This document shows, piece after piece, positions 1 to 64,000 of a stretch of 64,000 nt of DNA (position 1 is its first letter; every line of letters starts with the position of its first letter). The notes beneath the pieces are model-generated. The model saw nothing but the letters and a program-made list of their open reading frames with translations. It searched no databases and was not told the origin of the DNA. This stretch comes from a virus, in IMG/VR virus record IMGVR_UViG_3300045988_116681, positions 48,632-112,631 of that record; one strand, 5' to 3'. The position numbers were made by a program, and so were the translations under genes.

Positions 1-923
1 ACTGTTTTAAGCGGAACTTCATACTTTTTTGCAATTTCTGCTGGCATTAGCCCCTTGTTATGGTCGTAGCGAATAGCCAATCTGGTTTCAATATCAGTAG
101 TCATTGTGCGCTTCCAGTTGTCATAACCATTATACAAGAAACTGTCATCATACAATCCATCTTGAAAGCCTTTGCTAATGTTTTCTTCACGAGAACACCA
201 TTCAAGGTTTTCAATATTGTTTTGATGCTTTTTACCATTGATGTGATTTACGGTAAGGCTTTGCCAATTTTCTACTGGAATCCACACATAAGCCATAAGA
301 CGGTGTAACTGCCATTTTTCTGTTCCGCAACGTCCGCCAAGATTCAGTTCAAAATAACCTCGTGGATTTTTGTGTGGTTTTAATTCCTTTTCTGCAAAAT
401 GGCGAGTACGTCCGCTTTTATAATTATCATTTACTTCAAAAGCACAAGAGAACACTCTGCCATTTTTATATACTTTGTATTGTCTACCGTTTTCACAAGT
501 ATAGATTTTATACTCGTTGGTTTCATAAGGATATTCAATATCTTCCCATTCTTTGTTTCGATTAAGTAACTTTTGCACTTCTGGTGAAGTAGTAAAATCA
601 TCAATCGTAAACGGTTTCGCAAGACCTTTGTGCATGAAGCTACATGAGTTACGAGCAGTGGCGATTTTATAGGTGTCCTGTTCAAAAATAAAATAAGACG
701 GTGCTACAATATCCATCTGAACGTGAATAAAGCGTAGGAACTTACGGTGCTCTGTGCCAGCCTTTACAAGACGCTTTGCAAGGTTAAGGTCAGCTTCACC
801 AAGAGAGAATGTGCCGTCTGGGTAAAAGAAGCTATCTGACTTAGCCCATGAGTTTAGAGGATTTCGCATACCTCTAAAAGCGCCTTCCCAGCCGTAAGTT
901 TGGATGTTATCAATTTTAATCAT
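1..923 (-). CDS. ThyX-like (flavin-dependent thymidylate synthase superfamily) N-terminal region, continuing in frame into a NUMOD4/HNH_3 homing-endonuclease module; the 3' end lies outside the window
   Basis: ATG at 923 follows AAGGAGG. I checked every codon from 923 to 1 and found no stop; the ORF is missing from the track because it has no stop in the window. The N-terminus 'GTEHRKFLRFIHVQMDIVAP..TYKIATARNSCSFMH' fits the ThyX pattern. Later, 'HRLMAYVWIP..VNHINGKKHQNNIENLEWCSREEN' is an HNH_3 motif. Confidence 0.5.
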   Translation of the reverse strand, partial: MIKIDNIQTYGWEGAFRGMRNPLNSWAKSDSFFYPDGTFSLGEADLNLAKRLVKAGTEHRKFLRFIHVQMDIVAPSYFIFEQDTYKIATARNSCSFMHKGLAKPFTIDDFTTSPEVQKLLNRNKEWEDIEYPYETNEYKIYTCENGRQYKVYKNGRVFSCAFEVNDNYKSGRTRHFAEKELKPHKNPRGYFELNLGGRCGTEKWQLHRLMAYVWIPVENWQSLTVNHINGKKHQNNIENLEWCSREENISKGFQDGLYDDSFLYNGYDNWKRTMTTDIETRLAIRYDHNKGLMPAEIAKKYEVPLKT

Positions 924-936
924 TGGGGATTCCTCC

Positions 937-1251
937 TTATAAGTGTTGTACATAGTTTTCTTTATGAATAGTGCTGTGTTTGTCATTGTGACGATTAACC
1001 CAAACAGTGCGAACAACAGCAGTACCATCTGCGTTCAAAACGATAGCGGCACAGGTGTCTTTATCAGGGAACTTATTATTTTGCAAGCGAACAACAACCT
1101 TAGTTACGCTACCGAGTTCAAATTCGGCTTCAATTACTTCGCCGTGCAACATAGCTTTATAGCAATTATGAGGAAGGTGAAGTTCAGAAATGCGCTTGAA
1201 ATAATGCCGTGTAGGGATAATAGTGTATTTCTTTCTCAAGGCGTACTGCAC
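937..1251 (-). CDS. hypothetical protein
   Basis: 104-aa ORF in the track, inside a minus-strand operon. No family recognised. Confidence 0.5.
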   Translation of the reverse strand: MQYALRKKYTIIPTRHYFKRISELHLPHNCYKAMLHGEVIEAEFELGSVTKVVVRLQNNKFPDKDTCAAIVLNADGTAVVRTVWVNRHNDKHSTIHKENYVQHL

Positions 1252-1463
1252 GGCGTATTCAACTTCATCACACCAGAATACATTTTTATTAAATGTGCCG
1301 TTAAGAGAGTAAAGGAAAGTGCTAAAAAGATAACTTTCAAAAGATAACTTTCAAGAGAACGAGATAAACTACTCCAAGTATACTGACCATCTCGAATTTG
1401 ATGCTTCATGCCGTTAATTTCAACATAGTCATTGTGAATGTCCACATCAAAAGTAATCTTCAT
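1236..1463 (-). CDS. hypothetical small protein
   Basis: First ORF downstream of the promoter at 1505..1533. The C-terminal half looks low in complexity, so the true end is uncertain. Confidence 0.35.
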   Translation of the reverse strand: MKITFDVDIHNDYVEINGMKHQIRDGQYTWSSLSRSLESYLLKVIFLALSFTLLTAHLIKMYSGVMKLNTPCSTP

Positions 1464-1504
1464 TTTAATCTCTCAAAAAAACAATACTTCTTGTTCATAT
1501 AGAT

Positions 1505-1533
1505 AGTATATCACAAGAAGTATTGTAAGTCAA
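1505..1533 (-). promoter_or_regulatory. sigma-A-type promoter
   Basis: Minus strand reads TTGACT-17 nt-TATACT. Confidence 0.6.
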
Positions 1534-1553
1534 GGGTTATTTAGTTGTCAGAA

Positions 1554-1781
1554 TTAAAAAAGAGTAACGTTACAGTCAACCATAATAACGCGGTCACTTT
1601 CGCCATAAGTATAAGATACACTGTCTACACGAGCAGTTTCACAAGTGTTGGATGAAGTGTAAATATATTCGCCTACACGCGGAGTAGGTGAACCGAGTGG
1701 CATTTCCCATTGTGCGTATACATAGTCGTTATACTGACCTGATTCTGCGTCAAGGTCAAATAGTCTGATTAGTATGTTCAT
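1554..1781 (-). CDS. hypothetical protein
   Basis: ATG at 1781 (MNILIRL..) follows GGAGGG and overlaps the nrdG stop. The track ORF extends further upstream, inside nrdG. Confidence 0.55.
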   Translation of the reverse strand: MNILIRLFDLDAESGQYNDYVYAQWEMPLGSPTPRVGEYIYTSSNTCETARVDSVSYTYGESDRVIMVDCNVTLF

Positions 1782-2302
1782 TAAGTTCCCTCCATTAGAA
1801 TAGGTTCTTTTTGATTGATAGACATACGAGAAAGGATGACACGTTGGTTGCTTGAGCCACGCCATTTAAGTGTAAGGTCGCGCAGAGAATCAACATATTG
1901 TCCATCTACTACTACGTCACATAATGATATTAGGTTTTGGCGATAGATTCTCATGTCAGATTCATCGTTCCATATATCTTCCCACTTAAAGCCAGTCCAT
2001 AGCCATACTGTTTTGCCAAGGCTACGAGCGGTTAAAGCAAGTTGATTCATAATGTGAAAGCCTGTGTTGTCTTGACATAGTGGGTCGCCACCTGTGAATG
2101 TAATACCACTGCACCAAGGTTGACGAAGCGTGTCACAAACGAAATTAAATTGTTCTTCGCCAAATTCGTCACCATTGTGGCTATCCCATGTTTCTGGGTT
2201 AAAGCAGTTTTTGCAATGATGATTACAGCCAGATACCCAAACTACGCAACGTAAACCGCTACCATTATTCATGTTACAAGAGTCAATTTTAATATAGTTC
2301 AT
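1781..2302 (-). CDS. nrdG: anaerobic ribonucleoside-triphosphate reductase activating protein (radical SAM)
   Basis: CNHHCKNCFN (CxxxCxxC) near the N-terminus; typical size; sits immediately downstream of nrdD. Confidence 0.9.
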   Translation of the reverse strand: MNYIKIDSCNMNNGSGLRCVVWVSGCNHHCKNCFNPETWDSHNGDEFGEEQFNFVCDTLRQPWCSGITFTGGDPLCQDNTGFHIMNQLALTARSLGKTVWLWTGFKWEDIWNDESDMRIYRQNLISLCDVVVDGQYVDSLRDLTLKWRGSSNQRVILSRMSINQKEPILMEGT

Positions 2303-2311
2303 ACTGACACC

Positions 2312-3274
2312 TCACATTGATTTGCGGTCTTTGAACTCTGCGAGTTTGTGGTCTGCATACATGGTTCTGCCTTTGATTTTAGAATATCCCAAATATCCGT
2401 TCATTCTCTCAATACGAGTGATGTTTTTACTGCCACATTTAGGACATTCATCTTTATCAATGAAAGAAGCGCCACAATCTTCACAATAATCAAGCTGTAG
2501 ATTTACGCCTTCGTAGAAGCCCATATCCATTGCTCTACGAATAAGAGTTTTCATTGCTTCAATATTGTAGTCTGTAGTATAACGACAATATTGAATATTA
2601 CCACCATTGCATAGATGGAACATTGGATATTCAATATCTTGCTTTTGAATAGGTGAAATATCTTCCCATACACCACAATGGAATGAATTAGAAGTGTAAG
2701 GACGGTCAGATACGCCCTTAATAATGCCGTATTTCTTGCGGAACTGCTCGACTTGCAAACCGCAAAGGGATTCAGCAGGAGTTCCGTAAAGAGCGTATAG
2801 AATGTTGTCGATTTTCTTATACTTCTCAGCATAATCATTGATAAACTTCAAAACTTCAATGGCAAAAGTATTATCTTCAGCAATGGTTTTACCGTTATAC
2901 AGTACACTGGTTTCATTGAGTGCAGTAATACCAAAACTCATTGTCATAGGACGAAGGAAATCTTCGCCAATTTCTTCTTCTGGGTCAAAGTGACCGTTAA
3001 GGAAACCGCCTTGACAGAAAGCAAGTGGGTTAGTACCAGCTTTCTTGTGAGAAAGATAAGTAAATGTGCGCTTGTGAATAGCACGGCACATATCAAGATA
3101 ATAAGTTAGTACATCATAAAAATCCTTGTTTTCTTGCTTTGCTTTAGCAAGAATCATAGGAAAGTGAAGGGAAATTGCTCCGAGGTTACAACGCCCTTCA
3201 TATACAGGCTTGTCTTGGTCATCTGCGGGGTACATACCGCCACGCTCATACCAAGGTGAAAGATTTGCTCGACA
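2312..3274 (-). CDS. nrdD: anaerobic ribonucleotide reductase NrdD, 3' exon (C-terminal part with the glycyl-radical region)
   Basis: Begins CRANLSPW.., which completes the ..ISRMG|CR.. junction motif. Carries a C-terminal Cys4 cluster and the RMNGYLGY glycyl-radical motif. Confidence 0.85.
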   Translation of the reverse strand, partial: CRANLSPWYERGGMYPADDQDKPVYEGRCNLGAISLHFPMILAKAKQENKDFYDVLTYYLDMCRAIHKRTFTYLSHKKAGTNPLAFCQGGFLNGHFDPEEEIGEDFLRPMTMSFGITALNETSVLYNGKTIAEDNTFAIEVLKFINDYAEKYKKIDNILYALYGTPAESLCGLQVEQFRKKYGIIKGVSDRPYTSNSFHCGVWEDISPIQKQDIEYPMFHLCNGGNIQYCRYTTDYNIEAMKTLIRRAMDMGFYEGVNLQLDYCEDCGASFIDKDECPKCGSKNITRIERMNGYLGYSKIKGRTMYADHKLAEFKDRKSM

Positions 3275-4097
3275 CAAGGGAATTATATCCCTTAGACTAT
3301 ATCATAATTGTTTGGTCAATTCTTCGCGCTTCCATAGCAAGAATTGCACTTGCTATGTACTCTACTTGGTTACTTTCTGATACAACCCAAATTACATATC
3401 AGATACCCTTTTGATAGTCGTTTAACATACATATTCAAATTTGTAATTATCGAAGTAATTAGGACTTAGTTCGCCTTTTAGCACTCGCGCAATTTTGTGC
3501 CTATCCATATGTAAACATCTACCAGCTTCACGAATAGAAGTGAAATTTTGCACATTGCCTTCTTTGTTAATAGCGCGAATAGCCGTGTTGTTTTTGTGTG
3601 TTCTATTGCCACTATCCCAACCATGTTGTACATTATAAGCATTAGTACACCATTCAAGATTTTCAAGACGATTGTCTGTTTTATCAGAATTGATATGATT
3701 AACGTACTTATAATTGTTAGGATTTGGGATGAAACAATGTGCTAAGATAACATGAACTCGTTCATGTACAAAACTGTGGTCAGGTAAACTACGCATTACT
3801 TGCATATATCCATCACTGCCTTTATGTGGGGTGACTTGATTACCTGTGCGAGAGTTATAAAAGTTAAAATTTTCATCTACCAAAAATCCGTTGTATTCTT
3901 TATATTGCATTTTATCACCTTCTTTCATATAAAAAATCATTTGAATATGCTTAGCACAGCGATTATTTCATACTTTTGTATGAACCTTCCCTGTTAGCAG
4001 AGATATTAACAAACCATTTCCTGTTTGAACTTACGTTATCTCCACACCATATATTTATATGTTCACGAAGTTTTACATGGGCTATCGTGTCATTTCA
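3275..4097 (-). other. probable group I intron (823 nt) interrupting nrdD
   Basis: Exon 1 ends ..ATG GGT with T as its last base, followed directly by a stop. The insert ends in G just before TGT CGA (CR..). It carries a free-standing HNH ORF. The joined exons restore the conserved ..SRMGCRANL.. sequence. Confidence 0.65.
3422..3910 (-). CDS. NUMOD4/HNH_3 homing endonuclease (intron-encoded)
   Basis: YKEYNGFLVDENFNFYNSRTG (NUMOD4-like) and HVILAHCFIPNP..VNHINSDKTDNRLENLEWCT (HNH_3). ATG at 3910 follows AAGGTGA. Confidence 0.85.
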   Translation of the reverse strand: MQYKEYNGFLVDENFNFYNSRTGNQVTPHKGSDGYMQVMRSLPDHSFVHERVHVILAHCFIPNPNNYKYVNHINSDKTDNRLENLEWCTNAYNVQHGWDSGNRTHKNNTAIRAINKEGNVQNFTSIREAGRCLHMDRHKIARVLKGELSPNYFDNYKFEYVC

Positions 4098-5285
4098 ACC
4101 CATTCGGCTAATAGTTACACCATACTTTTTATAAATTTCTGGCGCATAACCGTCACCTGTACACGAGATAAAATCAGGGTACATACATTTGCTACTGCAA
4201 TCAATCGCTTCATCAAACAGCCATTCCAGTTCTTTACCTTCGCCGTGAAGTTCTTTATCATAAAGGAAACTTAGTTTAGGAAATAGTACAGGATGCTTGA
4301 AACCTTTCTTACCTTGTCCTTCCTTGCGTACCCTTAGGCAAACAGAAGATAGCATAGATTCCATACGGTCAGTGCCAAGACCAAAAGAAACAGCAGTAAA
4401 CGGATAATCGCCACGACTTGAAGCCACAGAATTAAACTTCATTTCCCATGCTTGGAAACCTTGCTCTGCTTCACGAGCAACTTTATTAAAAGCATAGGTA
4501 TCTGCCGCTTGTTCAAATGCCCTACTGTTTGTATTGCCTTGCCAATTATCTACGATTTCAAAATAATCTTGGTAATATTTTTCATAACTCTTTTGAGCGT
4601 AAGGAGCAAGTAGTTTATCAATTTCGCTGATTGTATAGCCACCATACTGAGCCGCCGCCATATTCATTGCAACATCAGCTACAAGGTCAAAAGCTACATC
4701 AAGGCTATGTGGTTCTTCATAATCGAGATTACCCATAGTAAAACCGCCAGTAAGGATTGACTTCATATCAGCAAGACAACAGTTTACGCTATCAAGTCTT
4801 GAGCCACGGTCGTGAATATAAATATAGCCTTCAGACATGGCTTGTTCTTCTTCGATAGTAAGGAAGAATTTCTTGTAAAGTTCGCTGTTTAATTCATTGT
4901 ACACAATAGCCTTTTGTGTGGTTACAAGAGCACTATCAGCATTAGCGTTGCTTCTATCTCCGATAAAAGATAGGGACAGCTTCTTGCTATATACCTTATC
5001 CAGCATTGAAGCAAAGGCACTCTTATTGTCACGATATTCACGATAAGATTTTGCTACTGCTGAATTAACCGAATCAAGAGCAACTTCTACCATATTGTGA
5101 ATAGTGCTGACAGGAACAGGAGTTTCATTGTACTGTAACTTGCCACGAACGGTTGATACAACCTTATCTTCATCATTCTTAGATAAAGGCATACATACAC
5201 GTTCTGCGCTTTTTTGGATAGCTTTGCGAATCTTGTTTCCGTCAAAATTTACGATAGCCCCATTCTTTTTAAGGACTTTAATCAT
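4098..5285 (-). CDS. nrdD: anaerobic ribonucleotide reductase NrdD, 5' exon (ATP-cone plus N-terminal barrel)
   Basis: MIKVLKKNGAIVNFDGNKIRKAIQ is an ATP-cone. The ORF stops one codon after ..ISRMG. Confidence 0.85.
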
Positions 5286-5339
5286 AAATTATCACACTCC
5301 CTTGTATATAAATTTTTATAACCTACAATATCTTGTAGA

Positions 5340-5373
5340 ATACCATAGTAACATAAAAATGTTACTATGGTAT
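5340..5373. repeat. perfect 15-bp inverted repeat (hairpin with an AAAA loop)
   Basis: ATACCATAGTAACAT-aaaa-ATGTTACTATGGTAT, between the 5405 gene and the nrdD start. Confidence 0.8.
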
Positions 5374-5404
5374 GAACAAATTGTAAACAAATTATGAACA
5401 ATTA

Positions 5405-5737
5405 TTACGATGCTCTACACTTTGCTTCACGTTCGATTTGTGCAATCTTCGGCAACAGAACTTCAAATAGAATATCAAGTTCTTCGGCATAACTGAAATT
5501 ACTGCCACGAGCAGGTGGTGCATCTATAATATCACGATAAGTCTGAATCAGCCAATGGTATAATAGTTTATCTCGTTCATAGAAGAATTGCGTATTAAAA
5601 TAGTTATTTACATCTTCAAAAGTATCAAAAGTGATAAGAAAACTTCTTTTTCCAAATTCATCAAAACTTTTTTCATCACCAAAATTGACTTCATCAAAGT
5701 TTACAAATCCTCTGGTTGTACGGTCATCAATATACAT
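5405..5737 (-). CDS. hypothetical protein
   Basis: 110-aa ORF with a TAATG overlap to the upstream gene. Confidence 0.6.
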   Translation of the reverse strand: MYIDDRTTRGFVNFDEVNFGDEKSFDEFGKRSFLITFDTFEDVNNYFNTQFFYERDKLLYHWLIQTYRDIIDAPPARGSNFSYAEELDILFEVLLPKIAQIEREAKCRAS

Positions 5738-5931
5738 TACTTTAAGTCCTCATCAAAACCGATAACGGTAACTTCTTCAGCCCTGACAAAGACATGACTG
5801 TTGTTGACTCTTTCGATAACCCAATAATCTCCATCATATGGTAGTCTAAATTCTACCACATCGTAAAGAAATAATGAACTACCATTCTTCATGATAATTC
5901 TAAGTTTTTGTGGCTTATCCATCATTTTCAC
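5737..5931 (-). CDS. hypothetical protein
   Basis: 64-aa ORF behind a GAGGTGA SD. Confidence 0.55.
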   Translation of the reverse strand: MKMMDKPQKLRIIMKNGSSLFLYDVVEFRLPYDGDYWVIERVNNSHVFVRAEEVTVIGFDEDLK

Positions 5932-5932
5932 C

Positions 5933-6421
5933 TCACTTCACGCTAATGCTCTTGTTCTCCACCAGCTTAACGCCATGTAGCGGAGTACCGCTCTGTACCA
6001 TCTTCTTGAGGTCAGTCTTACTATACTTATAGGTTTCAACCTTAGTACATAGGTCTTTGTGGAACTTGAAAAATTCTTCTTCGTTGACTTCGGTGCTTGT
6101 AGACTTACGGAAAGAAATCTTGCAACGTGCAGTTTCAAACTTGCTACCTTGCAGGTCATCAGACAGCATAACCTTTAGGCGATTGATAAGATTTTCCTTG
6201 ACCTTTCTACGCTTTGCAAGGTTGACTTCTTCCTTCTTGATAGCATCACACTCAGCTTCAACAGACTTGATGTAGCAAGCGATGTTTTCAATCTTTTCGT
6301 CATGCGCTACTTGAAGCTGGTCAAGTAGTGACATATCGGTAAGAATTTCGCCAGTTTCTTCGTCAATCTCGATGTTGTTCATAAAGTCAAGAATTTGAGA
6401 ATTAATATCATATAGTGTCAT
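5933..6421 (-). CDS. Gp157-family protein (Sipho_Gp157)
   Basis: MTLYDINSQ..IDEETGEI..NIACYIK..AIKKEE..LAKRRK..ENL..RLK matches the siphovirus Gp157 family pattern. Confidence 0.75.
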   Translation of the reverse strand: MTLYDINSQILDFMNNIEIDEETGEILTDMSLLDQLQVAHDEKIENIACYIKSVEAECDAIKKEEVNLAKRRKVKENLINRLKVMLSDDLQGSKFETARCKISFRKSTSTEVNEEEFFKFHKDLCTKVETYKYSKTDLKKMVQSGTPLHGVKLVENKSISVK

Positions 6422-6445
6422 TTTGATTCCTCCATTAAAAATGGT

Positions 6446-6904
6446 TTATAGTTCTACGTTTTCGATTTCAGCGCGTACTTCAAGGATATGCAGATACTCG
6501 CCCATTACGTTAGCTTGATGCTCAAGAAGTTCAATAGGACAAGTCGGCTCAAAGTCAAGTGTGCCAGCTTCATGCTTCACGAGCATACGATGTAGCTTGG
6601 TGTACTTATCCTTGAGTTCGTGATACTCGTTAATCATACGGTTTACATAAGCAGGAGCTTCTTCGGTGGGTTCATTTTCAGTAGACTCGTTCTTGCAATC
6701 ACAAGAGTTATCACAAGGAACAATCTCAAACCCAAAGTCGCCGTTTCCGTTTTCTGGGTAATCATCTGGCTTGAAGTTATACATAGTGAATTTCGGCATA
6801 CATACAATAATATTGTTAATCTTACCGCTGTATGGTATGTCACTTGCGTTGAGTCGTTCAATCAGGTCGTCAACATCAATTAGTTTCTTCATCTGTGCTT
6901 TCAT
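6446..6904 (-). CDS. hypothetical protein
   Basis: ATG at 6904 follows AAAGGAGAA. The C-terminal helical region is of a type common in phage proteins. Confidence 0.55.
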   Translation of the reverse strand: MKAQMKKLIDVDDLIERLNASDIPYSGKINNIIVCMPKFTMYNFKPDDYPENGNGDFGFEIVPCDNSCDCKNESTENEPTEEAPAYVNRMINEYHELKDKYTKLHRMLVKHEAGTLDFEPTCPIELLEHQANVMGEYLHILEVRAEIENVEL

Positions 6905-7091
6905 AGTGTTTTCTCCTTTTACTAATCTTAATACACTTGTGTCCACCATGTCGTGTGCCGTTGATTTTTACTTGCTTTTCAGTTACCTTTTCGATAACGC
7001 CTTCTTCAAAGTTGGCTGAAGTCTGAATCTCGCAAATATAAACAACGGTATCTCCGACACGAAGTTCCTTACCAAAGTAATCTCGTGCCAT
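6876..7091 (-). CDS. hypothetical protein
   Basis: 71-aa ORF within the operon. Confidence 0.45.
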   Translation of the reverse strand: MARDYFGKELRVGDTVVYICEIQTSANFEEGVIEKVTEKQVKINGTRHGGHKCIKISKRRKHYESTDEETN

Positions 7092-7096
7092 AAAAG

Positions 7097-7339
7097 TTAT
7101 ACCTTTTCGTATGTTTTCTCGAAAATGTCTGGCTTGCAGGGGTAGAACTCACCGTTTACACCCTTGATGATGTAGTCACCAACAGATGCCAGCATAGTTC
7201 CTTCAAGAGTTAAAACAAGGAACATTTTCTTGTTCTCACTCCACACGACATTCATTCCACAAAACTTGTCGATTTCCGTTTGGTTCTTGCTTGTCCATTG
7301 GACAGCTTCGATAACTACGGGTTTCTTACGATATTTCAT
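7097..7339 (-). CDS. hypothetical protein
   Basis: ATG at 7339 lies 8 nt after GGAGAG, just past the upstream TGA. Confidence 0.55.
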   Translation of the reverse strand: MKYRKKPVVIEAVQWTSKNQTEIDKFCGMNVVWSENKKMFLVLTLEGTMLASVGDYIIKGVNGEFYPCKPDIFEKTYEKV

Positions 7340-7344
7340 AATCT

Positions 7345-7542
7345 TCACTCTCCGAAAATCATAATATATTTAGTCCCGCTCTCAGGGTCATGCTTGCGTA
7401 ACCAATCCTTAAATTCCTTTTCAGTAGAACAGCGATATAGCATATTCTGCATTTCATTTAAGTTCTGACGAATAATTTCAAGGTCTTTACGAACACCGTT
7501 GATTGACTCGATAACATCTTGTCGTACTTCTTTACTAATCAT
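7345..7542 (-). CDS. hypothetical protein
   Basis: ATG at 7542 follows AAAGGAGAA. Confidence 0.5.
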   Translation of the reverse strand: MISKEVRQDVIESINGVRKDLEIIRQNLNEMQNMLYRCSTEKEFKDWLRKHDPESGTKYIMIFGE

Positions 7543-7771
7543 TGTAGTTCTCCTTTCTAATACCAACACCAGCAAATCTTAGAATATCATCCAATTCGTT
7601 GTTGAAATTGCCTACATAATCGCCATTTTCATCATAAAGACTGTATGCAACATAAGGCTTTGCTGTAATACCAGTAGCTTCATGCAGTTTGGTGAGAAAC
7701 TCTTCGTCAACGCCATCATATTCGAGATAGTCATTTAATTCATTGAATTGCTTTTGAGAGATTGTTCTCAT
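7535..7771 (-). CDS. hypothetical protein
   Basis: ATG at 7771 follows GGAGGAA. Confidence 0.5.
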   Translation of the reverse strand: MRTISQKQFNELNDYLEYDGVDEEFLTKLHEATGITAKPYVAYSLYDENGDYVGNFNNELDDILRFAGVGIRKENYND

Positions 7772-8013
7772 TCTAATTCCTCCTGCAAGTCCATATTCAC
7801 TGTTTCGGTACCACAAGCGTTCGGCTGTACCTTGTACTCAAAGCCATACTGCTTCTCATACCCTTGTAGCACACCTTCAATAGCTTCATAACCTGTGTCG
7901 AATCTATGGACATCATGATTTGCCTTGTCGATTAACTGCTCTGGGTCAATTTCATCTTCACATTCAATAATGTGATAGTGCTTGGTTAGTTCAACGATTA
8001 GGTACTTAGCCAT
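7768..8013 (-). CDS. hypothetical protein
   Basis: ATG at 8013 follows GAAGGTGA. Confidence 0.5.
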   Translation of the reverse strand: MAKYLIVELTKHYHIIECEDEIDPEQLIDKANHDVHRFDTGYEAIEGVLQGYEKQYGFEYKVQPNACGTETVNMDLQEELE

Positions 8014-8206
8014 TGGTTTCACCTTCATTTGAAGAATTTTGTAAGTCGTTAATAAACGTCATAATCTTATTATAGCACTCGTTACATACGCAACTGTACA
8101 CCTTGTCAACAAAACCTTCGTGTTTTTTCGTCATGATATTCCAACTCATGCACATCGTTCTCGCATTCATTTCCTTGCTACATACATCGCAAAATGTTTT
8201 AGTCAT
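8006..8206 (-). CDS. hypothetical zinc-ribbon protein
   Basis: ATG at 8206 follows AAAGGAGAA. Contains CDVC..CVCNEC. Confidence 0.5.
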   Translation of the reverse strand: MTKTFCDVCSKEMNARTMCMSWNIMTKKHEGFVDKVYSCVCNECYNKIMTFINDLQNSSNEGETNG

Positions 8207-8465
8207 TTTTATTCTCCTTTCCATCTTTAATTGGATATTTTCGGAACAACTTACTATATTGCCAAAACTCATGAACTGGGTACAGATACATTAGTGTTTT
8301 GAAGATATAATACATTTCACCAGTATTTTCATCTAAAGCAAAATGACTATGTCCATTCCAAATTAACTTAAATTGTTGACCGAATTGTTCTTTCAACCAT
8401 TCTTCTTTAATCTTATTTTCGCCACGATTTTCGCCTACTCGTGGTTGATATTTAAGCCTTTTCAT
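8199..8465 (-). CDS. hypothetical protein
   Basis: ATG at 8465 follows GGAGGAA. Confidence 0.5.
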   Translation of the reverse strand: MKRLKYQPRVGENRGENKIKEEWLKEQFGQQFKLIWNGHSHFALDENTGEMYYIFKTLMYLYPVHEFWQYSKLFRKYPIKDGKENKND

Positions 8466-8466
8466 T

Positions 8467-8718
8467 TTATTCCTCCATGCCACTATCCATCCGTTTGCAA
8501 TAGTTCTCGCAAAGGCGTGCAAGTTCTTCTATTGAATGCTTTTGCCAATCTATGTCAAGTTCGCACACCACGAATTTATCTTCTCTATCTTCCCCGATGA
8601 CATTATTGCCCGCTTCACATAGTTGTTTAATTTTCTCTCTTGTCCTCCATTGAGGAATGTCGAGTCCACAACAATAAACCATATTACAAACTTTACGAAA
8701 TAGGATAAGTGATTTCAT
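8467..8718 (-). CDS. hypothetical protein
   Basis: 83-aa ORF from the track. Confidence 0.45.
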   Translation of the reverse strand: MKSLILFRKVCNMVYCCGLDIPQWRTREKIKQLCEAGNNVIGEDREDKFVVCELDIDWQKHSIEELARLCENYCKRMDSGMEE

Positions 8719-8776
8719 TCTTTATAATACCTCATTTATTTATTGTAATATTGAGTCTACAATTTTTTCAATCGGC

Positions 8777-9025
8777 TTAAACCAATAAATCTTTTATTTC
8801 TTTGCCATCAATAGATTTAACAAAATAAAGCATAATATTAGACGAAGAAGGACTTCCCAGTAAAATTGAAGTTGTCATATTTGTGTTAGTGCAATATACT
8901 GTGATAACATCATTTTCGATAGATTTAACATACCCAGTTGTGTTATCTTTGAATAAAATAAGCATATTAGGTTCAATCCAGCCAAATACTTGTTTTAAGT
9001 ATGTGCTTGAAAATTTCGTTTTCAT
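8777..9025 (-). CDS. hypothetical protein
   Basis: 82-aa ORF from the track. Confidence 0.45.
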   Translation of the reverse strand: MKTKFSSTYLKQVFGWIEPNMLILFKDNTTGYVKSIENDVITVYCTNTNMTTSILLGSPSSSNIMLYFVKSIDGKEIKDLLV

Positions 9026-9081
9026 TGAACGCCAACCGCCTTTCTTAGCTTTTTATAATTGCTTATACACCACAAAATGTT

Positions 9082-9854
9082 TTAATCATTATTATATTTT
9101 CCTCTCCACCTAAACAACTTCTCTGTTTTCTTAGGCTGATTATTCTTATTATAGTCAAGCGTTCTTCTCAATTCCTTTTCCCAGACAACTTCAAAATCGT
9201 CTGGCGCTTCTTGCTCGGAAATAAATACAATACATCTCTTAGAAAGTTCACGCATATATTCCCAAAATTCTTCGTGGTTAAAATCGCCAGTTGTATAACC
9301 AGTGGTTTTAGCATAAGGCGGGTCACAATATACAACCGCTCCATCTGGAATATCGACTTCACGATAATCAAGACAAGTAAAGTTGGCGTTTTGCACACCT
9401 TGTAAGTCACGAAGTAAGCTACGTTCCGCTCGGGCACAATAATTGTCACCTCGTTTATTACTTGCCAATCCACCAAACCACTTACCACCAAACGAACAGC
9501 CAAAACCAACAAAACCAGCTAACGCCTTATTCTCGTCTTTGTGCTCTTTGACGTAATAGTATTCTTCTTTAGTGATAATAGAAGGTGGTGTCCAGCCAGA
9601 TTGTAAGCCTTTCCACATTTCAATCAAATATGGATGTTTGTCATTAAGAATTTTGGTTTCTGCTTTTACTTTCGCTTCAACTGCACAAGACCCACAAAAC
9701 AGACTTACGAATGTCTGCCCCCCCCAAGTTCAAGGTGTGGTTGATAACTTGTGCAATCTGAGTTGAGATACGAGATTTTCCGCCCATGTATTGCATTGTT
9801 AATTACCTCCGAAATTTGTTTAGAAATACGAGATTTACCGCCTAAGTAACGCAT
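9082..9854 (-). CDS. Dam-like (D12 class) N6-adenine DNA methyltransferase, out of frame at a G8 tract in this assembly (candidate phase-variable gene)
   Basis: The body 9082..9627 carries DPPY. Upstream there are two ATGs (9854 and 9796), each encoding M(R/Q)Y(L/M)GGKSRIS... Motif I (FVSLFCGSCAV) is reached only with G7/G10 from ATG2 or G9 from ATG1. With G8 both reading frames stop. Confidence 0.8.
9718..9725 (-). repeat. G8 homopolymer in the 5' coding region of the Dam-like methyltransferase
   Basis: Counted C8 on the plus strand. Flanks read AACTT-G8-CAGACA on the sense strand. Confidence 0.95.
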
Positions 9855-9885
9855 ATAATCATCCTTTCATGTTGATGATTATATC

Positions 9886-10605
9886 TTATCTCATTTTAGT
9901 CGCTTTGTCAATACGCTCTTTGGCGATTTCAAAATAATTTTCATCAAGTTCCATACCGATAAAATTACGATTTGTATTGGCGCAAGCTACGCCTGTACTG
10001 CCAGACCCCATACAGTTGTCGAGAACGGTCATTCCTTCATTGGTATAGGTCTTAATTAGCCATTCAAGTAGGGCTACTGGCTTCTGTGTAGGATGAACAC
10101 GACTTGCGTCACGATTGAAAGAAAGAATAGACAACGGATTTCTTTCGCCGTTCTTGCTTTCGCTCCATGCTTGTTTTCTATCACCATAATTATCTGATAG
10201 CGAACCGTTCTTTGTACGAGTATAAGGCGTACTATACCAGAATTGCTTATTATATACTGGCTTTTTCTTATAGAAGATTGCAATTTCTTCATGAGACTTT
10301 AGTGGTTTTACATTGGCGTTAAGAAAATCACAGCCACGATTTTTATTCCAGACAAGATTATAACGCCACATCTTTGTGTTAGACAGCATAAGATTAGCCA
10401 TAAACAAGCCATCACAGAATAGAGCAATTACGCCATTGTTGGTGATGATACGATTGTACTGTTCCCACAACTTATCAAATGGAACAATCGTATCCCACTT
10501 ATTTTTGGTCGAGCCATAAGGCAAATCACATAGAATCATATCCACCGACTGGGGGGGGATATGGGGCATAAGTTCAAGGCAATCGCCATTCTTAATATCA
10601 ATCAT
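9886..10605 (-). CDS. DNA methyltransferase (N6_N4_Mtase family, beta class)
   Basis: DLPY follows the N-terminal domain. The C-terminus has VLDNCMGSGSTGVA (FxGxG-like) and IGMELDENY. Confidence 0.85.
   Translation of the reverse strand: MIDIKNGDCLELMPHIPPQSVDMILCDLPYGSTKNKWDTIVPFDKLWEQYNRIITNNGVIALFCDGLFMANLMLSNTKMWRYNLVWNKNRGCDFLNANVKPLKSHEEIAIFYKKKPVYNKQFWYSTPYTRTKNGSLSDNYGDRKQAWSESKNGERNPLSILSFNRDASRVHPTQKPVALLEWLIKTYTNEGMTVLDNCMGSGSTGVACANTNRNFIGMELDENYFEIAKERIDKATKMR
10551..10558 (+). repeat. G8 (C8 on the coding strand) homopolymer in codons 15-18 of the methyltransferase
   Basis: The coding strand reads CAT ATC CCC CCC CAG. The gene is in frame (ON) as assembled. Confidence 0.95.
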
Positions 10606-10633
10606 TGTTTGTTCTCCTATTTAACTTAAATGT

Positions 10634-11155
10634 TTACTTCTTTTGAATTTCTTCAAAGACAATCTGCTTTGGTAGCATCTTATGGCATACATACACACTA
10701 CTGAAAGGTGGGTTAAGGCTGGGCTTCTGGTCTGCGTAGTCCTTGAAGTAAGCCACTCTGCGGTTAAGATACATGATTTCAAACTCATTGTTCTTAAACA
10801 TATCGAATCTTCGCTGAGATTCAAACAAGCCTACAACACCCACCAACATTGCGAACGGCTTGCCAATTTCAAACAGTCGTTCCAACACTTCTGTCTTGAC
10901 GCTATAAGGCGGATTGCTGATAATCATGTCGCACTGTGGTACTGGCGTTGTGAAAAAGTCCTGACCATTATCAATGTGCGTACAGATTACCTTGTTGCCC
11001 TGTGCTTTAAGCATTTTAACAAAGTGTGATTCTTCTGTGTCAAAAGGACACCATACTGTCAGTTGGGGGGGGGCGTAAACCAAGATAGGCTTGACCGCAT
11101 AGGGCGGTGTATAGAAGTTATCATTGCCAGAGCCAGCTACTTTATCCATTTTCAT
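10634..11155 (-). CDS. N6-adenine DNA methyltransferase (NPPY motif)
   Basis: Contains ISNPPYS and an N-terminal YTPP motif. ATG at 11155 follows GGAGAG. Confidence 0.75.
   Translation of the reverse strand: MKMDKVAGSGNDNFYTPPYAVKPILVYAPPQLTVWCPFDTEESHFVKMLKAQGNKVICTHIDNGQDFFTTPVPQCDMIISNPPYSVKTEVLERLFEIGKPFAMLVGVVGLFESQRRFDMFKNNEFEIMYLNRRVAYFKDYADQKPSLNPPFSSVYVCHKMLPKQIVFEEIQKK
11065..11073 (+). repeat. G9 (C9 on the coding strand) homopolymer in the 5' part of the NPPY methyltransferase
   Basis: The coding strand reads TAC GCC CCC CCC CAA. In frame as assembled. The plus-strand flanks GTCAGTT-G9-CGTAAAC resemble those of the tract at 25553. Confidence 0.95.
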
Positions 11156-11168
11156 GATTGCTCTCTCC

Positions 11169-11624
11169 TTACTTAATCTCAATAATTTTTTCTGCGTTCC
11201 CAATTATCATATCATTGGAAACGCTTTTAACATAAAAGAAATACTTCTTTACTCCGTCCCTTACTTTGTAGATGATAAAGATATAGTCTTGTCCAAGAAC
11301 AAATGGCTCATCGTCTGTGTATTGAATGGTTTGGCTAACAACTTGTTCGTCAATGATTTCAGCGTGAGCGTCTAACCACGCTGAATCAATTTCTTCTACG
11401 CAACAAGCGGGATAAGAAAAATTTTCTGTACCGTTATAATAAGTGGTATAGTAGTCAAATTTACCGTTATTGCTCTTCTTGGCTTCTACAATATGCCCCC
11501 AATCTCCACATCGAGGAAGGATACCGAAAATAAAATCAATGCCGTCTACAGTGTCTACGAGTCTTTCGTCAAATTCTTTAGCACTTTTCAGCGCTTCTTC
11601 CCAAGGCTTAATATAAACTTTCAT
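11169..11624 (-). CDS. hypothetical protein (tandem paralog 1)
   Basis: MKVYIKPWEEALKSAKEF..; a paralog of the next gene upstream. Confidence 0.6.
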   Translation of the reverse strand: MKVYIKPWEEALKSAKEFDERLVDTVDGIDFIFGILPRCGDWGHIVEAKKSNNGKFDYYTTYYNGTENFSYPACCVEEIDSAWLDAHAEIIDEQVVSQTIQYTDDEPFVLGQDYIFIIYKVRDGVKKYFFYVKSVSNDMIIGNAEKIIEIK

Positions 11625-11636
11625 AGCATTTTCTCC

Positions 11637-12095
11637 TTAGTTAATTTCTCTAAAATCTTCTACAGTTTCTTCGCAACCGTTATACGAAATACAATAAACA
11701 TAAAAGAAATAAGCGTGTCTTGCGTCCATAGCCTTGTAAATCGTGATGTGGTGGGTTTCGTAACTTTCAAAGTTATCGTCCCATGCATCTGTGGTGAATA
11801 CTTCTTCGCTAAACTTACTTGCGTGCTCTTCAAGCCAATTTGGTGTGATTTCTTCTACGCAACAAGCATCATAACTAAAACCTATATCTTTAGACCGAGA
11901 ATGCACTACGGTATAAGAAGTATGTTCATCATCACTGTTTTTCGTAACCGTGCAAATATATCCCCAATCGCCCATGCGGCGAGAAACGCCCAAAATTTCC
12001 GCACGGTCAGGAAAGAATTTTACAAACCCTTCATGCTTCTTGGCTTCTTTCAGTGCTTCAACCCACGGTTTGATGTATACTTTCATAGTTTCCAT
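11637..12095 (-). CDS. hypothetical protein (tandem paralog 2)
   Basis: ATG at 12095 follows AAGGAGG. METMKVYIKPWVEALKEAKKH.. parallels the 11169..11624 protein. Confidence 0.6.
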   Translation of the reverse strand: METMKVYIKPWVEALKEAKKHEGFVKFFPDRAEILGVSRRMGDWGYICTVTKNSDDEHTSYTVVHSRSKDIGFSYDACCVEEITPNWLEEHASKFSEEVFTTDAWDDNFESYETHHITIYKAMDARHAYFFYVYCISYNGCEETVEDFREIN

Positions 12096-12120
12096 AATAA
12101 AACCTCCTTGATTTGATACT

Positions 12121-12149
12121 ATTGTACCATTCTCAAGGAGGTCTGTCAA
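12121..12149 (-). promoter_or_regulatory. sigma-A-type promoter
   Basis: TTGACA-17-TACAAT on the minus strand. Confidence 0.7.
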
Positions 12150-12166
12150 GCATTTATTTTAAGTTT

Positions 12167-12523
12167 TTAGAGAGAATTATAGCCAGAATTTTGTTTAACT
12201 AAATCTTGGAGGCCTTCTGACAGCACTTTATACATCAACTCTGCGTCATCAGTTGTCCAATATTCATCACGAATCCTGTATTTAACTACACAATTTACGC
12301 CATAATTTGTTAGAGCATCTTTGAATAGCTTTGCTAATTCTCTACCATACACCACTGGTTCGCCCATAATGGTTTTCACGCCATCTTTAGGTACAGAAAC
12401 ATAGTATGTTCCAGACAGTGAAGCAGTATAGTTGCTGGGTTCTTGCTGTATATAAAGCCCCATTATATACGTTTTTACGATAGTGGAAATAAGTTCTAAA
12501 TCTTTTTGTTGCTTTTCGTTCAT
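12167..12523 (-). CDS. hypothetical protein
   Basis: 118-aa ORF behind GAAGGAGGG. Confidence 0.6.
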   Translation of the reverse strand: MNEKQQKDLELISTIVKTYIMGLYIQQEPSNYTASLSGTYYVSVPKDGVKTIMGEPVVYGRELAKLFKDALTNYGVNCVVKYRIRDEYWTTDDAELMYKVLSEGLQDLVKQNSGYNSL

Positions 12524-12526
12524 TGC

Positions 12527-14761
12527 TTAGCCCTCCTTCAGCATATCTTTCAGCCAAGTATCTCGTGTAGTTTCTTCTTGTACTTCTAACGCATCTCTCA
12601 ACACATCTACATTGCTAATAACAATTAACTTATCACGAGAACGTGTCATAGCTACATAGCATAAGTTGCGAGATAGTAGACGCTTATGTGCTTGGTCGGC
12701 AAGGAAAATTACCGCCTTTGCGCTCGACCCTTGGCTCTTATGTGTAGAAATACAATAGCCCAAAATCAAGTTTCTAAGGTCAGCACCTTCATATACACCG
12801 TAGCCATTCTCAAATTCAACAATAAGAGCATAACCCTTATCAGTTTCCATAACTTCGCGCACATAACCAATATCACCATTCATTACTTCGATAGGGAAAG
12901 AAGGGCTAAAAGAGCCTTCGTCATTCAACGCAACAGCAGTCATGCGATAATTGTTCTTGGTATTTAGTACCTTATCGCCCCACTTAAACTGAATCTTACC
13001 ACCCTTATTGTTATCTTCATATTCAACAGGCGTATAGTCTCTATCATTGAAATGCGTTTGGATAGCACGATTGATTGCCACTGAGCCAGCTTCACCCTTG
13101 TTAAACGGCGAAAGAATCATAATATCGTCCTTAGTATATCCTTCATCGAGCAAATGCTGATATTCTGTCATCACTTGCTTAATAGGATTTGAAATCGGCT
13201 CAAATTCATAATCGTCATACTTTTCTGCTATATGGTCAATATTACCGTTATGAGTATCAGTTGCAATCGTGATTAGACCGCTTGTAGAATAGCGAAAAAT
13301 CTTATTTAGACTTGCCACTGGCACAATTCCACTATTGATAACATCAACGATAAAATTGCCACATTGAATAGATGCTAACTGTGCAGGGTCGCATACAAAT
13401 ACAAGTTTGCATTTATAGCCGACCTTCTTGAGAAGTTGTGCCATAAGGTGTACGCTTACCATTGAACTCTCGTCCACAATAACAACACCACGATACTGCA
13501 TACATTGCCCTTCTTGCTCATCCATACTATGCTGTGCAAGAAAACGATGAATAGTAGAAGCCTTACGTCCTGTGCTATTAGCCAATACTTTACTTGCAAT
13601 ACCAGTAGGTGCTAATAACATATAGTCTACACACATATCTTCTAACATACGAACAAGCGCTTTGGTAGACGCTGACTTACCCGAACCACTATAACCACGA
13701 AGGACGCAAATATTCTGCTCCCAAGTATTATAAAGCACTTGCATCTGCTCATCGGTACACTTAAAGCCGTCAACTTCTCTGAACTTTTCAAAGTCTGGCT
13801 TGCTCATAGTGTATTCTGTTTCAAAGATATTACCTTGTAGTAGTCTATCCTTAATATGTTTTGCAATCGTTTCTTCGGCTTCATAAGTATCAATCAACGC
13901 CGAATAACCAGTAGTTTCATCGTGATGAATAAAACGGCAACCGTTTACTACTTCTGGAATGTACTCTTTGCACTCTGGAATCATTTCTTCTGCCATATAA
14001 CCGAGAACTTCTGCTTCAATGCGCGTATCGCCTTCAAGTTCGTTCTCATGTAGAATATTAACACAGCCATATTCACAGCGAAGTTTGCTGTTTTTTAGGT
14101 CAGGATAGCGCTTCAACACCTCTCTATCGCTCTTAGCAAACGACCAGTTAATAACATCGTGATAAATACGGTAAGGATTTTCTTCAAAGTCTTGCTGAAG
14201 CAGTTCTGGACTTGCGTATTTGTCCGAAAGTTTCTGTACATCTTTGTCTTGTGTGATACCCAATTCAGCGCAAACGGGGAAGAAAAGGATGGATTCAAGG
14301 TTCTTCTTAATTTTATCAATATACATTTCAACGCGAACCTTGCCTACGTTATAAATGTTATGATAATCAATATCTTCTTCTTCACCGCGCAACACCATCT
14401 GAACAAAGTGAGGATATGCTTCATGCACACGTTCGGCTTGAATATATTCCATCATCGTGCTAAGAATAGATATTTCTTTTTCTTCTTCGACTACAATCTC
14501 ATCTTTTTCCATCTTTAGACCCGGATAACCGACAAGAATATAACTTGCTGGACGTTTGGCGTTCTGATTAGGGCGAATAGTAATTTCAACTTCATCGCCT
14601 TCCTTAAAACCAAATAGATTGCTACCAGAGATAGAGAAACCACCCCACTTATCAAGTTCCATATTATAGTTTCCAATGGGTTTACAGCCCAAAATACGGA
14701 ACTCATCAAGATAATTGACGAATACTTGCTTTCTAATTTTGCATTTAACGTCTAATGCCAT
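12527..14761 (-). CDS. RecD-like SF1 DNA helicase
   Basis: GYSGSGKS (Walker A), VVIVDESSMV (Walker B) and ISTHKSQGS. ATG at 14761 follows GGAGGT, downstream of the promoter. Confidence 0.85.
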   Translation of the reverse strand: MALDVKCKIRKQVFVNYLDEFRILGCKPIGNYNMELDKWGGFSISGSNLFGFKEGDEVEITIRPNQNAKRPASYILVGYPGLKMEKDEIVVEEEKEISILSTMMEYIQAERVHEAYPHFVQMVLRGEEEDIDYHNIYNVGKVRVEMYIDKIKKNLESILFFPVCAELGITQDKDVQKLSDKYASPELLQQDFEENPYRIYHDVINWSFAKSDREVLKRYPDLKNSKLRCEYGCVNILHENELEGDTRIEAEVLGYMAEEMIPECKEYIPEVVNGCRFIHHDETTGYSALIDTYEAEETIAKHIKDRLLQGNIFETEYTMSKPDFEKFREVDGFKCTDEQMQVLYNTWEQNICVLRGYSGSGKSASTKALVRMLEDMCVDYMLLAPTGIASKVLANSTGRKASTIHRFLAQHSMDEQEGQCMQYRGVVIVDESSMVSVHLMAQLLKKVGYKCKLVFVCDPAQLASIQCGNFIVDVINSGIVPVASLNKIFRYSTSGLITIATDTHNGNIDHIAEKYDDYEFEPISNPIKQVMTEYQHLLDEGYTKDDIMILSPFNKGEAGSVAINRAIQTHFNDRDYTPVEYEDNNKGGKIQFKWGDKVLNTKNNYRMTAVALNDEGSFSPSFPIEVMNGDIGYVREVMETDKGYALIVEFENGYGVYEGADLRNLILGYCISTHKSQGSSAKAVIFLADQAHKRLLSRNLCYVAMTRSRDKLIVISNVDVLRDALEVQEETTRDTWLKDMLKEG

Positions 14762-14786
14762 AAGTAAGACCTCCGTTCTTGCGATT

Positions 14787-14815
14787 ATTGTACCACAGAA
14801 CGAAGGTCTTGTCAA
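14787..14815 (-). promoter_or_regulatory. sigma-A-type promoter
   Basis: TTGACA-17-TACAAT. Confidence 0.7.
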
Positions 14816-14830
14816 GCATTTTGTTTAATT

Positions 14831-15016
14831 TTATTCTTCTTCTCGTCTAAATTGTTCAATCCAATCAATGTAATTCTTCCAGCCACACCGAGGGCAATAA
14901 ACTACACGATAATCTATAAGAGAGAACCAGTTATCTTTAACCTTCCAATCAATCATATCATCATCGACTTCAAAGGTTTTATGACAACCTTGACAGTTTA
15001 CCTTTAGAATAGCCAT
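14831..15016 (-). CDS. hypothetical zinc-ribbon protein
   Basis: CQGC..CPRC in 61 aa. Confidence 0.5.
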   Translation of the reverse strand: MAILKVNCQGCHKTFEVDDDMIDWKVKDNWFSLIDYRVVYCPRCGWKNYIDWIEQFRREEE

Positions 15017-15018
15017 AA

Positions 15019-15342
15019 TTATACCTCTTGGTCTACAATCTCGACAATCTCTTGCAAAGCGTCTAAAGCAGTTTGAGATTGACGTACTCTCCCCAGTCCA
15101 GAAATACGCTGAACAATTTCCTTAATGTCCATAAGAGCACGTTGAGCCGATTCAAGGGTTGCTTCATAGGATTCAAGTTCATACTTGGTAGCGTCTAAAT
15201 CGTCTTGAACGTTAATAGGTTCTATGTAATTCTTGAGTTCTCTAAGAAAATCGCCACCCATATATTGATGGATATAATAGTAGCAATCTTCAAGGTCGTC
15301 AATAATTGCTTGACCACCATTCTTAATTGGCGTTACTGTCAT
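15019..15342 (-). CDS. hypothetical protein
   Basis: ATG at 15342 follows GGAGGTGA. Confidence 0.5.
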   Translation of the reverse strand: MTVTPIKNGGQAIIDDLEDCYYYIHQYMGGDFLRELKNYIEPINVQDDLDATKYELESYEATLESAQRALMDIKEIVQRISGLGRVRQSQTALDALQEIVEIVDQEV

Positions 15343-15527
15343 TCTTTCACCTCCGCTCTCCTGTTCCATGCTTCAATCACTTTTTCAACAGCCATAGTTT
15401 CGTAACATTCACTGTCTACCAAAATCTTTGAAGAAGCGCGACATTTAGTACAAAGCACTCTTACGCCGTCATCTACAAACAACCTCGCTTCTCCACCGCA
15501 GAAGGGACACGGTTTCAGTTCAGTCAT
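15339..15527 (-). CDS. Lar-family restriction alleviation protein
   Basis: MTELKPCPFCGGEARLF..VLCTKCRAS is the Lar-type zinc ribbon. ATG at 15527 follows GGAGGTGA. Confidence 0.7.
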   Translation of the reverse strand: MTELKPCPFCGGEARLFVDDGVRVLCTKCRASSKILVDSECYETMAVEKVIEAWNRRAEVKE

Positions 15528-15891
15528 TGTCTTCACCTCCGTCCATCTTCGCGCCGCATCGCCAGCAATAATAACCTTTAATTGCTGTATGTTTGTTTTC
15601 GTGTGCGCCACAATTAGAGCATTCAAAATATCTACACCCTTCAGGAACGGTTTTCTCAATCCACCGCCCATGTGCCACCGGAGCAACATCAGAAACATTT
15701 TGGCATTCCTCCAAACACTTCAAAGCCTTACGAATACCTCCACGCATCGCCATACCCTGTGTATATGGTTTTTCGCGCATAAGTTCATACGTTGCGGCAG
15801 GAACAGTCAGTGGAATGCTATTTCTGACTTCCAGTAACTTGTTCTTATATTCCTCGTAGTTAATCAATCTCAATATCCGCACCTCCGTCAT
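15520..15891 (-). CDS. hypothetical zinc-finger protein
   Basis: C-terminal CSNCG..CWRCG. The start is uncertain: ATG 15891 or TTG 15873. Confidence 0.45.
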   Translation of the reverse strand: MTEVRILRLINYEEYKNKLLEVRNSIPLTVPAATYELMREKPYTQGMAMRGGIRKALKCLEECQNVSDVAPVAHGRWIEKTVPEGCRYFECSNCGAHENKHTAIKGYYCWRCGAKMDGGEDND

Positions 15892-16147
15892 TTCTGTCAC
15901 CAGCGTCACAAAAACCATCTTGCTTCTTCATCTGCATACTTACAGAACAAAGTATAGCACCTGATGGGTTAATATATGCGTACTTGCAATCCTTGCATCG
16001 TATTACAGGTGTAACATCAGCGGTAGGAATTTTCTTCAACGCTCTCGCTGATTTCCATATAGCTTCATAAGCCGAGCGTGTCGGGGCTTTCCCTGCAAGG
16101 TCGGTTATAGTATCAAACGCAACTGCACGCTCAATGTATTCAGGCAT
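15860..16147 (-). CDS. hypothetical protein
   Basis: 95-aa ORF behind an AGGAGGAA SD. Confidence 0.5.
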   Translation of the reverse strand: MPEYIERAVAFDTITDLAGKAPTRSAYEAIWKSARALKKIPTADVTPVIRCKDCKYAYINPSGAILCSVSMQMKKQDGFCDAGDRNDGGADIEID

Positions 16148-16149
16148 AC

Positions 16150-19100
16150 TTATTCCTCCTTCGGCTCATAACCATATCTGTAACTTTGTAACTCCATTGT
16201 ACCATCATCTTCATTGATTGTCAAGATTTTTTGTAGCTTGTGTGGGAAGATACTATTCTTATAAGACTTAACGCGGAATGTATCTTCACTACGATAACCA
16301 GTAAGAACAAGACCTTGACCGCGAGTAAACCAGCTTGTGTCCATTACAGTTTTTGTGCCGTCTGCGTGTTGTTCGCTAATCTGTTGCTTGTAAAATGGAT
16401 AAGAGTGATTGTCGAAACGAGCTTGTACTACATTGTTATTAGAATCAAGCACAGTAATAGTTGAATGAGCGTCATTTCTTGCTATCACCGTACCCATAAT
16501 TCGACTAAGCTGATACTGTCGCCATTCACGCTTGCCGTACTTCTTAGTAACAAATACTGGTTCAGTAGGCAACTTATCAAACGTAGTAACATTGTATCTA
16601 TCAGCGTCAATGCAAGCCAATTCATGCTCATTAGAATAATAGGATAGTGCTTCAAAACTCCAATGATTGACGTTCATGTTAGGCAACTTATCACGCATAC
16701 GAGCCTTGATAGATTGTTCGTTATACATCTTTAGGAACTCTGGCTGGTTAATATAAGCCTTTAGTTCTTCAGTAACGTTCTTGAATAGTTTCTCAAGCGA
16801 CTTATCAACAACAAGCGTTCTGCCTTCCTCATCATACCACCAATCTACGTTCTCTTCAAGTTGACTACGGCACATTGAATCGAAGAAAACTAATGCTCGT
16901 TCGTCAAGCCAATAGATTTTCTTTGACTTGAACTTGGGGTGTGTGCCATAGAGGAATTGCTTTGAGCAAACGTATTTTTTGAAGGCGAGTGGCATGGTAA
17001 GGGTGTTGGGTAGCTTACAGCCAATGCGTTGTAATTCAGCCAAATTAGCAGTGGTAAGCGTTTGTTTGCGAGGTGTAGAAAGAGCGAAGTACGCTTGCAT
17101 GACGCGCATACGGTCAGGACAGAACTCATCAAAACAGCCAGCCTTGATTAGTTGGATAAACTTGGATGGTGTGATAAGTGTGCCTTGATATGAGTTGCGT
17201 GAATAGAAGTCGCGGAAAGAAGAGTAGGGGCGGTTAGTGATAATTTGTTGAGCAATTTCTGCGTTAATGGAAGAGATGCCACCTAAACCGAAAAGAATAG
17301 TGTTATTTGCTTCATCAACGCCAAAAGACATTTCTGCATGATTAGCTGGTGGTGGGGCAACGGAAATACCATTTTCTTTAGCCTTATATACAGAGCCAGC
17401 AATCTTACCGTAGTCCGTAGTATTAGCCACGTTATCACGTTCATCTTCTACGCCAGCTTGGGTAATTACGACAGCGGCGTTCCAATAAATCTTAGGGAAC
17501 TTGTAGTAAAGATTTAGTTCTTGCAGACATTCAGTGCTGTACTCGTTAGAGTGGCTAAAGTCGAAGGCGTAAGATTTGGACATTTCAATTTGTACTTTCC
17601 ATAGATAGTCAAGAAAAGCCTTAGTTCTACCACATTCTGCGCCCTTACGGTACAATCTTTCTTCGGTTTCTGCAAGTGCTTCGGCGTTTTTCTTTGCAAC
17701 CGCCTTCCTCGCCTTATCCGATTCCTTTAGATTGAAGTTGCACACACGCTCATCCATTAGCACGCTCATCATGGTACTTTGAGCAATCATAAGACCACAA
17801 TAGTTGCCAAGTAGTTCTTTAAGGATTTCTTGCTCTTCTTGTGGAATGCCATAATTGGTCATATCTTGATACCATTCATTGATATTCTTACGATAGCGAA
17901 CATACATATCCATAGGTTGTTCACCATCAGCAACAGCAAGACGCATTAGACCATTGGCAAGCGTAAGTTCGGTAAGATTCTGAGCGCCGATTTTACGCAA
18001 TGCTTCTTTACCCGCCTTAGAATCATACTGAAACGCAGAAGCCATAGTAGGTAACAAGTCCCACATTTCTTTTGTTGTCTTATCAAGTTTGTCGTAAGAC
18101 AAGTAATAATTGTAAGTATCTCTGAGCGAACCCTTATCTTCAATTTTACCGTTCTTTAATAGTAGTTCCATGCATGTTCTAATGGTTTGTAGACAGTCGA
18201 TAGACAACAGGTCGAACTTGAGGTCGCCCGCATATTCAGCGTCATGCAAGTTAAATTGACTGCATACAGCACCATTAGAAGATACCATGTAACTACCTGT
18301 TTCTGTGTAATCGCCTTGAAGCACGTTAAGTGCGCCAGCGTGAACGCCAGAAGAAACAATCATACCTTCAAAAGCAAGTGCAGTTTCAAGCAAGTCGCCA
18401 TACTTTTTTACTTCTGCGACAAATTCTGGCACGGGTGCTCTGCCCTTCTTTTCATTACCATACAAGCAATCTTTAAGAGAATAGATAGAGCCACGGACAG
18501 TAGGAATCAAAGACTTGATATATCCCACAGTATCAGAAGAGATACCCAGTCCAGTTGCGGCACGTTCAAGTGCTGTCTTTGCAGACAACCTGCCCCATGT
18601 TACGCATTGACAAGTTCTGCGCCAACCAAAATAGTCTTTAATAGCTTGAATAATTCGCTCTTTCTTAAAACTTTGAATATCAATATCACAATCGAAAATG
18701 CTTTCCGAACGAGCAATAGAACAGAAACGCCACCAAGGGTAAAATTCTTTCGTTTCTGGGAGCATAGGGTCAATACCAGTGATGTTCAATAACTTATTAG
18801 TAAGATAGCAACCAGCCGAACCACGACCAATGCCAACATAGCTATCGCCTTCAGTCCAAATAAGGTCTACTACCTTTTGCACAACAGTAAAATAATCTGC
18901 CATACATTCACCATCAAATGCTTCACCCAATCCTTTAACTTGCTCCATTTCAATGTTAATCTGAGCAAGATATTCTTCAATATTCACTGGATGAATATTA
19001 TTGTATTCGTATAGTCCTTTTTCTACTTGATAATAGTAGTACCGTTCATTAAGCGTACCTTCAGTAGCATAATATTTTACAAAAGGAAATTTATCATAAT

Positions 19101-20079
19101 AGTCCTTATAGTAATGCTTAATTTCAAATTCTGGAATCTTAGGCAATGCGGGTACACGAGTGGTCTTTTTAATGGTAATAGGCTGAACCTTGTCAGCAAT
19201 CTGATTAGTCGTGTCAAATAATACGTCAATCATTTCGTCATTAAAGCCACTTACATACATTTGTTCTCTAAGTTCTTGCGGAGTAAACAGATAGGTGGTC
19301 TGATAGAACTTCTCAGGTTCACGAGAATCACCGCCGTCTTTAGACTTTAGAAAAGCTGTATGAATCTTTCTATCTTCTGGACGCATGAAATGAGAATCAG
19401 TAGTAACAATAATAGGAATGTTTAACTGTTCATGCAACTTCCACAATGAATTGTTGACCTTAATCTGTTCTTCGTTATCTTCCCAGCAAGGCTGACATTC
19501 AAGATAGAAATTATCCTTGCCAAACGTTCGCCAATTCCACTGAATAAATTCTTTGGCTTTAGCCGTATCGCCAGTAAGAATGCACTTAGGCAAGAACCCG
19601 CCGATACATCCTGTGCTAACCGCCAAATGACCCTTGTCTTTACCTACGACTTCTTCAAAGTCTGAATAAAAACTTGGTCTGCGCAACTGACCTTTGTAAG
19701 TATAGCTTCTAAGCCATGCTCTTGCGGATAATTCATACATTTGCTTTAGACCAATCTCATCCAATACAATTACCAAATAATGCCAATAGTATGGACGGTC
19801 GTTTTCGCTAAAGCGCAGATTATCTTCTTCTTCTGACAGCAAATAAAACTCATTGGCAAAGATATGTTGGAACGGACGCTGTTTGTCCAAAGCATTGTAT
19901 GCTTTTTCAAGTTCTACATATCCGCTTACAGTTTGGTGGTCTGAAATAGCATAACCTCTCAGACCATTTTCATAGCACCAGTTTACACATTTAGGGATAT
20001 TGCAAATAGCGTCAGCAAAACGAAGAACAGCGGAACTGTATTCACTGTGATTGTGTAGTGAAGTATATGTGTTAATCAT
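16150..20079 (-). CDS. dnaE: DNA polymerase III alpha subunit (DnaE-type, PHP domain)
   Basis: 1309 aa. N-terminal PHP motif HNHSEYS, then polymerase core motifs. Confidence 0.9.
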   Translation of the reverse strand: MINTYTSLHNHSEYSSAVLRFADAICNIPKCVNWCYENGLRGYAISDHQTVSGYVELEKAYNALDKQRPFQHIFANEFYLLSEEEDNLRFSENDRPYYWHYLVIVLDEIGLKQMYELSARAWLRSYTYKGQLRRPSFYSDFEEVVGKDKGHLAVSTGCIGGFLPKCILTGDTAKAKEFIQWNWRTFGKDNFYLECQPCWEDNEEQIKVNNSLWKLHEQLNIPIIVTTDSHFMRPEDRKIHTAFLKSKDGGDSREPEKFYQTTYLFTPQELREQMYVSGFNDEMIDVLFDTTNQIADKVQPITIKKTTRVPALPKIPEFEIKHYYKDYYDKFPFVKYYATEGTLNERYYYYQVEKGLYEYNNIHPVNIEEYLAQINIEMEQVKGLGEAFDGECMADYFTVVQKVVDLIWTEGDSYVGIGRGSAGCYLTNKLLNITGIDPMLPETKEFYPWWRFCSIARSESIFDCDIDIQSFKKERIIQAIKDYFGWRRTCQCVTWGRLSAKTALERAATGLGISSDTVGYIKSLIPTVRGSIYSLKDCLYGNEKKGRAPVPEFVAEVKKYGDLLETALAFEGMIVSSGVHAGALNVLQGDYTETGSYMVSSNGAVCSQFNLHDAEYAGDLKFDLLSIDCLQTIRTCMELLLKNGKIEDKGSLRDTYNYYLSYDKLDKTTKEMWDLLPTMASAFQYDSKAGKEALRKIGAQNLTELTLANGLMRLAVADGEQPMDMYVRYRKNINEWYQDMTNYGIPQEEQEILKELLGNYCGLMIAQSTMMSVLMDERVCNFNLKESDKARKAVAKKNAEALAETEERLYRKGAECGRTKAFLDYLWKVQIEMSKSYAFDFSHSNEYSTECLQELNLYYKFPKIYWNAAVVITQAGVEDERDNVANTTDYGKIAGSVYKAKENGISVAPPPANHAEMSFGVDEANNTILFGLGGISSINAEIAQQIITNRPYSSFRDFYSRNSYQGTLITPSKFIQLIKAGCFDEFCPDRMRVMQAYFALSTPRKQTLTTANLAELQRIGCKLPNTLTMPLAFKKYVCSKQFLYGTHPKFKSKKIYWLDERALVFFDSMCRSQLEENVDWWYDEEGRTLVVDKSLEKLFKNVTEELKAYINQPEFLKMYNEQSIKARMRDKLPNMNVNHWSFEALSYYSNEHELACIDADRYNVTTFDKLPTEPVFVTKKYGKREWRQYQLSRIMGTVIARNDAHSTITVLDSNNNVVQARFDNHSYPFYKQQISEQHADGTKTVMDTSWFTRGQGLVLTGYRSEDTFRVKSYKNSIFPHKLQKILTINEDDGTMELQSYRYGYEPKEE

Positions 20080-20596
20080 AATATTTTAGTCCTCTTTCTT
20101 GCCATTCTTTAGGCATTTTAGTAACCCTGTTAAGCCAACGCCAAACTGTTGGTGGATTCATATTGTTGTGTTGTTGACAAAATTCTGGCAGTGAATGATA
20201 AATTATACCGTCACAAACAATGGATTTTTGAACATGAGTTGTTTTAACGTTCTTTCGACCTTTTGCGATACGATGGCAATGCTGTGGTGTATTGTTATTT
20301 TCTGTGCTGGTTGTCCAATACAAATTATCAGCACGATTGTTTGTCCTTATTTCGTCTTTATGCCCTACCTGTGGAAGATGGTCAGGGTTAGGGATAAACG
20401 CTTCAGCAACAATACGATGCAACAAACAAAGTTTCGTTTTTCCGTAATTGCAACGTGCCAATCTTAAACTTACATACTGATTATTTCCAATATAGGTAGA
20501 CATAATTTTGTTTGTAAATAAACTTTTAACTCTACCAAGATTGCTCACTTGATAGAATCCTTCATAACCTACAACGTCTTTCCAAATTTCTTCCAA
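20072..20596 (-). CDS. NUMOD4/HNH_3 homing endonuclease (free-standing; overlaps the dnaE start)
   Basis: EEIWKDVVGYEGFYQVSNLGRVKS (NUMOD4) and HRIVAEAFIPNP..VGHKDEIRTNNRADNLYW (HNH_3). Probable TTG start at 20596, 8 nt after AAGGAGG. Confidence 0.8.
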   Translation of the reverse strand: MEEIWKDVVGYEGFYQVSNLGRVKSLFTNKIMSTYIGNNQYVSLRLARCNYGKTKLCLLHRIVAEAFIPNPDHLPQVGHKDEIRTNNRADNLYWTTSTENNNTPQHCHRIAKGRKNVKTTHVQKSIVCDGIIYHSLPEFCQQHNNMNPPTVWRWLNRVTKMPKEWQERGLKYYD

Positions 20597-20645
20597 TATC
20601 AACCCCTCCTTAAAACAAAAATGGGAATAGCTTTTCACTACTCCC

Positions 20646-20674
20646 ATTCTATCACATATCTATTTACTTGTCAA
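20646..20674 (-). promoter_or_regulatory. sigma-A-type promoter
   Basis: TTGACA-17-TAGAAT with TGTGA upstream of the -10. Confidence 0.6.
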
Positions 20675-21053
20675 GAAGTTCTAACATCATTTTTCTAAGT
20701 TTTCTGAGTTCGTCACCGCAAGCGTTCAATGCACAAAAAGCACTGTTAACTTTACGAGCAACTTTTTCATACTGCTCCAACATAGCGCTCTTGTCTGGAT
20801 TCAATGTATTCTCTCCAATCTTATCAAAAGTTTTGTTTAGATTGTCAATCTGTCCCACCCACGCATAATCGGTATATGAATAAATAGTTTCAGAATCATT
20901 TTTATTTGCAACATTAACAGTAAAATCAAGGGGCTGTAAATCAAGCCGAATTTCTCCAAATTTTCTATAAGTGTAATAAAAATTTACAATTCTATATCTA
21001 ACGCCTTCTTTAGTAACAACAATATCACCAACGTGAATATCATTAAGATTCAT
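20664..21053 (-). CDS. hypothetical protein
   Basis: ATG at 21053 follows AAGGAGAA. Confidence 0.55.
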   Translation of the reverse strand: MNLNDIHVGDIVVTKEGVRYRIVNFYYTYRKFGEIRLDLQPLDFTVNVANKNDSETIYSYTDYAWVGQIDNLNKTFDKIGENTLNPDKSAMLEQYEKVARKVNSAFCALNACGDELRKLRKMMLELLDK

Positions 21054-21066
21054 TATAATATTCTCC

Positions 21067-21411
21067 TTAAAATTTACTGTGCGCCATGTTATAAGCATTT
21101 ACTTGTCTTTCCAAGTAATTAACACATTCAGTTAAATTAGCGACTTGTTCCTGCAAAGCCTTGAAATCGCTCATACTAACCGTCTGTAGATTTTCGCCAC
21201 CAACAGACTCAAAATACTTATACATATCTTTTTCAAGACCGTGCCATTCAATGCGCTTGCCAATATAATCACCAAATCTATCGCCAGTATCGTCTGGCTT
21301 AATACGAAGGTCGTACCAAACTTCACCGTGATGACTCTGCATCTCAACCTTGGTAACTGTTCCTTTTGCGCCTTCGATAGTCTTAATTCCCATGCCTTCA
21401 CGAATATTCAT
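21067..21411 (-). CDS. hypothetical protein
   Basis: 114-aa ORF behind GGAGGC. Confidence 0.55.
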   Translation of the reverse strand: MNIREGMGIKTIEGAKGTVTKVEMQSHHGEVWYDLRIKPDDTGDRFGDYIGKRIEWHGLEKDMYKYFESVGGENLQTVSMSDFKALQEQVANLTECVNYLERQVNAYNMAHSKF

Positions 21412-21414
21412 TGA

Positions 21415-22284
21415 TTATGCCTCCAACAGCTTATGTGTTAACGTCCAATTATAACGTCTTACTTCAGCACACTTCTTGTTATATTCTTCTCGCGCTTTCT
21501 TGCTACGAGCATAATTGTCTGGATATTTAGGTCTGTCCATCAGCATTTTCTTATTACAGCACTCGCTATCTACATATACCTTGCCGTCACGCACCCACAA
21601 TTCCTTATCAGCAATGTTATCTACCTCTTTGAAAGCGTCCAGATACTTCTTTCTATCTATTGCACTAAAACCTTTACACTTCAAATATTGACACGCTTCA
21701 CACACAGAATATTCTTCATCGGACAGTGCTAACCTTTGTTCAGCGCAAAACTGCCTATAAGCAATATACTTTTCACACGCTTCATAGGTAGAGAACATCT
21801 CGTTCTCATAGCATTTAATGCTATCAGCAAGGCTCTTGCCAAAGAATCCAGTATCATGTGCTTGAAACTTCTCAGTGAGGATATAACCATTACCGTCTTT
21901 TTTAGCGTCATGGTCAACATAGAATACGTTCTTATAAGAAATCGGCACAAGCCAACCTTTAACAAGATACTGATATACAGCTTCTTCGTCACGCCAATAA
22001 ATGACAATTTTCATGCTCTCAGGGTAAGCCCAATGCTCTTCGCGCTCATAGGGACAATGCGACTTGTAGGTAAATTCCTTTGCACTGACCTTACAAGATA
22101 CTTGTCCAATTTCATACCAAGGCTTACCATTGATGTAAGTTTCGATGTTAGGCACAATACGCTTTAGACCTTCGTCAGTTAAGTAAACGCACATTGGTTT
22201 AACATTGCCACGAATATAACTGTAATTCATTGCATCATTACAAATATTAGGGATATAATAGATGTTCTTTTTTACGATTTCCAT
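21415..22284 (-). CDS. hypothetical protein
   Basis: ATG at 22284 lies 8 nt after AAGGAGAG and is the first gene after the promoter. Confidence 0.6.
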   Translation of the reverse strand: MEIVKKNIYYIPNICNDAMNYSYIRGNVKPMCVYLTDEGLKRIVPNIETYINGKPWYEIGQVSCKVSAKEFTYKSHCPYEREEHWAYPESMKIVIYWRDEEAVYQYLVKGWLVPISYKNVFYVDHDAKKDGNGYILTEKFQAHDTGFFGKSLADSIKCYENEMFSTYEACEKYIAYRQFCAEQRLALSDEEYSVCEACQYLKCKGFSAIDRKKYLDAFKEVDNIADKELWVRDGKVYVDSECCNKKMLMDRPKYPDNYARSKKAREEYNKKCAEVRRYNWTLTHKLLEA

Positions 22285-22308
22285 AGTTTTCACTCTCCTT
22301 GTGTGATT

Positions 22309-22337
22309 ATTGTATCACATAGCGTGCACGGTGTCAA
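22309..22337 (-). promoter_or_regulatory. sigma-A-type promoter
   Basis: TTGACA-17-TACAAT. Confidence 0.7.
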
Positions 22338-22345
22338 GACTTTTC

Positions 22346-22555
22346 TTAGTCAATATAAATTTTGAAAATAGGTCGAGTCCACCAATCTGTATTTAGACCC
22401 ACACGTTCTACAAAATGGTTGGCAAACAATGCTCGGTAGTCTACACTCTCAAGAATTTTTTCTTTTGTACCGTCAAATAAAAGTCCACTTTCCCCGTAAA
22501 TTTCAATATTGTGAATATCTTCGGACAATGCAAGCAATTCACTTAATCTAAGCAT
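22346..22555 (-). CDS. hypothetical protein
   Basis: ATG at 22555 lies 2 nt after the deaminase TGA. Confidence 0.45.
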   Translation of the reverse strand: MLRLSELLALSEDIHNIEIYGESGLLFDGTKEKILESVDYRALFANHFVERVGLNTDWWTRPIFKIYID

Positions 22556-22556
22556 A

Positions 22557-22979
22557 TCAATCAATCCTTTCTTCAGCCGTGCCAAAGTTAGTAGTATAAA
22601 CTACTCTTTTAACACCTAAACTCTTAATCATCTTCATACACCCAGCACACGGTCTTGCCATGCCATTCTCACCATCACATTTTCTCTTACGAGCAATGTA
22701 GACCGTTACTTTAGACCATTCAATTTCTTCGTTAAGCAGTGGGGCGAGTGCGTGTATCTCTGCGTGAAGATAATGCGGTTTATCATCTTCTGGGAAACGC
22801 TCTCTATTATATTTCTTCTGCAAGGGGTGTGTCTTGCAAGTATTGAACGCTGTGTTAAGCACTGTGTTCTTCTGTGCCACTACACATCCCATATGGTATC
22901 TGCCATAGTCACTGCATTCAGCAATAGACAAGGCATGAGCCAGCATTTTCTTATCGTTCTTGTTCATAAAATTAGCCAC
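22557..22979 (-). CDS. dCMP deaminase (ComEB/cytidine-deaminase fold)
   Basis: Zinc motifs HAEIHAL and PCAGCMKMI. Confidence 0.85.
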   Translation of the reverse strand: MANFMNKNDKKMLAHALSIAECSDYGRYHMGCVVAQKNTVLNTAFNTCKTHPLQKKYNRERFPEDDKPHYLHAEIHALAPLLNEEIEWSKVTVYIARKRKCDGENGMARPCAGCMKMIKSLGVKRVVYTTNFGTAEERID

Positions 22980-23155
22980 TTAATTATACTACACCAATAA
23001 AAAATCCAGAGAATGATGATAGATAAAGAAGCAAAGATAATAATACTCCAACTTCTATCACGGCAATAATACTCCCATTCATCACGGATTGTCCATATTG
23101 CATTTACAGTCATAAAAATCAATGCAAATAAAGGGAAAGAAAAAAGAACAAACAT
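22964..23155 (-). CDS. small membrane protein
   Basis: 63 aa with two hydrophobic helices, behind GAGGTGA. Confidence 0.5.
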   Translation of the reverse strand: MFVLFSFPLFALIFMTVNAIWTIRDEWEYYCRDRSWSIIIFASLSIIILWIFYWCSIIKWLIL

Positions 23156-23174
23156 TTATAATTTCACCTCACAA

Positions 23175-23387
23175 TTAACATACCCAAAGAATAACCCATG
23201 CAACCATGCACAACAGAACAATATACCATTCAATCCAATTTCCCCAGAACAGTACGGGTGTTTGGTGCTTTCTAAGCCAATACTTCATATCTTTCCATAC
23301 ATTATATGAACTAAGACCAAAAGCAAGCAAGAGAATTGGAACAACAGCCCAACGAATAAACTCTACAAAAATACCATCATTCATCAT
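23175..23387 (-). CDS. small membrane protein
   Basis: Hydrophobic. ATG at 23387 directly follows the upstream TGA. Confidence 0.5.
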   Translation of the reverse strand: MMNDGIFVEFIRWAVVPILLLAFGLSSYNVWKDMKYWLRKHQTPVLFWGNWIEWYIVLLCMVAWVILWVC

Positions 23388-23389
23388 TA

Positions 23390-23734
23390 TCACTCCCAAT
23401 CAATCAGCACTTCGATATATCTCATTCTACACTGGTCATTCGGCACATCACCAGACACGACCCTATATCCCTTTTGCTCAAGCGCTCTCATAAGCCGCTG
23501 TTCAGCCAGTACAGAAATGAGGTTAGCATTGTACACGATACGAGGATTGACCGCTTGAGCATCGTTAATGCGCTTCATCATTTCAATGTGCATAGTGCTC
23601 TTGAGATAAGAATAACCGCTTACATCCTTAAAGCCCTGCTTACCCTTAGATAGATTGTTAAAGATACCGATATTCTTACGAATCATCTTCATATATTCTT
23701 CCTTAGTTGGAAGTACGTTATAACTGTTTGCCAT
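23390..23734 (-). CDS. hypothetical protein
   Basis: 114-aa ORF behind GGAGAT. Confidence 0.55.
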   Translation of the reverse strand: MANSYNVLPTKEEYMKMIRKNIGIFNNLSKGKQGFKDVSGYSYLKSTMHIEMMKRINDAQAVNPRIVYNANLISVLAEQRLMRALEQKGYRVVSGDVPNDQCRMRYIEVLIDWE

Positions 23735-23744
23735 GATTATCTCC

Positions 23745-23909
23745 TTATCCCTTAAAATAAATAAATGTAAATACCATACCTAAGAATGAAATAGCAAAAG
23801 GAACAACGCATACTGCAACTTCTTCACGGCTGAGTCCTACCGCTTTAAGTATGGTCATATAAACAAAGATAACGCCCATAGCCATCATTCCAATAATCAC
23901 ATTTGCCAT
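23745..23909 (-). CDS. small membrane protein (54 aa; below the track cutoff)
   Basis: My own translation gives MANVIIGMMAMGVIFVYMTILK.. behind GGAGGAA. Its stop lies inside the next gene's SD. Confidence 0.45.
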   Translation of the reverse strand: MANVIIGMMAMGVIFVYMTILKAVGLSREEVAVCVVPFAISFLGMVFTFIYFKG

Positions 23910-23911
23910 GT

Positions 23912-24130
23912 TTATTCCTCCGCCTTTACAATAAAACTTTTCTCAACAAGCCATGTATGATTATCCGAAGTGCCGCTATCTTCACCCCAATTTACGAGAA
24001 CCATTTTTTTATCCACCGTTGTCACTACCTTACCAATTACTGTACAATCGGGATAGAACTCAGGAAAAGCAATGTGCGCTACATCGTCCTTCATACGCAC
24101 TTTATCGCCAACACAAAACCAAGTTTCCAT
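23912..24130 (-). CDS. hypothetical protein (SH3-like DUF4314-type fold suspected)
   Basis: The GDKVRMKDD..GKVV..VNWGEDSG pattern is repeated in the 28244 protein. Confidence 0.5.
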   Translation of the reverse strand: METWFCVGDKVRMKDDVAHIAFPEFYPDCTVIGKVVTTVDKKMVLVNWGEDSGTSDNHTWLVEKSFIVKAEE

Positions 24131-24142
24131 ATTTATTCTCCT

Positions 24143-24469
24143 TTATTCACGTTCAACATGATAGTTCATACCTGCTCTAAAAGATTCAATCAACAAATCC
24201 TTAATGATTTCTTGTTCTTTTGCGCTGAAATTCTTTAGGACATTATCGTTAATGTTCTTTTCAATATAGTCCCATGACTCTGCTTTAGGTAATAAAACAT
24301 AAGGCTTTAATTTCTCTTCATCACACCAATGATTAAACTTTTCTCCTGTGACGAAATAATCATATCCACGACCATCATAGCTTACTTGGGTAACAATTCC
24401 CAGCGGAATTTTTGAGCGTTCTGACACTTCTTTGGTTACTTTATCGCCAATCTTAAACTTCGCTTTCAT
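24143..24469 (-). CDS. hypothetical protein
   Basis: 108-aa ORF behind GGAGGTTG. Confidence 0.55.
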   Translation of the reverse strand: MKAKFKIGDKVTKEVSERSKIPLGIVTQVSYDGRGYDYFVTGEKFNHWCDEEKLKPYVLLPKAESWDYIEKNINDNVLKNFSAKEQEIIKDLLIESFRAGMNYHVERE

Positions 24470-24487
24470 AAAAACAACCTCCTTAAA

Positions 24488-24655
24488 TTAACCAAAAAGA
24501 TAGTACACAGTAACAAGAGAAGTTACAAAATACATAATTAAAACACATCCAAAAATAAGTGCGTATTCTGAAGTAATAGCTAAATATAACAGCACTGCAA
24601 AAATAATAGTCCACAGCGAAATACCTAACGAAACCATAATAATTGTACCTACCAT
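24488..24655 (-). CDS. small membrane protein (55 aa)
   Basis: GGAGG, then 8 nt, then ATG 24655. It translates to MVGTIIMVSLGISLWTIIFAVLLYL... I prefer it over the overlapping Y/F/C-rich track ORF 24483..24695, which begins inside the promoter. Confidence 0.45.
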   Translation of the reverse strand: MVGTIIMVSLGISLWTIIFAVLLYLAITSEYALIFGCVLIMYFVTSLVTVYYLFG

Positions 24656-24685
24656 AAAAAAATAACCTCCTTTGTTTATGTATCA

Positions 24686-24714
24686 ATGATACCACAAAGG
24701 AAGTTGTCTGTCAA
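24686..24714 (-). promoter_or_regulatory. sigma-A-type promoter with a conserved upstream A/T module
   Basis: TTGACA-17-TATCAT, preceded by ATAAAATTTCATAAAA. The same module occurs at 29856 and 40471. Confidence 0.6.
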
Positions 24715-24730
24715 GGGATTTTATGAAATT

Positions 24731-25216
24731 TTATCTCAATCCGTAGATTGTTTGAATTACTGGTGCGGGGAAATGCTCTGTATCATATTGGGATAAATAT
24801 ACTTCGTCAAGTTTAACTGAAGAATCAAGCCTTGAAGTCGAATCACTGTAAATATTTCCTTGAGCATCATAAGCAAGACCTTGAATCACTGTGTTCCACC
24901 ATCTCCAAGAGGTCGTTCCAACACATTGTGTACATCTATTAAATGTCATACAAAAACTATTATCTTCAGTAAACAAATGATTGCCACGATACGAGTAAAT
25001 AAACAAATAATATGAGTTTGAAGTAAGAGCGACATATTGTAAAGCCACGCCCTTAGGTACAGTAACAACATTCATTACAGAAGCGTAAGAATCATAGTCA
25101 ACAAAATGTGAATAAGTGCCTGTGCTTGTGATTTCTCGCTGACCAATAATATTCCAACCCAATCCATTAGAAGCGGGTGGAGTATAAGCATCTGAAAGCA
25201 TTACTTTTGCGTTCAT
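24731..25216 (-). CDS. hypothetical 161-aa protein, downstream partner of B4
   Basis: ATG at 25216 (MNAKVML..) sits in an ATGA context. It is the end point of the stop-free -1 frame that runs across B4. Confidence 0.6.
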   Translation of the reverse strand: MNAKVMLSDAYTPPASNGLGWNIIGQREITSTGTYSHFVDYDSYASVMNVVTVPKGVALQYVALTSNSYYLFIYSYRGNHLFTEDNSFCMTFNRCTQCVGTTSWRWWNTVIQGLAYDAQGNIYSDSTSRLDSSVKLDEVYLSQYDTEHFPAPVIQTIYGLR

Positions 25217-25238
25217 GCTACCACCCCGCTTTCGGAGT

Positions 25239-25544
25239 TTAGTGGAATAATAGCACTTGGATTCCATACCAATTTGTGAGACAATTCAAAGTAATATCGT
25301 GTTCTGTTATGCTGACAACCATCCGATTTGCGTTTTGAGTATAAAAATAGCCTGATTGCACAAAGGTTTCTGCAACGTATTCTGTTGATAAAGAAGGATA
25401 CAAACTTCCGCTTACCACAATCATTTTCACAGGAGCGTTGAGAGGAATCACTTTGTTGATACCCTGCTCTAATTCCCCTATTTCGACTGTTGTTACTTGA
25501 AGTGCTGTACCTTCCAACATTTCCTTCATTACTTTTGCATCCAT
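25239..25544 (-). CDS. family B small protein (B4)
   Basis: MDAKVMKEMLEG... It is a paralog of the proteins at 32610, 34998 and 40870. Confidence 0.6.
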   Translation of the reverse strand: MDAKVMKEMLEGTALQVTTVEIGELEQGINKVIPLNAPVKMIVVSGSLYPSLSTEYVAETFVQSGYFYTQNANRMVVSITEHDITLNCLTNWYGIQVLLFH

Positions 25545-25552
25545 TACTTACG

Positions 25553-25559
25553 CCCCCCC
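25553..25559 (-). repeat. G7 homopolymer 8 nt upstream of the B4 ATG
   Basis: Sense strand reads TTCAGTT-G7-CGTAAGTA-ATG. Confidence 0.95.
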
Positions 25560-25611
25560 AACTGAACGAGAAGTTTGTAAGTTGTGAGCGTCAGGAGGAT
25601 TGCTTACGCGC

Positions 25612-25656
25612 TCAACGTAAGCCCCCCCCCAGTGAAACAATGGTTTGGTTCTTCAT
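25612..25656 (-). CDS. leader ORF L6 (14 aa as assembled) containing a G9 tract
   Basis: AAGGAGG, 9 nt, then ATG. It translates to MKNQTIVSLGGGLR*, and the stop lies inside the hairpin GCTTACG-ttgagcg-CGTAAGC. Confidence 0.45.
   Translation of the reverse strand: MKNQTIVSLGGGLR
25622..25630 (-). repeat. G9 homopolymer in leader ORF L6
   Basis: Counted C9 on the plus strand. Confidence 0.95.
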
Positions 25657-25689
25657 AGACCAAATCCTCCTTTATAAAATATATTAACC

Positions 25690-26547
25690 TCACATAAAAG
25701 CAGAGGTTTGAATCTTAGTAACCATGTTGCTTAGAGCAACAGCAAGTTCTTGCCTTGTTACTTGCTTAGTAGGATTGAACTTACCGTGATTATCGCCCTG
25801 CATAACGCCATACTTTGTTACGATTTCAACAGCGTCACGCGCCCAATCGTCAACATTATCCTTATCTTCGTACATCGCCAAAGGGTCTTTCTTTAGGTAA
25901 ACGCAAAATGCGCTATCAACCTTGCGATTCTCAGAAGGATTGTTTACAACCTTGCCGTTGTGTAGCTTTCTTACGCTACCACCGCCATCAAGGTTCATAG
26001 CATAAACTGCATGATATTGTAGAAAAATTGCAGTCATTTGCTCAAAAGTCATACCGGGCTTATCTACGGTCAGCACAAGAACATTACCAGTCTCAGTAAT
26101 GCCAATAGCGGTACGAGCCGTTCTGTAATTCAGTGTCTTAGCATTGCCATATTCCTTGTTTGCCTTGCCGTCAATAACCAGCATAGGATAAGCGGTCATA
26201 AAGTCGCGCCATTCCTTTTCGTTATCCTTGCCATACTGTAGCGTCTGCGCCTTATAGCAAGTAGTACCCATGCCTACAAAGCCGTTCTTATAGTTTTGCT
26301 CAGTGTACATAGACACGAACGACATGACATTGTGCCCTGTTTTCATATCAAACAAACCGCCATTTACCATGATGTTCGGCTTGTTCTCGGCACGATTATA
26401 GTAATGCTCAAGCATCTCTGTCGGCTCTGCCAACTTACAGAACCTTACTTCTTGAATGCTGTCAAAAGGGATAATATCAAGCTGTGTGTATTCATTTACA
26501 CGCACAGTCTGAAAAGACATATATTCATTCAAAACAAATCTCTCCAA
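25690..26547 (-). CDS. phosphodiester glycosidase (NAGPA-like) with a C-terminal SLH domain
   Basis: AMNLDGGGS is the phosphodiester glycosidase signature. The C-terminal DDWARDAVEIVTKYGVMQG..FNPTKQVTRQELAVAL is SLH-like. The start is uncertain: TTG 26547 or 26532. Confidence 0.65.
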   Translation of the reverse strand: MERFVLNEYMSFQTVRVNEYTQLDIIPFDSIQEVRFCKLAEPTEMLEHYYNRAENKPNIMVNGGLFDMKTGHNVMSFVSMYTEQNYKNGFVGMGTTCYKAQTLQYGKDNEKEWRDFMTAYPMLVIDGKANKEYGNAKTLNYRTARTAIGITETGNVLVLTVDKPGMTFEQMTAIFLQYHAVYAMNLDGGGSVRKLHNGKVVNNPSENRKVDSAFCVYLKKDPLAMYEDKDNVDDWARDAVEIVTKYGVMQGDNHGKFNPTKQVTRQELAVALSNMVTKIQTSAFM

Positions 26548-28247
26548 TCGTCATCGTCAGCAAGCGACTTAACCTTGCTCTTAGGCGCAATCTCGTACTG
26601 TTGAATCATAGCTTGAGGATAGTAGCGACCGTTCCATTCGTTTGTGCAAAGGGTTACTATTGCTTCAAACGTGAATTTGTCATACTTTTCCCATTCAGCG
26701 GATTGTTCTTCGCTTAATCTAAACTTGATAAAATCTACGCCGTAAGCACTGATTTTACCTGTTGTTGTTTTCTTTCTGAATAAACGAACCCAGTTTTGAT
26801 AGCAAGTAAACTTGACATAAAACGTAGGTTCAACAACACCGCTACCTGCGCTACCCCACATATCTTTGTATTCTTCACAGTTCATACAGAGTGGAAGATT
26901 GATTTGCTGTGGAGTCAACCTTGCTGTAACATCTATTGTATCACAAATTACATCATTTGTCAAGTGCGAATCAAGATATTTTAGAAGTTTTTTTAGATTG
27001 GCTTTAGGCATGATTAAGCCAGAAGCACACTCGTGACCTTCAGCCTTGGCAAGTCGTGATTCATTGATGATACTTGCAATGGGGAAAGGTGAGCGCATAC
27101 TACCAGAGTATTGTGTTGGATTGACTGGACGCAGGATGAAAGACGGCTTATTCACAAGTGATAACATCTTATTCGCTACCAGTCCAGTATAGTTAGCTTG
27201 CTCATTCTCGATAAATCCAACAGCGGCTTTATGCTCGTTATCCATATCTTCTGTAATTGTAGACATAATCTCGTCTACAGTTTTGCGTTGTTCGTTTACA
27301 GCCTTGCGAAGAACGGCAATACCACCTGCCATATCACATTTGCCAACAAGCGACTCAAAGAAAATCCGCTTGCCTTCTTGGTCATTACTGCGACATAGAG
27401 CGTTGATTGGTGGAATACAACCAAAGGAAAAGCCGTGTGGGTCTGTTTCACCCTTGTAATTTAACGTCTGCACAAGTTCATTTAGTTCTGGCGCGTAGGC
27501 AAGATTCTTAATTCCGTCTATAAAATATGTTCGGTTTTCAAGACTTGTCATATCACATACATCGCTAATTAGACTAACGGCGATAAAAGGGGTATATTCT
27601 TGATAATTTCTAATCTCGGTAATTGGGTCTAAATAAAGTTCGCCATATCGCTCAATCAGCTTAAAGGTAACACCTGTACCTGACAAAGCTGTATTTAGTC
27701 CATTACCAAGATGATGATTGACCACTGTGGCATAGTTATTGCTTGTGGGCGTGGTTTCATGGTGGTCACATACGATGGTCTGCACGCCATTTTCCTTCAG
27801 CGTCATACAAGGTTCATTGTCGGAACTGCCAGCGTCAGGAATGATTAGTAGCTTTGCACCAGAATCAATGACTTGTTGTACCATATTTTCTTCTGGTGCT
27901 CTCAAGCCATGTTGCTTCGCGGTATGGAATAGAACTTGAATTTTGTCTTGAGGAACGTCAAGATACTCTTTTAGAAATTTGTACATGATTGCGCTTGAAA
28001 GATTGCCGTCAGTATCGCTGTCAACGCAAATCGCAACTTTTTCGCCCTTTTCAACCGCTGTCTTAATCTCAGCACAAGCATCATCAATGTTAGGATAATC
28101 GCCAGCGTAATCATAGCAATAAGCCACATCGCCATTGCCAGAGAGGTCGATATAACGCTCGACCTCATCTGCCTTCACGCCACAAGCTACCAGATATTCA
28201 CGAATGAAATCTCCTGTGACTTTATTTAAGAGTGGGCGTACCTTCAT
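26529..28247 (-). CDS. DHH-family phosphoesterase (RecJ-like ssDNA exonuclease)
   Basis: VDSDTDGNLS, IIPDAGSSD and VCDHH (DHH motifs I-III). Confidence 0.75.
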   Translation of the reverse strand: MKVRPLLNKVTGDFIREYLVACGVKADEVERYIDLSGNGDVAYCYDYAGDYPNIDDACAEIKTAVEKGEKVAICVDSDTDGNLSSAIMYKFLKEYLDVPQDKIQVLFHTAKQHGLRAPEENMVQQVIDSGAKLLIIPDAGSSDNEPCMTLKENGVQTIVCDHHETTPTSNNYATVVNHHLGNGLNTALSGTGVTFKLIERYGELYLDPITEIRNYQEYTPFIAVSLISDVCDMTSLENRTYFIDGIKNLAYAPELNELVQTLNYKGETDPHGFSFGCIPPINALCRSNDQEGKRIFFESLVGKCDMAGGIAVLRKAVNEQRKTVDEIMSTITEDMDNEHKAAVGFIENEQANYTGLVANKMLSLVNKPSFILRPVNPTQYSGSMRSPFPIASIINESRLAKAEGHECASGLIMPKANLKKLLKYLDSHLTNDVICDTIDVTARLTPQQINLPLCMNCEEYKDMWGSAGSGVVEPTFYVKFTCYQNWVRLFRKKTTTGKISAYGVDFIKFRLSEEQSAEWEKYDKFTFEAIVTLCTNEWNGRYYPQAMIQQYEIAPKSKVKSLADDDDWRDLF

Positions 28248-29398
28248 ACGTTCACACCTTCGTGTTTGAGATAATCACAAATTGGGACAAGAGCCTTGAA
28301 GTCGGGGCTGTGAATTGCTGGATAGCACTCTGGCATACCCCATTCGGGCTTGAACGTCAGAGACACACACGTTTGATTACCAAAGTGCGTCATTTTATTA
28401 TACTCACCAATCGCCCACTGTTTAATATGGCACAGACCCACTGGCTTGTTTCCACAATATAGTGCCTTAATAGACTTACTGTCAAACTGCTCTACCGCTT
28501 CGTTAAACGGAATAGCTACATACATTTCACAATCTGGGTTATTGAGAACGTCAAATCCAAAAGACCATGAATCACCTGCGGAACTGTAAGCAATATCAGC
28601 ATAAATTTCTGTCTTTCTACCGTTTTCACGAGAATAGGCGAAATTAGCTACATTATAGCTATTGTCATCCTTGTAGAAAGTGACAATCGTCTTACCGCCA
28701 AGCACATCATCAATCGACTTTTTGCTCGGCTTCTTGCTTACCTTCGGCTTAATCATAAAGCTACGACCCTTGGTAGCACGACCATAACCAGAGCGATATG
28801 CGGCGACAACCATCTTCTTGACAACAGAAGAATACATATCAATATCTCCAACACGGATTGGAACAAACTGGTTTAGTTTTGGCTTCAGCATTTCCCATAC
28901 TTCGTCATCGGTGTAATCATATTCTTCGCAAGTGAACGACGGCTTAACATCGTCCTCACTGCACCACCATGACATTGTGGCATCTCCCCAATCAACTAAT
29001 AGGGTATTCTCGCCAAGCGCTCCCGTGCCAATCGTTTTTACAGTACCAACAGTGCCAACTGCGGGATAGAATCGACTTATCGTTTCATGCTTTTGTGAAT
29101 TAGTGAAAACAACCTTATCGCCAACCTTAAACTTGCTCATATTACAAACTTCCTTTTGTGTATTTACTTGCGTATTTGCGTTGACTTTTGCCAATCTCTT
29201 CTCGCTACACCACCAAGCATATTCACCATGAAGATTAGGGTCTACTCCCGAATCTTGACCCCAATCAACAAGAGCATTTTCATCACGGAGTGAATACTTA
29301 ACTACAACACCAATACTACCCTTCATAGGATAATACTCTGGATTGTACGCATGAGGTTCTTTTTCCATCATCATTACTTCATCGCCAACATTAAACAT
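28244..29398 (-). CDS. hypothetical protein with two SH3-like repeats
   Basis: ATG at 29398 in a TAATG overlap. The module GD.V....YP..G..G.V..LVDWG...WWCSE occurs twice. Confidence 0.6.
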   Translation of the reverse strand: MFNVGDEVMMMEKEPHAYNPEYYPMKGSIGVVVKYSLRDENALVDWGQDSGVDPNLHGEYAWWCSEKRLAKVNANTQVNTQKEVCNMSKFKVGDKVVFTNSQKHETISRFYPAVGTVGTVKTIGTGALGENTLLVDWGDATMSWWCSEDDVKPSFTCEEYDYTDDEVWEMLKPKLNQFVPIRVGDIDMYSSVVKKMVVAAYRSGYGRATKGRSFMIKPKVSKKPSKKSIDDVLGGKTIVTFYKDDNSYNVANFAYSRENGRKTEIYADIAYSSAGDSWSFGFDVLNNPDCEMYVAIPFNEAVEQFDSKSIKALYCGNKPVGLCHIKQWAIGEYNKMTHFGNQTCVSLTFKPEWGMPECYPAIHSPDFKALVPICDYLKHEGVNV

Positions 29399-29793
29399 TA
29401 TCTTACACGCTCCTTCATCTTGTTGCAAAAGCCCTGAAAACTATCGTGAACATAGTCCTTAACGAGACACATAACAGGATGGTCTACATCATTAATCGCA
29501 ATCCATGACTCGCACTCGTCATCTTCAAATGGACACCAATACTTGTCCTTGGTGTAAATTTTAAGAATCATATCTTCTTCGTCATACTCAATGTAATCGA
29601 AGCGAGATTCACTACTATGTTCACGAAACTTTTTGCTTGTGTCCTTCTCACGGCGGAACAGTGACGCTTCTTTAAGCATCTCACTCGCAAACAGAATGAA
29701 ATTGTCAACAGGAATAAATGATTCTGTTCCGTCAATCATGCCGACATACACCAGTGGCTCACCTTCGTGCTTCAACACTTTACCAAAAAACAT
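29398..29793 (-). CDS. hypothetical protein
   Basis: 131-aa ORF, the first gene after the promoter at 29827. Confidence 0.6.
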   Translation of the reverse strand: MFFGKVLKHEGEPLVYVGMIDGTESFIPVDNFILFASEMLKEASLFRREKDTSKKFREHSSESRFDYIEYDEEDMILKIYTKDKYWCPFEDDECESWIAINDVDHPVMCLVKDYVHDSFQGFCNKMKERVR

Positions 29794-29826
29794 ATTAAAT
29801 AACCTCCTTGGTTTGTTTGTGAGTAC

Positions 29827-29855
29827 ATTGTATCACATACCAAGGAGGTTGTCAA
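29827..29855 (-). promoter_or_regulatory. sigma-A-type promoter with a conserved upstream A/T module
   Basis: TTGACA-17-TACAAT, preceded by ATAAAATTTCATAAT. Confidence 0.7.
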
Positions 29856-29874
29856 TAGAAATTATGAAATTTTA

Positions 29875-30144
29875 TTAGTCTTTCTTTGGAACAGTATAAG
29901 ACTTAGCATTAGTGCTATCGCCCAACCCTGCTGTGGTAGGGTCATTGAGCGCGTTCCAAATATTTGATGCAACAAGGAATAGGCAGTAAGGATTTGATAC
30001 AGTGCCCTTAATCACGTTCCATACGCCCATCCAAGTTGTGAGGTCTGCCGCTGTCAGACCTGCATAAGCAAGTGCAGTGGCAAAAGCACCAATAATGATT
30101 TGTACCCAAAAGGTCGGGTTCTTAATTCTCACTTTTAGATTCAT
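29875..30144 (-). CDS. holin (Phage_holin_1 / LL-H type)
   Basis: KNPTFWVQIIIG..TWMGVWNV..NPYCL..DPTTAGLGDS pattern, directly downstream of the endolysin. Confidence 0.8.
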   Translation of the reverse strand: MNLKVRIKNPTFWVQIIIGAFATALAYAGLTAADLTTWMGVWNVIKGTVSNPYCLFLVASNIWNALNDPTTAGLGDSTNAKSYTVPKKD

Positions 30145-30147
30145 ACT

Positions 30148-31878
30148 TTATTCCTCCCCATACATACCCGCTCTATCGTTAATAACAAGAACTCGTAGCA
30201 AATCTTCACTCAAGTCAAGACCCTTGCCATTGCCCTTGAGATAGCCCTTGTCTACCAACTTCTTAATAGTTGCCTTGCCCCAGTCTGGAACTTCAGCAAC
30301 ACTATTATATACCTTATTATACTTGTCGTATACTTGTTCAGCAATCTTACCAGCCACTTGATTAGCAATCTTCTTTGCTTCGGACTGAGCAATAGCTGTA
30401 GTTTCTGCCTTAGTCATGTCATCAACCTTTCTAACCATTTGTAAAAATTCTGTCCATTGTTCATAGTGTTTTACAAAAGGTTCAGGACAGTTACCAACAA
30501 TAAAAGTTCTTCCCTTTTGACGAATAAGAATATATCCTGTTGGCACACTTACACACGAAACTCGTGCATTTCTTTTTTCAACACTATATTGTTTATCACC
30601 TATTGTATAATTACAAGTGGCAATATCTACACTATCATAATGATATTTTTTATAATGATTTTTAGCATGAAGAGCCTTTTTTGCCCTCATTCCATGCGTA
30701 GCACAAATAGCTTGAACAACGTCTAAATTTTTTTCAATAACGGAGCAATAATTATTTTTTGCTACGCATCCATCAACTTGTAACAATTCTTCCCAAAAAA
30801 CTTCAAATTGATTTTGTGTCATTTCAATCCAATCATAGGTAAATTGTTTATCAGATAACCATTTGCAACACCAATCATAAGTAATTTTGTCAAATTTTAC
30901 ATAAATTAGAGTACTTCCATCATTTTTATAAGAAATCTGAGGAACAATTTCCATTTCATTTAACAAAGACAGTAATCTATCAATTTTTCTTTGTCTTTTA
31001 AAATGGAACTCGATACCATAAATTGAATTAGAAGGTTTCCATCTTCTATAATGACCATCACCTTGAAGCCATACTAAAAAACGAATTTCATTGTCTGAAA
31101 GAGGTAGACCTTTATTTTCATAAAAACCGTTGGTTTTTATCATGGTTGTTCTGCCTTTGTCAAGAATCTCTTGATAAGATTTTTCTTCCCATCTCTCGTT
31201 AGCGTGATAAAAACGCGCCCACATACGGTGATTAGCAGTAGCTTCAAAATTATGGTTCTTTAGAACTTCAGCTTCGTAAGGCTCAACCACGCTACTAACA
31301 GCGCCAAAAGATAGTCTATCAGTATTAGTGTCATACTGCATAACTTCTTCTCCAACCTTAATATCTCCAAGAGCCTTCCAACCTTCTCGTGTTAGAAGTT
31401 CGGTTGAATCCAAAGGTAAACAATACTTATGCGTAACATGATAGTGCATACACACATGGTTAATATCAATACCATACTGTTCCATTAGCCACTGTACCAG
31501 CTTTACAGTGCGCTTCTGGGTTTCCATAGTAATTACATATTCACCGTTCTTCCAGTCGCTACACATTTCAATACCAATGGAATTAACGTTGCGACAGCTA
31601 TTGTAATAATAGCCTGTTTCACTACCACAATGCCATGCTGTGTTAGCAAGGTTTACAGTCTGCCAAATTTCATTCTCGTCAACAAAGAAATGTGCGCTTG
31701 CATTAAGCCCACCGCAACGAGCAAAATAATCTGCATTGTTCTTTGCAGTATCGCCCTTGCCAGCAGTAAAGTGAATAACAATCCATTGAATCTTATGCTT
31801 TACGCCATTCTTAGTTCGACCATACATGAAATTAGATTCATTACATTGCTTAAATTGAAAATAAGGTTTTTCTGCCAT
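30148..31878 (-). CDS. N-acetylmuramoyl-L-alanine amidase endolysin (Amidase_2) interrupted by an intein
   Basis: The exteins join as ..HVTHKY|CPEPF.., restoring the K.CP zinc-ligand motif. The N-extein carries the AHFFVD and GIEMC motifs. The C-terminal tail is a putative wall-binding region. Confidence 0.85.
   Translation of the reverse strand: MAEKPYFQFKQCNESNFMYGRTKNGVKHKIQWIVIHFTAGKGDTAKNNADYFARCGGLNASAHFFVDENEIWQTVNLANTAWHCGSETGYYYNSCRNVNSIGIEMCSDWKNGEYVITMETQKRTVKLVQWLMEQYGIDINHVCMHYHVTHKYCLPLDSTELLTREGWKALGDIKVGEEVMQYDTNTDRLSFGAVSSVVEPYEAEVLKNHNFEATANHRMWARFYHANERWEEKSYQEILDKGRTTMIKTNGFYENKGLPLSDNEIRFLVWLQGDGHYRRWKPSNSIYGIEFHFKRQRKIDRLLSLLNEMEIVPQISYKNDGSTLIYVKFDKITYDWCCKWLSDKQFTYDWIEMTQNQFEVFWEELLQVDGCVAKNNYCSVIEKNLDVVQAICATHGMRAKKALHAKNHYKKYHYDSVDIATCNYTIGDKQYSVEKRNARVSCVSVPTGYILIRQKGRTFIVGNCPEPFVKHYEQWTEFLQMVRKVDDMTKAETTAIAQSEAKKIANQVAGKIAEQVYDKYNKVYNSVAEVPDWGKATIKKLVDKGYLKGNGKGLDLSEDLLRVLVINDRAGMYGEE
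30490..31422 (-). mobile_element. intein (311 aa) with a LAGLIDADG homing endonuclease, inside the endolysin
   Basis: Starts CLPLDSTELLT..GDIKVGEEV (Hint N-terminus) and ends ..ILIRQKGRTFIVGN|C (Asn plus Cys+1). Two LAGLIDADG-like motifs: LVWLQGDGH and LLQVDGCV. Confidence 0.8.
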
Positions 31879-31892
31879 TATATCACTTCCTT

Positions 31893-31921
31893 TAGAGAAA
31901 GGGGAGAGACGAACTCTCCCC
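31893..31921 (-). terminator. candidate intrinsic terminator upstream of the endolysin
   Basis: GGGGAGAG-ttcgt-CTCTCCCC followed by TTTCTCT on the minus strand. Confidence 0.45.
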
Positions 31922-31928
31922 TTGATAA

Positions 31929-32144
31929 TTACTTATGAAGCAGACCGTTTTCTTCCAGTAGCTTACGATAAGGAATGCTTAGAAGTTCTGGTACACCAGT
32001 CTTTTCAGCACGCCACTGAATGTAAACAGCACGAGCGAGGTCGTCATGCTCGATGTTGTGAGCGTTATCCCACTTATCAAGTTGAACCCCAATATCTCCT
32101 TCAAGTTTTGCAATGTGTCGATGTTGTAGTTTGTAGTTGTACAT
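31929..32144 (-). CDS. hypothetical protein
   Basis: ATG at 32144 (MYNYKLQHRH..). Confidence 0.5.
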   Translation of the reverse strand: MYNYKLQHRHIAKLEGDIGVQLDKWDNAHNIEHDDLARAVYIQWRAEKTGVPELLSIPYRKLLEENGLLHK

Positions 32145-32167
32145 AATTTTTTCTTCCTTTCTTTTTG

Positions 32168-32590
32168 TTATGCGACTTTTATCCATTCTGTAGGATAACC
32201 AATAATTATTTTTGCAGTCGAAGAAGCAAAATAATCTTTTGCGATTTCTCCTTGCTTTTTAACATATATAATTTTATATTTAATTGTAAAATTATATGTT
32301 CGAGTAAGCGGAGTGCGAGAATAAATTTGTATACCAAATCCAACTTCTTTAGAATTGAGATATAGAGAATTATCGTCAGTAGTATAATAACCCGGTGGTT
32401 CTACATCTACTGTACCGCTTACCCACTGTAAGCCCACAGCAGTGTCTATTCCTAATAATTGAAGTGAAGCAGACGTACCATTTATGAAAGTATTGTTTAT
32501 TGCTAATTCAAAAGTTCCTTCATATACGCCCAACTCCGCAATGCCAGTATCAATTCCTTTACTTCCAAGGTGATTGACGATACTATTCAT
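32168..32590 (-). CDS. family A small protein (A, partner of B1)
   Basis: MNSIVNHLG... Own SD GAGGTGA. The start sits in an ATGA context. Confidence 0.65.
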   Translation of the reverse strand: MNSIVNHLGSKGIDTGIAELGVYEGTFELAINNTFINGTSASLQLLGIDTAVGLQWVSGTVDVEPPGYYTTDDNSLYLNSKEVGFGIQIYSRTPLTRTYNFTIKYKIIYVKKQGEIAKDYFASSTAKIIIGYPTEWIKVA

Positions 32591-32976
32591 GCAATCACCT
32601 CGTTTCTATTTAATAGAACGCTACTGCATAAGCCGAGTCTTTCCCTTGTAAATGGTCTATGGTCATTGTTTTGCCAGCGAATGTTACATCTATATAATCG
32701 TTTTCTGAGTTGGAGTCGGCATAATGGTAAGTTGTTGTTTGTTCGGAATAATAAATGCTTACTGAATATCCGTAATTGTATCCACTGGCAGAATAATACA
32801 TACTTAAAGAAACAAATTTCGGGACGTGAGAGAAAGTAAATTTTATTTCTTCGTTGTAGGCTTCTGCTTCTTTGTATTCCGCAGTTAAGCCTTGCACTTG
32901 TAAAGGCTCTCCCATAATCTTTCCGTTCATCTACTCTGCCCCCCCCAAGTCTCATTGAGGTTTGCATATTATACAT
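32587..32976 (-). CDS. leader ORF L2, which as assembled (G8) continues through all of B1 in the -1 frame and stops on the start codon of the A gene
   Basis: This is the same frame as track ORF 32587..33030. ATG at 32976 follows AAAGGA. Its TGA (32587-32589) overlaps ATG 32588-32590. Confidence 0.4.
   Translation of the reverse strand: MYNMQTSMRLGGGRVDERKDYGRAFTSARLNCGIQRSRSLQRRNKIYFLSRPEICFFKYVLFCQWIQLRIFSKHLLFRTNNNLPLCRLQLRKRLYRCNIRWQNNDHRPFTRERLGLCSSVLLNRNEVIA
32610..32930 (-). CDS. family B small protein (B1)
   Basis: MNGKIMGEPLQVQGLTAEYKE... A paralog of the 40870 protein (shared ..GLTAEY.. and ..VTF(A/S)GK.. segments). Confidence 0.65.
   Translation of the reverse strand: MNGKIMGEPLQVQGLTAEYKEAEAYNEEIKFTFSHVPKFVSLSMYYSASGYNYGYSVSIYYSEQTTTYHYADSNSENDYIDVTFAGKTMTIDHLQGKDSAYAVAFY
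32939..32946 (-). repeat. G8 homopolymer 8 nt upstream of the B1 ATG
   Basis: Sense strand reads GAGACTT-G8-CAGAGTAG-ATG. Confidence 0.95.
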
Positions 32977-33002
32977 ATTGCTCAAATTCCTTTCTGAGCA
33001 AT
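32977..33002. repeat. inverted repeat ATTGCTCA-10 nt-TGAGCAAT
   Basis: The TTGAGCAA motif in both orientations. The loop contains the leader SD. Confidence 0.8.
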
Positions 33003-33026
33003 GAGAAGGAGATGAAGGATAAAAAG

Positions 33027-33356
33027 TCAAGACAAAGTGCCTAATTCAAGATACTTAAAATAGGGTGAAATTGAATTATTATAATAGTTTTCAACCTTGA
33101 AATGCCCCTCCCCGAAATAGAACCACACCGCAGGACTATTTTCGCCAAAGGCACCATACGAGAACTCTATTACTTCCTTAAAAACACTCACTTTACCAAT
33201 CATTACGCTGTTGTCGGTCATCATCAACTTAAAATATAAACTCGCATCTGTTGTTGCAATTTTTACAACTGAGCTACCTTCTGCTACATCTTGATGAATA
33301 GCACTCTTAAAATGAATTGTTCCTTCTACACCCTTACCTGTTACAATCCCATCCAT
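33027..33356 (-). CDS. family A small protein
   Basis: MDGIVTGKG....LELGTLS. Confidence 0.65.
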   Translation of the reverse strand: MDGIVTGKGVEGTIHFKSAIHQDVAEGSSVVKIATTDASLYFKLMMTDNSVMIGKVSVFKEVIEFSYGAFGENSPAVWFYFGEGHFKVENYYNNSISPYFKYLELGTLS

Positions 33357-33406
33357 CAGCCGACACTTCCCTTCATGCCAGCCATCTCATTGCTCATATT
33401 AAATTT

Positions 33407-33469
33407 TAGGAGAATGCTAACGCATTGCCCCCCCCAACCGAAGTCAGGGTTGACTGAATGTTAAACATA
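33407..33469 (-). CDS. leader ORF L1 (20 aa as assembled)
   Basis: AAGGAGAA, 4 nt, then ATG. It translates to MFNIQSTLTSVGGGNALAFS*. Confidence 0.45.
33429..33436 (-). repeat. G8 homopolymer in L1
   Basis: Counted C8 on the plus strand. Confidence 0.95.
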
Positions 33470-33514
33470 ATGTTCTCCTTTTTGTGTAGTTATATTTGAG
33501 CAATGAGTAGAGGG

Positions 33515-33859
33515 TTATTCTAACAACCCAAAATCCACCGAGGAAATATACAAAGACAAATTATTATTGTTAAAACCAAAACCAACATATTCTATTCCTT
33601 CAGTATTAGTATAATCTATGCTAAACGAAGGAGAGTAGTCGCCTGAACTATTTCTAAAAGTAAAATAATTAGTACCTCTTAAAGTTTCATACTTAAAAAT
33701 GCTAATTTGTCCATATAAATCAACGATTTTAACATATGGCGCAATTCTGTCTACAAGAAAGTTAATATGGAACGTATTTAACGCATCGTCTTTATATGAT
33801 TTTTTACTCATGAATGTCAAAGCATTAGCAGTAAATGGCTTATTAACAATCCCATTCAT
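33515..33859 (-). CDS. family A small protein
   Basis: MNGIVNKPF....VDFGLLE. Confidence 0.65.
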   Translation of the reverse strand: MNGIVNKPFTANALTFMSKKSYKDDALNTFHINFLVDRIAPYVKIVDLYGQISIFKYETLRGTNYFTFRNSSGDYSPSFSIDYTNTEGIEYVGFGFNNNNLSLYISSVDFGLLE

Positions 33860-33969
33860 ACAGTCACCTGCTTTCGGTGACTCACATTGCTCAAATATTC
33901 AGTTGTTAGGGAGTTATTGCCCCCCCCCAAGTGAAGCATAAGTTCACTCAGAGAAAACTTGATACGCAT
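33856..33969 (-). CDS. leader ORF L3 (37 aa), terminating in ATGA on the start of the A gene
   Basis: AAGGAGTG SD. It translates to MRIKFSLSELMLHLGGGNNSLTTEYLSNVSHRKQVTV*. Its TGA overlaps ATG 33859. Confidence 0.5.
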   Translation of the reverse strand: MRIKFSLSELMLHLGGGNNSLTTEYLSNVSHRKQVTV

Positions 33970-34003
33970 GGTATCACTCCTTGTTGTTTAATTGAGCAAC
34001 GTG
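33883..34003. repeat. 12-bp inverted repeats (1 mismatch) CACATTGCTCAA / TTGAGCAACGTG flanking leader L3
   Basis: Arms at 33883-33894 and 33992-34003. Confidence 0.8.
33920..33928 (-). repeat. G9 homopolymer in L3
   Basis: Counted C9 on the plus strand. Confidence 0.95.
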
Positions 34004-34013
34004 TGTGATGTGA

Positions 34014-34415
34014 TTAGGATTTTAAGGCAAGCGCTAAATAGAAGCGAGTACCATCTTGGACATTATTTTTGAACAATCGGCATATTATACCAGTATTGAT
34101 AATGTTAAAATCACAATAATAAATATCGCTTGTTCCATTTGTAGTACCCGTTTTATATATTTTAGAACTTAATAAAACATGATTGCTTGTACTGCCACCT
34201 ATAACATCAGCCTTATACTCATATATAGATAGACACGGTGAAGCATAGTACCACGCATTGTCACAACCAATAAGCAAAAGCTTGCAACTATTGTGCGATT
34301 CTTCGTACCAATATAGTATCTGAAATTGTTCACTGGTAGCTTCTGCGGTGATAATATCATCAACATTGATACTTATGTCAGCCAGTTCAGCCAGCTTATT
34401 CACAATCCCATTCAT
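34014..34415 (-). CDS. family A small protein
   Basis: MNGIVNKLAEL... ATG at 34415; the track ORF begins at the GTG one codon earlier. Confidence 0.65.
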   Translation of the reverse strand: MNGIVNKLAELADISINVDDIITAEATSEQFQILYWYEESHNSCKLLLIGCDNAWYYASPCLSIYEYKADVIGGSTSNHVLLSSKIYKTGTTNGTSDIYYCDFNIINTGIICRLFKNNVQDGTRFYLALALKS

Positions 34416-34493
34416 CACATGACCCCCTTACTTGCGTATAGGAGGTTGCCAATCCTGTTGCTCAAAGGAAAGGCGTTAATGACCATTAGAAGG

Positions 34494-34532
34494 TCAGAAG
34501 AACGCCCCCCCCAAGTTAAAGCGAAGGTTCAT
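34494..34532 (-). CDS. leader ORF L4 (12 aa as assembled)
   Basis: AAAGGAGAA SD. It translates to MNLRFNLGGAFF*. Confidence 0.4.
   Translation of the reverse strand: MNLRFNLGGAFF
34505..34512 (-). repeat. G8 homopolymer in L4
   Basis: Counted C8 on the plus strand. Confidence 0.95.
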
Positions 34533-34588
34533 AATTTTGTTCTCCTTTGTTTAATTTTGAGCAACATTAGATGGGTGGTTAGATTGAT

Positions 34589-34978
34589 TTATCCAAACAC
34601 ATAATAATGAACGTTTTTTATTTTGCCACTTTGATTATTCAAATGAAAAGTTATTTTATTGTTTGAATAATCATAGTTCAAATTTTCTATGTCTATAGAA
34701 GAATATCGCACATAAGTTGGGTTGTCACCATCATATTCATAAAGTCTATATGAAAACCCCGAAGTTGAGTTGAGTGGAATCATTTGAACAAATTGCGCTC
34801 TAATTAACATAGATGACGGATTTGGAATAACCACTACTGCCATCGCTTGTGCGTCTATTGGCAATGATTGAAAATCAAAAATAGGAAGTGATACTTCATG
34901 AATGTTACTTGAATAACTACCTTCAAATGAAAAACACTTGTTTTGATTTACAAGTACAGGATTCACGATACCATTCAT
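34589..34978 (-). CDS. family A small protein (partner of B3)
   Basis: MNGIVNPVL... ATG at 34978 in a TGATG context. Confidence 0.65.
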   Translation of the reverse strand: MNGIVNPVLVNQNKCFSFEGSYSSNIHEVSLPIFDFQSLPIDAQAMAVVVIPNPSSMLIRAQFVQMIPLNSTSGFSYRLYEYDGDNPTYVRYSSIDIENLNYDYSNNKITFHLNNQSGKIKNVHYYVFG

Positions 34979-34997
34979 CAAGCCACCCCCTTGAGGG

Positions 34998-35309
34998 TCA
35001 GCCTAAGAATGTCACCAATAAGGGGTCGCTTACGTTGTTGTATTCTATCCGAACAGTGCCAACAGAATAACGAACTATCTGCACTCTTGCTGAAGTAACA
35101 CTTTGGTCTATTAAATATAATTTGTCTGCCGAAAGTAAAGGTAAATAAATCATTGCACCTATCAACGCACTTATGTTGTCTACACTTATTGTGCAAAATA
35201 AAGGTGTTACATCGAAGCCAAAAGTTAGCCCTCTGGTAATGGATTTTGCTTGCAATACTTTTAACCCGCTCATGGATTTTTCTACTTCTTGAATAATCTT
35301 TCCATCCAT
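34998..35309 (-). CDS. family B small protein (B3)
   Basis: MDGKIIQEVEKSM... ATG at 35309 in a TAATG overlap with leader L5. Confidence 0.6.
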   Translation of the reverse strand: MDGKIIQEVEKSMSGLKVLQAKSITRGLTFGFDVTPLFCTISVDNISALIGAMIYLPLLSADKLYLIDQSVTSARVQIVRYSVGTVRIEYNNVSDPLLVTFLG

Positions 35310-35410
35310 TAGTACGCCCACCTCTCTTGTTGCTCAACCGAGAGGTAATCATCGGTGGGCTTACTTGGCGTATGCCCCCCCCAGTGACGGGGAGTTTTAG
35401 TCTTAATCAT
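35309..35410 (-). CDS. leader ORF L5 (33 aa), terminating TAATG on the B3 start
   Basis: GGAGAA SD. It translates to MIKTKTPRHWGGHTPSKPTDDYLSVEQQERWAY*. Confidence 0.45.
   Translation of the reverse strand: MIKTKTPRHWGGHTPSKPTDDYLSVEQQERWAY
35375..35382 (-). repeat. G8 homopolymer in L5
   Basis: Counted C8 on the plus strand. Confidence 0.95.
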
Positions 35411-35422
35411 ATGTATTTCTCC

Positions 35423-35830
35423 TTACATATTGTCTACAATTTCATGCATCTTATCTTCTAAATGAATTGCAATGAACGATAGTAACGCCCATGCAAAGCA
35501 GAAGAATAGATTGCACTGTCCAAAAAAGAAGGTAAATGGTAAGTGGCTGTAGTCCCACACACCCATGTGTAAGATATTATTCAGCACTACACCAGTCAAT
35601 CCTTCAAGAACCGTGATAACCACAGTTCCAATTACTACTTGTTGCCATTGCTTGTATTGGTGTTTTCCTTCATTTAGCAATCCTACAATGACGAAACATA
35701 AGCCGCCGAGAACTGCCATAGTCCAGTTGGTTGGTTTACCCTTCCAAATGGTTTCGATGGCGAAGTAAATCCCGCCACCCATCACACCAAATAGCGCATG
35801 AACAAGTATTGAATTTAGTTTATGCTTCAT
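35423..35830 (-). CDS. polytopic membrane protein
   Basis: Four or more hydrophobic helices. ATG at 35830 lies just after the upstream stop. Confidence 0.55.
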   Translation of the reverse strand: MKHKLNSILVHALFGVMGGGIYFAIETIWKGKPTNWTMAVLGGLCFVIVGLLNEGKHQYKQWQQVVIGTVVITVLEGLTGVVLNNILHMGVWDYSHLPFTFFFGQCNLFFCFAWALLSFIAIHLEDKMHEIVDNM

Positions 35831-35834
35831 AGCT

Positions 35835-36521
35835 TTAAGCCAACTTAGCAAGCATAGCGTCCATCTGAGCCTTTGCAGAAGCCAATACCTTAACTTCTTG
35901 CTCTGCTAACTTACCAGTTAGTTCAGTTGCAAGGGTAATCGCTTTAACAGTTTCCTTATCCTCACAGCTATTAGCAAACTGCCGCAAAAGATTGCAATGT
36001 GTGGTCAGTTTAGTAATGAGCGTTTGCATTGCTACATACAAACTAACAATATCAGCCTTTGGATAAATCACACATTCCTTGCCGTCAGCGTGATAAGGAA
36101 ATTCCTCAACGCCCATAACAACTGCATTGAAGATGTTGCCAATGTTGGCTTGGTCGTTTGCTGTTAGGCTGAAATGTTCATCGCCGTAAGAAGTCTTAAC
36201 GTCAACGCCAGCGTAAATAGTCTGCTCAGTAGTATCATTGAGTGACTTAATAGCTTCTGCACGAACTTCTTCAATGGTCGGCTCGTATGGTGTCGGCTTA
36301 ACTTCTTCGTCTACATTGATATGAACAGCATTACCAGTACACTTCCATACCTTGTAATCAGCCTTTTCGTATGCTACCAGTAGCTTGCCATCATCAGAAG
36401 TGAACATTAGTTCATCGCCAAGTTCAATATCGTGATTGCCGTTAAGATACATAGTACATACCTTATCGTTCAGCATACCAGTAACATTGTTATATGTCTT
36501 GCCATTAGTTAGTAGTTTCAT
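35835..36521 (-). CDS. hypothetical protein (tail-fibre-associated, DUF4376-like)
   Basis: 228 aa, coupled by ATGA to the tail-fibre-like gene. The family call comes from recalled sequence patterns only. Confidence 0.5.
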   Translation of the reverse strand: MKLLTNGKTYNNVTGMLNDKVCTMYLNGNHDIELGDELMFTSDDGKLLVAYEKADYKVWKCTGNAVHINVDEEVKPTPYEPTIEEVRAEAIKSLNDTTEQTIYAGVDVKTSYGDEHFSLTANDQANIGNIFNAVVMGVEEFPYHADGKECVIYPKADIVSLYVAMQTLITKLTTHCNLLRQFANSCEDKETVKAITLATELTGKLAEQEVKVLASAKAQMDAMLAKLA

Positions 36522-36919
36522 TACTGCACCTCACCTACAACTTGAACAACAAACCCTGATTGTGGAGCAGAATTACCGCTTGTAGTAAGAGTTAGTGTGT
36601 TATTACCTGTCTGACCATAGTCTGCAAGCAGAGCGAACGCAGCTTTTTCATTTGCCGCTGTTGCCGAGTCAGAAGATGGTAGAAGATAAATGATTGGCTG
36701 ATAGCGCATTGTTTCAGCAAGACCTTGAATAGTCTGTGTCTGCTTGTAAACGCCGCCCTGTAGTGTCCAGCCAGCTTTCGTAAAGGTTGCAGTACCGAAC
36801 ACTGTTTTGCCAACTTCAAGGTTGGTTCGTGCTCCCAGCGCCGTAGTAGCGCCAGTACCGCCATCGGGGATTGAAACTGGGGTGGAAATACCCTGTCCCA
36901 GTATACCGCCAAAACCCAT
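36521..36919 (-). CDS. tail-fibre-like protein
   Basis: VSIPDGGTGATTALGARTNL matches the GGTGATTAxxAR.NLG motif that recurs at the N-termini of phage tail-fibre proteins. Confidence 0.6.
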   Translation of the reverse strand: MGFGGILGQGISTPVSIPDGGTGATTALGARTNLEVGKTVFGTATFTKAGWTLQGGVYKQTQTIQGLAETMRYQPIIYLLPSSDSATAANEKAAFALLADYGQTGNNTLTLTTSGNSAPQSGFVVQVVGEVQ

Positions 36920-36975
36920 ACTTTGTCACTTCCTTTTCTATAAATTTAGGCGAATCTCTCGCCTTTGATATTAGC

Positions 36976-37004
36976 ATTATACCACATCCTTATACACTTG
37001 TCAA
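36976..37004 (-). promoter_or_regulatory. sigma-A-type promoter
   Basis: TTGACA-17-TATAAT. Confidence 0.7.
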
Positions 37005-37026
37005 GGGGTAAATTGTAAATAATTTG

Positions 37027-38118
37027 TTAATTATTCAGAATATCAATCGTCCGCGCTTCATACAGCTTTTGCCATGTCTGAAAGTCGCGGTCTACTGCAT
37101 TTTCTTTACGCTCAAGTAGACCCAAGCTATCCCACACAACATCAACTTGTGCAAGACCAGACCATAGTTCAGCTTGCTTCATAATCTTGTTGTTCCATTG
37201 CTCAAACTCTGCGTCTGTACCGCCAGTAGCATCATTATCTACAATAAGGACAACATGGTTAACGCCCAACTTCAGCAGTTGATTCCTGCGCTGTAAGCCA
37301 AGCTGTGAGCCAAACATAGCGACTGCCGTTGATTGTGAGCCAAGAAAACTATGCAATTTGAGCACCGCTTTCTCGCTTTCGGCAATCATTACAGTACCAG
37401 TACGCTCTATTTCATATTGATTCTGCGCCAATCCGTATAGAACTGCATTAGTAGGGAACTTATAGATAGTGCCATCCAACAGTTGCAAAGGTCGATATTT
37501 ACCATTTATTGCATTTTCACCCCAATACCTACAGCGAATCCCTACCAAGTCATAATTTTCATTAAACACAGGAATGGTCGTTCCCCATTCTCGCCCATAC
37601 CAACCGATACGAAACAAGGCTTGCGTTTCTTCGCTTATACCTTCATTTACCCATGCTTGACACGGCATATTGGGTATAGTGTCAAGAATAGATGCGTCAT
37701 AAGTCGGCAATAAGCTACCGCCATTTCGTACTGTAATGAACTTCTCAAGTCCAGACCAATCCGTAATATTGGGGTTGGCTACACGCTGAACTTGAGAAGA
37801 TTCAATACCAGTAACATCAAGAATGTAATTTACCGCGTCTATGAAAGAGCAAGGTTGCTTTAGTAGAGATAATCGTGTTTGTGTTAGTGAGATAATGTCG
37901 TATGAACGCCCAGCGGTTAGACCAAGGTAAACGCTTGTGTCTGGATAAAATAGTAATTTTGCTGAACCATCTAAAGCATTAACATTCTTATCGCCAGTAA
38001 AATAAATAATTTCATTTGGGCGTTCCATAAAGATAGGAATACCCAACGACTTCATTATCTTCTTGTGGTCATCAATAGTTAATCGGGCTTTCAGAGCCTT
38101 AGTATTTATCTTAGCCAT
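37027..38118 (-). CDS. DNA primase (Toprim domain)
   Basis: MIAESEKAV (Toprim Glu) and LIVDNDATGG (DxD). Confidence 0.65.
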   Translation of the reverse strand: MAKINTKALKARLTIDDHKKIMKSLGIPIFMERPNEIIYFTGDKNVNALDGSAKLLFYPDTSVYLGLTAGRSYDIISLTQTRLSLLKQPCSFIDAVNYILDVTGIESSQVQRVANPNITDWSGLEKFITVRNGGSLLPTYDASILDTIPNMPCQAWVNEGISEETQALFRIGWYGREWGTTIPVFNENYDLVGIRCRYWGENAINGKYRPLQLLDGTIYKFPTNAVLYGLAQNQYEIERTGTVMIAESEKAVLKLHSFLGSQSTAVAMFGSQLGLQRRNQLLKLGVNHVVLIVDNDATGGTDAEFEQWNNKIMKQAELWSGLAQVDVVWDSLGLLERKENAVDRDFQTWQKLYEARTIDILNN

Positions 38119-38136
38119 TTCCAGCCCGTCCTTTAC

Positions 38137-38553
38137 TTACTCAATATCTGCTACATAATATCCTTTAGCTACATAAAGATGAACCCCATCGTCCGCGTTA
38201 AGCGCAAACAAAATAGAATTGCCACAAGCGACAAACTTTAGCGATTCATCTGGGTGAGCAAGGAAATAATCAATGGCTTCACGAATCCAATCGTTAATCT
38301 CTTGGTCACTCTGCTGAACACCGCCATTAAAATCATAAAAATCTTCTGGAAAACGCGGTGGGTTGCTTAGTGAGAATGTTTCTGCACAAAAACCATTACA
38401 TTCAGGGCAAATCACATATGCGTTATTGTGAATATCGCGCTGTACGTCATCACTATCGTACTCAAATTCACAACCACAAATAGGGCAAGTTACACGCTTT
38501 GTTACAATTTCGCGTGCGGTACTCTTAGTATCACCGTGCTTAATTACCTTCAT
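38137..38553 (-). CDS. hypothetical zinc-ribbon protein
   Basis: CPICG..CPECNG. ATG at 38553 lies 6 nt after AGGAGG. Confidence 0.5.
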   Translation of the reverse strand: MKVIKHGDTKSTAREIVTKRVTCPICGCEFEYDSDDVQRDIHNNAYVICPECNGFCAETFSLSNPPRFPEDFYDFNGGVQQSDQEINDWIREAIDYFLAHPDESLKFVACGNSILFALNADDGVHLYVAKGYYVADIE

Positions 38554-39667
38554 TTTCATCCTCCTGCTCTTCTTGTGAAATGCCATAAGTTACAATAAAT
38601 TCCTTTACTGCCTTGGCAAATTCATCAATTTCGGCTTGTGTGGTGGGAGTAACACCGCCGTCAAAACTTAGCCGAATACATTCGCTTGCTTCTTTTTCGG
38701 AATAACCAGCGTGCATTAGTACGCGATAACGCTCCTTACCATCTTCACATGAACTGTGCCCTACGCCAATGTAAATCTTCTTACTTGCGAGGAAAACCTG
38801 CAATGCGTCAGCGTACACACCATTGATACGAAGGCACACAATATCAGTGATGTAATCTTCTGCGCCAGATAGAGCCATTGTACTGTACTTAACGCCTTGC
38901 TCAAACAGCGCATTTCTAACAGCATTATCCCATTCTTCTGTACAGCGATGATTATAATGCACTACACTACGCATAAGCGCATAAGCTGTACTTGTTGCAC
39001 TGTCAACGTCAGGTGTACCGATATAATCAATACCATTCAGCCATTCATTAAATCGGTCGCTTACCCAAATAAAGCCTTGACCCTTTTCACCGTGGAATTT
39101 ATGAGCACTGGCAATAACGCAATCACAGAAATCTTCAAGGTGCTCTGGAATATCATACTTGCCAATGCTTGCGGTCATGTCACACACAAAAAAGCCGTTA
39201 AGTTCTCGCGTCACAGTGCCAATGTCAACAACAGGGAAAACTTCACCAGTGATATTGGAAACAAGCTGACAAAATGTAATAGGTGTCCTATTAAGACAGC
39301 AGTCTTTTACCACTTTTTTATCGCATAGTTCTTCAATATTATAAGCAAACACTGGATTGCTGGCAATACATTCATGCTCATAGGGTGAACTCATCATACG
39401 ATAATTCTTGTCTGGAACATCGTCATCGTCAAAGGCTTCAACCCATGCTTCACTGATTTTGTTAAACAAATAGTCAAACATCTTGCTTGCTGTACCGCCA
39501 AACACAACCTTGCCAGAACTTACGCCAAGCGAATGCTTTACGCTGTTTTCTGCATTAAATAGTGCTTCACGGCTCTCAGCACCATAAGGCGTGTTAGCGT
39601 TCAACCAAGTACAACTATAAGACGTGTACTTAGGGAAAGTGGTAGCCGCACTATCAAGATAAATCAT
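38540..39667 (-). CDS. class V aminotransferase / cysteine desulfurase-like (NifS/IscS/DndA-type)
   Basis: MIYLDSAATT at the N-terminus and SAHKFHG (the PLP-binding lysine). Confidence 0.7.
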   Translation of the reverse strand: MIYLDSAATTFPKYTSYSCTWLNANTPYGAESREALFNAENSVKHSLGVSSGKVVFGGTASKMFDYLFNKISEAWVEAFDDDDVPDKNYRMMSSPYEHECIASNPVFAYNIEELCDKKVVKDCCLNRTPITFCQLVSNITGEVFPVVDIGTVTRELNGFFVCDMTASIGKYDIPEHLEDFCDCVIASAHKFHGEKGQGFIWVSDRFNEWLNGIDYIGTPDVDSATSTAYALMRSVVHYNHRCTEEWDNAVRNALFEQGVKYSTMALSGAEDYITDIVCLRINGVYADALQVFLASKKIYIGVGHSSCEDGKERYRVLMHAGYSEKEASECIRLSFDGGVTPTTQAEIDEFAKAVKEFIVTYGISQEEQEDENEGN

Positions 39668-39873
39668 TCATTATCACCCCATGTATTCAGTTCAATAAAC
39701 AAATCAGCAAGAACCATAACTACAATGTTAACGCCCCAGAAAATAACGCTGAAGCCCATTTCTATGGAAGAAATATTAACAGACAAACTTTCTGTTTGCA
39801 TTGCCATATCAGCCAATTGGTACGCTGTTCTAATACAGCCTATAAGCAGATAAATTAAAACAAAAAACCACAT
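39664..39873 (-). CDS. small membrane protein
   Basis: 69 aa with two helices and ATGA coupling. Confidence 0.5.
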   Translation of the reverse strand: MWFFVLIYLLIGCIRTAYQLADMAMQTESLSVNISSIEMGFSVIFWGVNIVVMVLADLFIELNTWGDNE

Positions 39874-40229
39874 TATTCGTTTTCTCCTAAATCCTTAATC
39901 ATGCAAAGTTGCTTGATATGCTTTACACCATGTCCATCAATAAAATAAGAATAGAACCAAATCTGGTGATTGTATTCGTAAGTGTACAAGAAGTGAATAC
40001 TACCGTTTGCGGCAGTTACGCTTTCACTTGCCAGTAGCTTGCCGTTTCTATCCAGAACTTCGGGTGGCATGATAAGGTGAATCTGCTGTTCAGTGTAAAC
40101 ACGAGTTTCGCCATTATCATATGCAATGGTATACTTAATAACAGGCGAACTCATGTAATCAATATCAACAACCTTGCCGATACCGCGTGGCGTAGCTACA
40201 CTACAATAATTCTCATAACGAACGTTCAT
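39873..40229 (-). CDS. hypothetical protein
   Basis: 118-aa ORF. Confidence 0.55.
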   Translation of the reverse strand: MNVRYENYCSVATPRGIGKVVDIDYMSSPVIKYTIAYDNGETRVYTEQQIHLIMPPEVLDRNGKLLASESVTAANGSIHFLYTYEYNHQIWFYSYFIDGHGVKHIKQLCMIKDLGENE

Positions 40230-40230
40230 A

Positions 40231-40395
40231 TTACTGCTCCTTTCTCCAATTAAACCAAGTTACATATCCCCAGCCACACGTTGCAATACCCCATAGAGCA
40301 CCAAGTAGAATTTGGTTTAGTTGAAACTTCATGATTGCTTCTAACAGTGTGGCAATGAAGCCAGCTAATGATAGAACTCTTAGTGCGATTTTCAT
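40231..40395 (-). CDS. small membrane protein (54 aa; below the track cutoff)
   Basis: GGAGGT, 6 nt, then ATG. It translates to MKIALRVLSLAGFIATLLEAIM... Confidence 0.45.
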   Translation of the reverse strand: MKIALRVLSLAGFIATLLEAIMKFQLNQILLGALWGIATCGWGYVTWFNWRKEQ

Positions 40396-40441
40396 AATTA
40401 GACCTCCTTAATATAATAGGAAACGCTGTTCCTTTGTGATT

Positions 40442-40470
40442 ATTGTATCACAGGAACAGCGTTTTGTCAA
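40442..40470 (-). promoter_or_regulatory. sigma-A-type promoter embedded in a 13-bp inverted repeat
   Basis: TTGACA-17-TACAAT. The arms AAACGCTGTTCCT..AGGAACAGCGTTT enclose the -10. The upstream ATAAAATTTCATAAT module is present. Confidence 0.7.
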
Positions 40471-40487
40471 TAAGGAATTATGAAATT

Positions 40488-40847
40488 TTATTGTAAAGTT
40501 CCAACTGCGATTTTGGAAAGTATACTATTTATTTGTATATTGGCATTGATTTGTACAAAATTAGCATTTATATAATATTGTGTGCCTACATAAATTTCTG
40601 CTATACCTCCCCAATTATCACTGTAAAAACGAATTGTGGTATAATTTGAAGATTGCAGTGTGCTAAGTTGTAACATAACACTACTATCATAAATTCCATA
40701 AATTATTATATATTTTTCTTTATGGTTTTCTTCTTGCATAATAGAAGTGGTATAACGACTTGAAGTTACTTCAGACAAATCATAATATTCTTCAGCCACA
40801 AAAGAAACATCAGACAGAACAGGCGATTGCGCGATAATTGCATTCAT
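40488..40847 (-). CDS. family A small protein (partner of B2)
   Basis: MNAIIAQSP....IAVGTLQ. SD GAGGTGA. ATGA context. Confidence 0.65.
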   Translation of the reverse strand: MNAIIAQSPVLSDVSFVAEEYYDLSEVTSSRYTTSIMQEENHKEKYIIIYGIYDSSVMLQLSTLQSSNYTTIRFYSDNWGGIAEIYVGTQYYINANFVQINANIQINSILSKIAVGTLQ

Positions 40848-40869
40848 GCAATCACCTCATTTCTGGCGG

Positions 40870-41193
40870 TTAGAAGAAGCCTACTGCAAAAACCTTGCTT
40901 GCACTGACTGAAGATAATTCTATATTTTTCCCAGAAAATGTTACATAAAATGAATTGGTTTGTGAACCTTCCAAAGCGTAATACACATAGCAATTGTCTG
41001 GAAACCATGCTATATTCACGCTGTATGCTGCGTTTGAAGTGTACCTTTGAGGACTCCAAAGTGTTAGGCTTACAAAACTCGGCGCTTGGGAAAAAGAAAG
41101 CGTGACTTCTTGTTGATGGACTTCTTCTTCGAGATACTCTGCCGTCAGCCCGTTTTCCTGCTCCACAAATTCCTTCATTACTTTTGCGTTCAT
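40870..41193 (-). CDS. family B small protein (B2)
   Basis: MNAKVMKEFVEQENGLTAEY... Confidence 0.65.
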   Translation of the reverse strand: MNAKVMKEFVEQENGLTAEYLEEEVHQQEVTLSFSQAPSFVSLTLWSPQRYTSNAAYSVNIAWFPDNCYVYYALEGSQTNSFYVTFSGKNIELSSVSASKVFAVGFF

Positions 41194-41201
41194 TTAATCT
41201 G

Positions 41202-41209
41202 CCCCCCCC
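41202..41209 (-). repeat. G8 homopolymer 8 nt upstream of the B2 ATG
   Basis: Sense strand reads GCGAGTT-G8-CAGATTAA-ATG. Confidence 0.95.
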
Positions 41210-41243
41210 AACTCGCGCCAAGGTTGACAGATTACAGCTTACA

Positions 41244-41294
41244 TCACCGTGTAAGCCCCCCCCAAGTGAAACGGAGGTTTGGTAAATTGAACAT
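41244..41294 (-). CDS. leader ORF L7 (16 aa as assembled)
   Basis: AAAGGAGGA SD. It translates to MFNLPNLRFTWGGLTR*. Confidence 0.45.
   Translation of the reverse strand: MFNLPNLRFTWGGLTR
41256..41263 (-). repeat. G8 homopolymer in L7
   Basis: Counted C8. Followed by the hairpin GCTTAC-acggtgat-GTAAGC. Confidence 0.95.
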
Positions 41295-41332
41295 AAAAAT
41301 GTCCTCCTTTAATTATATTATGAGGAAAATCC

Positions 41333-42856
41333 TCACTTTAACTTAGGTTTTGGAATTGATACAAATTTATTGTAAGAATCGCATACAAAAAAATCAGTAT
41401 TACGCATAGTACCCATGTCAAAATAATGGAATATTTTGAGTTTACGGTCTTGATATTCGCCAAATCGTGACTTGTGAATATATGTAATACGGTTAGGAAC
41501 AAGCGTGTTATTTAGCCCCTTTTCTCTTTGGTGCTTAATAAACGGCTCTACCAGCTTCATTTCTTTCGGTCTGTCTTTAGCGGCTAATACAACACAGCCA
41601 AAGTCAACCTTGGTTCGTGAAGCCTTAGAGGAAGAAATACAGCTTTCGTCAGGGAAGTCTAATTGCTTCTCATTACCGTTGGTCTGCGTCATTGTAAGCA
41701 AGCCAACATTATACTTCTCTGCATATGCTTTAAGGTCTGTTGCCAGTCCTCTTAAAGCCATATCTTCACGCGCTTGTACGCCTGTATTGGCACGATACTC
41801 CATAGACAATGCGCTGTTAAGCATCATATAGTCGAAACAGCCGTACACTGCGCCATAGCCTTCTACACATTCCTTAATCTTACGGTCGATATTAGCTGAA
41901 GTAAAATCAGGCATATCAATCAATCTAAGGTTGCAGTTCTTAATAATCTCTGCGGCTTTGATAACTCGCTTGCGTTCTTCGTCAGTACAGTTACCCATAG
42001 TAATTGTATTTGATGGCACATTGGCTATGCAAGCAAGAAACATAGGTTGCATCTCTGTACGCTGTGCCAACTCAGTATGGATAAAGAATCCTGCGCCTTG
42101 ATAATTGGGATTGGGGATAAAATCTTGCGCTTCATCGTCCCAATATTGGTCTACACAAAGACCACAAATATCAGCTACAGCCATACGAGTTTTACCCACG
42201 GAACTCGGGCAAGACCGCATAAACAAGTGTCCACGGTTAAATCCATGCGCTAATTCTGTTTGATAAGGTGAATACAAGAACGCGCCATAAGACGGCTTCT
42301 CGTCAAATTCAGCAAGCAATCCTTCAATATCTTCGCCTACCGTCATTTCTTCACGCACATACTTACTATCGTACTTTGTTCTTAGGCTGTTCGCCTTATA
42401 CTCAACAGCATTAAGAATCTGCTCAATAGTCAGCTTTTCCAGCTTTGCGCGTTCATCGGATTCATTGCCAAGCGTATCATAAAATTCTTTAATATCCACA
42501 CCTTGCTCGTCAAGTTCTCTTAACAGAGCAAACTTGCGGATAACAGAATAATAATATTCGTAGTTATCTGGGTTCGCCAATTCCTTTACTGTGTAAATAA
42601 AGTCAAGGTAATTGTTATCTCGGCAAACTTCCATTTGTGGAACATGATTCTGAAGCACAGATTCAATTTCAACTTCTGTAACTTCGCCTACACCACTTCT
42701 TGCCAGCTTTGCAATACATACAAAGATAACTTGATGAAAGTTTGAAGGAGCAAATGTGGCTTTATCCAATGGATATTCTGGTAATGATAGCAACTGTGGT
42801 CGTTTCATTAAACTGCCAAGCATCAGTGATGCAAGGTTTACATCATAAAGTTCCAT
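41333..42856 (-). CDS. DnaB-like replicative helicase
   Basis: DnaB-type N-terminal domain (ELYDVNLASLMLGSLM) and a RecA-like core (SCPSSVGKTRMAV). Confidence 0.75.
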   Translation of the reverse strand: MELYDVNLASLMLGSLMKRPQLLSLPEYPLDKATFAPSNFHQVIFVCIAKLARSGVGEVTEVEIESVLQNHVPQMEVCRDNNYLDFIYTVKELANPDNYEYYYSVIRKFALLRELDEQGVDIKEFYDTLGNESDERAKLEKLTIEQILNAVEYKANSLRTKYDSKYVREEMTVGEDIEGLLAEFDEKPSYGAFLYSPYQTELAHGFNRGHLFMRSCPSSVGKTRMAVADICGLCVDQYWDDEAQDFIPNPNYQGAGFFIHTELAQRTEMQPMFLACIANVPSNTITMGNCTDEERKRVIKAAEIIKNCNLRLIDMPDFTSANIDRKIKECVEGYGAVYGCFDYMMLNSALSMEYRANTGVQAREDMALRGLATDLKAYAEKYNVGLLTMTQTNGNEKQLDFPDESCISSSKASRTKVDFGCVVLAAKDRPKEMKLVEPFIKHQREKGLNNTLVPNRITYIHKSRFGEYQDRKLKIFHYFDMGTMRNTDFFVCDSYNKFVSIPKPKLK

Positions 42857-42944
42857 CGGAATCAACCCCAATCTGCTTTGTCATTTACTGCTATCAAAAA
42901 AGCAATAGCAATGATTAAAATAAACCATTTTGCCATTTCTGTCA

Positions 42945-43514
42945 TTAAAAATCAACTGCCTTCACATTGTAGTTAGTTCGGTTTCCATCTCGCTCGATTT
43001 CTACAGTTTCTTCTTCGGGTAGAACAAACGTCTTATTTGCCTTTAGCTTTTCCATGAACTGATAAAACGGCTCAATATATCGAGGAAAAAACTGTGTTAA
43101 GCTAATCTTCGGGTCGAACTGGTGATTATCATACATCAGTGCATATACTATTATACCACGAAGCTGAGAATAGTCAAGACCAAATTTCTCCATATAGTTG
43201 CTGGCTTGGCGTTGCCACAATGGGAAGTTACGGCAATCTTCTGGATATGTTACGTTAAGCAAATCCAAGAACTTGCGATATTCGCCATCACCATTATCTC
43301 GCATATCTTTTTGGCGTTGCTTTTCTTCACGCTTTTGTCGTGCTTTTCCTTCACGCGCTCTTGCTTTGGTTTCGTCTTGAATTTGACGTTCTTCTGCCTT
43401 GGCAAGTAAGTATGCGTCATAGCAATCTTGACTGCAAAAATGGTTCGTTTTATAACGCTTACCATTATATCGCTGACCTCTGGGGATGTCTGCCCCACAT
43501 ACGTCACAAGTCAT
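42945..43514 (-). CDS. hypothetical zinc-finger protein
   Basis: ATG at 43514 follows GGAGGTGA. Contains CDVCG..HFCSQDC. Confidence 0.55.
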   Translation of the reverse strand: MTCDVCGADIPRGQRYNGKRYKTNHFCSQDCYDAYLLAKAEERQIQDETKARAREGKARQKREEKQRQKDMRDNGDGEYRKFLDLLNVTYPEDCRNFPLWQRQASNYMEKFGLDYSQLRGIIVYALMYDNHQFDPKISLTQFFPRYIEPFYQFMEKLKANKTFVLPEEETVEIERDGNRTNYNVKAVDF

Positions 43515-43562
43515 TTGTTCACCTCCAATACAAAGACCGCAGTTATTTCTAACCACGGTCTA

Positions 43563-43591
43563 ATTGTATCACATATTTATTGGTTTGTCAA
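43563..43591 (-). promoter_or_regulatory. sigma-A-type promoter
   Basis: TTGACA-17-TACAAT. Confidence 0.7.
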
Positions 43592-43600
43592 GAAAAATTT

Positions 43601-44629
43601 TTAATCTTCTACAACAATTCCTCGGTCACAACAGAAAGATGTGAAATCAGAATAGATGTTCGCCAGTTCTTGAATCTCATCATCAGTAGCGGTAGATACC
43701 TTACGACCTTCGCCCAGATTATCGGCTACAACCTGCTGAACATAATCAGGATATAGCTTGTGTAGCTTGATAAAATATGGCTGAATCATAGAGATATAAT
43801 CTTCCTTGGTGAAGTTGAAGTCTACATTCTTGTAATCTACCAGACCAGCGCCTTCGTTCTCTGCTTCCTTCTTGATAGCGGTTTCAATCGCTTCAATTAG
43901 ATTTTCCGCAGTGAACTTTTCAATATAAGTCTGCATCTGCGTAAAGCGAGAACGTGCAAATACTGTGTGCGTTTCCTTACAGATTGCCTTAGAGTAAATG
44001 GTCTTTTGCGTTTCTGGGTCAACACCCATTGGCACAGTAGTCACAACAAAGTCACACAAATTGATAACAAAACGTGTACTGCCCTTTTCCTTAGAATAGT
44101 TATAAGGATAAGTCTTAGTATACTTTTCGCCAGTAAAGGGGTCGGTAACTTCCACCTGCTCAACGTGAGTAATGAAAATAACCGTTAGACCAATAGAAGT
44201 CAGTAGGTTAATCTGTTGCTTAAACATTGCACGAGCGACAGAATAACCATTTGGGTTGTTCTTTGGGTCGGCAGACTGTACCATACCAACCTCGGTAACG
44301 CCAAAACGTCTTGCTACGGCTTCTTCAGCGCGTGCTACAAGTTCTTCAGTGGTGTCAATGATAATAGTCTGGTAAACTTCCAGTGTCTTAGCTGGGTCTG
44401 CTACCAGTTGCTTGACAATAGTGGTAAACGTCTGCCAATCTGGAACAGGGAACTTCGGCACAGGACGAGCCGCACCGCCTGATTCAGCCATTAGTAGCAG
44501 TGGCTTTGGGAAACGTGTTGCTTGGAACGTCTTACCGCCATCGCTACTACCTGCAATAGTAATCTTAACACCAGCAAGAGAAGAAACCATGCTCTTCTCT
44601 TGTGGCGCGAAAATGTCAATCTTAGCCAT
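43601..44629 (-). CDS. Sak4-like AAA_24 ATPase (recombination mediator)
   Basis: IAGSSDGGKT (Walker A) and IIIDTTEE (Walker B), positioned next to an SSB-like gene. Confidence 0.6.
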   Translation of the reverse strand: MAKIDIFAPQEKSMVSSLAGVKITIAGSSDGGKTFQATRFPKPLLLMAESGGAARPVPKFPVPDWQTFTTIVKQLVADPAKTLEVYQTIIIDTTEELVARAEEAVARRFGVTEVGMVQSADPKNNPNGYSVARAMFKQQINLLTSIGLTVIFITHVEQVEVTDPFTGEKYTKTYPYNYSKEKGSTRFVINLCDFVVTTVPMGVDPETQKTIYSKAICKETHTVFARSRFTQMQTYIEKFTAENLIEAIETAIKKEAENEGAGLVDYKNVDFNFTKEDYISMIQPYFIKLHKLYPDYVQQVVADNLGEGRKVSTATDDEIQELANIYSDFTSFCCDRGIVVED

Positions 44630-44646
44630 TGGATTTCACCCCTTGA

Positions 44647-45762
44647 TTAAAAGTCAATGTTGTCAATATCGTATGGGTCGCCATCTGGTACTGGGTCAGC
44701 AATCGGCTTCTTCTTCTGAGCGGACGCAGTTGCCTTTGCCTTGGCACGAGCCTTGTTACTGTTGAATGCAGAGTTACCAGAGGTAGGTGCGCTATTCTGC
44801 TGTGGCTTACCCTTAATTGCTTCAGCTTCAAGTGCTTCAACCTTTTCCTTACGAACCTTTAGAGCCGCCTTAATGGTTTCTGGGTCAAGCCACATGGTAT
44901 CAATAGCGACTTCATTGCCCTCTTCATCAGTATAGGTCTTTTCTTCTGGTTCTTCGACCTGCATTGGGTCAATCTCACGCAGAACCATAATGCTACGATA
45001 CATAGAGTTATTGTTCTCGGACGGGTCATCGCCAGTACGAGCCTTCTTACCAATAACACGACCCTTAGTAGGCTTCTTAACTTCGACCTGCTGACCCATA
45101 GCATTAACAAGTTCCATCTTTAGATTAGAACGAGTCTGCGCTGGCTCAAAAGCATCAAAATCGCTGTCGCCTTCAAGGATAAGTTCACCAGCGTCTTCAT
45201 CGGTGGTAATCTCAATCGGGAATACTTCACCATTGTAGGTAACGCCAAGCATCTTAATCAGTGCACGACCAGTTTCTTCATCGTTTACAATCTCAGGAGC
45301 AACCTTAGTTACAAAACCGTTCTTTAGATTGATATTGAAGAAATCTTCTACATCGTCTGGTACGTTAGTAGATGCAGAACGAATGCTGTAACGCAGAGAA
45401 TAACCTGCCTTCTTTTCCTTGTAAGAAGGATAATCGTTCGGCTGAATCTCGCCCTTAATACGGACACGAGTAGCAGGAATGTTGGAATTGCCGTTAATCA
45501 TCGGATTCCACTCAAGCATAGACTGTGCCATGCTCCACTGACGCGCTTCACCACCATCGTAACCAACAGAAGGGAAGTATGCGCGAAGGGTGGTAATCAG
45601 ATTATTGGTCTTAATTGCTACAGTGCCACGGACTACCTGACATGGTACGGTTTCCTGACCGTGGTTAATCTTCTGCTGACCATCGACCAGTTCAAGTTTT
45701 AACTCGCTTACAGTTCCCACACAAGCAAATACAAAATCGGTCTTATTTAGTGTCGTTTCCAT
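44647..45762 (-). CDS. putative ssDNA-binding protein
   Basis: Acidic C-terminal tip ..DPYDIDNIDF resembles SSB tails, preceded by a low-complexity linker. The gene context is replication. Confidence 0.45.
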   Translation of the reverse strand: METTLNKTDFVFACVGTVSELKLELVDGQQKINHGQETVPCQVVRGTVAIKTNNLITTLRAYFPSVGYDGGEARQWSMAQSMLEWNPMINGNSNIPATRVRIKGEIQPNDYPSYKEKKAGYSLRYSIRSASTNVPDDVEDFFNINLKNGFVTKVAPEIVNDEETGRALIKMLGVTYNGEVFPIEITTDEDAGELILEGDSDFDAFEPAQTRSNLKMELVNAMGQQVEVKKPTKGRVIGKKARTGDDPSENNNSMYRSIMVLREIDPMQVEEPEEKTYTDEEGNEVAIDTMWLDPETIKAALKVRKEKVEALEAEAIKGKPQQNSAPTSGNSAFNSNKARAKAKATASAQKKKPIADPVPDGDPYDIDNIDF

Positions 45763-45819
45763 AAATAAATCTCCTTATTAAATAAATGAAAATAAATATT
45801 ATAAGCGGGTTAAACCCGA

Positions 45820-46071
45820 TTATTTCTTGTTTGCGATAATATCTTCAATAGAATCCATCGCTTCAAGCGTCTTGCTATCCATGCTTAGCTTCTTCTGAAT
45901 ACGTTCAGCTTCAACGTTGAAATACTCAATAGCGTCCTTCTTATTCATCTTGTTGGCGATGCGCTTAGAAGCAATCATCGCCGCACAATAGCCAATAAGA
46001 ATACCAATGTTACGGTGTTCGGTGAAACGCTTGGTCAGTTCTTCCTTTAGTACGGTCTGAAAATCGTCCAT
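45820..46071 (-). CDS. hypothetical protein
   Basis: 83-aa ORF. Confidence 0.5.
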   Translation of the reverse strand: MDDFQTVLKEELTKRFTEHRNIGILIGYCAAMIASKRIANKMNKKDAIEYFNVEAERIQKKLSMDSKTLEAMDSIEDIIANKK

Positions 46072-46568
46072 TACTGCACCTTCTTTAGACCCTTTCGGTC
46101 AATAAGAAAATACTTCTTGTTCTGTTCATTAACAATTAGATAGACTTCCTTAGTCTGTTCAAAAACAGCGGAATCAACAACACGAAATGTGCCAGAATCA
46201 TAATTTGACAGTCTCCTGCCCCAGTCAAGAAGAATATCATTTGCCAACTTTGTATTACCTAAGTCGCGCTGTGCATTGGCAAACGTAACAATCCAATCAC
46301 AAGCCGTTGGGTAACACCAACCGTGGTCTGCTACTGTTACCTCATCAGTAACCAGAATTTCATCCTTATGCTCAAGATAATTGTTCAGTACCCAACCAGC
46401 GTCAAACTTATCGTCTGGATGGCACTTGTAACTCTTAGTCTTATCGCGGTTTTTCCCATAGAAATGCACTGCATCTTCAAAACCAACAGGAGTGATAGCG
46501 GTTTCATTGCCGTTAATCATCACCATGTAAGTGCCTTCAATTTCACAAGGTGCTTTGTTCTTGTCCAT
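46071..46568 (-). CDS. hypothetical protein
   Basis: ATG at 46568 follows GGAGGT. The track ORF extends up to 46682. Confidence 0.55.
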   Translation of the reverse strand: MDKNKAPCEIEGTYMVMINGNETAITPVGFEDAVHFYGKNRDKTKSYKCHPDDKFDAGWVLNNYLEHKDEILVTDEVTVADHGWCYPTACDWIVTFANAQRDLGNTKLANDILLDWGRRLSNYDSGTFRVVDSAVFEQTKEVYLIVNEQNKKYFLIDRKGLKKVQ

Positions 46569-46681
46569 TGTTTTTACCTCCGTTTTGTTGTTTGTGTTAT
46601 TTTTGCGTGGATAAACTCTAAGCAACGTATCGTCACACCATGATTCACACCATTCTTCGTAAAGTTTCATCCATTCTTTCA

Positions 46682-47518
46682 TTAGAACACCAGTCCCTTC
46701 ATAGCTTCGTTAATCTGAGCCTGTTCATGCTTAATGTAACGAGTGGTAGTAGCGATAGAATTATGCCCCAACATTGCACTAATAGTTGCTACACCTACGC
46801 CATTAGCATTAGCAATAGTAGCCGCTCCCGCTCTAAGCGCATGATTAGTAATTTCATTCCAGAACGGAATGCCAGCACGCTTTGCAGTCAACTTCAGCAT
46901 CTTGTTAAGATTGCTATTATCAAGATGTTCACCACGTTCAGAAGTGAACAAATACTCACCATCTGCACGCTCAAACTTGATGTAGTTATCAATGCTTTCC
47001 TTTGCCTGTTCATTGACATAAATCGTGCGTTCCTTCGCGCCCTTGCCGAGAATAACAATCTGATTATCAATCATGTTATTGTAGTCCTCAAAAGTGATGG
47101 AAGTTAACTCGCTGAAACGAAGTCCAGTAGAGCAATACAGAGCAATAACTGCAATATCTCTGAACTTTTTGCAGTTGTGAAGCATCTTGCGTACATCTTC
47201 TGCGGAGATATAATGCTTTTCCTTGTTCTTAATCTTAGGAGAAGTAAGGTCAAGAGCAGGATTCTCATTGATAACCTTGGCAGAAGTCAGAAACTTGAAG
47301 TAATTCCTAACTGCACTAATCTGGATGTTCATGGATGCGGTAGACAGATTGCTGATAGACGCTTTCCACGCGGTCAAGTCGAGGAAAGAAATTTCTTCGA
47401 CAGGCTTATTAACGAATGCCAGCATCTTATCTACATAAAGCAAATAGTTCTTGATGGTGTTTTCGGACTTCTTATCTGCTACCAGAGAAGCCTTGTAATA
47501 CTCGTTAATGTTAGTCAT
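46682..47518 (-). CDS. tyrosine recombinase (phage integrase / XerC-D family)
   Basis: ..TGLRFSEL.., HALRAGAAT, LGHNSIATTTRYIK (R..H.R..Y). ATG at 47518 follows AAGGAGAG. Confidence 0.85.
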   Translation of the reverse strand: MTNINEYYKASLVADKKSENTIKNYLLYVDKMLAFVNKPVEEISFLDLTAWKASISNLSTASMNIQISAVRNYFKFLTSAKVINENPALDLTSPKIKNKEKHYISAEDVRKMLHNCKKFRDIAVIALYCSTGLRFSELTSITFEDYNNMIDNQIVILGKGAKERTIYVNEQAKESIDNYIKFERADGEYLFTSERGEHLDNSNLNKMLKLTAKRAGIPFWNEITNHALRAGAATIANANGVGVATISAMLGHNSIATTTRYIKHEQAQINEAMKGLVF

Positions 47519-47549
47519 TGAAATCTCTCCTTCGTTTCTTGATGTGCTT

Positions 47550-47578
47550 ATTGTAACATGGCACAAGCCAAAAGTCAA
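47550..47578 (-). promoter_or_regulatory. sigma-A-type promoter
   Basis: TTGACT-17-TACAAT. Confidence 0.65.
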
Positions 47579-47584
47579 TAGGTT

Positions 47585-47638
47585 TTTTCAAAAAATCAGA
47601 AAAGAATTTCCCACCCTCGGCAGGTATGAGGGTGGGAA
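47585..47638 (-). terminator. intrinsic terminator / right-end hairpin of the IscB element
   Basis: TTCCCACCCTC-atacctgcc-GAGGGTGGGAA followed by a T-rich run on the minus strand. Confidence 0.6.
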
Positions 47639-47652
47639 TTAAAATGGAGGTT

Positions 47653-48912
47653 TTACATTTTTATTGTTTGAATCATTTGCGTAGTTCTTGCTGTAATTCT
47701 TTTACATCTTTGGAGTTTTGGTGTTTTATATCCTCTTGGCAAATAAGAAAAATTAAGACGGTTTCCTTCAAAATCCATTAAAACGACTTGCCCTTGTATA
47801 CCTCTACCTTTAATATAACATTCTACTCCAAAATATCTGACTTTATCAAATTTTCTGAACCCGTTAATTTTTGTTGTGGTTATACGCCTTTCAGACCGAA
47901 CACCTTTTGTTTGCTGAAAGTCGCCTTCGGGAACACATTTCTTTTTATAAAGATTGGTATTTATTGTAAAATTTTTACCTTGTGTCGCTATTACGCAAGC
48001 ATCATAATAATGTTCTTTATCCACTTTTAATTGCAAACGATTAAACTTAGTAATATATCCATAAGTCTCTATTGCTTGCGGATATAATCTAAAAAGCTGT
48101 GTTCGTATACTATTCATTTGAGTGGCAAATTTGAGAACACCTTTCGCTTTTCCTTCTTGCTTGAGAATTATTTTCCCATTGTGTAATTTTTTATGACAAG
48201 TATGACAGAGAGTTATCAGATTGTTTTCTTCGTCAGACCCACCTTGGCTACGAAAAATTATATGATGAACTTCCAATCTTTTATCTTTATGTTTATTTTT
48301 ACAATATTGACAAGTATAGTTATCACGATTAAGCACCTTTGCTTTTGTGTTTTCAAACCCATAATTGACTCCTTTTTGATACCCCCAATGTCGAATTTCA
48401 GCGTTAGCAAGCAAAGGGTTTTTCAACAAATGAGTATCAAATTGGCTTGTTTCAAATACTATTTCAGAAATAGGCAAAATACTTTTAATAAATTCTATTT
48501 CTTTCACATGACTATACAATTTACTTACCATTGTTGGGCTAAACCGATTTTTTCTAAAAGAGTTAGCACGATTTAACCATCTTGGTTTTCTATAACGAGT
48601 TTTACGACTTCTTCTGTTTCTACGATAAGAAGCTCTACGAGTCATTTTATTAGTAATATTATTTCTTACTATTACTTCTGACATATATACTATCTTTCCC
48701 TTATCCGTAGCCACAGCCGTACCAAAAGTTCCGCTTCCAGTATCAACACCCAAAGTCAATTTTTGAATATAATTTGTAGAATCGTTAAGCAGTTTAATCG
48801 TAAAAGGTTCACGCCTTTTTACTTTTGCTTTACCTTGTTTAAGTAATAATCTTGCAATTACATTTGTGCAAGGCATTAAGGGCTTGTTGTTTTTAGAAAC
48901 TACATAAACCAT
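47653..48912 (-). CDS. iscB: IscB RNA-guided nuclease (PLMP, split RuvC, HNH)
   Basis: KPLMPC (PLMP), LGVDTGSGTFG (RuvC-I), Arg-rich bridge helix RRASYRRNRRSRKTRYRKPRW, EIVFETSQFD (RuvC-II), CQYC..HHIIFRSQGGSDEENNLITLCHTCH (HNH), HYYDACVIA (RuvC-III). Confidence 0.9.
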   Translation of the reverse strand: MVYVVSKNNKPLMPCTNVIARLLLKQGKAKVKRREPFTIKLLNDSTNYIQKLTLGVDTGSGTFGTAVATDKGKIVYMSEVIVRNNITNKMTRRASYRRNRRSRKTRYRKPRWLNRANSFRKNRFSPTMVSKLYSHVKEIEFIKSILPISEIVFETSQFDTHLLKNPLLANAEIRHWGYQKGVNYGFENTKAKVLNRDNYTCQYCKNKHKDKRLEVHHIIFRSQGGSDEENNLITLCHTCHKKLHNGKIILKQEGKAKGVLKFATQMNSIRTQLFRLYPQAIETYGYITKFNRLQLKVDKEHYYDACVIATQGKNFTINTNLYKKKCVPEGDFQQTKGVRSERRITTTKINGFRKFDKVRYFGVECYIKGRGIQGQVVLMDFEGNRLNFSYLPRGYKTPKLQRCKRITARTTQMIQTIKM

Positions 48913-49169
48913 GATAAGTCTCCTTATAAATACTCTGTCTTATGACAGGTGATGCGTACTTTGTCTCACTATTACCATGAGATTGTTCCGACTTCAACTC
49001 GACAATGATATAAAGGCTTTTAAGTATATATCACAAGGCTATGCTTACTCTGACCTAACTTAAATATATACGATAGAGCGATGGTCTGTTGCGTCAACCA
49101 AAGGTATCATGACCTAAATATCGTAGCTATTATTTCTAATAACTAAGTCTGGCAGACTGTTTAACAGAA
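48913..49169 (-). ncRNA. candidate omegaRNA of IscB
   Basis: A structured non-coding stretch lying directly upstream of iscB, the position where omegaRNAs are encoded. I cannot confirm the fold by eye. Confidence 0.45.
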
Positions 49170-49254
49170 GCCCACCACTCTTAATTGAGAGGTGGGCGGT
49201 CTGCGGAGGTGAAAACCATGAAAAGCAAACGCCTTTCTTATGGCACGATATGGG

Positions 49255-49329
49255 TGGAGCGCTATGGCGTAATCGAAACGCCATCTTCAGTTTGGAAAAC
49301 TGAGGTTCTTACCATTAAACTAATAGCGC
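49255..49329 (-). tRNA. tRNA-Gly(UCC)
   Basis: Manual fold: acceptor GCGCTAT/ATAGCGC, anticodon arm TCAGT-ttTCCaa-ACTGA, T arm GGCGT-ttcgatt-ACGCC, discriminator U, encoded CCA. Confidence 0.8.
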
Positions 49330-49445
49330 AAATCGCCCCGCGACCTAAAGGTACATCATGCGCGCTTGACTTGTTTTCCACTGGGAATCGCAGTACAGTC
49401 ATGGGCTAAACCGCAATAAGCGTGAACTTAACAAACGGGGAACAC

Positions 49446-49519
49446 TGGTGGGAACGGAAAGAATCGAACTTTCAATTTCTGAGTCAAAGTCAGAAGTTAT
49501 ACCATTTAACTACGCTCCT
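49446..49519 (-). tRNA. tRNA-Gln(UUG)
   Basis: Anticodon arm TCTGA-ctTTGac-TCAGA, T arm GAAAG-ttcgatt-CTTTC, 1:72 mismatch, encoded CCA. Confidence 0.75.
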
Positions 49520-49675
49520 ATATTTCTCCTACGATGACGGGTCGCAGGAGAGAAATTAAATTGTATGCCGACACGTTTGAGCGTGTCTATTAAATTGTTT
49601 GTCTGCCGTACCAGACGATGTGTGTGAGTGGAGTTTTTGCTCACGGACATAAAATTTACCTTGTACGGAAGGCAT

Positions 49676-49751
49676 TGGTCTACCATCGCAGGCTCGAACT
49701 GCGGACTTCTTGATTAAAAGTCAAGTGCTCTACCAACTGAGCTAATGGTAG
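49676..49751 (-). tRNA. tRNA-Lys(UUU)
   Basis: Acceptor CTACCAT/ATGGTAG, D arm GCTC..GAGC, anticodon arm CTTGA-ctTTTaa-TCAAG, T arm CGCAG-ttcgagc-CTGCG, encoded CCA. Confidence 0.85.
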
Positions 49752-49778
49752 ATTTGATTGGGGCATATGCCCCATCAT

Positions 49779-49883
49779 TTATCGCAGATTGTAACGGTCT
49801 ACACCGCGCATATTCTTCTGCATCTCAAGGTTTGCTTCATACAAACCTCTGAAAAAATGCTTGATATTGTTCTTAACGCCCAT
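49779..49883 (-). CDS. small ORF (34 aa) at the head of the tRNA operon
   Basis: AAAGGAAGTGA SD. It translates to MGVKNNIKHFFRGLYEANLEMQKNMRGVDRYNLR*, followed by the hairpin GGGGCATATGCCCC. Confidence 0.35.
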   Translation of the reverse strand: MGVKNNIKHFFRGLYEANLEMQKNMRGVDRYNLR

Positions 49884-49913
49884 TGGTTTCACTTCCTTTC
49901 TGATTACTTTAGT

Positions 49914-49942
49914 ATTATATCACATAACAACTAAGTTGTCAA
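49914..49942 (-). promoter_or_regulatory. sigma-A-type promoter (tRNA operon)
   Basis: TTGACA-17-TATAAT. Confidence 0.7.
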
Positions 49943-50549
49943 GTGCTTTTTTAACTTTATTTTTCATTTCTTCTCGCTCTTTCTTGGAGTCATATCTCAT
50001 ACGACAATAAGGGCGAGTGCCTTCTCTGTAGTGTTTCTGCAAAATTCGTATTTGCTTATTTACCATTTCTTTAGAAACATCTAACTTATCAGCCACTTCT
50101 TGACACGTTTTACATTCTGTCAGCTTTGCGTATATGACTTTAAGCATAGCAGTTGAAGCGTACTCAATAAACCAATAAGCCCAATCTTTGCCAACGATAT
50201 ATTCTTCATTCTTTGCGCCACTGTCAATAACAGCTTCAAGCGGTACATCTTCATTATAGACGGTTTTAACTTCGCTGTTCAATGAAATAACACGACTGTC
50301 ATTGCGCTTCTTTGCTGATTGAGTTCGTTTTGCTTTTTTTACTTCATTGTGCATACAGTAATAAGCAAATGTACTAAAGCGGTTACTGCCATCATAAGCC
50401 ATACCAGCCTTGCACAAACCAATAGCACAAACATCATACCATGTGCTGAAGTCAAGTTTATACTTTGTCAAGAAGCCGTAGATTAAATCGTGATTATCTT
50501 CGACTAATTTCTTCTGCTCAGTATTTAATTTGATAATTGGCTTGCTCAT
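49920..50549 (-). CDS. phage-encoded sigma-70-family sigma factor
   Basis: Region 2-like LVEDNHDLIYGFL..FSTFAYYCMHNEV and a region 4 HTH, CQEVADKLDVSKEMVNKQI. ATG at 50549 lies below the tRNA gene. Confidence 0.75.
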   Translation of the reverse strand: MSKPIIKLNTEQKKLVEDNHDLIYGFLTKYKLDFSTWYDVCAIGLCKAGMAYDGSNRFSTFAYYCMHNEVKKAKRTQSAKKRNDSRVISLNSEVKTVYNEDVPLEAVIDSGAKNEEYIVGKDWAYWFIEYASTAMLKVIYAKLTECKTCQEVADKLDVSKEMVNKQIRILQKHYREGTRPYCRMRYDSKKEREEMKNKVKKALDNLVVM

Positions 50550-50577
50550 AACAGTTGTTTCCTTTAGTTTGAAATAA

Positions 50578-50652
50578 TGGAGCGCCACATCAGAATCGAA
50601 CTGACGTTTCCAGTTTGGGAAACTGGTGTACTAACCACTGTACGAGTGGCGC
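50578..50652 (-). tRNA. tRNA-Gly(CCC)
   Basis: Acceptor GCGCCAC/GTGGCGC, anticodon arm CCAGT-ttCCCaa-ACTGG, T arm GTCAG-ttcgatt-CTGAT, discriminator U, encoded CCA. Confidence 0.8.
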
Positions 50653-50657
50653 ATATG

Positions 50658-50723
50658 ATAACAGGGAATGAGTTAGAAAGAAGGTATGTCAAAAGAAGGA
50701 GAAAAAATCTCATTCCCTGTTAT
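50658..50723. repeat. perfect 15-bp inverted repeat with a 36-nt loop, abutting the 5' end of the tRNA
   Basis: ATAACAGGGAATGAG...CTCATTCCCTGTTAT. Confidence 0.8.
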
Positions 50724-50749
50724 TTACTTATGTTTATTATGCTTAGAAG

Positions 50750-50887
50750 TTATCGCTTAAACTTCGGCAGAAGATTATGATTTGCGTCCTCAAGCATATT
50801 CTGCACTGCAAGGTCGTACTTCTGCTTCTCGGTCATAGGCTTGTTCTTCTTTTCATTTTCCTTTGCTCGGCGGTTATTCTTTGCCAT
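50750..50887 (-). CDS. small basic protein (45 aa)
   Basis: My own translation gives MAKNNRRAKENEKKNKPMTEKQKYDL.., directly downstream of the 3D-domain gene. Confidence 0.4.
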   Translation of the reverse strand: MAKNNRRAKENEKKNKPMTEKQKYDLAVQNMLEDANHNLLPKFKR

Positions 50888-50909
50888 TTTCGTTTCGTTC
50901 CTTTCAAAA

Positions 50910-51563
50910 TCAGTTTACAAGGTATACATTTCTATATTGAACTCCCCAACTATCTGCTTGACCATAGCCAACCAGTAAGTCGAAGCGATTCGACCCTTTA
51001 ATTGCCCCTCCACAATCCTGCGCCGACACATATCCTACACCTTCGATATAGAACTTTGTGCCATATCGCCAATAGGATGGGTCAATAGCTACAATAGACC
51101 ACTCATTACCAGCAAGGCTACGACCTGTTGCTGTCAATGTGCTACCGCCATTCTCTGACGGACTTGGCGTATATGCAGTAATTTTGAACTTCCCAAGTGG
51201 AGTCATAGACGGCTTTTGAGCCTTCTTCTTAGCTTCTTCTTCAGCCTTACGCTTTGCTTCAGCTTCGCGTTCAGCCTTGAGAGCCTTGTTATAATCTTCT
51301 GTTAGTGCTACTACGGTTTCATTATGTTCATCCCACTTATCCTTGGCATGAAGAATAATGTAATCGTCCTCTTCTGCTCCCAAAGTTCTTGCACATTCAG
51401 CAAGCTGGTGAGCAGTGTTTCGCATTGTGATTGCTTCATCGAGATTGGATTTAATCTCCGCACTTGTTTGCGTCTGGCTTGAAGCAAAAGCCGATGTAGA
51501 AAGACATACACCAACCATCACTACGGTAGCGAAACTTTTTGTTAGTTTGTTTCCAAACTGCAT
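50910..51563 (-). CDS. secreted 3D-domain (RlpA-like double-psi barrel) cell-wall hydrolase
   Basis: Signal peptide, a coiled linker, and a C-terminal ITAYTPSPSENGG..TATG..VAIDP..GTKFYIEGVGY..AQDCGGAIKG 3D-domain pattern. Confidence 0.75.
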   Translation of the reverse strand: MQFGNKLTKSFATVVMVGVCLSTSAFASSQTQTSAEIKSNLDEAITMRNTAHQLAECARTLGAEEDDYIILHAKDKWDEHNETVVALTEDYNKALKAEREAEAKRKAEEEAKKKAQKPSMTPLGKFKITAYTPSPSENGGSTLTATGRSLAGNEWSIVAIDPSYWRYGTKFYIEGVGYVSAQDCGGAIKGSNRFDLLVGYGQADSWGVQYRNVYLVN

Positions 51564-51718
51564 TGGTATCGCGTCCTTTCGCTTATTTTGGTTTTTGTTT
51601 TAGCCCTTTTGGGCTGGTGGTTCGGGTGAATCCTGACATCACAATCTGCGGTTATGAGCCGCATCGTTTTCCTTTAGCGTACCGAACCATATATCGAGGG
51701 CGTATTGCCCTCAGTATT
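51564..51718 (-). promoter_or_regulatory. structured 5' leader; candidate (variant) c-di-AMP ydaO-type riboswitch
   Basis: Long-range stem GGUUCGG..CCGAACC. GGUACG and AUUCACCCGAACCACCAGC...CUAA..AAUAAGCG resemble the conserved 3' half of ydaO. The downstream gene class fits the known ydaO regulon. The 5'-half motifs were not found. Confidence 0.3.
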
Positions 51719-51796
51719 TTACTTGGTGCTGTGACGCTTGGTGCAGTCACCATAGCACCATTCTTCAAAGTCTACTGACTTATCATACTGATACAT
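51719..51796 (-). CDS. upstream small ORF (25 aa) in the leader
   Basis: GAAGGAGGT, 6 nt, then ATG. It translates to MYQYDKSVDFEEWCYGDCTKRHSTK*. Confidence 0.4.
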   Translation of the reverse strand: MYQYDKSVDFEEWCYGDCTKRHSTK

Positions 51797-51824
51797 AACC
51801 TTACCTCCTTCGTTTCACTTAAAC

Positions 51825-51853
51825 ATTGTATCGCAACCTTTCGCCGTTGTCAA
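51825..51853 (-). promoter_or_regulatory. sigma-A-type promoter
   Basis: TTGACA-17-TACAAT. Confidence 0.7.
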
Positions 51854-52129
51854 GTATGATTTTTAATTTGATATTGCGTACTACTGCAAGAAGCGAAACG
51901 AAATTTGTTCTTGTCTCTGTTTATACGCCGCCCATTTCATACGCTATATCATTAACGTGCCCTAAAACCGTATCACTCAGGCACTTTGAATTTCCCCACA
52001 CATCCGTTCACGCACTCTGGCGTTACAGAACTTACCATTGCACCTCGGATAGTACAACTACGACTATCAGTTCCGATGCTGACAGTATGAAATTCGTTAC
52101 CGTTTTTTTCTGCGAGTAAATCGCTGTGT

Positions 52130-52201
52130 TTGACTTCGCAGGACTCGAACCTGTAATTCACTTGCTTTCGCAAAGCGTGTTCCCTATTACACCATCAGTC
52201 A
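52130..52201 (-). ncRNA. tRNA-like element without a canonical anticodon loop
   Basis: It has a T arm (ACAGG-ttcgagt-CCTGC), a D arm (GTGT..ACAC with GG) and a 5-bp acceptor plus tandem G.A pairs. The anticodon position is an extended hairpin with a 3-4 nt loop (GCUUU-gcg-AAAGC). No CCA is encoded. Confidence 0.4.
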
Positions 52202-52321
52202 ATATAAACCGTCTTTATTCATCAAACCTGAAGCCACAGGTAACGGTTATGATGATTATTTTTGAAAGGAGTCGTGCTTCTGGTAGTAATAGAAGCACAT
52301 GAAAAATGAAAAAGATGTGGT

Positions 52322-52407
52322 TGGTCGCCCAACTGGGGGTCGAACCCAGACGCTTTTCAGCAACGGATTTTGAATCCGCATCGTATACCAAATTCCGGCA
52401 TTGGGCG
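52322..52407 (-). tRNA. tRNA-Leu(CAA), type II with a long variable arm
   Basis: Acceptor CGCCCAA/TTGGGCG, anticodon arm GCGGA-ttCAAaa-TCCGT, variable arm GCTGAAAAGC, T arm CTGGG-ttcgacc-CCCAG, encoded CCA. Confidence 0.75.
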
Positions 52408-52630
52408 TTATATTTTCCACGGCATAGCCCATCACCGTGGTAGGGGTCTATTGGCTATCAAAATACCCTTTGTGTAATTCTCTTGATTACCAGTCATCCC
52501 AATTCTTCATCTCAAAGAGAGTCAAGCATTATGGGATTAGCTTGATTTAATTTCAAATTCTTATTTTTTGAAGAGTACGCTGACCAACTAACAAAGAACT
52601 TGAAGTGCTGTTCATCTCTGAACTGTTTAT

Positions 52631-52659
52631 ATTGTACCACACATTTTACTGTGTGTCAA
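52631..52659 (-). promoter_or_regulatory. sigma-A-type promoter (tRNA-Leu operon, proximal)
   Basis: TTGACA-17-TACAAT. Confidence 0.7.
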
Positions 52660-52735
52660 TACCTTTTTGAAAAATTTCTTTTTCAATTTTCCAGACGATG
52701 TGTCCAGACCTATATGTTCGACAATCATATCATAT

Positions 52736-52764
52736 ATTATACCATACAATTATCAATTTGTCAA
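52736..52764 (-). promoter_or_regulatory. sigma-A-type promoter (distal, in tandem)
   Basis: TTGACA-17-TATAAT. Confidence 0.7.
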
Positions 52765-53029
52765 CCCTAAATTTGAATTTTGGATGAAAAATTTTGAATT
52801 TGAATTTTCCTGCTCGTTTTTCGATTTCGATTATCTAATTCATTTCTGCAATAAGAATCTCGATTTTGATTTTCCAAACACAAATTTCAATTTGAAATCT
52901 AAAACTCAAATCTCGATTTCAATTTTGCAATTATTTGTTTTTTGAAACAGAACCAAATAGCGTAAATAGTGATAACCATGCAAGTAATAAAACAAGCAAA
53001 ACACAGTCCTTTAAGAAACATTAACTCCG

Positions 53030-53368
53030 TCATGTTGCTTCCTCCTCTGGAAAGATGACTTGAACCGTGACGTAAGAATCCAAAACTTTGAGCGTTGTTG
53101 ATTCAACGACATGGCGTTCCTCCAAATCGTTTATGGTTTCAACTATTTTATAAAACTCATGTACAATATCTTGTTCTTTAGAAATTGCAAAAGGAATTAT
53201 TCCTTCACGATATTGCGCGATACTTCCTGCTAACCAACGCTGAATCCATTCAGTTGCTTCTTCAGCGGTCATGCCATCGTATCGTTTAATAAACAAATTG
53301 TGGACGTTAGTTGCGTCTGTGTTTTGCCCTACAAGGAATCTTCTCACCGTAATATCGTATTCAGCCAT
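53030..53368 (-). CDS. hypothetical protein
   Basis: 112-aa ORF behind GGAGGTGA. Confidence 0.6.
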   Translation of the reverse strand: MAEYDITVRRFLVGQNTDATNVHNLFIKRYDGMTAEEATEWIQRWLAGSIAQYREGIIPFAISKEQDIVHEFYKIVETINDLEERHVVESTTLKVLDSYVTVQVIFPEEEAT

Positions 53369-53392
53369 CTCGTCACCTCCTTGACTGTGACT

Positions 53393-53421
53393 ATTGTATC
53401 ACGCTGTCACCAGTTTGTCAA
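53393..53421 (-). promoter_or_regulatory. sigma-A-type promoter
   Basis: TTGACA-17-TACAAT. Confidence 0.7.
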
Positions 53422-53430
53422 CAACTTTTT

Positions 53431-53580
53431 TCAAAAGAAAACAATCTTCAGCCACATCACTTTATCCACAACATTAGCTATCGCCAGTATCAGCATAGAC
53501 GCTACAATAAACGATGATACAATCAGTCGTGCTACGTCCGTAGTATACATATCTTTCAGCGTTCTTAACTTTCTTCTCAT
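53431..53580 (-). CDS. small membrane protein (49 aa)
   Basis: AAAGGAGAA SD. It translates to MRRKLRTLKDMYTTDVARLIVSSFIVASMLILAIANVV... Confidence 0.35.
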   Translation of the reverse strand: MRRKLRTLKDMYTTDVARLIVSSFIVASMLILAIANVVDKVMWLKIVFF

Positions 53581-53966
53581 GCGCTACATTCTCCTTTCAT
53601 TCTATCCTATCAGCCGTGAAATTGCTAACCATCCCACACGCGATTCTGCCGTCTATCACACAAGGAATAACCGTAGTGCGAATCGAAGTATCGACTATTA
53701 TACGAATAATATATATAATCGGAATTAAATTACTAATTAACTGGTAACAATACCATCTATTATTCATATGTATAACGGGGGATTTTTCGCGTTCGCATAA
53801 TGCGCGTGACCGCCACCATATATAGGTGTGTATATGTGGGGAAAATTTTAATCTCGCGTAATGCGCGAAGGCTCTCCCCACCTTGCGGGAAAATTCCAAA
53901 TCCTGTAAACTCTGGGGATTTTTGGAAAAACTTTAGCAATTTAACGCTTTAACACGTTAAAACCCT

Positions 53967-54049
53967 GTATTCCTATCGGAATTTCCTCAATCCCCTGCAC
54001 TCCTATAGGAATTATCGGAAAACTTTAATTTCCTGTATTCCTATAGGAA
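53967..54049. repeat. cluster of palindromic boxes (GTA)TTCCTATMGGAA(T)
   Basis: Copies at 53967-53982, 54001-54013 and 54035-54049. The same box recurs at 59281, 59351, 61668 and 61710. Confidence 0.8.
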
Positions 54050-54070
54050 ACGCACCATACAGAACCAGCG

Positions 54071-54193
54071 ACAAAAAGAAAAAGCGCAAAACCTAAACAC
54101 TGAATAATCAGTGAATAAAGTTTTGCGCTTGCTGTCTCTTTTCCCTTGCGGGCAAGTGTTGCTTGTGCTGGGATTTAACCTTGTTTAATTTAC
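54071..54193 (-). ncRNA. candidate small non-coding RNA (about 120 nt) bounded by a consensus promoter and a strong terminator
   Basis: Promoter at 54200..54229. Terminator GCGCAAAAC..GTTTTGCGC plus TTTTTCTTTTT. There is no ATG anywhere in the transcript. Confidence 0.5.
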
Positions 54194-54199
54194 TTGTCT

Positions 54200-54229
54200 A
54201 TTGTACCACAAAAAAAGAGCGCTTGTCAA
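54200..54229 (-). promoter_or_regulatory. sigma-A-type promoter overlapping a terminator hairpin
   Basis: TTGACA-18-TACAAT. The -35 lies in the loop and stem of AGAGCGCTTG-a-CAAGCGCTCT. Confidence 0.65.
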
Positions 54230-54236
54230 GCGCTCT
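54209..54236 (-). terminator. intrinsic terminator of the 54247 gene
   Basis: 10-bp perfect stem followed by T7 on the minus strand. Confidence 0.7.
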
Positions 54237-54246
54237 CTTTGAATTT

Positions 54247-54414
54247 TTATCGGTATTCAATAACGAGTGTTTCGCCGTTATCTTCTACCAATAACACCGG
54301 AAGATTTTCCAGTGCTTGCACTTGCGATTTTGCCATATAACGCAAATCGCTTTTCAGAATCGCCCTATCTTCAAAAATAAGGCGTTTCCAATTCGGGAAA
54401 TCTTTTACTTTCAT
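54247..54414 (-). CDS. small protein (55 aa)
   Basis: GGAGGTGA SD. It translates to MKVKDFPNWKRLIFEDRAILKSDLRYMAK... Confidence 0.5.
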   Translation of the reverse strand: MKVKDFPNWKRLIFEDRAILKSDLRYMAKSQVQALENLPVLLVEDNGETLVIEYR

Positions 54415-54435
54415 TTTGTTTCACCTCCTATATAT

Positions 54436-54464
54436 AATATATCACACTCAATAACATTTGTCAA
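54436..54464 (-). promoter_or_regulatory. sigma-A-type promoter
   Basis: TTGACA-17-TATATT. Confidence 0.6.
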
Positions 54465-55079
54465 AACATTTATTAAAATATATTGCACAAAAACTTTTTC
54501 AAATTTTGTTCATTTTACCATTGACTTTTTCATACTTTAGCAGACTAAAGCAAAATGAGTATCCTCCCCCTCCTCTCACTTTAGCTTTCTCGGTACTACT
54601 TTGTCACTTCATATTCTTTATTGTACTTATATTATAGCACTTTCACAAGGTTTTGCAATAGGCAAACTGCACAAATTATTGTTTTCTTTTTGTGCGTTTT
54701 CCGTCCGTTCCTTTTCCTGCTCATGTTCCTATTCCGCTATACATCCATAACATAACGATAAGCGCACGAGAACGCGCCTAAAATCGTTTTTCGTCTGTTA
54801 GCCGTATAACTTGACCTTATACACCTAAAACGCAATACAGCGCATTTTCAGCCGATTGCACTATATACTCCTATAATCGGCTCAGAACGCGCCGCAAGCG
54901 CACGAGCAAACAAAACCTATAAACATACGTCAGACCAACTAAAAACGATTATAGCGCATCCTCGCGCTAAAGAAAGCAATAAACAGCAGACCACACGACC
55001 ACACGGACAGACCAGACCAGCAGAAACAGAGAAGCGGACAAAAAGAAAGAGCCGTTTAATAACGACTCTTTTTCTTTGC

Positions 55080-55283
55080 TTATTTGGTTTTAGCCTCTTT
55101 AAATGCGTAATGCTCCGCGTTTACTATCATTTCCATCGCTTCATCTATTGTTATAAATCCCTCTTCACACTTTTCAACTGCTTTATTTATGCGATAGATA
55201 TAAAGCTGATTCTTAACATTATCATAATAAAACGGATTGCGCGAAAGTTTATAGTTCGCGTATTCCTTTATAAATCTTTTCAT
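55080..55283 (-). CDS. hypothetical protein
   Basis: 67-aa ORF behind GAGGAGGT. Confidence 0.55.
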   Translation of the reverse strand: MKRFIKEYANYKLSRNPFYYDNVKNQLYIYRINKAVEKCEEGFITIDEAMEMIVNAEHYAFKEAKTK

Positions 55284-55286
55284 TTT

Positions 55287-55415
55287 TCAAACCTCCTCGA
55301 CAAGTAAAATCGTGATTTCGGGATTCCAAACAAAATCAAAGTATTCTTCCCACGAATTAAAAAAACCGTTACCAAAAACGCCTTTCTTAGTCCATTCCGC
55401 ATAAACTTTATTCAT
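55287..55415 (-). CDS. small protein (42 aa)
   Basis: GGGAGA SD. It translates to MNKVYAEWTKKGVFGNGFFNSWEEYFDFVWNPEITILLVEEV*. Confidence 0.4.
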   Translation of the reverse strand: MNKVYAEWTKKGVFGNGFFNSWEEYFDFVWNPEITILLVEEV

Positions 55416-55462
55416 CTTGAAAATCTCCCTTCAAAAGTGGCTTGCTTTTGTTTACGTCTATA

Positions 55463-55490
55463 ATTATATCACCTGTCCGCATAAAGTCAA
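55463..55490 (-). promoter_or_regulatory. sigma-A-type promoter
   Basis: TTGACT-16-TATAAT. Confidence 0.55.
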
Positions 55491-55624
55491 GAATTATTTA
55501 CTAAAAATCTTCCGTCAAATTACACAAATAAAAACTTTAATTTTGTTTATTTTGACGTTGAATTTTCTTGACTTTAGCGTTATAATTATGTTAGTCTGGA
55601 AGAGCACTATATAAAAAAAGAAAA

Positions 55625-55666
55625 CAGAAATAGAAAAAGCTGGAAGTCATGCGCTCCCAGCTTTTT
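55625..55666 (-). terminator. intrinsic (bidirectional) terminator
   Basis: AAAAGCTGG..CCAGCTTTT with T runs on both strands. Confidence 0.65.
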
Positions 55667-55669
55667 TAT

Positions 55670-56224
55670 TTACTTGTTCATAAGTCTTGCCAACTTTGTA
55701 AACTGTTCGTGATTAGTATTAGGCAAAATTGCGATAGAAACATCTAAATTCATATAAACACACATTGTAAAAATAGTGTTTCTTAAATACGCTTTGCCGA
55801 ACGTACACCAGCGAATAGGCTTAATGTATTTTTCATCATATGCAAATAATTGTTCGCCGTCCGTAAATGCGTAAACCGTGCGCCATGTATCTTCTGCACT
55901 AACGCCTGTATAGTGCAGTAAGCCACTTTCTAACGTTGTCGGCATAAATGCCGCTATTGTCTGGTCACTCTTAACGCAATAATCGCCCAAACACCTAACA
56001 CAAAAATTACCGCCAGCCGTAAAATTGAATGTTTCTTGTAGAAAATCAATCATATTTTCGCGGACAGCGGCGAAACTTGCAATAAATTCCCCATTGGAAA
56101 AATAAACAGTTGCATCTTTCCGCTGAATATATACTTTTCTAACCTTTGTCTCCTTCTTCGCCAGCTTGATATAATATTCAAGCACTTTTTCAGCACTCAT
56201 CTTTTTCATTTTCAACAACTCCAT
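55670..56224 (-). CDS. hypothetical protein
   Basis: 184-aa ORF. Confidence 0.6.
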   Translation of the reverse strand: MELLKMKKMSAEKVLEYYIKLAKKETKVRKVYIQRKDATVYFSNGEFIASFAAVRENMIDFLQETFNFTAGGNFCVRCLGDYCVKSDQTIAAFMPTTLESGLLHYTGVSAEDTWRTVYAFTDGEQLFAYDEKYIKPIRWCTFGKAYLRNTIFTMCVYMNLDVSIAILPNTNHEQFTKLARLMNK

Positions 56225-56247
56225 TTCAAATTTGTTCCCGTGTCGGG

Positions 56248-56283
56248 ATGGTGGAAGGCTTTAGGGGTAAACCTTCCAGAACC
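56248..56283 (-). repeat. 36-nt intergenic hairpin repeat, copy 1
   Basis: ATGGTGGAAGGCTTTAGGGGTAAACCTTCCAGAACC; differs from copy 2 at one base. Confidence 0.85.
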
Positions 56284-56286
56284 TTT

Positions 56287-56634
56287 TCACAGTGCGTCAA
56301 CCTCTGCCAGCATTTCACAAATTAACTTGTAGTTTCTGCGCTTTACGGTTTCCCACTTTTTAATTTTATTTTTTTGAAATGCAATATAATTTTTTTCCGC
56401 TTTGTTGTCATATTTTTTGATAACTTCATACGGAACAGCCTTACCGATAGGCGCATAACCTGTACTAATGCAAGTTACGCCACAATCGTAAAAATCAGCC
56501 TTCCAGCCTTCACGCCCGCAAGTGTAAGCAAACGGATTTTCGCAGATTAAAAGATTTTGTGCATTGCAATATCCAATTCTTACCACATCGGAAAAGCTGT
56601 TGCGGATTTCCTTTTCAGTTACACGACATTTCAT
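56287..56634 (-). CDS. hypothetical protein
   Basis: 115-aa ORF behind GGAGGT. Confidence 0.6.
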   Translation of the reverse strand: MKCRVTEKEIRNSFSDVVRIGYCNAQNLLICENPFAYTCGREGWKADFYDCGVTCISTGYAPIGKAVPYEVIKKYDNKAEKNYIAFQKNKIKKWETVKRRNYKLICEMLAEVDAL

Positions 56635-56680
56635 TTTTCATACCTCCAAAATTCAAAGCCTTAACGCTTTCGACAATACT

Positions 56681-56709
56681 AATATATCATATCCGCGTTA
56701 TCTTGTCAA
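56681..56709 (-). promoter_or_regulatory. sigma-A-type promoter
   Basis: TTGACA-17-TATATT. Confidence 0.6.
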
Positions 56710-56851
56710 GCTAAAACTTCAACAATTTAAATATTTTTTTCGATGGTTTCCGCGCCATCGAAAAAATCAAAATAAACCGTATCGTCCAGCACTTGAAAAT
56801 GCTTCACACCTTCAAGTTGAACCGAGCCGAGCGCATCCCGAAAAATAACAG

Positions 56852-57091
56852 TCATTCTTCTACTACCTCCATTTTATCTACCTGTTTCTCTGTCCATAGC
56901 CAGCAACTAACTAAACCGTTGCGCGTCCATAACTTGCAATTATGCTTTGCTGGTTCGCCCTTGCGCGGTCTGTAGCCTGTAGCAATCCAATATCCATAAG
57001 TTCCCAATTTGAGGGAAGAGGGAATTTTGTTTTCCCTCTTGTACTCCTCAAGCAAAAGCGTGTTTAACATTGTTTTCGTTTGTCTTGTCAT
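56852..57091 (-). CDS. hypothetical protein
   Basis: ATG at 57091 lies 8 nt after AGAGG, just past the upstream TAA. Confidence 0.5.
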   Translation of the reverse strand: MTRQTKTMLNTLLLEEYKRENKIPSSLKLGTYGYWIATGYRPRKGEPAKHNCKLWTRNGLVSCWLWTEKQVDKMEVVEE

Positions 57092-57102
57092 GTCGATACC
57101 TC

Positions 57103-57540
57103 TTAACCGTAGCATTCGACAAGATAAATCTTTGCGCCCTCAGGCTTGAGATATTCGCCAGCGACAAGCAAACAATCGCGCATCGCGCTTTCACCCATGC
57201 CCGAACATCCAATACTAAAACGCATACCAGCACGGCAAAAAGCACTTTCAAGCGCGGCGCTCGCTCTATGGTATCCCCATCCGCCAGCCTTGCCAGCGCC
57301 ACAAGCAGAACCACAAGTATTATAATAATCATTATCATAATATCTCATGTTCAGCCAAACCGAAGCATAATGGCAACTATCCGTTACACCAAGTCGAGCA
57401 TCTACCAACTCGACCATCTCACCATTCACAATGGTTACGACCTTGTAACCGTTGTAAAAGTGCTTTGCTTGTCTCTCTCTGTAGCTTGCGGGCATATCCT
57501 GCGCGGGATTGAATGCAATAACCTTGTTTTCCATTTCCAT
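57103..57540 (-). CDS. hypothetical protein
   Basis: 145-aa ORF. Confidence 0.6.
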   Translation of the reverse strand: MEMENKVIAFNPAQDMPASYRERQAKHFYNGYKVVTIVNGEMVELVDARLGVTDSCHYASVWLNMRYYDNDYYNTCGSACGAGKAGGWGYHRASAALESAFCRAGMRFSIGCSGMGESAMRDCLLVAGEYLKPEGAKIYLVECYG

Positions 57541-57586
57541 TTTTCAACACTCCATTTTTCAAAATTTTTATTTACGCTTTGCGCGT

Positions 57587-57622
57587 ATGGTGGAAGGCTT
57601 TAGGGGCAAACCTTCCAGAACC
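57587..57622 (-). repeat. 36-nt intergenic hairpin repeat, copy 2
   Basis: ATGGTGGAAGGCTTTAGGGGCAAACCTTCCAGAACC. Confidence 0.85.
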
Positions 57623-57626
57623 GAAT

Positions 57627-57869
57627 TTATAATGCGGAATATTCTTTTTTATTCATCCCGCAAAACGCTTTAATATGTCTGCCTGTTGTAGCTGTCCAGC
57701 CGTTTCAATGCTTTACAAGTTCGCCGTTTGGCTTTCTCGAAACGATTTTCGTATTGTACGAAAACAGCGTTTCCGTGCCGTCATCGCTAACTTCGACTAC
57801 AGCTTTACAGCCGAAAGACTTTTGATTCTGTTTTTCTGTTGGCATAAGATAATATTTTTTCATTTTCAT
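57627..57869 (-). pseudogene. small gene with an in-frame TGA (57705-57707) at a position where Trp is expected
   Basis: AAAGGAGCA SD. It translates to MKMKKYYLMPTEKQNQKSFGCKAV..NGELVKH[TGA]NGWTATTGRHIKAFCGMNKKEYSAL*. As I recall them, homologous small proteins read ..W.G.SATT.RH..AF at this point. Confidence 0.45.
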
Positions 57870-57908
57870 TTGCTCCTTTCAAAAGCGCGTTGTTTTGTTT
57901 GTGTAACT

Positions 57909-57937
57909 AATATATCATACCAGAAACACAAAGTCAA
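57909..57937 (-). promoter_or_regulatory. sigma-A-type promoter
   Basis: TTGACT-17-TATATT. Confidence 0.55.
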
Positions 57938-57953
57938 GCATTGTTTTTATTTT

Positions 57954-58223
57954 TTATTCGCTGATTGAATAATCATCAATTATTTTGTAGAAAAATTTTT
58001 CATCCTTCAATAGTTTTAGTATATCGGAATATGCAATTTCTTTTCCCTTAAATTTCATCATTGCTTCATGTATAAATAAATCTCCGTAATTGTTTTTTAT
58101 CATTTCGCGCGTTGCTTTAGCATTTGTTTCTGCGTTTTTGCGCAAGACTTCTAACAATTTAATTTGTATATATTGTTTAATTTTCGATTTCAATTTTCCA
58201 GATGGTATATACATATTGCACAA
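57954..58223 (-). CDS. hypothetical protein (start uncertain)
   Basis: 89-aa track ORF with a TTG start. Its 5' part overlaps an A/T repeat block. Confidence 0.35.
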   Translation of the reverse strand: MCNMYIPSGKLKSKIKQYIQIKLLEVLRKNAETNAKATREMIKNNYGDLFIHEAMMKFKGKEIAYSDILKLLKDEKFFYKIIDDYSISE

Positions 58224-58339
58224 TACAAGCGTGATTTTGGATTTCGATTTTCTAAATCGTTTTGTATATATCCATACAAAAAAATTCTGTTTTCCGTTGA
58301 TTTCTGCATATATACAGCGTTTAGGCGTGAAAATTGTTT

Positions 58340-59260
58340 AATTTTTGGATGTGGCATTTCATCCGATAGATACACACAAGCGCAAAACACAAGCAGAACC
58401 ACCATTATATATATCTATCCATATACGCGCAAGCAGACCACCACCACCACCATACAAGCCACAAGCGCATTATATAGATACATATATACACCACCACACC
58501 AACACCACACGACACGGAATAAACCTTGATACATCCATACACAAGCAAACCACCAGCCAGCGCCACAACCACCACACAAGCACGAGAACGCGCCACAATC
58601 ACGCGCCACATCATCAGTATATAAATTATATATCTATAGCACTAAAGCCAGTACGCGCCATCCTCACGTCAAAAGCAGATAACAGCGCAAACCAGCACGG
58701 CACAAGCCACACCAACACCAACACCAACAGCACGACACGAACGCGCAAACCGTCCTATCATCAGCCGACAACATGGTAAACACTTATAAAACGCGCCACA
58801 ATCGCACGATAACGCACAAGGTAAAACTACACTACCGAGCACGGAAAAGCGATTACAGCGCATTGTAACACGAGTACACCATATATCAACAGACAACAGC
58901 GCACAACACAACACAAACGACACGAGCAGACCGAACCGAAAGCAGACCGACAAGCAGACCGAACCAACAGCACGAGAACGCCACAAGCCAACACAGCACA
59001 AGCCACAAGCGGAACACAATATCTATATATCTATATACATACAATAGCGCACGCACGACAAGCCAGCACGCGCCAGCACAAGCGCATTATCGCGGGGAAA
59101 ATGCGCCACACTAACGCGCACGCAATATATACATATATATAATAGCTATCGCCCGCGCTCCGTCCGTCCGTCTGCGTTTCGTCCGTCCGCGCCCGCCCGC
59201 GCAAGTGTATGTATATGATATTACGGGGAATTTTTGATGCGCTAATACGCGCACGCTACA
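58340..59260. repeat. A+C-rich, strand-asymmetric degenerate repeat island punctuated by (TA)n blocks
   Basis: The plus strand is almost free of G and T outside its TATATA islands. Recurring units include CACGAGAACGCGCC, ACAAGCGCATTAT and CCACCACC. The only ORFs are low-complexity artefacts. Confidence 0.8.
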
Positions 59261-59280
59261 CGCGCACGCCCATATAATGA

Positions 59281-59366
59281 GTATTCCTATCGGAATAGTA
59301 GGAATTTAACGCTTTATCACTTTAGCACGATAAAACGATGAAATAACCCAGTATTCATATAGGAAT
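59281..59366. repeat. palindromic boxes GTATTCCTATCGGAAT / GTATTCATATAGGAAT, each followed by AGTAGGAATT
   Basis: Two copies 70 bp apart; homologous to the module at 53940-54050. Confidence 0.8.
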
Positions 59367-59704
59367 AGTAGGAATTGAAGTTAGTCGCTGTTAACTCCTA
59401 CCTGTTCACTATGAGTTACCTCTTACTAACTCCCACCTTCACAATAGGAATTAAAATCATACTAAACCAATAGGAATACAGGGCAAAAAGCAATCCCTAT
59501 AAACACAATAGGAATATAGAGATATACAAGCGATTGCATAAAGTTAAACCGTCTTGTGATACCAGACAACAACGGCATAGCAAGACGGCGTAAACAGCGC
59601 GTGAGAATACGCTATAATCGCGTTTTATGGGTATGGGTATATAACTATATACCCACAAGCTAAAATGCAGTACGGCGCATCCTGACGCGAAATAGCGATA
59701 GACA

Positions 59705-59732
59705 CGAAAAAAAGAGGGCTTTAGCGCCCTCT
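59705..59732 (-). terminator. intrinsic terminator
   Basis: AGAGGGC-gctaaa-GCCCTCT followed by T7 on the minus strand. Confidence 0.65.
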
Positions 59733-59897
59733 TCTCCCATTGTATCGTGCTCGCGCTTTGCGGACTCTTGCCAGCCTTGCGTGCTCCTCTGCCTTGCACA
59801 TCAACAGTACGCAAGCAATCACTCCCAACATAACGGGCGCGCCTACAATGAGTCTGTCAGCCAAATTAAACCAGTCAAACACTGTAAATCCCTCCCA

Positions 59898-60185
59898 TCA
59901 GTCCATAGCGACAGCGAGTAAAACGCGGTCATCCTCGATGTTATCCGTGCCGTTAGTGTCAAATACGACAGCATACAGCCGCGATGCATCCAGAGCGCCA
60001 TACACGCCCCAGATATTACCATCTTCAGTCTGAATGTACATCAGGCCGCGGTCACTGGAAACGATTTCGGCGGCGTGCGATACTCGGATGCAGTCATCAC
60101 TCCACACAACGGGAGCGGTAGAAGCTGGAATATTGCCAGCCAAAAGAGCGGATACGATAGATGCACAGATACCAAAATTTAACAT
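59898..60185 (-). CDS. hypothetical secreted or membrane-anchored protein
   Basis: N-terminal hydrophobic segment, GAGGAGGT SD, and locally elevated GC. Confidence 0.55.
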   Translation of the reverse strand: MLNFGICASIVSALLAGNIPASTAPVVWSDDCIRVSHAAEIVSSDRGLMYIQTEDGNIWGVYGALDASRLYAVVFDTNGTDNIEDDRVLLAVAMD

Positions 60186-60188
60186 TTT

Positions 60189-60404
60189 TCAGACCTCCTC
60201 AGAATTGACCATTTCAGCGACTTCTTCGAGCGCGCCGATTGCTCCGCTTGCGCGTGTAATCTGGTCACGCCAGTAATCGGCGTTCGCACTGTTATCCATT
60301 GCAATAGCCGCATCAAGTTCACAATTTGCCAGTGCCAGCCATTCGCGCTTTTCTCCCAGCACATAACCGAGCGCATATACTGCATTTTTTTCCATTTTAG
60401 TCAT
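60189..60404 (-). CDS. hypothetical protein
   Basis: ATG at 60404 follows GAAGGGAG. Confidence 0.5.
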   Translation of the reverse strand: MTKMEKNAVYALGYVLGEKREWLALANCELDAAIAMDNSANADYWRDQITRASGAIGALEEVAEMVNSEEV

Positions 60405-60453
60405 TTCAAAAACTCCCTTCAAAATTTCGGTATTGTTTTCTTTCGATGTTTTA

Positions 60454-60482
60454 ATTATAGCGACTCATTGCTATAATTGCAA
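60454..60482 (-). promoter_or_regulatory. sigma-A-type promoter (leftward member of a divergent pair)
   Basis: TTGCAA-17-TATAAT. Confidence 0.6.
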
Positions 60483-60551
60483 GACTTTTTTATTCGTCAA
60501 TTTATACAAAAAGACTTCATATATTTTTACACTTATAAATATAACTTTATC

Positions 60552-60580
60552 TTGACTTTTATTATAAACTATGATATAAT
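60552..60580 (+). promoter_or_regulatory. sigma-A-type promoter on the plus strand
   Basis: TTGACT-17-TATAAT. It is the only strong plus-strand promoter I found. Confidence 0.6.
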
Positions 60581-61402
60581 CGCGCGCGCCCGTTTCCATA
60601 TCATTACAAGAAGTTATTATTGATACTTTATATCAATAGGTATTCCAATTCCTGTAAATAACTTGTCAATAGCAATTCTACACAATATCACGTCATCAAT
60701 CTTGTGTACTTTACCTATTGACGGAAAATTACTGATAACTCATATCATTAAGAGTATAGATAGCCGTATTTGGCGCGAGAATCACTCAGAATCGTTTCTA
60801 AACCTCAAACGTGAAATTATATTCGGATTTTCTGAAAAGCGACCGTGACGCGATTCGTCAAAATCAGCGCTTCATTTTTGTATACTTTGCCTATTGAATG
60901 TGCAAATTCCGTGCTATTTAGTAATGTTATACAAAAGCAGGACTTTATATTTGTTACTATTGCACAAGCAACTGAAGATAAAGAACATCATGAATGATAA
61001 TAAACATTTGAATATATGAATGTACAATATGATATTCGATATTCAATATCATACACGATATGCAATAACTACAGGAAAGCAATAGATACTAAATGGATAC
61101 ACTTTATCAAACTAAAACATACAATTAAAGTATACAATTCTAATAATGAATACTGTTTTAGTATATGATTATTGTATGTTATGCAGTGATGGTATATGTT
61201 TACTGATATAGTATATGTTGCTTTACTATGATACTATGCTATTGCTATACTTAACTAAAGTATACTATAGTTGTATACGTTCATATGCTGACGCTATACT
61301 ATACTATATCAGTACACATTAAACATATACTAAATGAGTATACAATGAATGAATACTATCATAGTACACATTCATTAAACGTATACAATATAAGTACACA
61401 TT

Positions 61403-61995
61403 GAAGGGAGGAAGGGAGGCGATGGATATATATACAATATGATGAATAAAGAGAAGGTGACAAGGTGATAGAAGGGAAGGATGGTTGAAGGTGGTTTGCG
61501 ATGTGATGAGATGTAGAGATGGAAGCTATATAACAGGGAGAAGATGATACACACGGGTACGTTGTTAGGTGAAAAGTGAGGGATTTATACCAGAAAAGAA
61601 AAAAATCGTAATATACACGCGCGAGAAGTTGCAAAACACGACATTTTCAACAGTTACCATATTCCTTGTATTCCGATAGGTTTAGTAGGAATTGCTTTAT
61701 ATCCCAGCTTTCCGATAGGAATATAGGGGGAGGGTATTAGATTTACCATATAATCACAATTAGTCGGTGCTGATTGGTAACATTTTCCATTCTGTAGAGG
61801 GGGTAAATTCTGGATGAAGAACCATTTTTTGGAACTTTTTTCGGCATTAGTCCTCACCATCACACCACCCCTAATCACTCCCATTTCCACCATATTTTAC
61901 CACCCCTTTCCCTCCTCTTTCCCCTTCCATTCATCCCTCTTCCTCACCCATTCCCACACCCATCCACCAGCCTTCCCTTTCTCTATCCCAATCGG
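61403..61995. repeat. purine-rich arm (61403-61590) and pyrimidine-rich arm (61851-61995) forming a long imperfect inverted repeat around a box-containing core
   Basis: For example, GATAGAAGGGAAGGATGG.. compared with the reverse complement GATAGAGAAAGGGAAGGCTGG... The core carries TTCCGATAGGAAT boxes. Confidence 0.6.
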
Positions 61996-62292
61996 TCATT
62001 TTCGCCATTTTTAACCCTTCAAATTTCCCCTTAAAATTCCGTCACATTTTTATAGGGAGTTTTCACCTATATTCACACATTTTTATAGCGACTTTCAAAA
62101 AGTTAATAAAATGTTTACAATTTATTCATATTGTTATAATAAGTTTGTGATAGTGTTATAATGTGCGTCAAAGTATACCAAAATAGTATATATTCAGATT
62201 ACGTTAATTTGCGTTGTTCAGACAACAAAAATATACCTAAAATTATCCGTGGTTTTCCGTGAGTTTTAAGGAGTGGTAGAACCGTTAAGAAT

Positions 62293-62413
62293 TTTTGGAC
62301 AAAAAATGTATATATAACAAGGGCTATGATATATATACAAAAAATGTCCAAAAATTAAAATGGCTTTAGCCAGTATAGGTAATACGACATATTTTGTCTT
62401 ATGTCCAAAAATT
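62293..62413 (+). promoter_or_regulatory. three copies of TGTCCAAAAA(TT) (one inverted) around the start of the plus-strand gene; candidate operator sites
   Basis: Copies at 62293-62302 (inverted), 62345-62356 and 62402-62413. Confidence 0.5.
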
Positions 62414-63528
62414 TAGAAGGGGGTTTCTATGTGAGAGAACCAAAAAAGAATCCAATAGAAAGTATGAAAGGAGAAGAATTAGAAAAGTTTATTAGTAACT
62501 TGAGAAAGATACAAGGTCAGCCGTTATCTTATTCTAAACTATGTGAAGCATTGAATTTGCCGAAGAAGTCCAGTAATTCTAAAACAGCGCAATTAAATGA
62601 CCTAAAGGTTATCTGTAATTTTGATATTAGTTCCAGCCCAACTCGATATACTATTACAGAAGTATTTAGCTATTTGCAACCGTGTATGGATTTCTTAAAT
62701 TCTAATGTCATGCGGATTCAGTTGTCTATGGAATCAGCGCTCTTTCAAGCGTTCTTAAATAACAATGGTAAGAGTTTGTATCTATCTAACATGGAATTGC
62801 TAAAGACTGTTGGAGCAGTTAATGAGAATTTCGCTTACTGTATTGATTATAAGGCATTAAACAAAATTGATAAGAACCTGCTTTATATGTCAGATATGGT
62901 TATGCCAGTTTATCGTTTGCTATCGGTTTGGGTTAAAAGAAAGATTGAAAAGATGGTTATTCGTGGAACGTTCCATACAGGGTTCGGCTTTAGGTTATAT
63001 CGTTATCATAGAGGACAGTATGGTATGTATATAACCAAACATGATGTGCCGAGAGAAACCGAACTAAATAAAGAATGTATGGCGCTGTTCAATCAAGCTG
63101 TTAATCATTGTTTGCCAAGAAGCTGGGGAGGAGAATGGGTTTCAATCAAGACCTGGGAGAACTTTGAAAAGTACCTTGATGAAATTACCAGTGAATATTT
63201 TGAAGGTAAGGGCGATTATTATAAACTTCGGCGCATCACTATCTATGAACCATCTAAAGATGAATGGATTCTACAACAACTAAAGAATGTAAATGAGCAA
63301 CTTAATGCCTTACAAGAAGTTAATAGCAAGTCTAAGTCGAAAATTCTTACAGGTAAACATATTGGTATTACTTATGATAAGCAAGGTGACGAAGTTATTG
63401 ATAGCGACTTTACTATTATGCAACGTGATAAATTTGTAGATTATAATATTGATTTGCACCCACCAGTTATTTTCAAAGAAGTGTTAAAGCAAATTAACTA
63501 TTTAGAGTCGCTAAAAGAAAAGGAATAA
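62401..63528 (+). CDS. hypothetical protein (the only plus-strand gene)
   Basis: 375-aa ORF. An alternative GTG start at 62431 lies 7 nt after GAAGGGGG. No family recognised. Confidence 0.65.
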   Translation: MSKNLEGGFYVREPKKNPIESMKGEELEKFISNLRKIQGQPLSYSKLCEALNLPKKSSNSKTAQLNDLKVICNFDISSSPTRYTITEVFSYLQPCMDFLNSNVMRIQLSMESALFQAFLNNNGKSLYLSNMELLKTVGAVNENFAYCIDYKALNKIDKNLLYMSDMVMPVYRLLSVWVKRKIEKMVIRGTFHTGFGFRLYRYHRGQYGMYITKHDVPRETELNKECMALFNQAVNHCLPRSWGGEWVSIKTWENFEKYLDEITSEYFEGKGDYYKLRRITIYEPSKDEWILQQLKNVNEQLNALQEVNSKSKSKILTGKHIGITYDKQGDEVIDSDFTIMQRDKFVDYNIDLHPPVIFKEVLKQINYLESLKEKE

Positions 63529-63535
63529 GCAAAAG

Positions 63536-63568
63536 AAAAAGACCTTGAATAATATCAAGGTCTTTAAC
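63536..63568. terminator. bidirectional intrinsic terminator between convergent genes
   Basis: AGACCTTGA-ataata-TCAAGGTCT flanked by an A run and a T run. Confidence 0.7.
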
Positions 63569-63591
63569 ATTAGTCCGTCATCGTTATTTAT

Positions 63592-63951
63592 TTATTCGAG
63601 CGTTCCTATTTCAATAGATGTATAATAATCATTTAGATTTAAGCGATTTTGGTCATTATCGTACATTGTTATATTTACATAACTATTATCGGTAGATCTC
63701 TTGAATCGCGTCCAAACCGTATTATTATAAGGCTCTGGATAGAAGCAAAACCAATACTTATTAGCAGTTGGGTCAGTACAGAAAGCGCAAATAATAGAAA
63801 TTAAATTGTTTTTTGTCACAACTTTAATATACTTATTAATTATGTTTGTATAAAAAGTATAATCTGTATTATATAAATCTGCTGTTTGTTCAGTCTTAAA
63901 CACCAAACTTCCCTCTGGCTTTTCAATCTTACCAACAACAATAGCATTCAT
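63592..63951 (-). CDS. family A small protein
   Basis: MNAIVVGKIEKPEG....IEIGTLE. ATG at 63951 in a TGATG context. Confidence 0.65.
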   Translation of the reverse strand: MNAIVVGKIEKPEGSLVFKTEQTADLYNTDYTFYTNIINKYIKVVTKNNLISIICAFCTDPTANKYWFCFYPEPYNNTVWTRFKRSTDNSYVNITMYDNDQNRLNLNDYYTSIEIGTLE

Positions 63952-63992
63952 CAATAATCACCACCTTTCGGCAGTTGATTACTTAACCAATG

Positions 63993-64000
63993 CCCCCCCC
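63993..64000 (-). repeat. G homopolymer of at least 8 nt, cut by the window edge
   Basis: The plus strand ends ..AATGCCCCCCCC. Confidence 0.9.

Follow-up and report, generated by a model that had tools for sequence, protein, structure and literature searches.

The B3 locus belongs to a set of repeat-bearing cassettes in the 64,000-nucleotide stretch of phage DNA analyzed here, which is referred to as the window. It consists of a short leader open reading frame (ORF), L5, that carries a homopolymeric G tract, followed by two genes, B3 and A (A3); the -1 frame of B3 is free of stops and is referred to as the track. The genes of the region are all encoded on the minus strand, and the leader ribosome-binding sequence (SD) overlaps the stop codon of a membrane-protein gene upstream. 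The features of the locus and its surroundings are as follows:

36976..37004, minus strand: consensus sigma70-type promoter, TTGACA-17-TATAAT, TG-extended (consensus match only)
35423..35851, minus strand: membrane-protein gene (PF06541), upstream of the leader
35419..35424, minus strand: SD of the leader ORF, AAGGAG, 8 nt 5' of ATG 35410, identified from sequence
35309..35410, minus strand: leader mini-ORF L5, 33 aa as assembled, MIKTKTPRHWGGHTPSKPTDDYLSVEQQERWAY
35375..35382, minus strand: G8 tract, hypermutable, in the context CACT-G8-CAT; the switch
35361..35363, minus strand: early TAA, 11 nt past the tract; the OFF position (tract of 6, 9, or 12)
34978..35374, minus strand: track, the -1 frame of B3, stop-free to TGA 34980..34978, which forms TGATG on the A start
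35321..35348, minus strand: hairpin sequestering the B3 ribosome-binding site; UUACCUCUC pairs with GAGAGGUGG, and the loop contains GGTTGAGCAACAA
34998..35309, minus strand: B3 gene, 103 aa, encoding a fast-evolving, all-beta protein
34966..35016, minus strand: long hairpin in which the B3 3' end, including its TGA, is paired with the A SD and AUG (-20.8 kcal/mol for 57 nt)
34589..34978, minus strand: A gene (A3), 129 aa, MNGIVN...
31903-31921: terminator-like hairpin

The frame outcomes were established by setting the tract to each length from G6 to G11 and translating each variant. With G8 or G11, the leader TAA (35311..35309) overlaps the B3 start codon at 35309 as TAATG. With G7 or G10, frame tracing gives a 143/144-aa product that runs about 394 nt through B3 and whose TGA (34980..34978) overlaps the A start codon at 34978 as TGATG. 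G6 and G9 stop at the TAA at 35363..35361, and G12 likewise falls in the early-stop class. A fusion of the leader to B3 or A does not arise at any tract length; all frames stop at or before a start codon. The initial annotation had described the leader at 35309..35410, with G8 at 35375-35382, as ending in TAATG on B3, had led the G7 and G10 variants through the -1 frame of B3 to TGATG on A, and had stopped the G9 variant early at a TAA. All of this was reproduced together with every coordinate given there, and each of its sequence statements was correct. The track is entered in the mechanical ORF listing as 34978..35352. Codons in the context of the tract are read by two tRNAs that the phage itself encodes, tRNA-Gly(CCC) and tRNA-Leu(CAA).

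The -1 frame of B3 is under selection to remain open. It contains no stop codon, against 9.4 expected from synonymous resampling with phage codon usage and 6.3 expected from codon shuffling (P(0) < 1/3000); none of the 3000 replicates of the null reached zero. Among 7374 windows of 100 codons drawn from the 33 long ORFs of the window, none is stop-free in this frame. The A-type and simple-cassette genes have 12-20 stops in their -1 frames, and six to thirteen would be expected for a gene at the B position. Where a B3 codon precedes one starting with AA, AG, or GA, it never ends in T (0/24 versus 27/79 elsewhere), and the sole allele with such a T (GAC AAA to GAT ATA) also alters the next codon, compensating. 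Across eight alleles, the synonymous divergence of B3 (0.19) is below that of the adjoining membrane-protein gene (0.28), as is expected if silent sites are constrained. One allele with an indel (L007) was left out of the codon-position and pN/pS analyses.

Homologs of B3 were found 25 times in metagenome assemblies, and no relative of B3 was found in IMG/VR. For comparison, 18 loci with a B3 homolog were fetched, comprising 9 distinct coding sequences with 71-100% amino acid identity. The initial annotation had set conservation of the open -1 frame in homologs as a test that could refute its proposal; the frame is open in 18/18 loci, with its TGATG on the A start at +329, so that the proposal passed. 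The openness extends beyond B3 itself. In L001, an unrelated 55-aa gene stands in place of B3 and the track (76 codons from the first ATG) is open to A; L003 and L018 carry other unrelated genes at the B position with the same open track, and in L007 the B-position gene has an in-frame TAA while the track is intact. The two frames are exchanged in L013 by a 1-nt indel within a run of A: reading from the B start codon leads into the 3' portion of the track and on to the A start, and the track frame entered from the leader meets a TAA 94 nt past the tract. With the exception of this indel mutant, every B/A locus has a track of 250-409 nt to the A start. The B-position proteins fall into six BLASTP families with 19 distinct proteins, all of which have zero -1 stops.

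In contrast to the leader outside the tract (about 100 nt), which is almost invariant with few variable positions, the tract of L5 is hypervariable. It measures 7, 8, 9, 11, or 12 in the B3-homolog loci and 9 in L001, and all three switch positions are found in nature. The window and the loci L004, L005, and L006 have 0 mismatches in about 3900 aligned positions and differ only in their tracts: L5 has lengths of 8, 12, 11, and 8, and the next cassette 8, 9, 8, and 8, respectively. Each genome shows a different combination of tract states. In 14 genomes, the B/A loci were assembled 9 times in the B state, 5 times in the A-via-track state, and 7 times in the OFF state, and the simple cassettes described below were ON in 7 and OFF in 30 of 37 cases; the L5 leader is OFF in 7/13 genomes when L001 is counted.

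The window contains ten leader tracts, and runs of at least 7 G or C, about the length needed for slippage, are strongly enriched in it (13 tracts, or 28 overlapping matches, versus 1.0 match expected). In addition, three DNA methyltransferase genes each carry a tract within their own coding sequence, the classical intragenic on/off arrangement. The cassettes that carry leader tracts are of two kinds:

34505, 33920, 33428, and a cut one at 63993: simple cassettes (leader, tract, one masked gene)
B1/A1 (two tracts), B2/A2, B3/A3, and B4/A4 (two tracts): B/A cassettes

In the simple cassettes of the window, only one of the three frames reaches the gene start, where it terminates in ATGA or TGATG 39-87 nt past the tract; the remaining two frames stop 2-19 nt past the tract. 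The rule holds across about 80 tract cassettes in 20 loci, where each simple cassette has a single frame that ends on the start codon (ATGA, TGATG, or TAATG). The promoter match at 36976..37004 and the terminator-like hairpin at 31903-31921 enclose the block as a whole, with no promoter or terminator of comparable strength inside it, and this promoter probably drives the whole block of about 5.1 kb, including the B3 locus. Two genes at the head of the operon match tail-fiber PHROGs, and lysis genes follow the cassettes.

Cassette genes start in structured regions, whose minimum free energy (MFE) is -16.1 kcal/mol, compared with -9.2 kcal/mol in 43 control starts of the window (P = 3e-5), and the paired probability at -18..+3 is 0.66 versus 0.47 in controls (P = 9e-5); at leader starts, structure does not exceed that of controls. 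The B3 hairpin fits this general pattern in which cassette gene starts are more structured than those of other genes. At B3, CCTCTC (35340-35345) and GAGAGG (35321-35326) flank a loop with TTGAGCAA (35330-35337), and the MFE fold of the single sequence extends the hairpin to a 9-bp stem, UUACCUCUC/GAGAGGUGG (z = -2.7). The pairing of the B3 SD with CCTCTC, as put forward in the initial annotation, is supported by single-sequence folds but not by comparison. RNAalifold on 7 B3-leader alleles returned another consensus structure, did not recover the SD hairpin, and gave no double-sided covariation in it; changes between alleles are preserved via G-U pairs only. The alignment used conceals a one-base register shift in one allele. 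Compensatory changes do occur in sibling anti-SD hairpins, where ACCUCC-GAAA-GGAGGU is found against CACUCC-GAAA-GGGGUG, and GCUGGCA/UGUCGGC against GUUGACAC/GUGUCAAC.

At the B/A junction, a compensatory change separates this locus, whose inner stem reads CCCU/GGGG, from L013, where it reads CUCC/GGAG. Since the A SD and AUG are paired with the 3' end of B3, a ribosome finishing either B3 or the track would open A. Among the 19 distinct B proteins, the B stop and the A start are always 22 nt apart, except in B4 (25 nt).

A second structural element is the TTGAGCAA motif. In the simple cassettes, TTGAGCAA(Y) forms the 3' arm of a 9-15-bp long-range helix whose partner, (R)TTGCTCAA, lies upstream of the leader SD; the flanks of this TTGCTCAA/TTGAGCAA helix covary and one G-U pair is tolerated. 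The B3 locus has the 3' arm alone, presented in the loop of the hairpin, and no upstream partner for this arm better than chance (5-7 bp) was found there. A reading of TTGCTCAA and TTGAGCAA as inverted repeats of an invertible DNA element was rejected on the tolerated G-U pair, the RNA-like covariation, and the single arm at B3. A search of Rfam gave no match at the B3 locus.

What the sequences show is how the locus is built, that this layout is conserved, that the tract is hypervariable, that an open -1 frame is selected for, and that the gene starts lie in structured regions; we consider it likely that these features reflect a phage contingency locus that has been moved into a leader ORF and is read out by translational coupling. 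That the translation of B3 and A depends on the leader is an inference, made in the absence of expression data. In the proposed mechanism, polymerase slippage would alter the length of the G tract and, with it, the frame in which leader-translating ribosomes continue past the tract. With lengths of 2 mod 3 (G8, G11), the ribosome would cross the hairpin masking the B3 ribosome-binding site and terminate at TAATG on the B3 start, and B3 would be made by unmasking, by re-initiation, or by both. Ribosomes that finish B3 would then stop 22 nt short of the A start, within the masking helix, and A would probably be made as well. With lengths of 1 mod 3 (G7, G10), the ribosome is predicted to take the -1 frame of B3 for about 394 nt to TGATG, giving A without B3. 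With lengths of 0 mod 3 (G6, G9, G12), it would stop 11 nt past the tract, leaving both hairpins closed and the two genes silent or only basally expressed. The B position probably also switches A on, so that the states are OFF, A only, and B+A. Some leader-independent translation is likely because B3 and A each have their own SD. It also speaks against this reading that mostly OFF assembled states would be expected if the cassettes were of little use.

An effect on the message itself has to be weighed against translational coupling. Translation of the leader and track could shield a polycistronic mRNA from Rho-dependent termination or RNase, so that the tract would set mRNA survival. The block does resemble one transcript of about 5 kb, and a stop-free track would keep the RNA covered when B3 is untranslated. 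However, polarity or stability leaves unexplained why the track and every ON frame overlap a start codon exactly, why the spacing between the B stop and the A start is fixed, and why start regions are specifically masked. Each downstream cassette also has its own unmasked leader start, and a reset would be needed at each. We regard this explanation as unlikely.

Recoding at the RNA level, by programmed ribosomal frameshifting or transcriptional slippage, would have every phage produce leader products of all three frames in fixed proportions, supply B3 and A at set ratios, and make the variation in DNA length incidental. The G run is also a perfect ribosomal slippery site, so some frame choice may occur at the RNA level: G GGG GGG meets the X XXY YYZ rule, as any run of at least 7 G formally does, and in the two-tract loci B1 and B4 a 6-bp hairpin begins immediately past the first tract. 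The modal length, G8, is moreover the OFF length in most simple cassettes, which is odd if OFF means silent. Against these points, folding finds no stable helix 5-9 nt past the tract at L5, and the phage tRNA-Gly(CCC) should lower slippage at hungry GGG codons. The frames yield no fusion proteins and end exactly on start codons, the three methyltransferase genes carry like tracts in an on/off layout, and the tract is the sole variable site between otherwise identical genomes, with five lengths at the B3 locus. Recoding as the main explanation is accordingly a poor prospect.

It is very improbable that the track is an ordinary overlapping gene with a 124-144-aa product that has its own function. 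Its presence as a long same-strand ORF, open in all relatives, would fit such a gene, but its pN/pS in eight alleles is 0.98 (Nei-Gojobori), compared with 0.56 for B3, indicating neutral evolution of the peptide, of which 33% consists of R, K, C, and H. The track has no independent SD or start and can be entered from the leader only, and in L001, L003, and L007 it is replaced along with B, only openness being kept.

The best reading of the track is a ribosome conduit and not a gene, its openness kept only to carry ribosomes to A. The broader proposal, in which a modular, frame-addressed switch routes ribosomes among cistrons, a gene is kept free of -1 stops purely as a conduit, and thousands of states are possible, appears to us on balance probable.

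It is hardly credible that the tract differences are sequencing or assembly errors in homopolymers and the frame relations coincidence: tract lengths were taken from assemblies, not reads, and several contigs break at tracts, but differences of +3 and +4 G are seen in assemblies of the Illumina type (contig names in SPAdes/MEGAHIT style), the excess of tracts, their positions, and their frame logic are sequence properties independent of exact tract length, and independent assemblies of one strain give identical lengths (L008 and L009, L013 and L014, L016 and L017, L020 and L021), which argues against random homopolymer error. The breaking of contigs at tracts is only a hint of tract-length heterogeneity within populations, which is inferred from it alone.

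The familiar form of slipped-strand phase variation is an on/off device that sits in a gene or in its promoter. In Neisseria opa and pilC and in Haemophilus lic, a repeat near the 5' end of the coding region sets the frame. In the lex2 locus of H. influenzae, a repeat in the short upstream ORF lex2A governs the downstream transferase lex2B, and this is perhaps the nearest bacterial case to the B3 locus. To our knowledge, there is no case in which a second, out-of-frame reading is maintained as a conduit to a different gene. The Fletchervirus tracts are reportedly located within the gene they regulate, in its coding sequence, and work as a simple on/off device. A repeat inside the regulated ORF with a truncated protein as the OFF state, as in Fletchervirus receptor-binding proteins (RBPs) or Neisseria opa, is not what is found at the B3 locus; it is found in the three methyltransferase genes. 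Among bacterial examples, lex2A is listed as phase-variable (PMC6479036). For phages, slippage of hypermutable polyG tracts is reported in Campylobacter Fletchervirus phages (Sorensen et al. 2021, Cell Rep 35:109214, cited in PMC12823448, PMC10877375). The two systems are alike in that G tracts of a phage slip and give rise to subpopulations expressing different, probably host-recognition, proteins. They differ in that the B3-locus tract lies in a separate leader mini-ORF with a stop-start read-out, and in that this one tract addresses two genes via a stop-free alternative frame; the phages are unrelated. Reversible frameshift mutations in genes such as agt and rIIA are reported for T2/T4 and other phages (Gomez, Barrick & Waters 2025, bioRxiv 10.1101/2025.10.21.683753), where short homopolymers likewise serve as hot spots of reversible frameshifting for bet-hedging. 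The abstract of that study describes no leader ORF, coupling, or track.

The read-out has parallels of its own. Coupling within operons by overlapping stop-start codons and by unmasking of structured ribosome-binding sites is documented (PMC7538156, PMC5318159). The B3 locus and its siblings resemble such operons in their ATGA, TGATG, and TAATG overlaps and in start codons buried in a helix that an upstream ribosome opens. Ordinary coupling is constitutive, whereas at the B3 locus both the arrival of the ribosome and the choice of start would be set by a mutable DNA repeat. The start of the MS2 lysis gene is reached by terminating ribosomes. In translational attenuation of the ermC type, a short leader is translated and thereby remodels the hairpin in which the SD of the following gene lies; that switch responds to ribosome stalling brought on by a drug, a physiological event that is reversible within one cell, whereas the proposed trigger at the B3 locus is a heritable reading frame. 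The components are known, but full-text literature searches gave no precedent for their combination at the B3 locus, in which the repeat lies in a separate leader ORF, the frame selects one of two cistrons, and a second frame of one gene is kept open for the passage of ribosomes.

Megablast of 12 kb against GenBank phages gave no match. The closest cultured relatives are Enterocloster bolteae phages, with 39% identity in the PolC-like polymerase, and IMG/VR holds two relatives of the phage. A pattern scan of IMG/VR for the tract plus TTGAGCAATG returned only these two known relatives and two chance matches. In a scan of genome contigs for a host, the sole match was a polymerase with 29% identity on a contig of a Johnsonella MAG; the host of this gut phage is probably among the Lachnospiraceae. 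Position 49730 of phage PMBT24 was considered as a cultured leader cassette and rejected; it is better read as a classical intragenic tract, because the long frame there encodes a plausible 66-aa protein.

The pN/pS of the fast-evolving B3 is 0.56, compared with 0.09 for the adjoining membrane-protein gene (Nei-Gojobori, eight alleles). In its AF2 model (pLDDT 75.7), B3 forms an all-beta sandwich, and the N-terminus is disordered. The best match of this model in the PDB is the tip of T7 gp17 (E 0.05, TM 0.50) and its best match in BFVD is a tail fiber (E 0.008); both are weak, and the structure search gave no match with E <= 0.001. No Pfam or PHROGs family was found for any A, B, or simple-cassette protein. 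The A protein is a member of a small paralog family with the conserved N-terminus M-N/D-G-I/K-V/I, and in relatives the gene at the A position behind B3 is swapped for family members of 123-131 aa. The paralog family is confined to the phage clade studied. With only 8 homologs of A3 and only 7 clusters from an exhaustive search of representatives with the paralog S0, no deep alignment is possible, and the A3 structure model (pLDDT 56) is too poor for searching. It is plausible but unproven that the B/A proteins are exchangeable, variable host-recognition modules, possibly of the fiber tip, used for bet-hedging; this is inferred, and a role in counter-defense is an alternative.

If the proposed switch operates as described, it is a different design from the classical one: the repeat is separate from the genes it regulates and sits in a leader that is portable, and each of the three frames has a use, giving B(+A), A only, or nothing. 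Selection would act on a coding sequence merely to keep a second frame without stops, a clean and measurable case of selection on a non-coding property within a coding region. The design permits independent switching of genes within one polycistronic mRNA, and cassettes can be exchanged with the switch untouched, as the A genes behind B3 differ among strains. About ten switches together with three phase-variable methyltransferases could give thousands of heritable expression states of fast-evolving and perhaps receptor-binding modules from a single transcript. Should the proteins act in host recognition or counter-defense, this would be a new route to host-range bet-hedging in gut phages. The layout would also offer synthetic biology a compact three-state part.

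In relatives, gene callers annotate the leader, the track, or neither, and with gene calling this inconsistent such systems are invisible in standard annotation.

The simple cassettes, in which a leader mini-ORF with its hypermutable G tract precedes one masked gene, contain a long-range helix of 9-15 bp around the leader Shine-Dalgarno sequence (SD), the ATG, the tract, and the early stops. The 5' arm, (R)TTGCTCAA, is upstream of this SD; TTGAGCAA(Y), the 3' arm, lies 24-40 nt past the tract. The arm pairs in the window are as follows:

34557-34565 / 34457-34465: helix arms of a simple cassette
33992-34000 / 33886-33894: helix arms of a simple cassette
33496-33504 / ~33389-33399: helix arms of a simple cassette

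Arms of such a helix are also found in cassettes of two related phage loci (L003 and L007), and the helix flanks covary, for example CUCAUUGCUCA/UGAGCAAUGAG versus UUCCAUUGCUCAAAU/AUUUGAGCAAUGGAA. At the B2 locus, one of the two-gene cassettes in which a B gene is followed by an A gene, both arms pair as a local hairpin that holds the leader SD in its loop. Two further B/A loci contain two tracts in series:

41256-41263 and 41202-41209: tracts of the B1 locus
25622-25630 and 25553-25559: tracts of the B4 locus

At both, a 6-bp hairpin (CTTAC...GTAAG) is located immediately 3' of the first tract. Entry to the second tract would be gated by the first in such an arrangement, and the second would select B or A.

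Two of the related loci are natural mutants of the B/A layout. In L013 (3490-3900), an indel of 1 nt within a run of A exchanges the frame of a B2-like gene midway with that of the track, the stop-free -1 frame through the B gene, while in L007 (5330-5730) a TAA lies in the frame of the gene at the B position and the track is still open up to the A start. Comparison of the junction at window 34976-34990 with all cassette starts and with loci L007-L021 revealed that cassette genes with no other relationship to each other share conserved initial codons (5-6 codons; ATGAAYGGNATYGT, MNGIV) as well as the preceding junction. Strains differ in the A gene that follows B3 (123-131 aa). Together, these observations suggest that cassettes are exchanged by recombination at the conserved junction.

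The nearest cultured relative is Enterocloster phage PMBT24 (OQ326496.2; 32% GC), which carries eight coding-strand runs of at least seven G; the paper describing this phage makes no mention of G tracts in it. Positions of runs include:

47928, 49730, 42005; 78317, 84374, 92671 (record coordinates): G runs of PMBT24

Two runs lie within N-termini (MSILNRFPTGGG, MAVLNRFPTGGG) similar to leader peptides of the window (MFNLPNLRFTWGG, MNLRFNLGG), which raises the possibility that the leaders arose from N-terminal switch segments that became detached. Intragenic tracts close to the 5' ends are present in three DNA methyltransferase genes of the window:

9886..10605: N6_N4_Mtase gene, C8 tract at 10551-10558, in frame
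10634..11203: EcoRI-methylase-like gene, C9 tract at 11065-11073, in frame
9718-9725: G8 tract that splits a D12/Dam-like gene, which G7 or G10 would restore

This tract layout is classically phase-variable, and the methyltransferases are presumably directed against host restriction. Several metagenomic contigs (L009, L011, L012, L020, and L021) start or terminate at a G tract or right beside one. Mixed tract lengths within the populations sampled could account for this, as could poor coverage of G runs.

Genes in and near the operon include:

35835..36521 and 36521..36919 (-): two tail-fibre-like genes at the operon head, 132 and 228 aa
30148..31878 (-): endolysin (Amidase_2-type), 576 aa

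The tail-fibre-like genes share a stop-start overlap of 1 nt, and their joint counterpart in L016 (1384..2475) is called as one 363-aa gene. The endolysin comprises 576 aa in the window and 574 aa in L003, compared with 262-267 aa in L008/L009 and L016/L017. Its extra middle part matches ribonucleotide-reductase and PhoH PHROGs and is probably an intein insertion, because these matches resemble those of inteins.

Other elements of the window are:

49255-49329 (-): tRNA-Gly(CCC)
50578-50652 (-): tRNA-Gly(UCC)
52322-52407 (-): tRNA-Leu(CAA)
48987-49204 (-): HEARO RNA (Rfam RF02033, 86.8 bits)
47653..48912 (-): HNH-endonuclease-like ORF, 419 aa, adjoining the HEARO RNA

The phage tRNA set also contains Gln(UUG) and Lys(UUU). 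The leader tract context, UUG GGG GGG, is made up of exactly the codons GGG and UUG, which tRNA-Gly(CCC) and tRNA-Leu(CAA) read. The HEARO RNA and the 419-aa ORF constitute an IscB/OMEGA-type element within the phage genome. An additional HNH/AP2-like ORF of 236 aa, missing from the window, is inserted in one relative (L001, 2592..3302), where it separates the fibre-like gene from the membrane-protein gene.

Follow-up and report, generated by a model that had tools for sequence, protein, structure and literature searches.

Homopolymer slippage is a familiar source of phase variation in bacteria; its recognition in phages is recent. In classical SSR loci the repeat is part of either the coding sequence or the promoter spacer, and to our knowledge the repeat lies within the regulated gene or its promoter in all known cases of such variation. 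Control by translation of an upstream reading frame is familiar from other systems, namely the termination-reinitiation coupling of MS2 coat and replicase and the erm and cat leaders, which act on a structure that sequesters the ribosome-binding site (RBS). Hypermutable polyG tracts have been described in the Campylobacter Fletchervirus phages (Sorensen et al. 2021, Cell Rep 35:109214; cited in PMC12823448 and PMC12633550), and contingency loci in T2, T4 and other phages (Gomez, Barrick & Waters 2025, preprint, PMC12633550). In the literature that we searched, we found no description of an upstream ORF whose repeat selects between downstream cistrons via a stop-free alternative frame.

The locus analysed here, c41, belongs to an uncultured human gut phage. 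The window, i.e. the whole stretch of DNA that was analysed, has a length of 64,000 nt (IMGVR_UViG_3300045988_116681, positions 48,632 to 112,631); all coordinates below refer to it. In c41, a short leader with two G tracts precedes two small variable proteins, B2 and A, and the leader frame appears to be laid out to choose neither, the first or the second of them, a layout which is undescribed in the literature searched. We consider it likely that c41 is a contingency locus in which slipped-strand phase variation is read out by translational coupling and not by frameshifting of the regulated proteins.

The source is a gut phage of the Gram-positive, Lachnospiraceae type. Its nearest cultured relative is Enterocloster phage PMBT24 (OQ326496.2), and the nearest cultured DnaB is 38% identical. 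A megablast search of positions 38000-44000 against the INPHARED phages gave no match.

Anatomy and frame logic of c41

The cassette is read on the minus strand and all frames were recomputed. Its features are the following.

41303..41310, minus strand: leader Shine-Dalgarno (SD) sequence AAAGGAGG, read from the sequence, 8 nt 5' of the leader ATG at 41294
41244..41294, minus strand: leader ORF L7 in its present G8 state, 16 codons (MFNLPNLRFTWGGLTR) plus TGA
41256..41263, minus strand: tract 1 (G8), the putative gate, from frame computation and length variation in copies
41237..41256, minus strand: hairpin 1, GCTTAC-ACGGTGAT-GTAAGC, dG -8.7, z -2.3
41195..41234, minus strand: hairpin 2, dG -21.1, z -4.6, 0 of 200 shuffles
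41202..41209, minus strand: tract 2 (G8), the putative selector, 8 nt 5' of the B2 ATG at 41193
40870..41193, minus strand: B2, 107 aa
40844..41221, minus strand: stop-free -1 frame ('conduit'), which starts before tract 2, spans all of B2 and ends with the TGA in the ATGA on the A start
40833..40858, minus strand: RBS of A, SD GAGGTGA (40852-40858) plus a predicted 10-bp hairpin GGTGATTGCA/TGCAATTATC
40488..40847, minus strand: A, 119 aa
40421..40489, minus strand: 3' boundary, AAAATTTCATAA (40478-40489) plus promoter and inverted repeat
40442-40470, minus strand: promoter TTGACA-17-TGTGATACAAT within this boundary
40421-40464, minus strand: 13-bp inverted repeat AAACGCTGTTCCT/AGGAACAGCGTTT, then T-rich; dG -27.2, z -7.6

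In relatives with the cassette directly after dnaB, the leader SD is conserved past the dnaB stop. No promoter or terminator was found between dnaB and the leader. The inverted repeat after A is terminator-like and may end the upstream transcript; together with the strong promoter that follows A, this fits an insulated unit. An Rfam 15 scan of 24000-42000 gave no match at E<=1.

The frame in which the leader arrives at its end depends on the two tracts. With G8 in tract 1 the leader ends at a TGA (41246-41244), which lies in the loop of the hairpin GCTTAC-N8-GTAAGC (41237-41256). With G9 it ends at the TAA at 41241, and both OFF-frame stop codons are contained in hairpin 1. With G7 or G10 the frame passes and reaches tract 2. 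If tract 2 is G8, the leader continues as ORF 40844..41221, 149 codons counted from the leader ATG, and ends ATGA on the start of A; if it is G9, it ends ATGA on the start of B2; and if it is G7, a case absent from the earlier annotation, it ends with a TAA abutting the B2 ATG. Tract 2 thus has no OFF state, as G7 and G9 lead to B and G8 leads to A. At no tract length is the leader fused to B2 or A, and both ORFs are intact in every state. The window copy, with G8 in both tracts, is predicted to be OFF; there are no expression data.

These results bear out a first-pass annotation of this stretch, made from the letters alone. It had placed the leader ATG, both G8 tracts, B2 and A at positions which were all correct on re-reading. 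It had let the G8 leader stop after 16 codons inside GCTTAC..GTAAGC and the G7 or G10 leader run on to tract 2, from where G8 leads to A via 40844..41221 and G9 to the ATGA on B2, and the recomputed frames agree. Its description of c41 as a 'two-digit switch' is exact in its frame arithmetic, with the qualification that the second digit lacks an OFF state.

Hairpin 1 has an equivalent 3' of the first tract of the paralogous cassette c25. An exact search for it in IMG/VR returned the L002 contig only. A programmed -1 ribosomal frameshift site was considered here and rejected, as the spacer is 0 nt and the length of the 'slippery' run varies between genomes.

In hairpin 2, tract 2 and the spacer CAGATTA, i.e. 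the ribosome-binding region of B2, are paired with the upstream TAATCTG...CCTTGGC. The variants of its apical stem, GGC..GTT and AGT..ACT, are compensatory, and c25 shares the architecture with a different sequence (ACTTAC/GTAAGT). The predicted occlusion of the RBS finds some support in the z of -4.6 and the compensatory variant, whereas the A hairpin, with the ATGA in or beside its loop and a dG of about -11, reaches a z of only -1.0 and is weak by itself. Compared with 38 ordinary genes, the cassette genes have start regions of lower predicted accessibility (Mann-Whitney P=0.0013). The starts of A genes that follow a B gene lie at the 0-8th percentile of accessibility; for A of c41, the unpaired probability of 0.24 from -14 to +3 corresponds to the 8th percentile of ordinary genes.

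Three further observations concern the start sites. Tract 2 itself could serve B2 as SD. The own SD of A, GAGGTGA, is good and its hairpin is no better than shuffles, and with the z of -1.0 A might therefore be partly constitutive. Alternatively, A might be co-translated after B, the stop of which lies 22 nt upstream.

Related cassettes and variation in tract length

The window carries further cassettes of this kind.

24731..25656, minus strand: paralogous two-tract cassette c25, leader ATG 25656, B 25239-25544, A 24731-25216
25622-25630 and 25553-25559, minus strand: c25 tracts, G9 and G7; present state OFF by frame computation
32168..35410, minus strand: c35, c34, c33b, c33a and c32, five cassettes with one tract each, downstream of the tail-fibre genes
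63592..64000, minus strand: c63, with an A-family gene at 63592-63951; the G tract in front of it (63993-64000, at least 8) is truncated by the window end

Elsewhere in the window, six more complete cassettes obey the same predicted grammar, which is ON/OFF for A alone, B/A, or B/A/OFF. The one-tract cassette c35 (B plus A; B start 35309) gives A at G7, B at G8 and off at G9; c32 (B plus A) gives A at G8 and B at G7 or G9; and c34, c33b and c33a, which have A only, are on at one of three lengths. In all seven complete cassettes each length class ends the leader early, on the B start or on the A start. The contexts at the leader end are ATGA, TAATG, TGATG, or a stop abutting the ATG or 1-3 nt before it. 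In A-only leaders one frame ends ATGA or TGATG on A and the other two stop 50-80 nt upstream. The same rule for leader ends holds in relatives, other cassette types included; the c63 type is complete in three of them (L012, L015, L030). In one relative with G10 in tract 1 and G6 in tract 2 (L022), the gene caller predicts an extended leader of 34 aa overlapping the B start. A generic leader pattern (ACTT-G8-C, a narrow one) was found in only three IMG/VR contigs, all from one metagenome, which suggests that the design as searched is clade-restricted.

G tracts are strongly enriched in the window, with 28 G7 windows (13 tracts of G7 or longer) against 1.0 expected, a number which none of 100 shuffles reached. 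All eight A-family genes of the window sit behind G tracts. Among 14 independent c41-type copies, tract 1 is G7 once, G8 nine times, G9 three times and G10 once, and tract 2 is G6 in three copies, G7 in two, G8 in six, G9 in two and G10 in one. One of these sequences (L021) matches the window at every position over 1,967 nt, apart from a single additional G in tract 1. In flank-matched comparisons, G tracts of at least 8 differ in 8/12 cases, as against 3/116 for A/T runs of 5-7. All lengths are from consensus metagenomic assemblies, and it is from one assembly to another that they vary; neither variation inside a single population nor single-molecule phasing is covered by these data. This polymorphism between copies shows slipped-strand length change at both tracts indirectly; switching within a population and its rate are inferred. 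Twelve of the 14 copies are in the predicted OFF state, which is compatible with the proposed switch but also with a locus of little consequence. We rejected the NextSeq/NovaSeq poly-G artefact as a source of the tracts, which are internal, conserved in position, have unique flanks and occur in many independent assemblies.

The earlier annotation would have regarded an absence of tract heterogeneity as refuting; in fact, heterogeneity was found, with G7-G10 in tract 1 and G6-G10 in tract 2. Two of its suggestions hold in part. It had noted that c41 is followed by the same promoter and A/T module as the cassette at 24731. The unit, AAAATTTCATAA and then TTGACA-N17-(TG)TAyaAT, is indeed present 3' of both c41 and c25, but it also occurs at 29873 and follows other cassette types in relatives; it is thus the type of promoter that this phage uses and a conserved boundary at the 3' end of cassettes, not private to c41 and c25. 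The suggestion of a duplicated or mobile module is partly supported by the close relatives (DnaB 96-99% identical), where at least four different cassette types occupy the same site between conserved flanks.

It is possible, if unlikely, that the choice is made at the RNA level instead. RNA polymerase would then stutter on G8-G10, or the ribosome would slip, giving each cell a fixed mixture of OFF, B and A, the ratios of which are retuned by DNA length. Long homopolymers are known sites of transcriptional slippage, hairpin 1 lies directly 3' of tract 1, and three frames which all have defined outcomes would suit a probabilistic decoder equally well. Yet the best-documented cases of bacterial slippage are on A/T runs, and the tract here is G; hairpin 1 starts at the last G of the tract, so that no spacer is left, as against 5-9 nt for classical -1 frameshift stimulators; and length polymorphism was observed in the DNA itself, at a rate well beyond what other homopolymers show.

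The stop-free frame and the A and B proteins

The -1 frame across B2, which had been described as open over the whole gene and ending ATGA on A, indeed contains no stop, where 8.6 are expected from the codon usage of the genome (open in 0/20,000 resamplings); the +1 frame contains 11. All four B genes of the window have a -1 frame without stops against 8-13 expected (P<=5e-5 each, codon-usage resampling), and their +1 frames carry 10-18. As a control, an open -1 frame was found in 0/682 windows of 110 codons from ordinary genes. In 14 of 16 B genes, representing 14 distinct proteins, the -1 frame is open and has a gcATGA end on A, and it stays open despite 45 variable sites among c41-type alleles. 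In two B alleles (L006, L015) this frame is interrupted by 2-3 stops, which counts against the model. By these sequence comparisons, selection keeps the -1 frame across B free of stops.

We also considered that the -1 ORF is the real gene and B is spurious. This was rejected because B folds confidently (pLDDT 86), because the -1 peptide is rich in Arg, Cys and Leu, and because there is no purifying selection in the -1 frame (substitutions 88:30).

As far as structure prediction can tell, B is a real protein. The AF2 model of B2 (pLDDT 86) is an 8-strand beta-sandwich of no known family, and the gene is fast-evolving, with 82:36 nonsynonymous to synonymous changes in nine alleles. The best matches of the B fold are to tail fibre proteins and are weak (E about 1e-3, TM 0.52-0.58). 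A is a fast-evolving, orphan, clade-restricted beta-sandwich of the 'MN(G/A)I(V/I)' family, which has eight members in the window, seven of them with a complete leader and that of c63 cut by the window end. Ten A and B proteins scanned against Pfam and PHROGs had no significant hit, and Foldseek of B and A against the PDB gave nothing at E<=1e-3. An hhalign comparison of the A and B profiles showed no relationship past 'MNA'. Among 1.84 billion representatives, the A profile matched nothing beyond its own two clusters and two repetitive proteins, and a cluster look-up for the NCBI-sourced homologues gave no names. The function of the proteins can only be inferred; our guess is that A and B are probably virion-surface or tail-fibre-associated modules for host recognition.

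Could B2 and A simply be made constitutively from their own RBS? The leader would then be a recombination or boundary module, or the decayed remnant of an in-frame N-terminal tract, and its length would have no phenotype. Such an origin is suggested by PMBT24, where SD, ATG and AACT-Gn-CAT are in frame with long ORFs; moreover, cassettes are exchanged between conserved flanks, most copies are 'OFF', and A has its own SD and a weak hairpin. What remains unexplained is why the -1 frame is cleared of 8-13 expected stops in at least four unrelated B alleles and ends exactly on A, why A-only leaders have one frame leading onto A and two that stop 50-80 nt upstream, and why the start regions are unusually structured. 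We regard constitutive expression as improbable. That the true tracts are fixed and their variation is due to sequencing or assembly errors at G homopolymers is hardly credible: homopolymers are error-prone on some platforms and all data are consensus contigs from short-read metagenomes, but the tracts are at the same positions in dozens of independent assemblies (JGI, ENA, Logan), their lengths span 4-5 values whereas A/T runs in the same contigs are stable (3/116), and artefacts could not create a conserved three-frame design.

Proposed readout and comparison with known systems

Under the preferred reading, phase variation with a readout by translational coupling, the leader with its strong SD would be constantly translated, and slipped-strand mispairing in replication would alter the lengths of both G tracts. 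Tract 1 would act as an on/off gate, since two of three length classes end the leader inside hairpin 1, about 50 nt before B2. With the gate closed, the ribosome-binding regions of B2 and A would stay folded and neither protein would be made. With the gate open (G7 or G10), ribosomes would pass hairpin 2 and tract 2, which would then act as the selector. In two of its length classes the leader would end on or against the B2 start (ATGA or TAA-ATG) with re-initiation on B2; in the third, B2 would be translated wholly in the -1 frame, with termination at the ATGA and re-initiation on A. Expression itself and its dependence on coupling, i.e. on the leader and not on the own SDs of B2 and A, are inferred, the latter from the stop/start overlaps and the predicted RBS-sequestering structure. 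The three states could be blurred if RNA polymerase slips on G8-G10.

A phage population could in this way express many combinations of small hypervariable beta-sandwich proteins. With moderate confidence we extend this interpretation to the genome as a whole: at least eight leader-coupled cassettes, built from two reusable elements (a gate tract, and a selector tract paired with a gene whose -1 frame is cleared of stops), may together with three classical phase-variable methyltransferases form a combinatorial translational decoder with hundreds of heritable, reversible expression states of hypervariable virion or host-interaction proteins. It is part of the same claim that the conduit frame reflects a previously unrecognised selection on a frame that encodes no functional protein.

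If confirmed, this would be a new wiring of a stochastic genetic switch, one that offers ON/OFF control, selection of one gene out of two, and the serial combination of two switches. It would also mean that selection can hold an alternative frame open purely as a path for ribosomes, which matters to gene finders and to the interpretation of overlapping ORFs. Abundant human-gut phages of Gram-positive anaerobes would then harbour an unexplored population heterogeneity, with consequences for host range and the design of phage therapy.

How does c41 relate to the systems mentioned at the outset? The Fletchervirus phages share with this phage G7-G11 homopolymers which are variable in length, are present several times per genome and give rise to subpopulations that differ in the expression of host-interaction proteins. 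In Fletchervirus, however, the tract lies inside the regulated ORF and loss of frame truncates the protein, whereas here it lies in a separate leader of 12-37 codons, the proteins are never frameshifted and the leader end is predicted to set the output; a tract could choose between two cistrons, and two can stand in series. The host clade is also unrelated. In the window, the intragenic design of the Fletchervirus type is found only in the three DNA methyltransferase genes (9082-11203), which follow the classical layout. The T2 and T4 loci likewise employ polymerase slippage at simple repeats as bet-hedging, but unlike the tracts here most of them are short intragenic repeats (6 bp or more), the outcome of which is gene inactivation (PMC12633550). 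The terms 'leader' and 'translational coupling' are absent from the text of PMC12633550.

With bacterial SSR phase variation as in Neisseria, Haemophilus and Campylobacter, c41 has in common the homopolymer slippage and the three-phase periodicity of frames. With the MS2 and erm/cat paradigms it shares the stop/start overlap (ATGA, TAATG) and, by prediction, a downstream RBS in a hairpin which would be opened by the translating ribosome. Unlike there, the input here is a heritable and reversible change in DNA length and not a metabolite, a drug or a constitutive coupling, and one of the routes would translate an entire gene of 107 codons out of frame.

A module of the same make-up occurs in PMBT24. 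The genome paper of this phage does not mention the tracts, and no A or B genes were seen behind them, without a homologue search for A and B. At least four PMBT24 sites (G6-G10) have the same succession of SD, ATG, short conserved codons and AACT-Gn-CAT; PMBT24 tracts lie at positions 78325, 47928, 73710 and 49730 of its record. Unlike here, the PMBT24 tracts follow the classical design, as they are read in frame as part of long ORFs, of 445 aa at G8 and 285 aa at G11. Since PMBT24 is cultured and carries this simpler in-frame version, the evolutionary origin of the proposed leader-coupled switch is experimentally approachable.

The two-tract cassette after dnaB and related cassettes

The cassette c41 (40488-41294, minus strand) consists of a leader, L7, two G tracts and two small genes, B2 and A. 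Its elements and its upstream neighbour are:

41333, minus strand: stop codon of dnaB, the upstream neighbour
41303-41310, minus strand: strong SD AAAGGAGG, preceding the leader
41294, minus strand: leader ATG
41256-41263, minus strand: tract 1, G8
41237-41256, minus strand: hairpin GCTTAC-N8-GTAAGC, after tract 1
41202-41209, minus strand: tract 2, G8, 8 nt before the B2 ATG
40870-41193, minus strand: B2, 107 aa, ATG at 41193
between B2 and A, minus strand: spacer of 22 nt containing the SD GAGGTGA
40488-40847, minus strand: A, 119 aa, ATG at 40847
40844..41221, minus strand: ORF in the -1 frame spanning all of B2, 125 aa counted from the first TTG

The leader outcome was recomputed for every combination of tract lengths. 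With G8 in tract 1 the leader is 16 codons long and ends at TGA 41246, within the loop of the hairpin; with G9 it ends at TAA 41241, in the hairpin's 3' arm; with G7 or G10 the leader frame reaches tract 2. There, G7 makes a TAA abut the B2 ATG directly, G9 lets the leader end in ATGA on the B2 start, and G8 opens a 149-codon frame across B2 that ends in ATGA on the A start, the TGA of the ORF 40844..41221 sitting inside this ATGA. We refer to tract 1 as the gate, to tract 2 as the selector and to the stop-free -1 frame across B as the conduit. The coordinates and frame outcomes which the first-pass annotation had proposed for c41 were all correct when the minus strand was read and the frames were recomputed; to these we add that tract 2 has no OFF class in any of its three length classes. 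A small hairpin, TGAGGA-TTTT-CCTCA (41321-41335, minus strand), overlaps the dnaB stop codon and is kept in all relatives with a cassette directly after dnaB.

Thirteen tracts of at least G7 were observed in the window versus about one expected, a count matched in none of 100 shuffles; A or T runs of at least 9 are absent from the window. Ten of the 13 tracts fall in eight cassettes of one layout: SD, ATG, short leader, the context 'ACTT-G8/9-C', and then genes of two small families, A (N-terminus MN(G/A/S)I(V/I)) and B (M(N/D)(G/A)K(V/I)(M/I)). Every one of the eight A-family genes of the window lies behind a G tract, and for seven the leader is complete. A frame grammar common to all cassettes was computed. 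For the A-only cassettes, whose tracts lie at 33435, 33928 and 34512, a single length class makes the leader end in ATGA or TGATG on the A start, and the remaining two terminate it 50-80 nt upstream. In c32, where a single tract lies next to B, the leader frame ends on the B start with G7 or G9 and, with G8, traverses B as far as the A start; in c35, also with one tract, G8 leads to B, G7 to A and G9 to an early stop. A second two-tract cassette, c25 (24731-25656; tracts 25622-25630 and 25553-25559), has the same gate-plus-selector logic as c41. Because the frame logic of c25 and c41 matches those parts, the two-tract design looks like an A-only gate put before a c32-type selector.

Two genes with tail-fibre PHROG hits (35835-36919) are directly followed by five cassettes, and the endolysin is encoded further downstream. 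In the region 32978-35337 an 8-nt inverted repeat, TTGCTCAA ... TTGAGCAA, has its arms roughly 100 nt apart, on either side of leader and G tract, in the one-tract cassettes c33b and c34 (e.g. 33992-33999 / 33887-33894 and 34557-34564 / 34458-34465). An imperfect version is present in c33a, a hairpin form stands before the c32 leader, and TTGAGCAA occurs 14 times in the window versus 4.3 expected. This repeat, which is absent from c41, could possibly serve long-range RNA pairing or be a protein-binding site.

The stop-free -1 frame of the B genes and the encoded proteins

As a null for the -1 frame, synonymous codons of the four B genes of the window were resampled from the window's own codon usage. 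The -1 frames contain no stops versus 8.1-13.2 expected; for no gene did more than 1 of 20,000 resamplings leave the frame open, and permuting synonymous codons within the gene did so in 0-0.3% of cases. The +1 frames hold 10-18 stops, at or above expectation, and all 682 windows of 110 codons taken from ordinary genes are interrupted by stops in the -1 frame. When the fetched relatives are included, the frame is open and ends in 'gcATGA' on the next gene in 14 of 16 B genes, which represent 14 distinct proteins and about eight divergent alleles. The exceptions are the B genes of L006 (7677, 3 stops) and L015 (12243, 2 stops), genomes in which the selector could not reach A. Judged from the sequences alone, the stop-free -1 frame of B is under selection.

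Among nine c41-type B2 alleles, 45 of 321 sites are variable, evenly over the codon positions, with 82 nonsynonymous versus 36 synonymous changes, and the -1 frame is open in all nine. The possibility that this frame encodes a protein was rejected: the -1 peptide is rich in Arg, Cys and Leu and shows no evident purifying selection, whereas B has a confident AF2 model (pLDDT 86). Therefore the -1 frame is best read as a ribosome path rather than as a protein.

No Pfam or PHROG family was found for A or B, and their homologues are confined to contigs of gut phages, of which the longest measure about 110-115 kb. The A profile retrieved nothing beyond A's own homologues from 1.84 billion representatives, a PDB search with A gave no significant match, and hhalign of the A profile against the B profile indicated no relationship. 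Each protein was modelled as an 8-strand beta-sandwich (pLDDT 86 for B, 76 for A). For B the best fold matches are proteins from uncultured phages annotated as tail fibre proteins, but only at a borderline level (E about 1e-3, TM 0.52-0.58). A role as host-interaction proteins, such as fibre tips, decoration or anti-defence proteins, fits because of the fast evolution, the allelic replacement and the phase variation, but the function is not established.

Tract lengths and cassette types among relatives

A DnaB search yielded 2 IMG/VR loci and 17 metagenome loci with 90-99% identical DnaB, at least some of them from human-gut samples; further loci came from exact-protein look-ups. In the 14 c41-type cassette copies recovered, tract 1 is G7 (one copy), G8 (nine), G9 (three) or G10 (one), and tract 2 is G6 (three), G7 (two), G8 (six), G9 (two) or G10 (one). 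The predicted state is OFF in 12 copies, A in one (L010, tract lengths [7,8]) and B in one (L022, [10,6]); in L022 a gene caller independently called a 34-aa extended leader overlapping B. A single extra G in tract 1 is all that separates the relative L021 from the window over 1,967 nt. When only runs with exactly matching 14-nt flanks on both sides were compared, G tracts of at least G8 differed in length in 8 of 12 comparisons versus 3 of 116 for A/T runs of 5-7. Window and L002 differ at c35 (G8 vs G9), c34 (G8 vs G7) and c33b (G9 vs G7), and are therefore predicted to express different cassette subsets, namely c35-B, c33b-A and c32-A in the window and c34-A and c32-A in L002. The first-pass annotation had named the absence of tract heterogeneity as a refutation of its two-tract switch. 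Heterogeneity is present among the 14 copies and in the one-G difference of L021, and the logic of the switch is supported; all lengths stem from consensus contigs and thus reflect differences between genomes, not within populations, and are not phased on single molecules.

The site after dnaB varies among relatives with 90-99% identical DnaB. Some carry a two-tract B/A cassette there, with at least three different B alleles; others carry one of three one-tract A-only types (L001/L009/L013/L014/L018; L012/L015; L011). In L011 (7608) the dnaB-proximal tract is G9 and the leader ends in ATGA on A, i. e. ON. In L004 (about 7606) this tract is interrupted (GGGGGAGC), and the cassette looks like a putative phase-locked or decayed copy. 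Non-cassette sequence follows the dnaB stop in L007, with a two-tract cassette 1.6 kb further downstream; the same sequence is present in L008, whose contig breaks off 261 nt downstream of dnaB.

The 5' flank (SD and leader) is conserved, and a 3' flank of AAAATTTCATAA plus promoter recurs after several cassette types. The earlier suggestion of a mobile module thus holds in part, as allelic replacement between conserved flanks, the post-dnaB cassette types differing among relatives. The "same promoter module" does follow both c41 and c25, but its motif is also found in the region of 29873, with or without the inverted repeat; hence it is a promoter type of the phage and not a cassette-specific element. 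The pattern is AAAATTTCATAA-N7-TTGACA-N17-(TG)TAyaAT, with an inverted repeat that flanks the -10 box and is terminator-like for upstream transcripts. The sites after c41 (40421-40470) and c25 (24660-24705) precede small membrane-protein genes (54-55 aa).

Proposed readout by leader termination and comparison with known systems

Neither a promoter-like nor a terminator-like site was found in the stretch from dnaB to the leader. The best promoter of the region, TTGACA-17-TACAAT with TG extension (40442-40470), lies after A, within a 13-bp inverted repeat that has a T-rich tail (dG -27.2, z -7.6). We infer that c41 would be transcribed together with dnaB and that the genes downstream would be shielded from polarity by their own promoter. 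A predicted hairpin (41195-41234) would lock up tract 2 together with the spacer that precedes the B2 AUG (dG -21.1, z -4.6; 0 of 200 shuffles equally stable); its apical stem is found in the forms GGC..GTT, AGT..ACT (compensatory) and GAC..GTT, and one variant has a mismatched closing pair. The hairpin architecture of c25 is that of c41 in a different sequence (ACTTAC/GTAAGT). When the A and B starts of all cassettes are taken together, their -14..+3 region is less accessible than that of 38 ordinary window genes (Mann-Whitney P=0.0013), with A starts after a B gene in the 0-8th percentile. Taken with the stop/start overlaps, this start-region structure supports termination-reinitiation coupling with RBS occlusion, which remains an inference. 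The 10-bp hairpin predicted for A of c41 is not better than shuffles (z -1.0), and A may be partly constitutive, or co-expressed after B. The best explanation, which we consider probable, is slipped-strand phase variation read out by leader termination; coupling, switching rate and protein function are inferred.

The window encodes a Pol III alpha-type polymerase, an ExoV-like helicase, RecJ, primase, DnaB, an amidase endolysin and a protein with phosphodiester glycosidase (NAGPA) and S-layer homology (SLH) domains. The latter (25690-26547, minus strand) lies directly upstream of c25 and is a hint that the host may be Gram-positive or bear an S-layer. Among cultured phages, the nearest are phages of Enterocloster bolteae, with 38% identical DnaB. 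One of these, the Enterocloster phage PMBT24 (OQ326496.2), carries, like the window phage, a module of SD, ATG, '..LNRFPT' and AACT-Gn-CAT at several sites (tracts at record positions 78325, G9; 47928, G10; 73710, G6; 49730, G7). PMBT24 nevertheless follows the classical intragenic design, its tract being read in frame as part of long ORFs (445 aa at G8, 285 aa at G11), and for this reason the leader of the window phage may derive from such N-termini. Several tract-bearing ORFs are unannotated or split in the PMBT24 record, and the tracts go unmentioned in its genome paper. The window itself contains three tandem DNA methyltransferase genes (9082-11203, minus strand), each with a G/C homopolymer near the 5' end, which by their sequence look like classical intragenic phase-variable phage genes:

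9718-9725, minus strand: G8 in a D12 Dam-like gene, truncated at 39 codons; G7 would give 237 aa
10551-10558, minus strand: C8 in an N6_N4 methyltransferase gene, in frame
11065-11073, minus strand: C9 in an EcoRI-methylase-like gene, in frame

PolyG phase variation is known for receptor-binding proteins of Campylobacter Fletchervirus phages; phage BPP-1 (methylase gene) and PB1-like phages have also been noted to carry polyG tracts (PMC12633550; PMC12823448), and for T2 and T4 there is a recent report of contingency loci (PMC12633550). All such loci are intragenic (PMC12633550; PMC12823448), whereas in the window phage the tract lies in the leader. Full-text searches on phase variation together with translational coupling, leader peptides, uORFs or reinitiation yielded no account of a leader-borne tract selecting between downstream cistrons, and no Rfam family matched. 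Slipped-strand phase variation as such is known; on these grounds we class as new its readout by the position of leader termination, the conduit frame, and the arrangement of two tracts in series.
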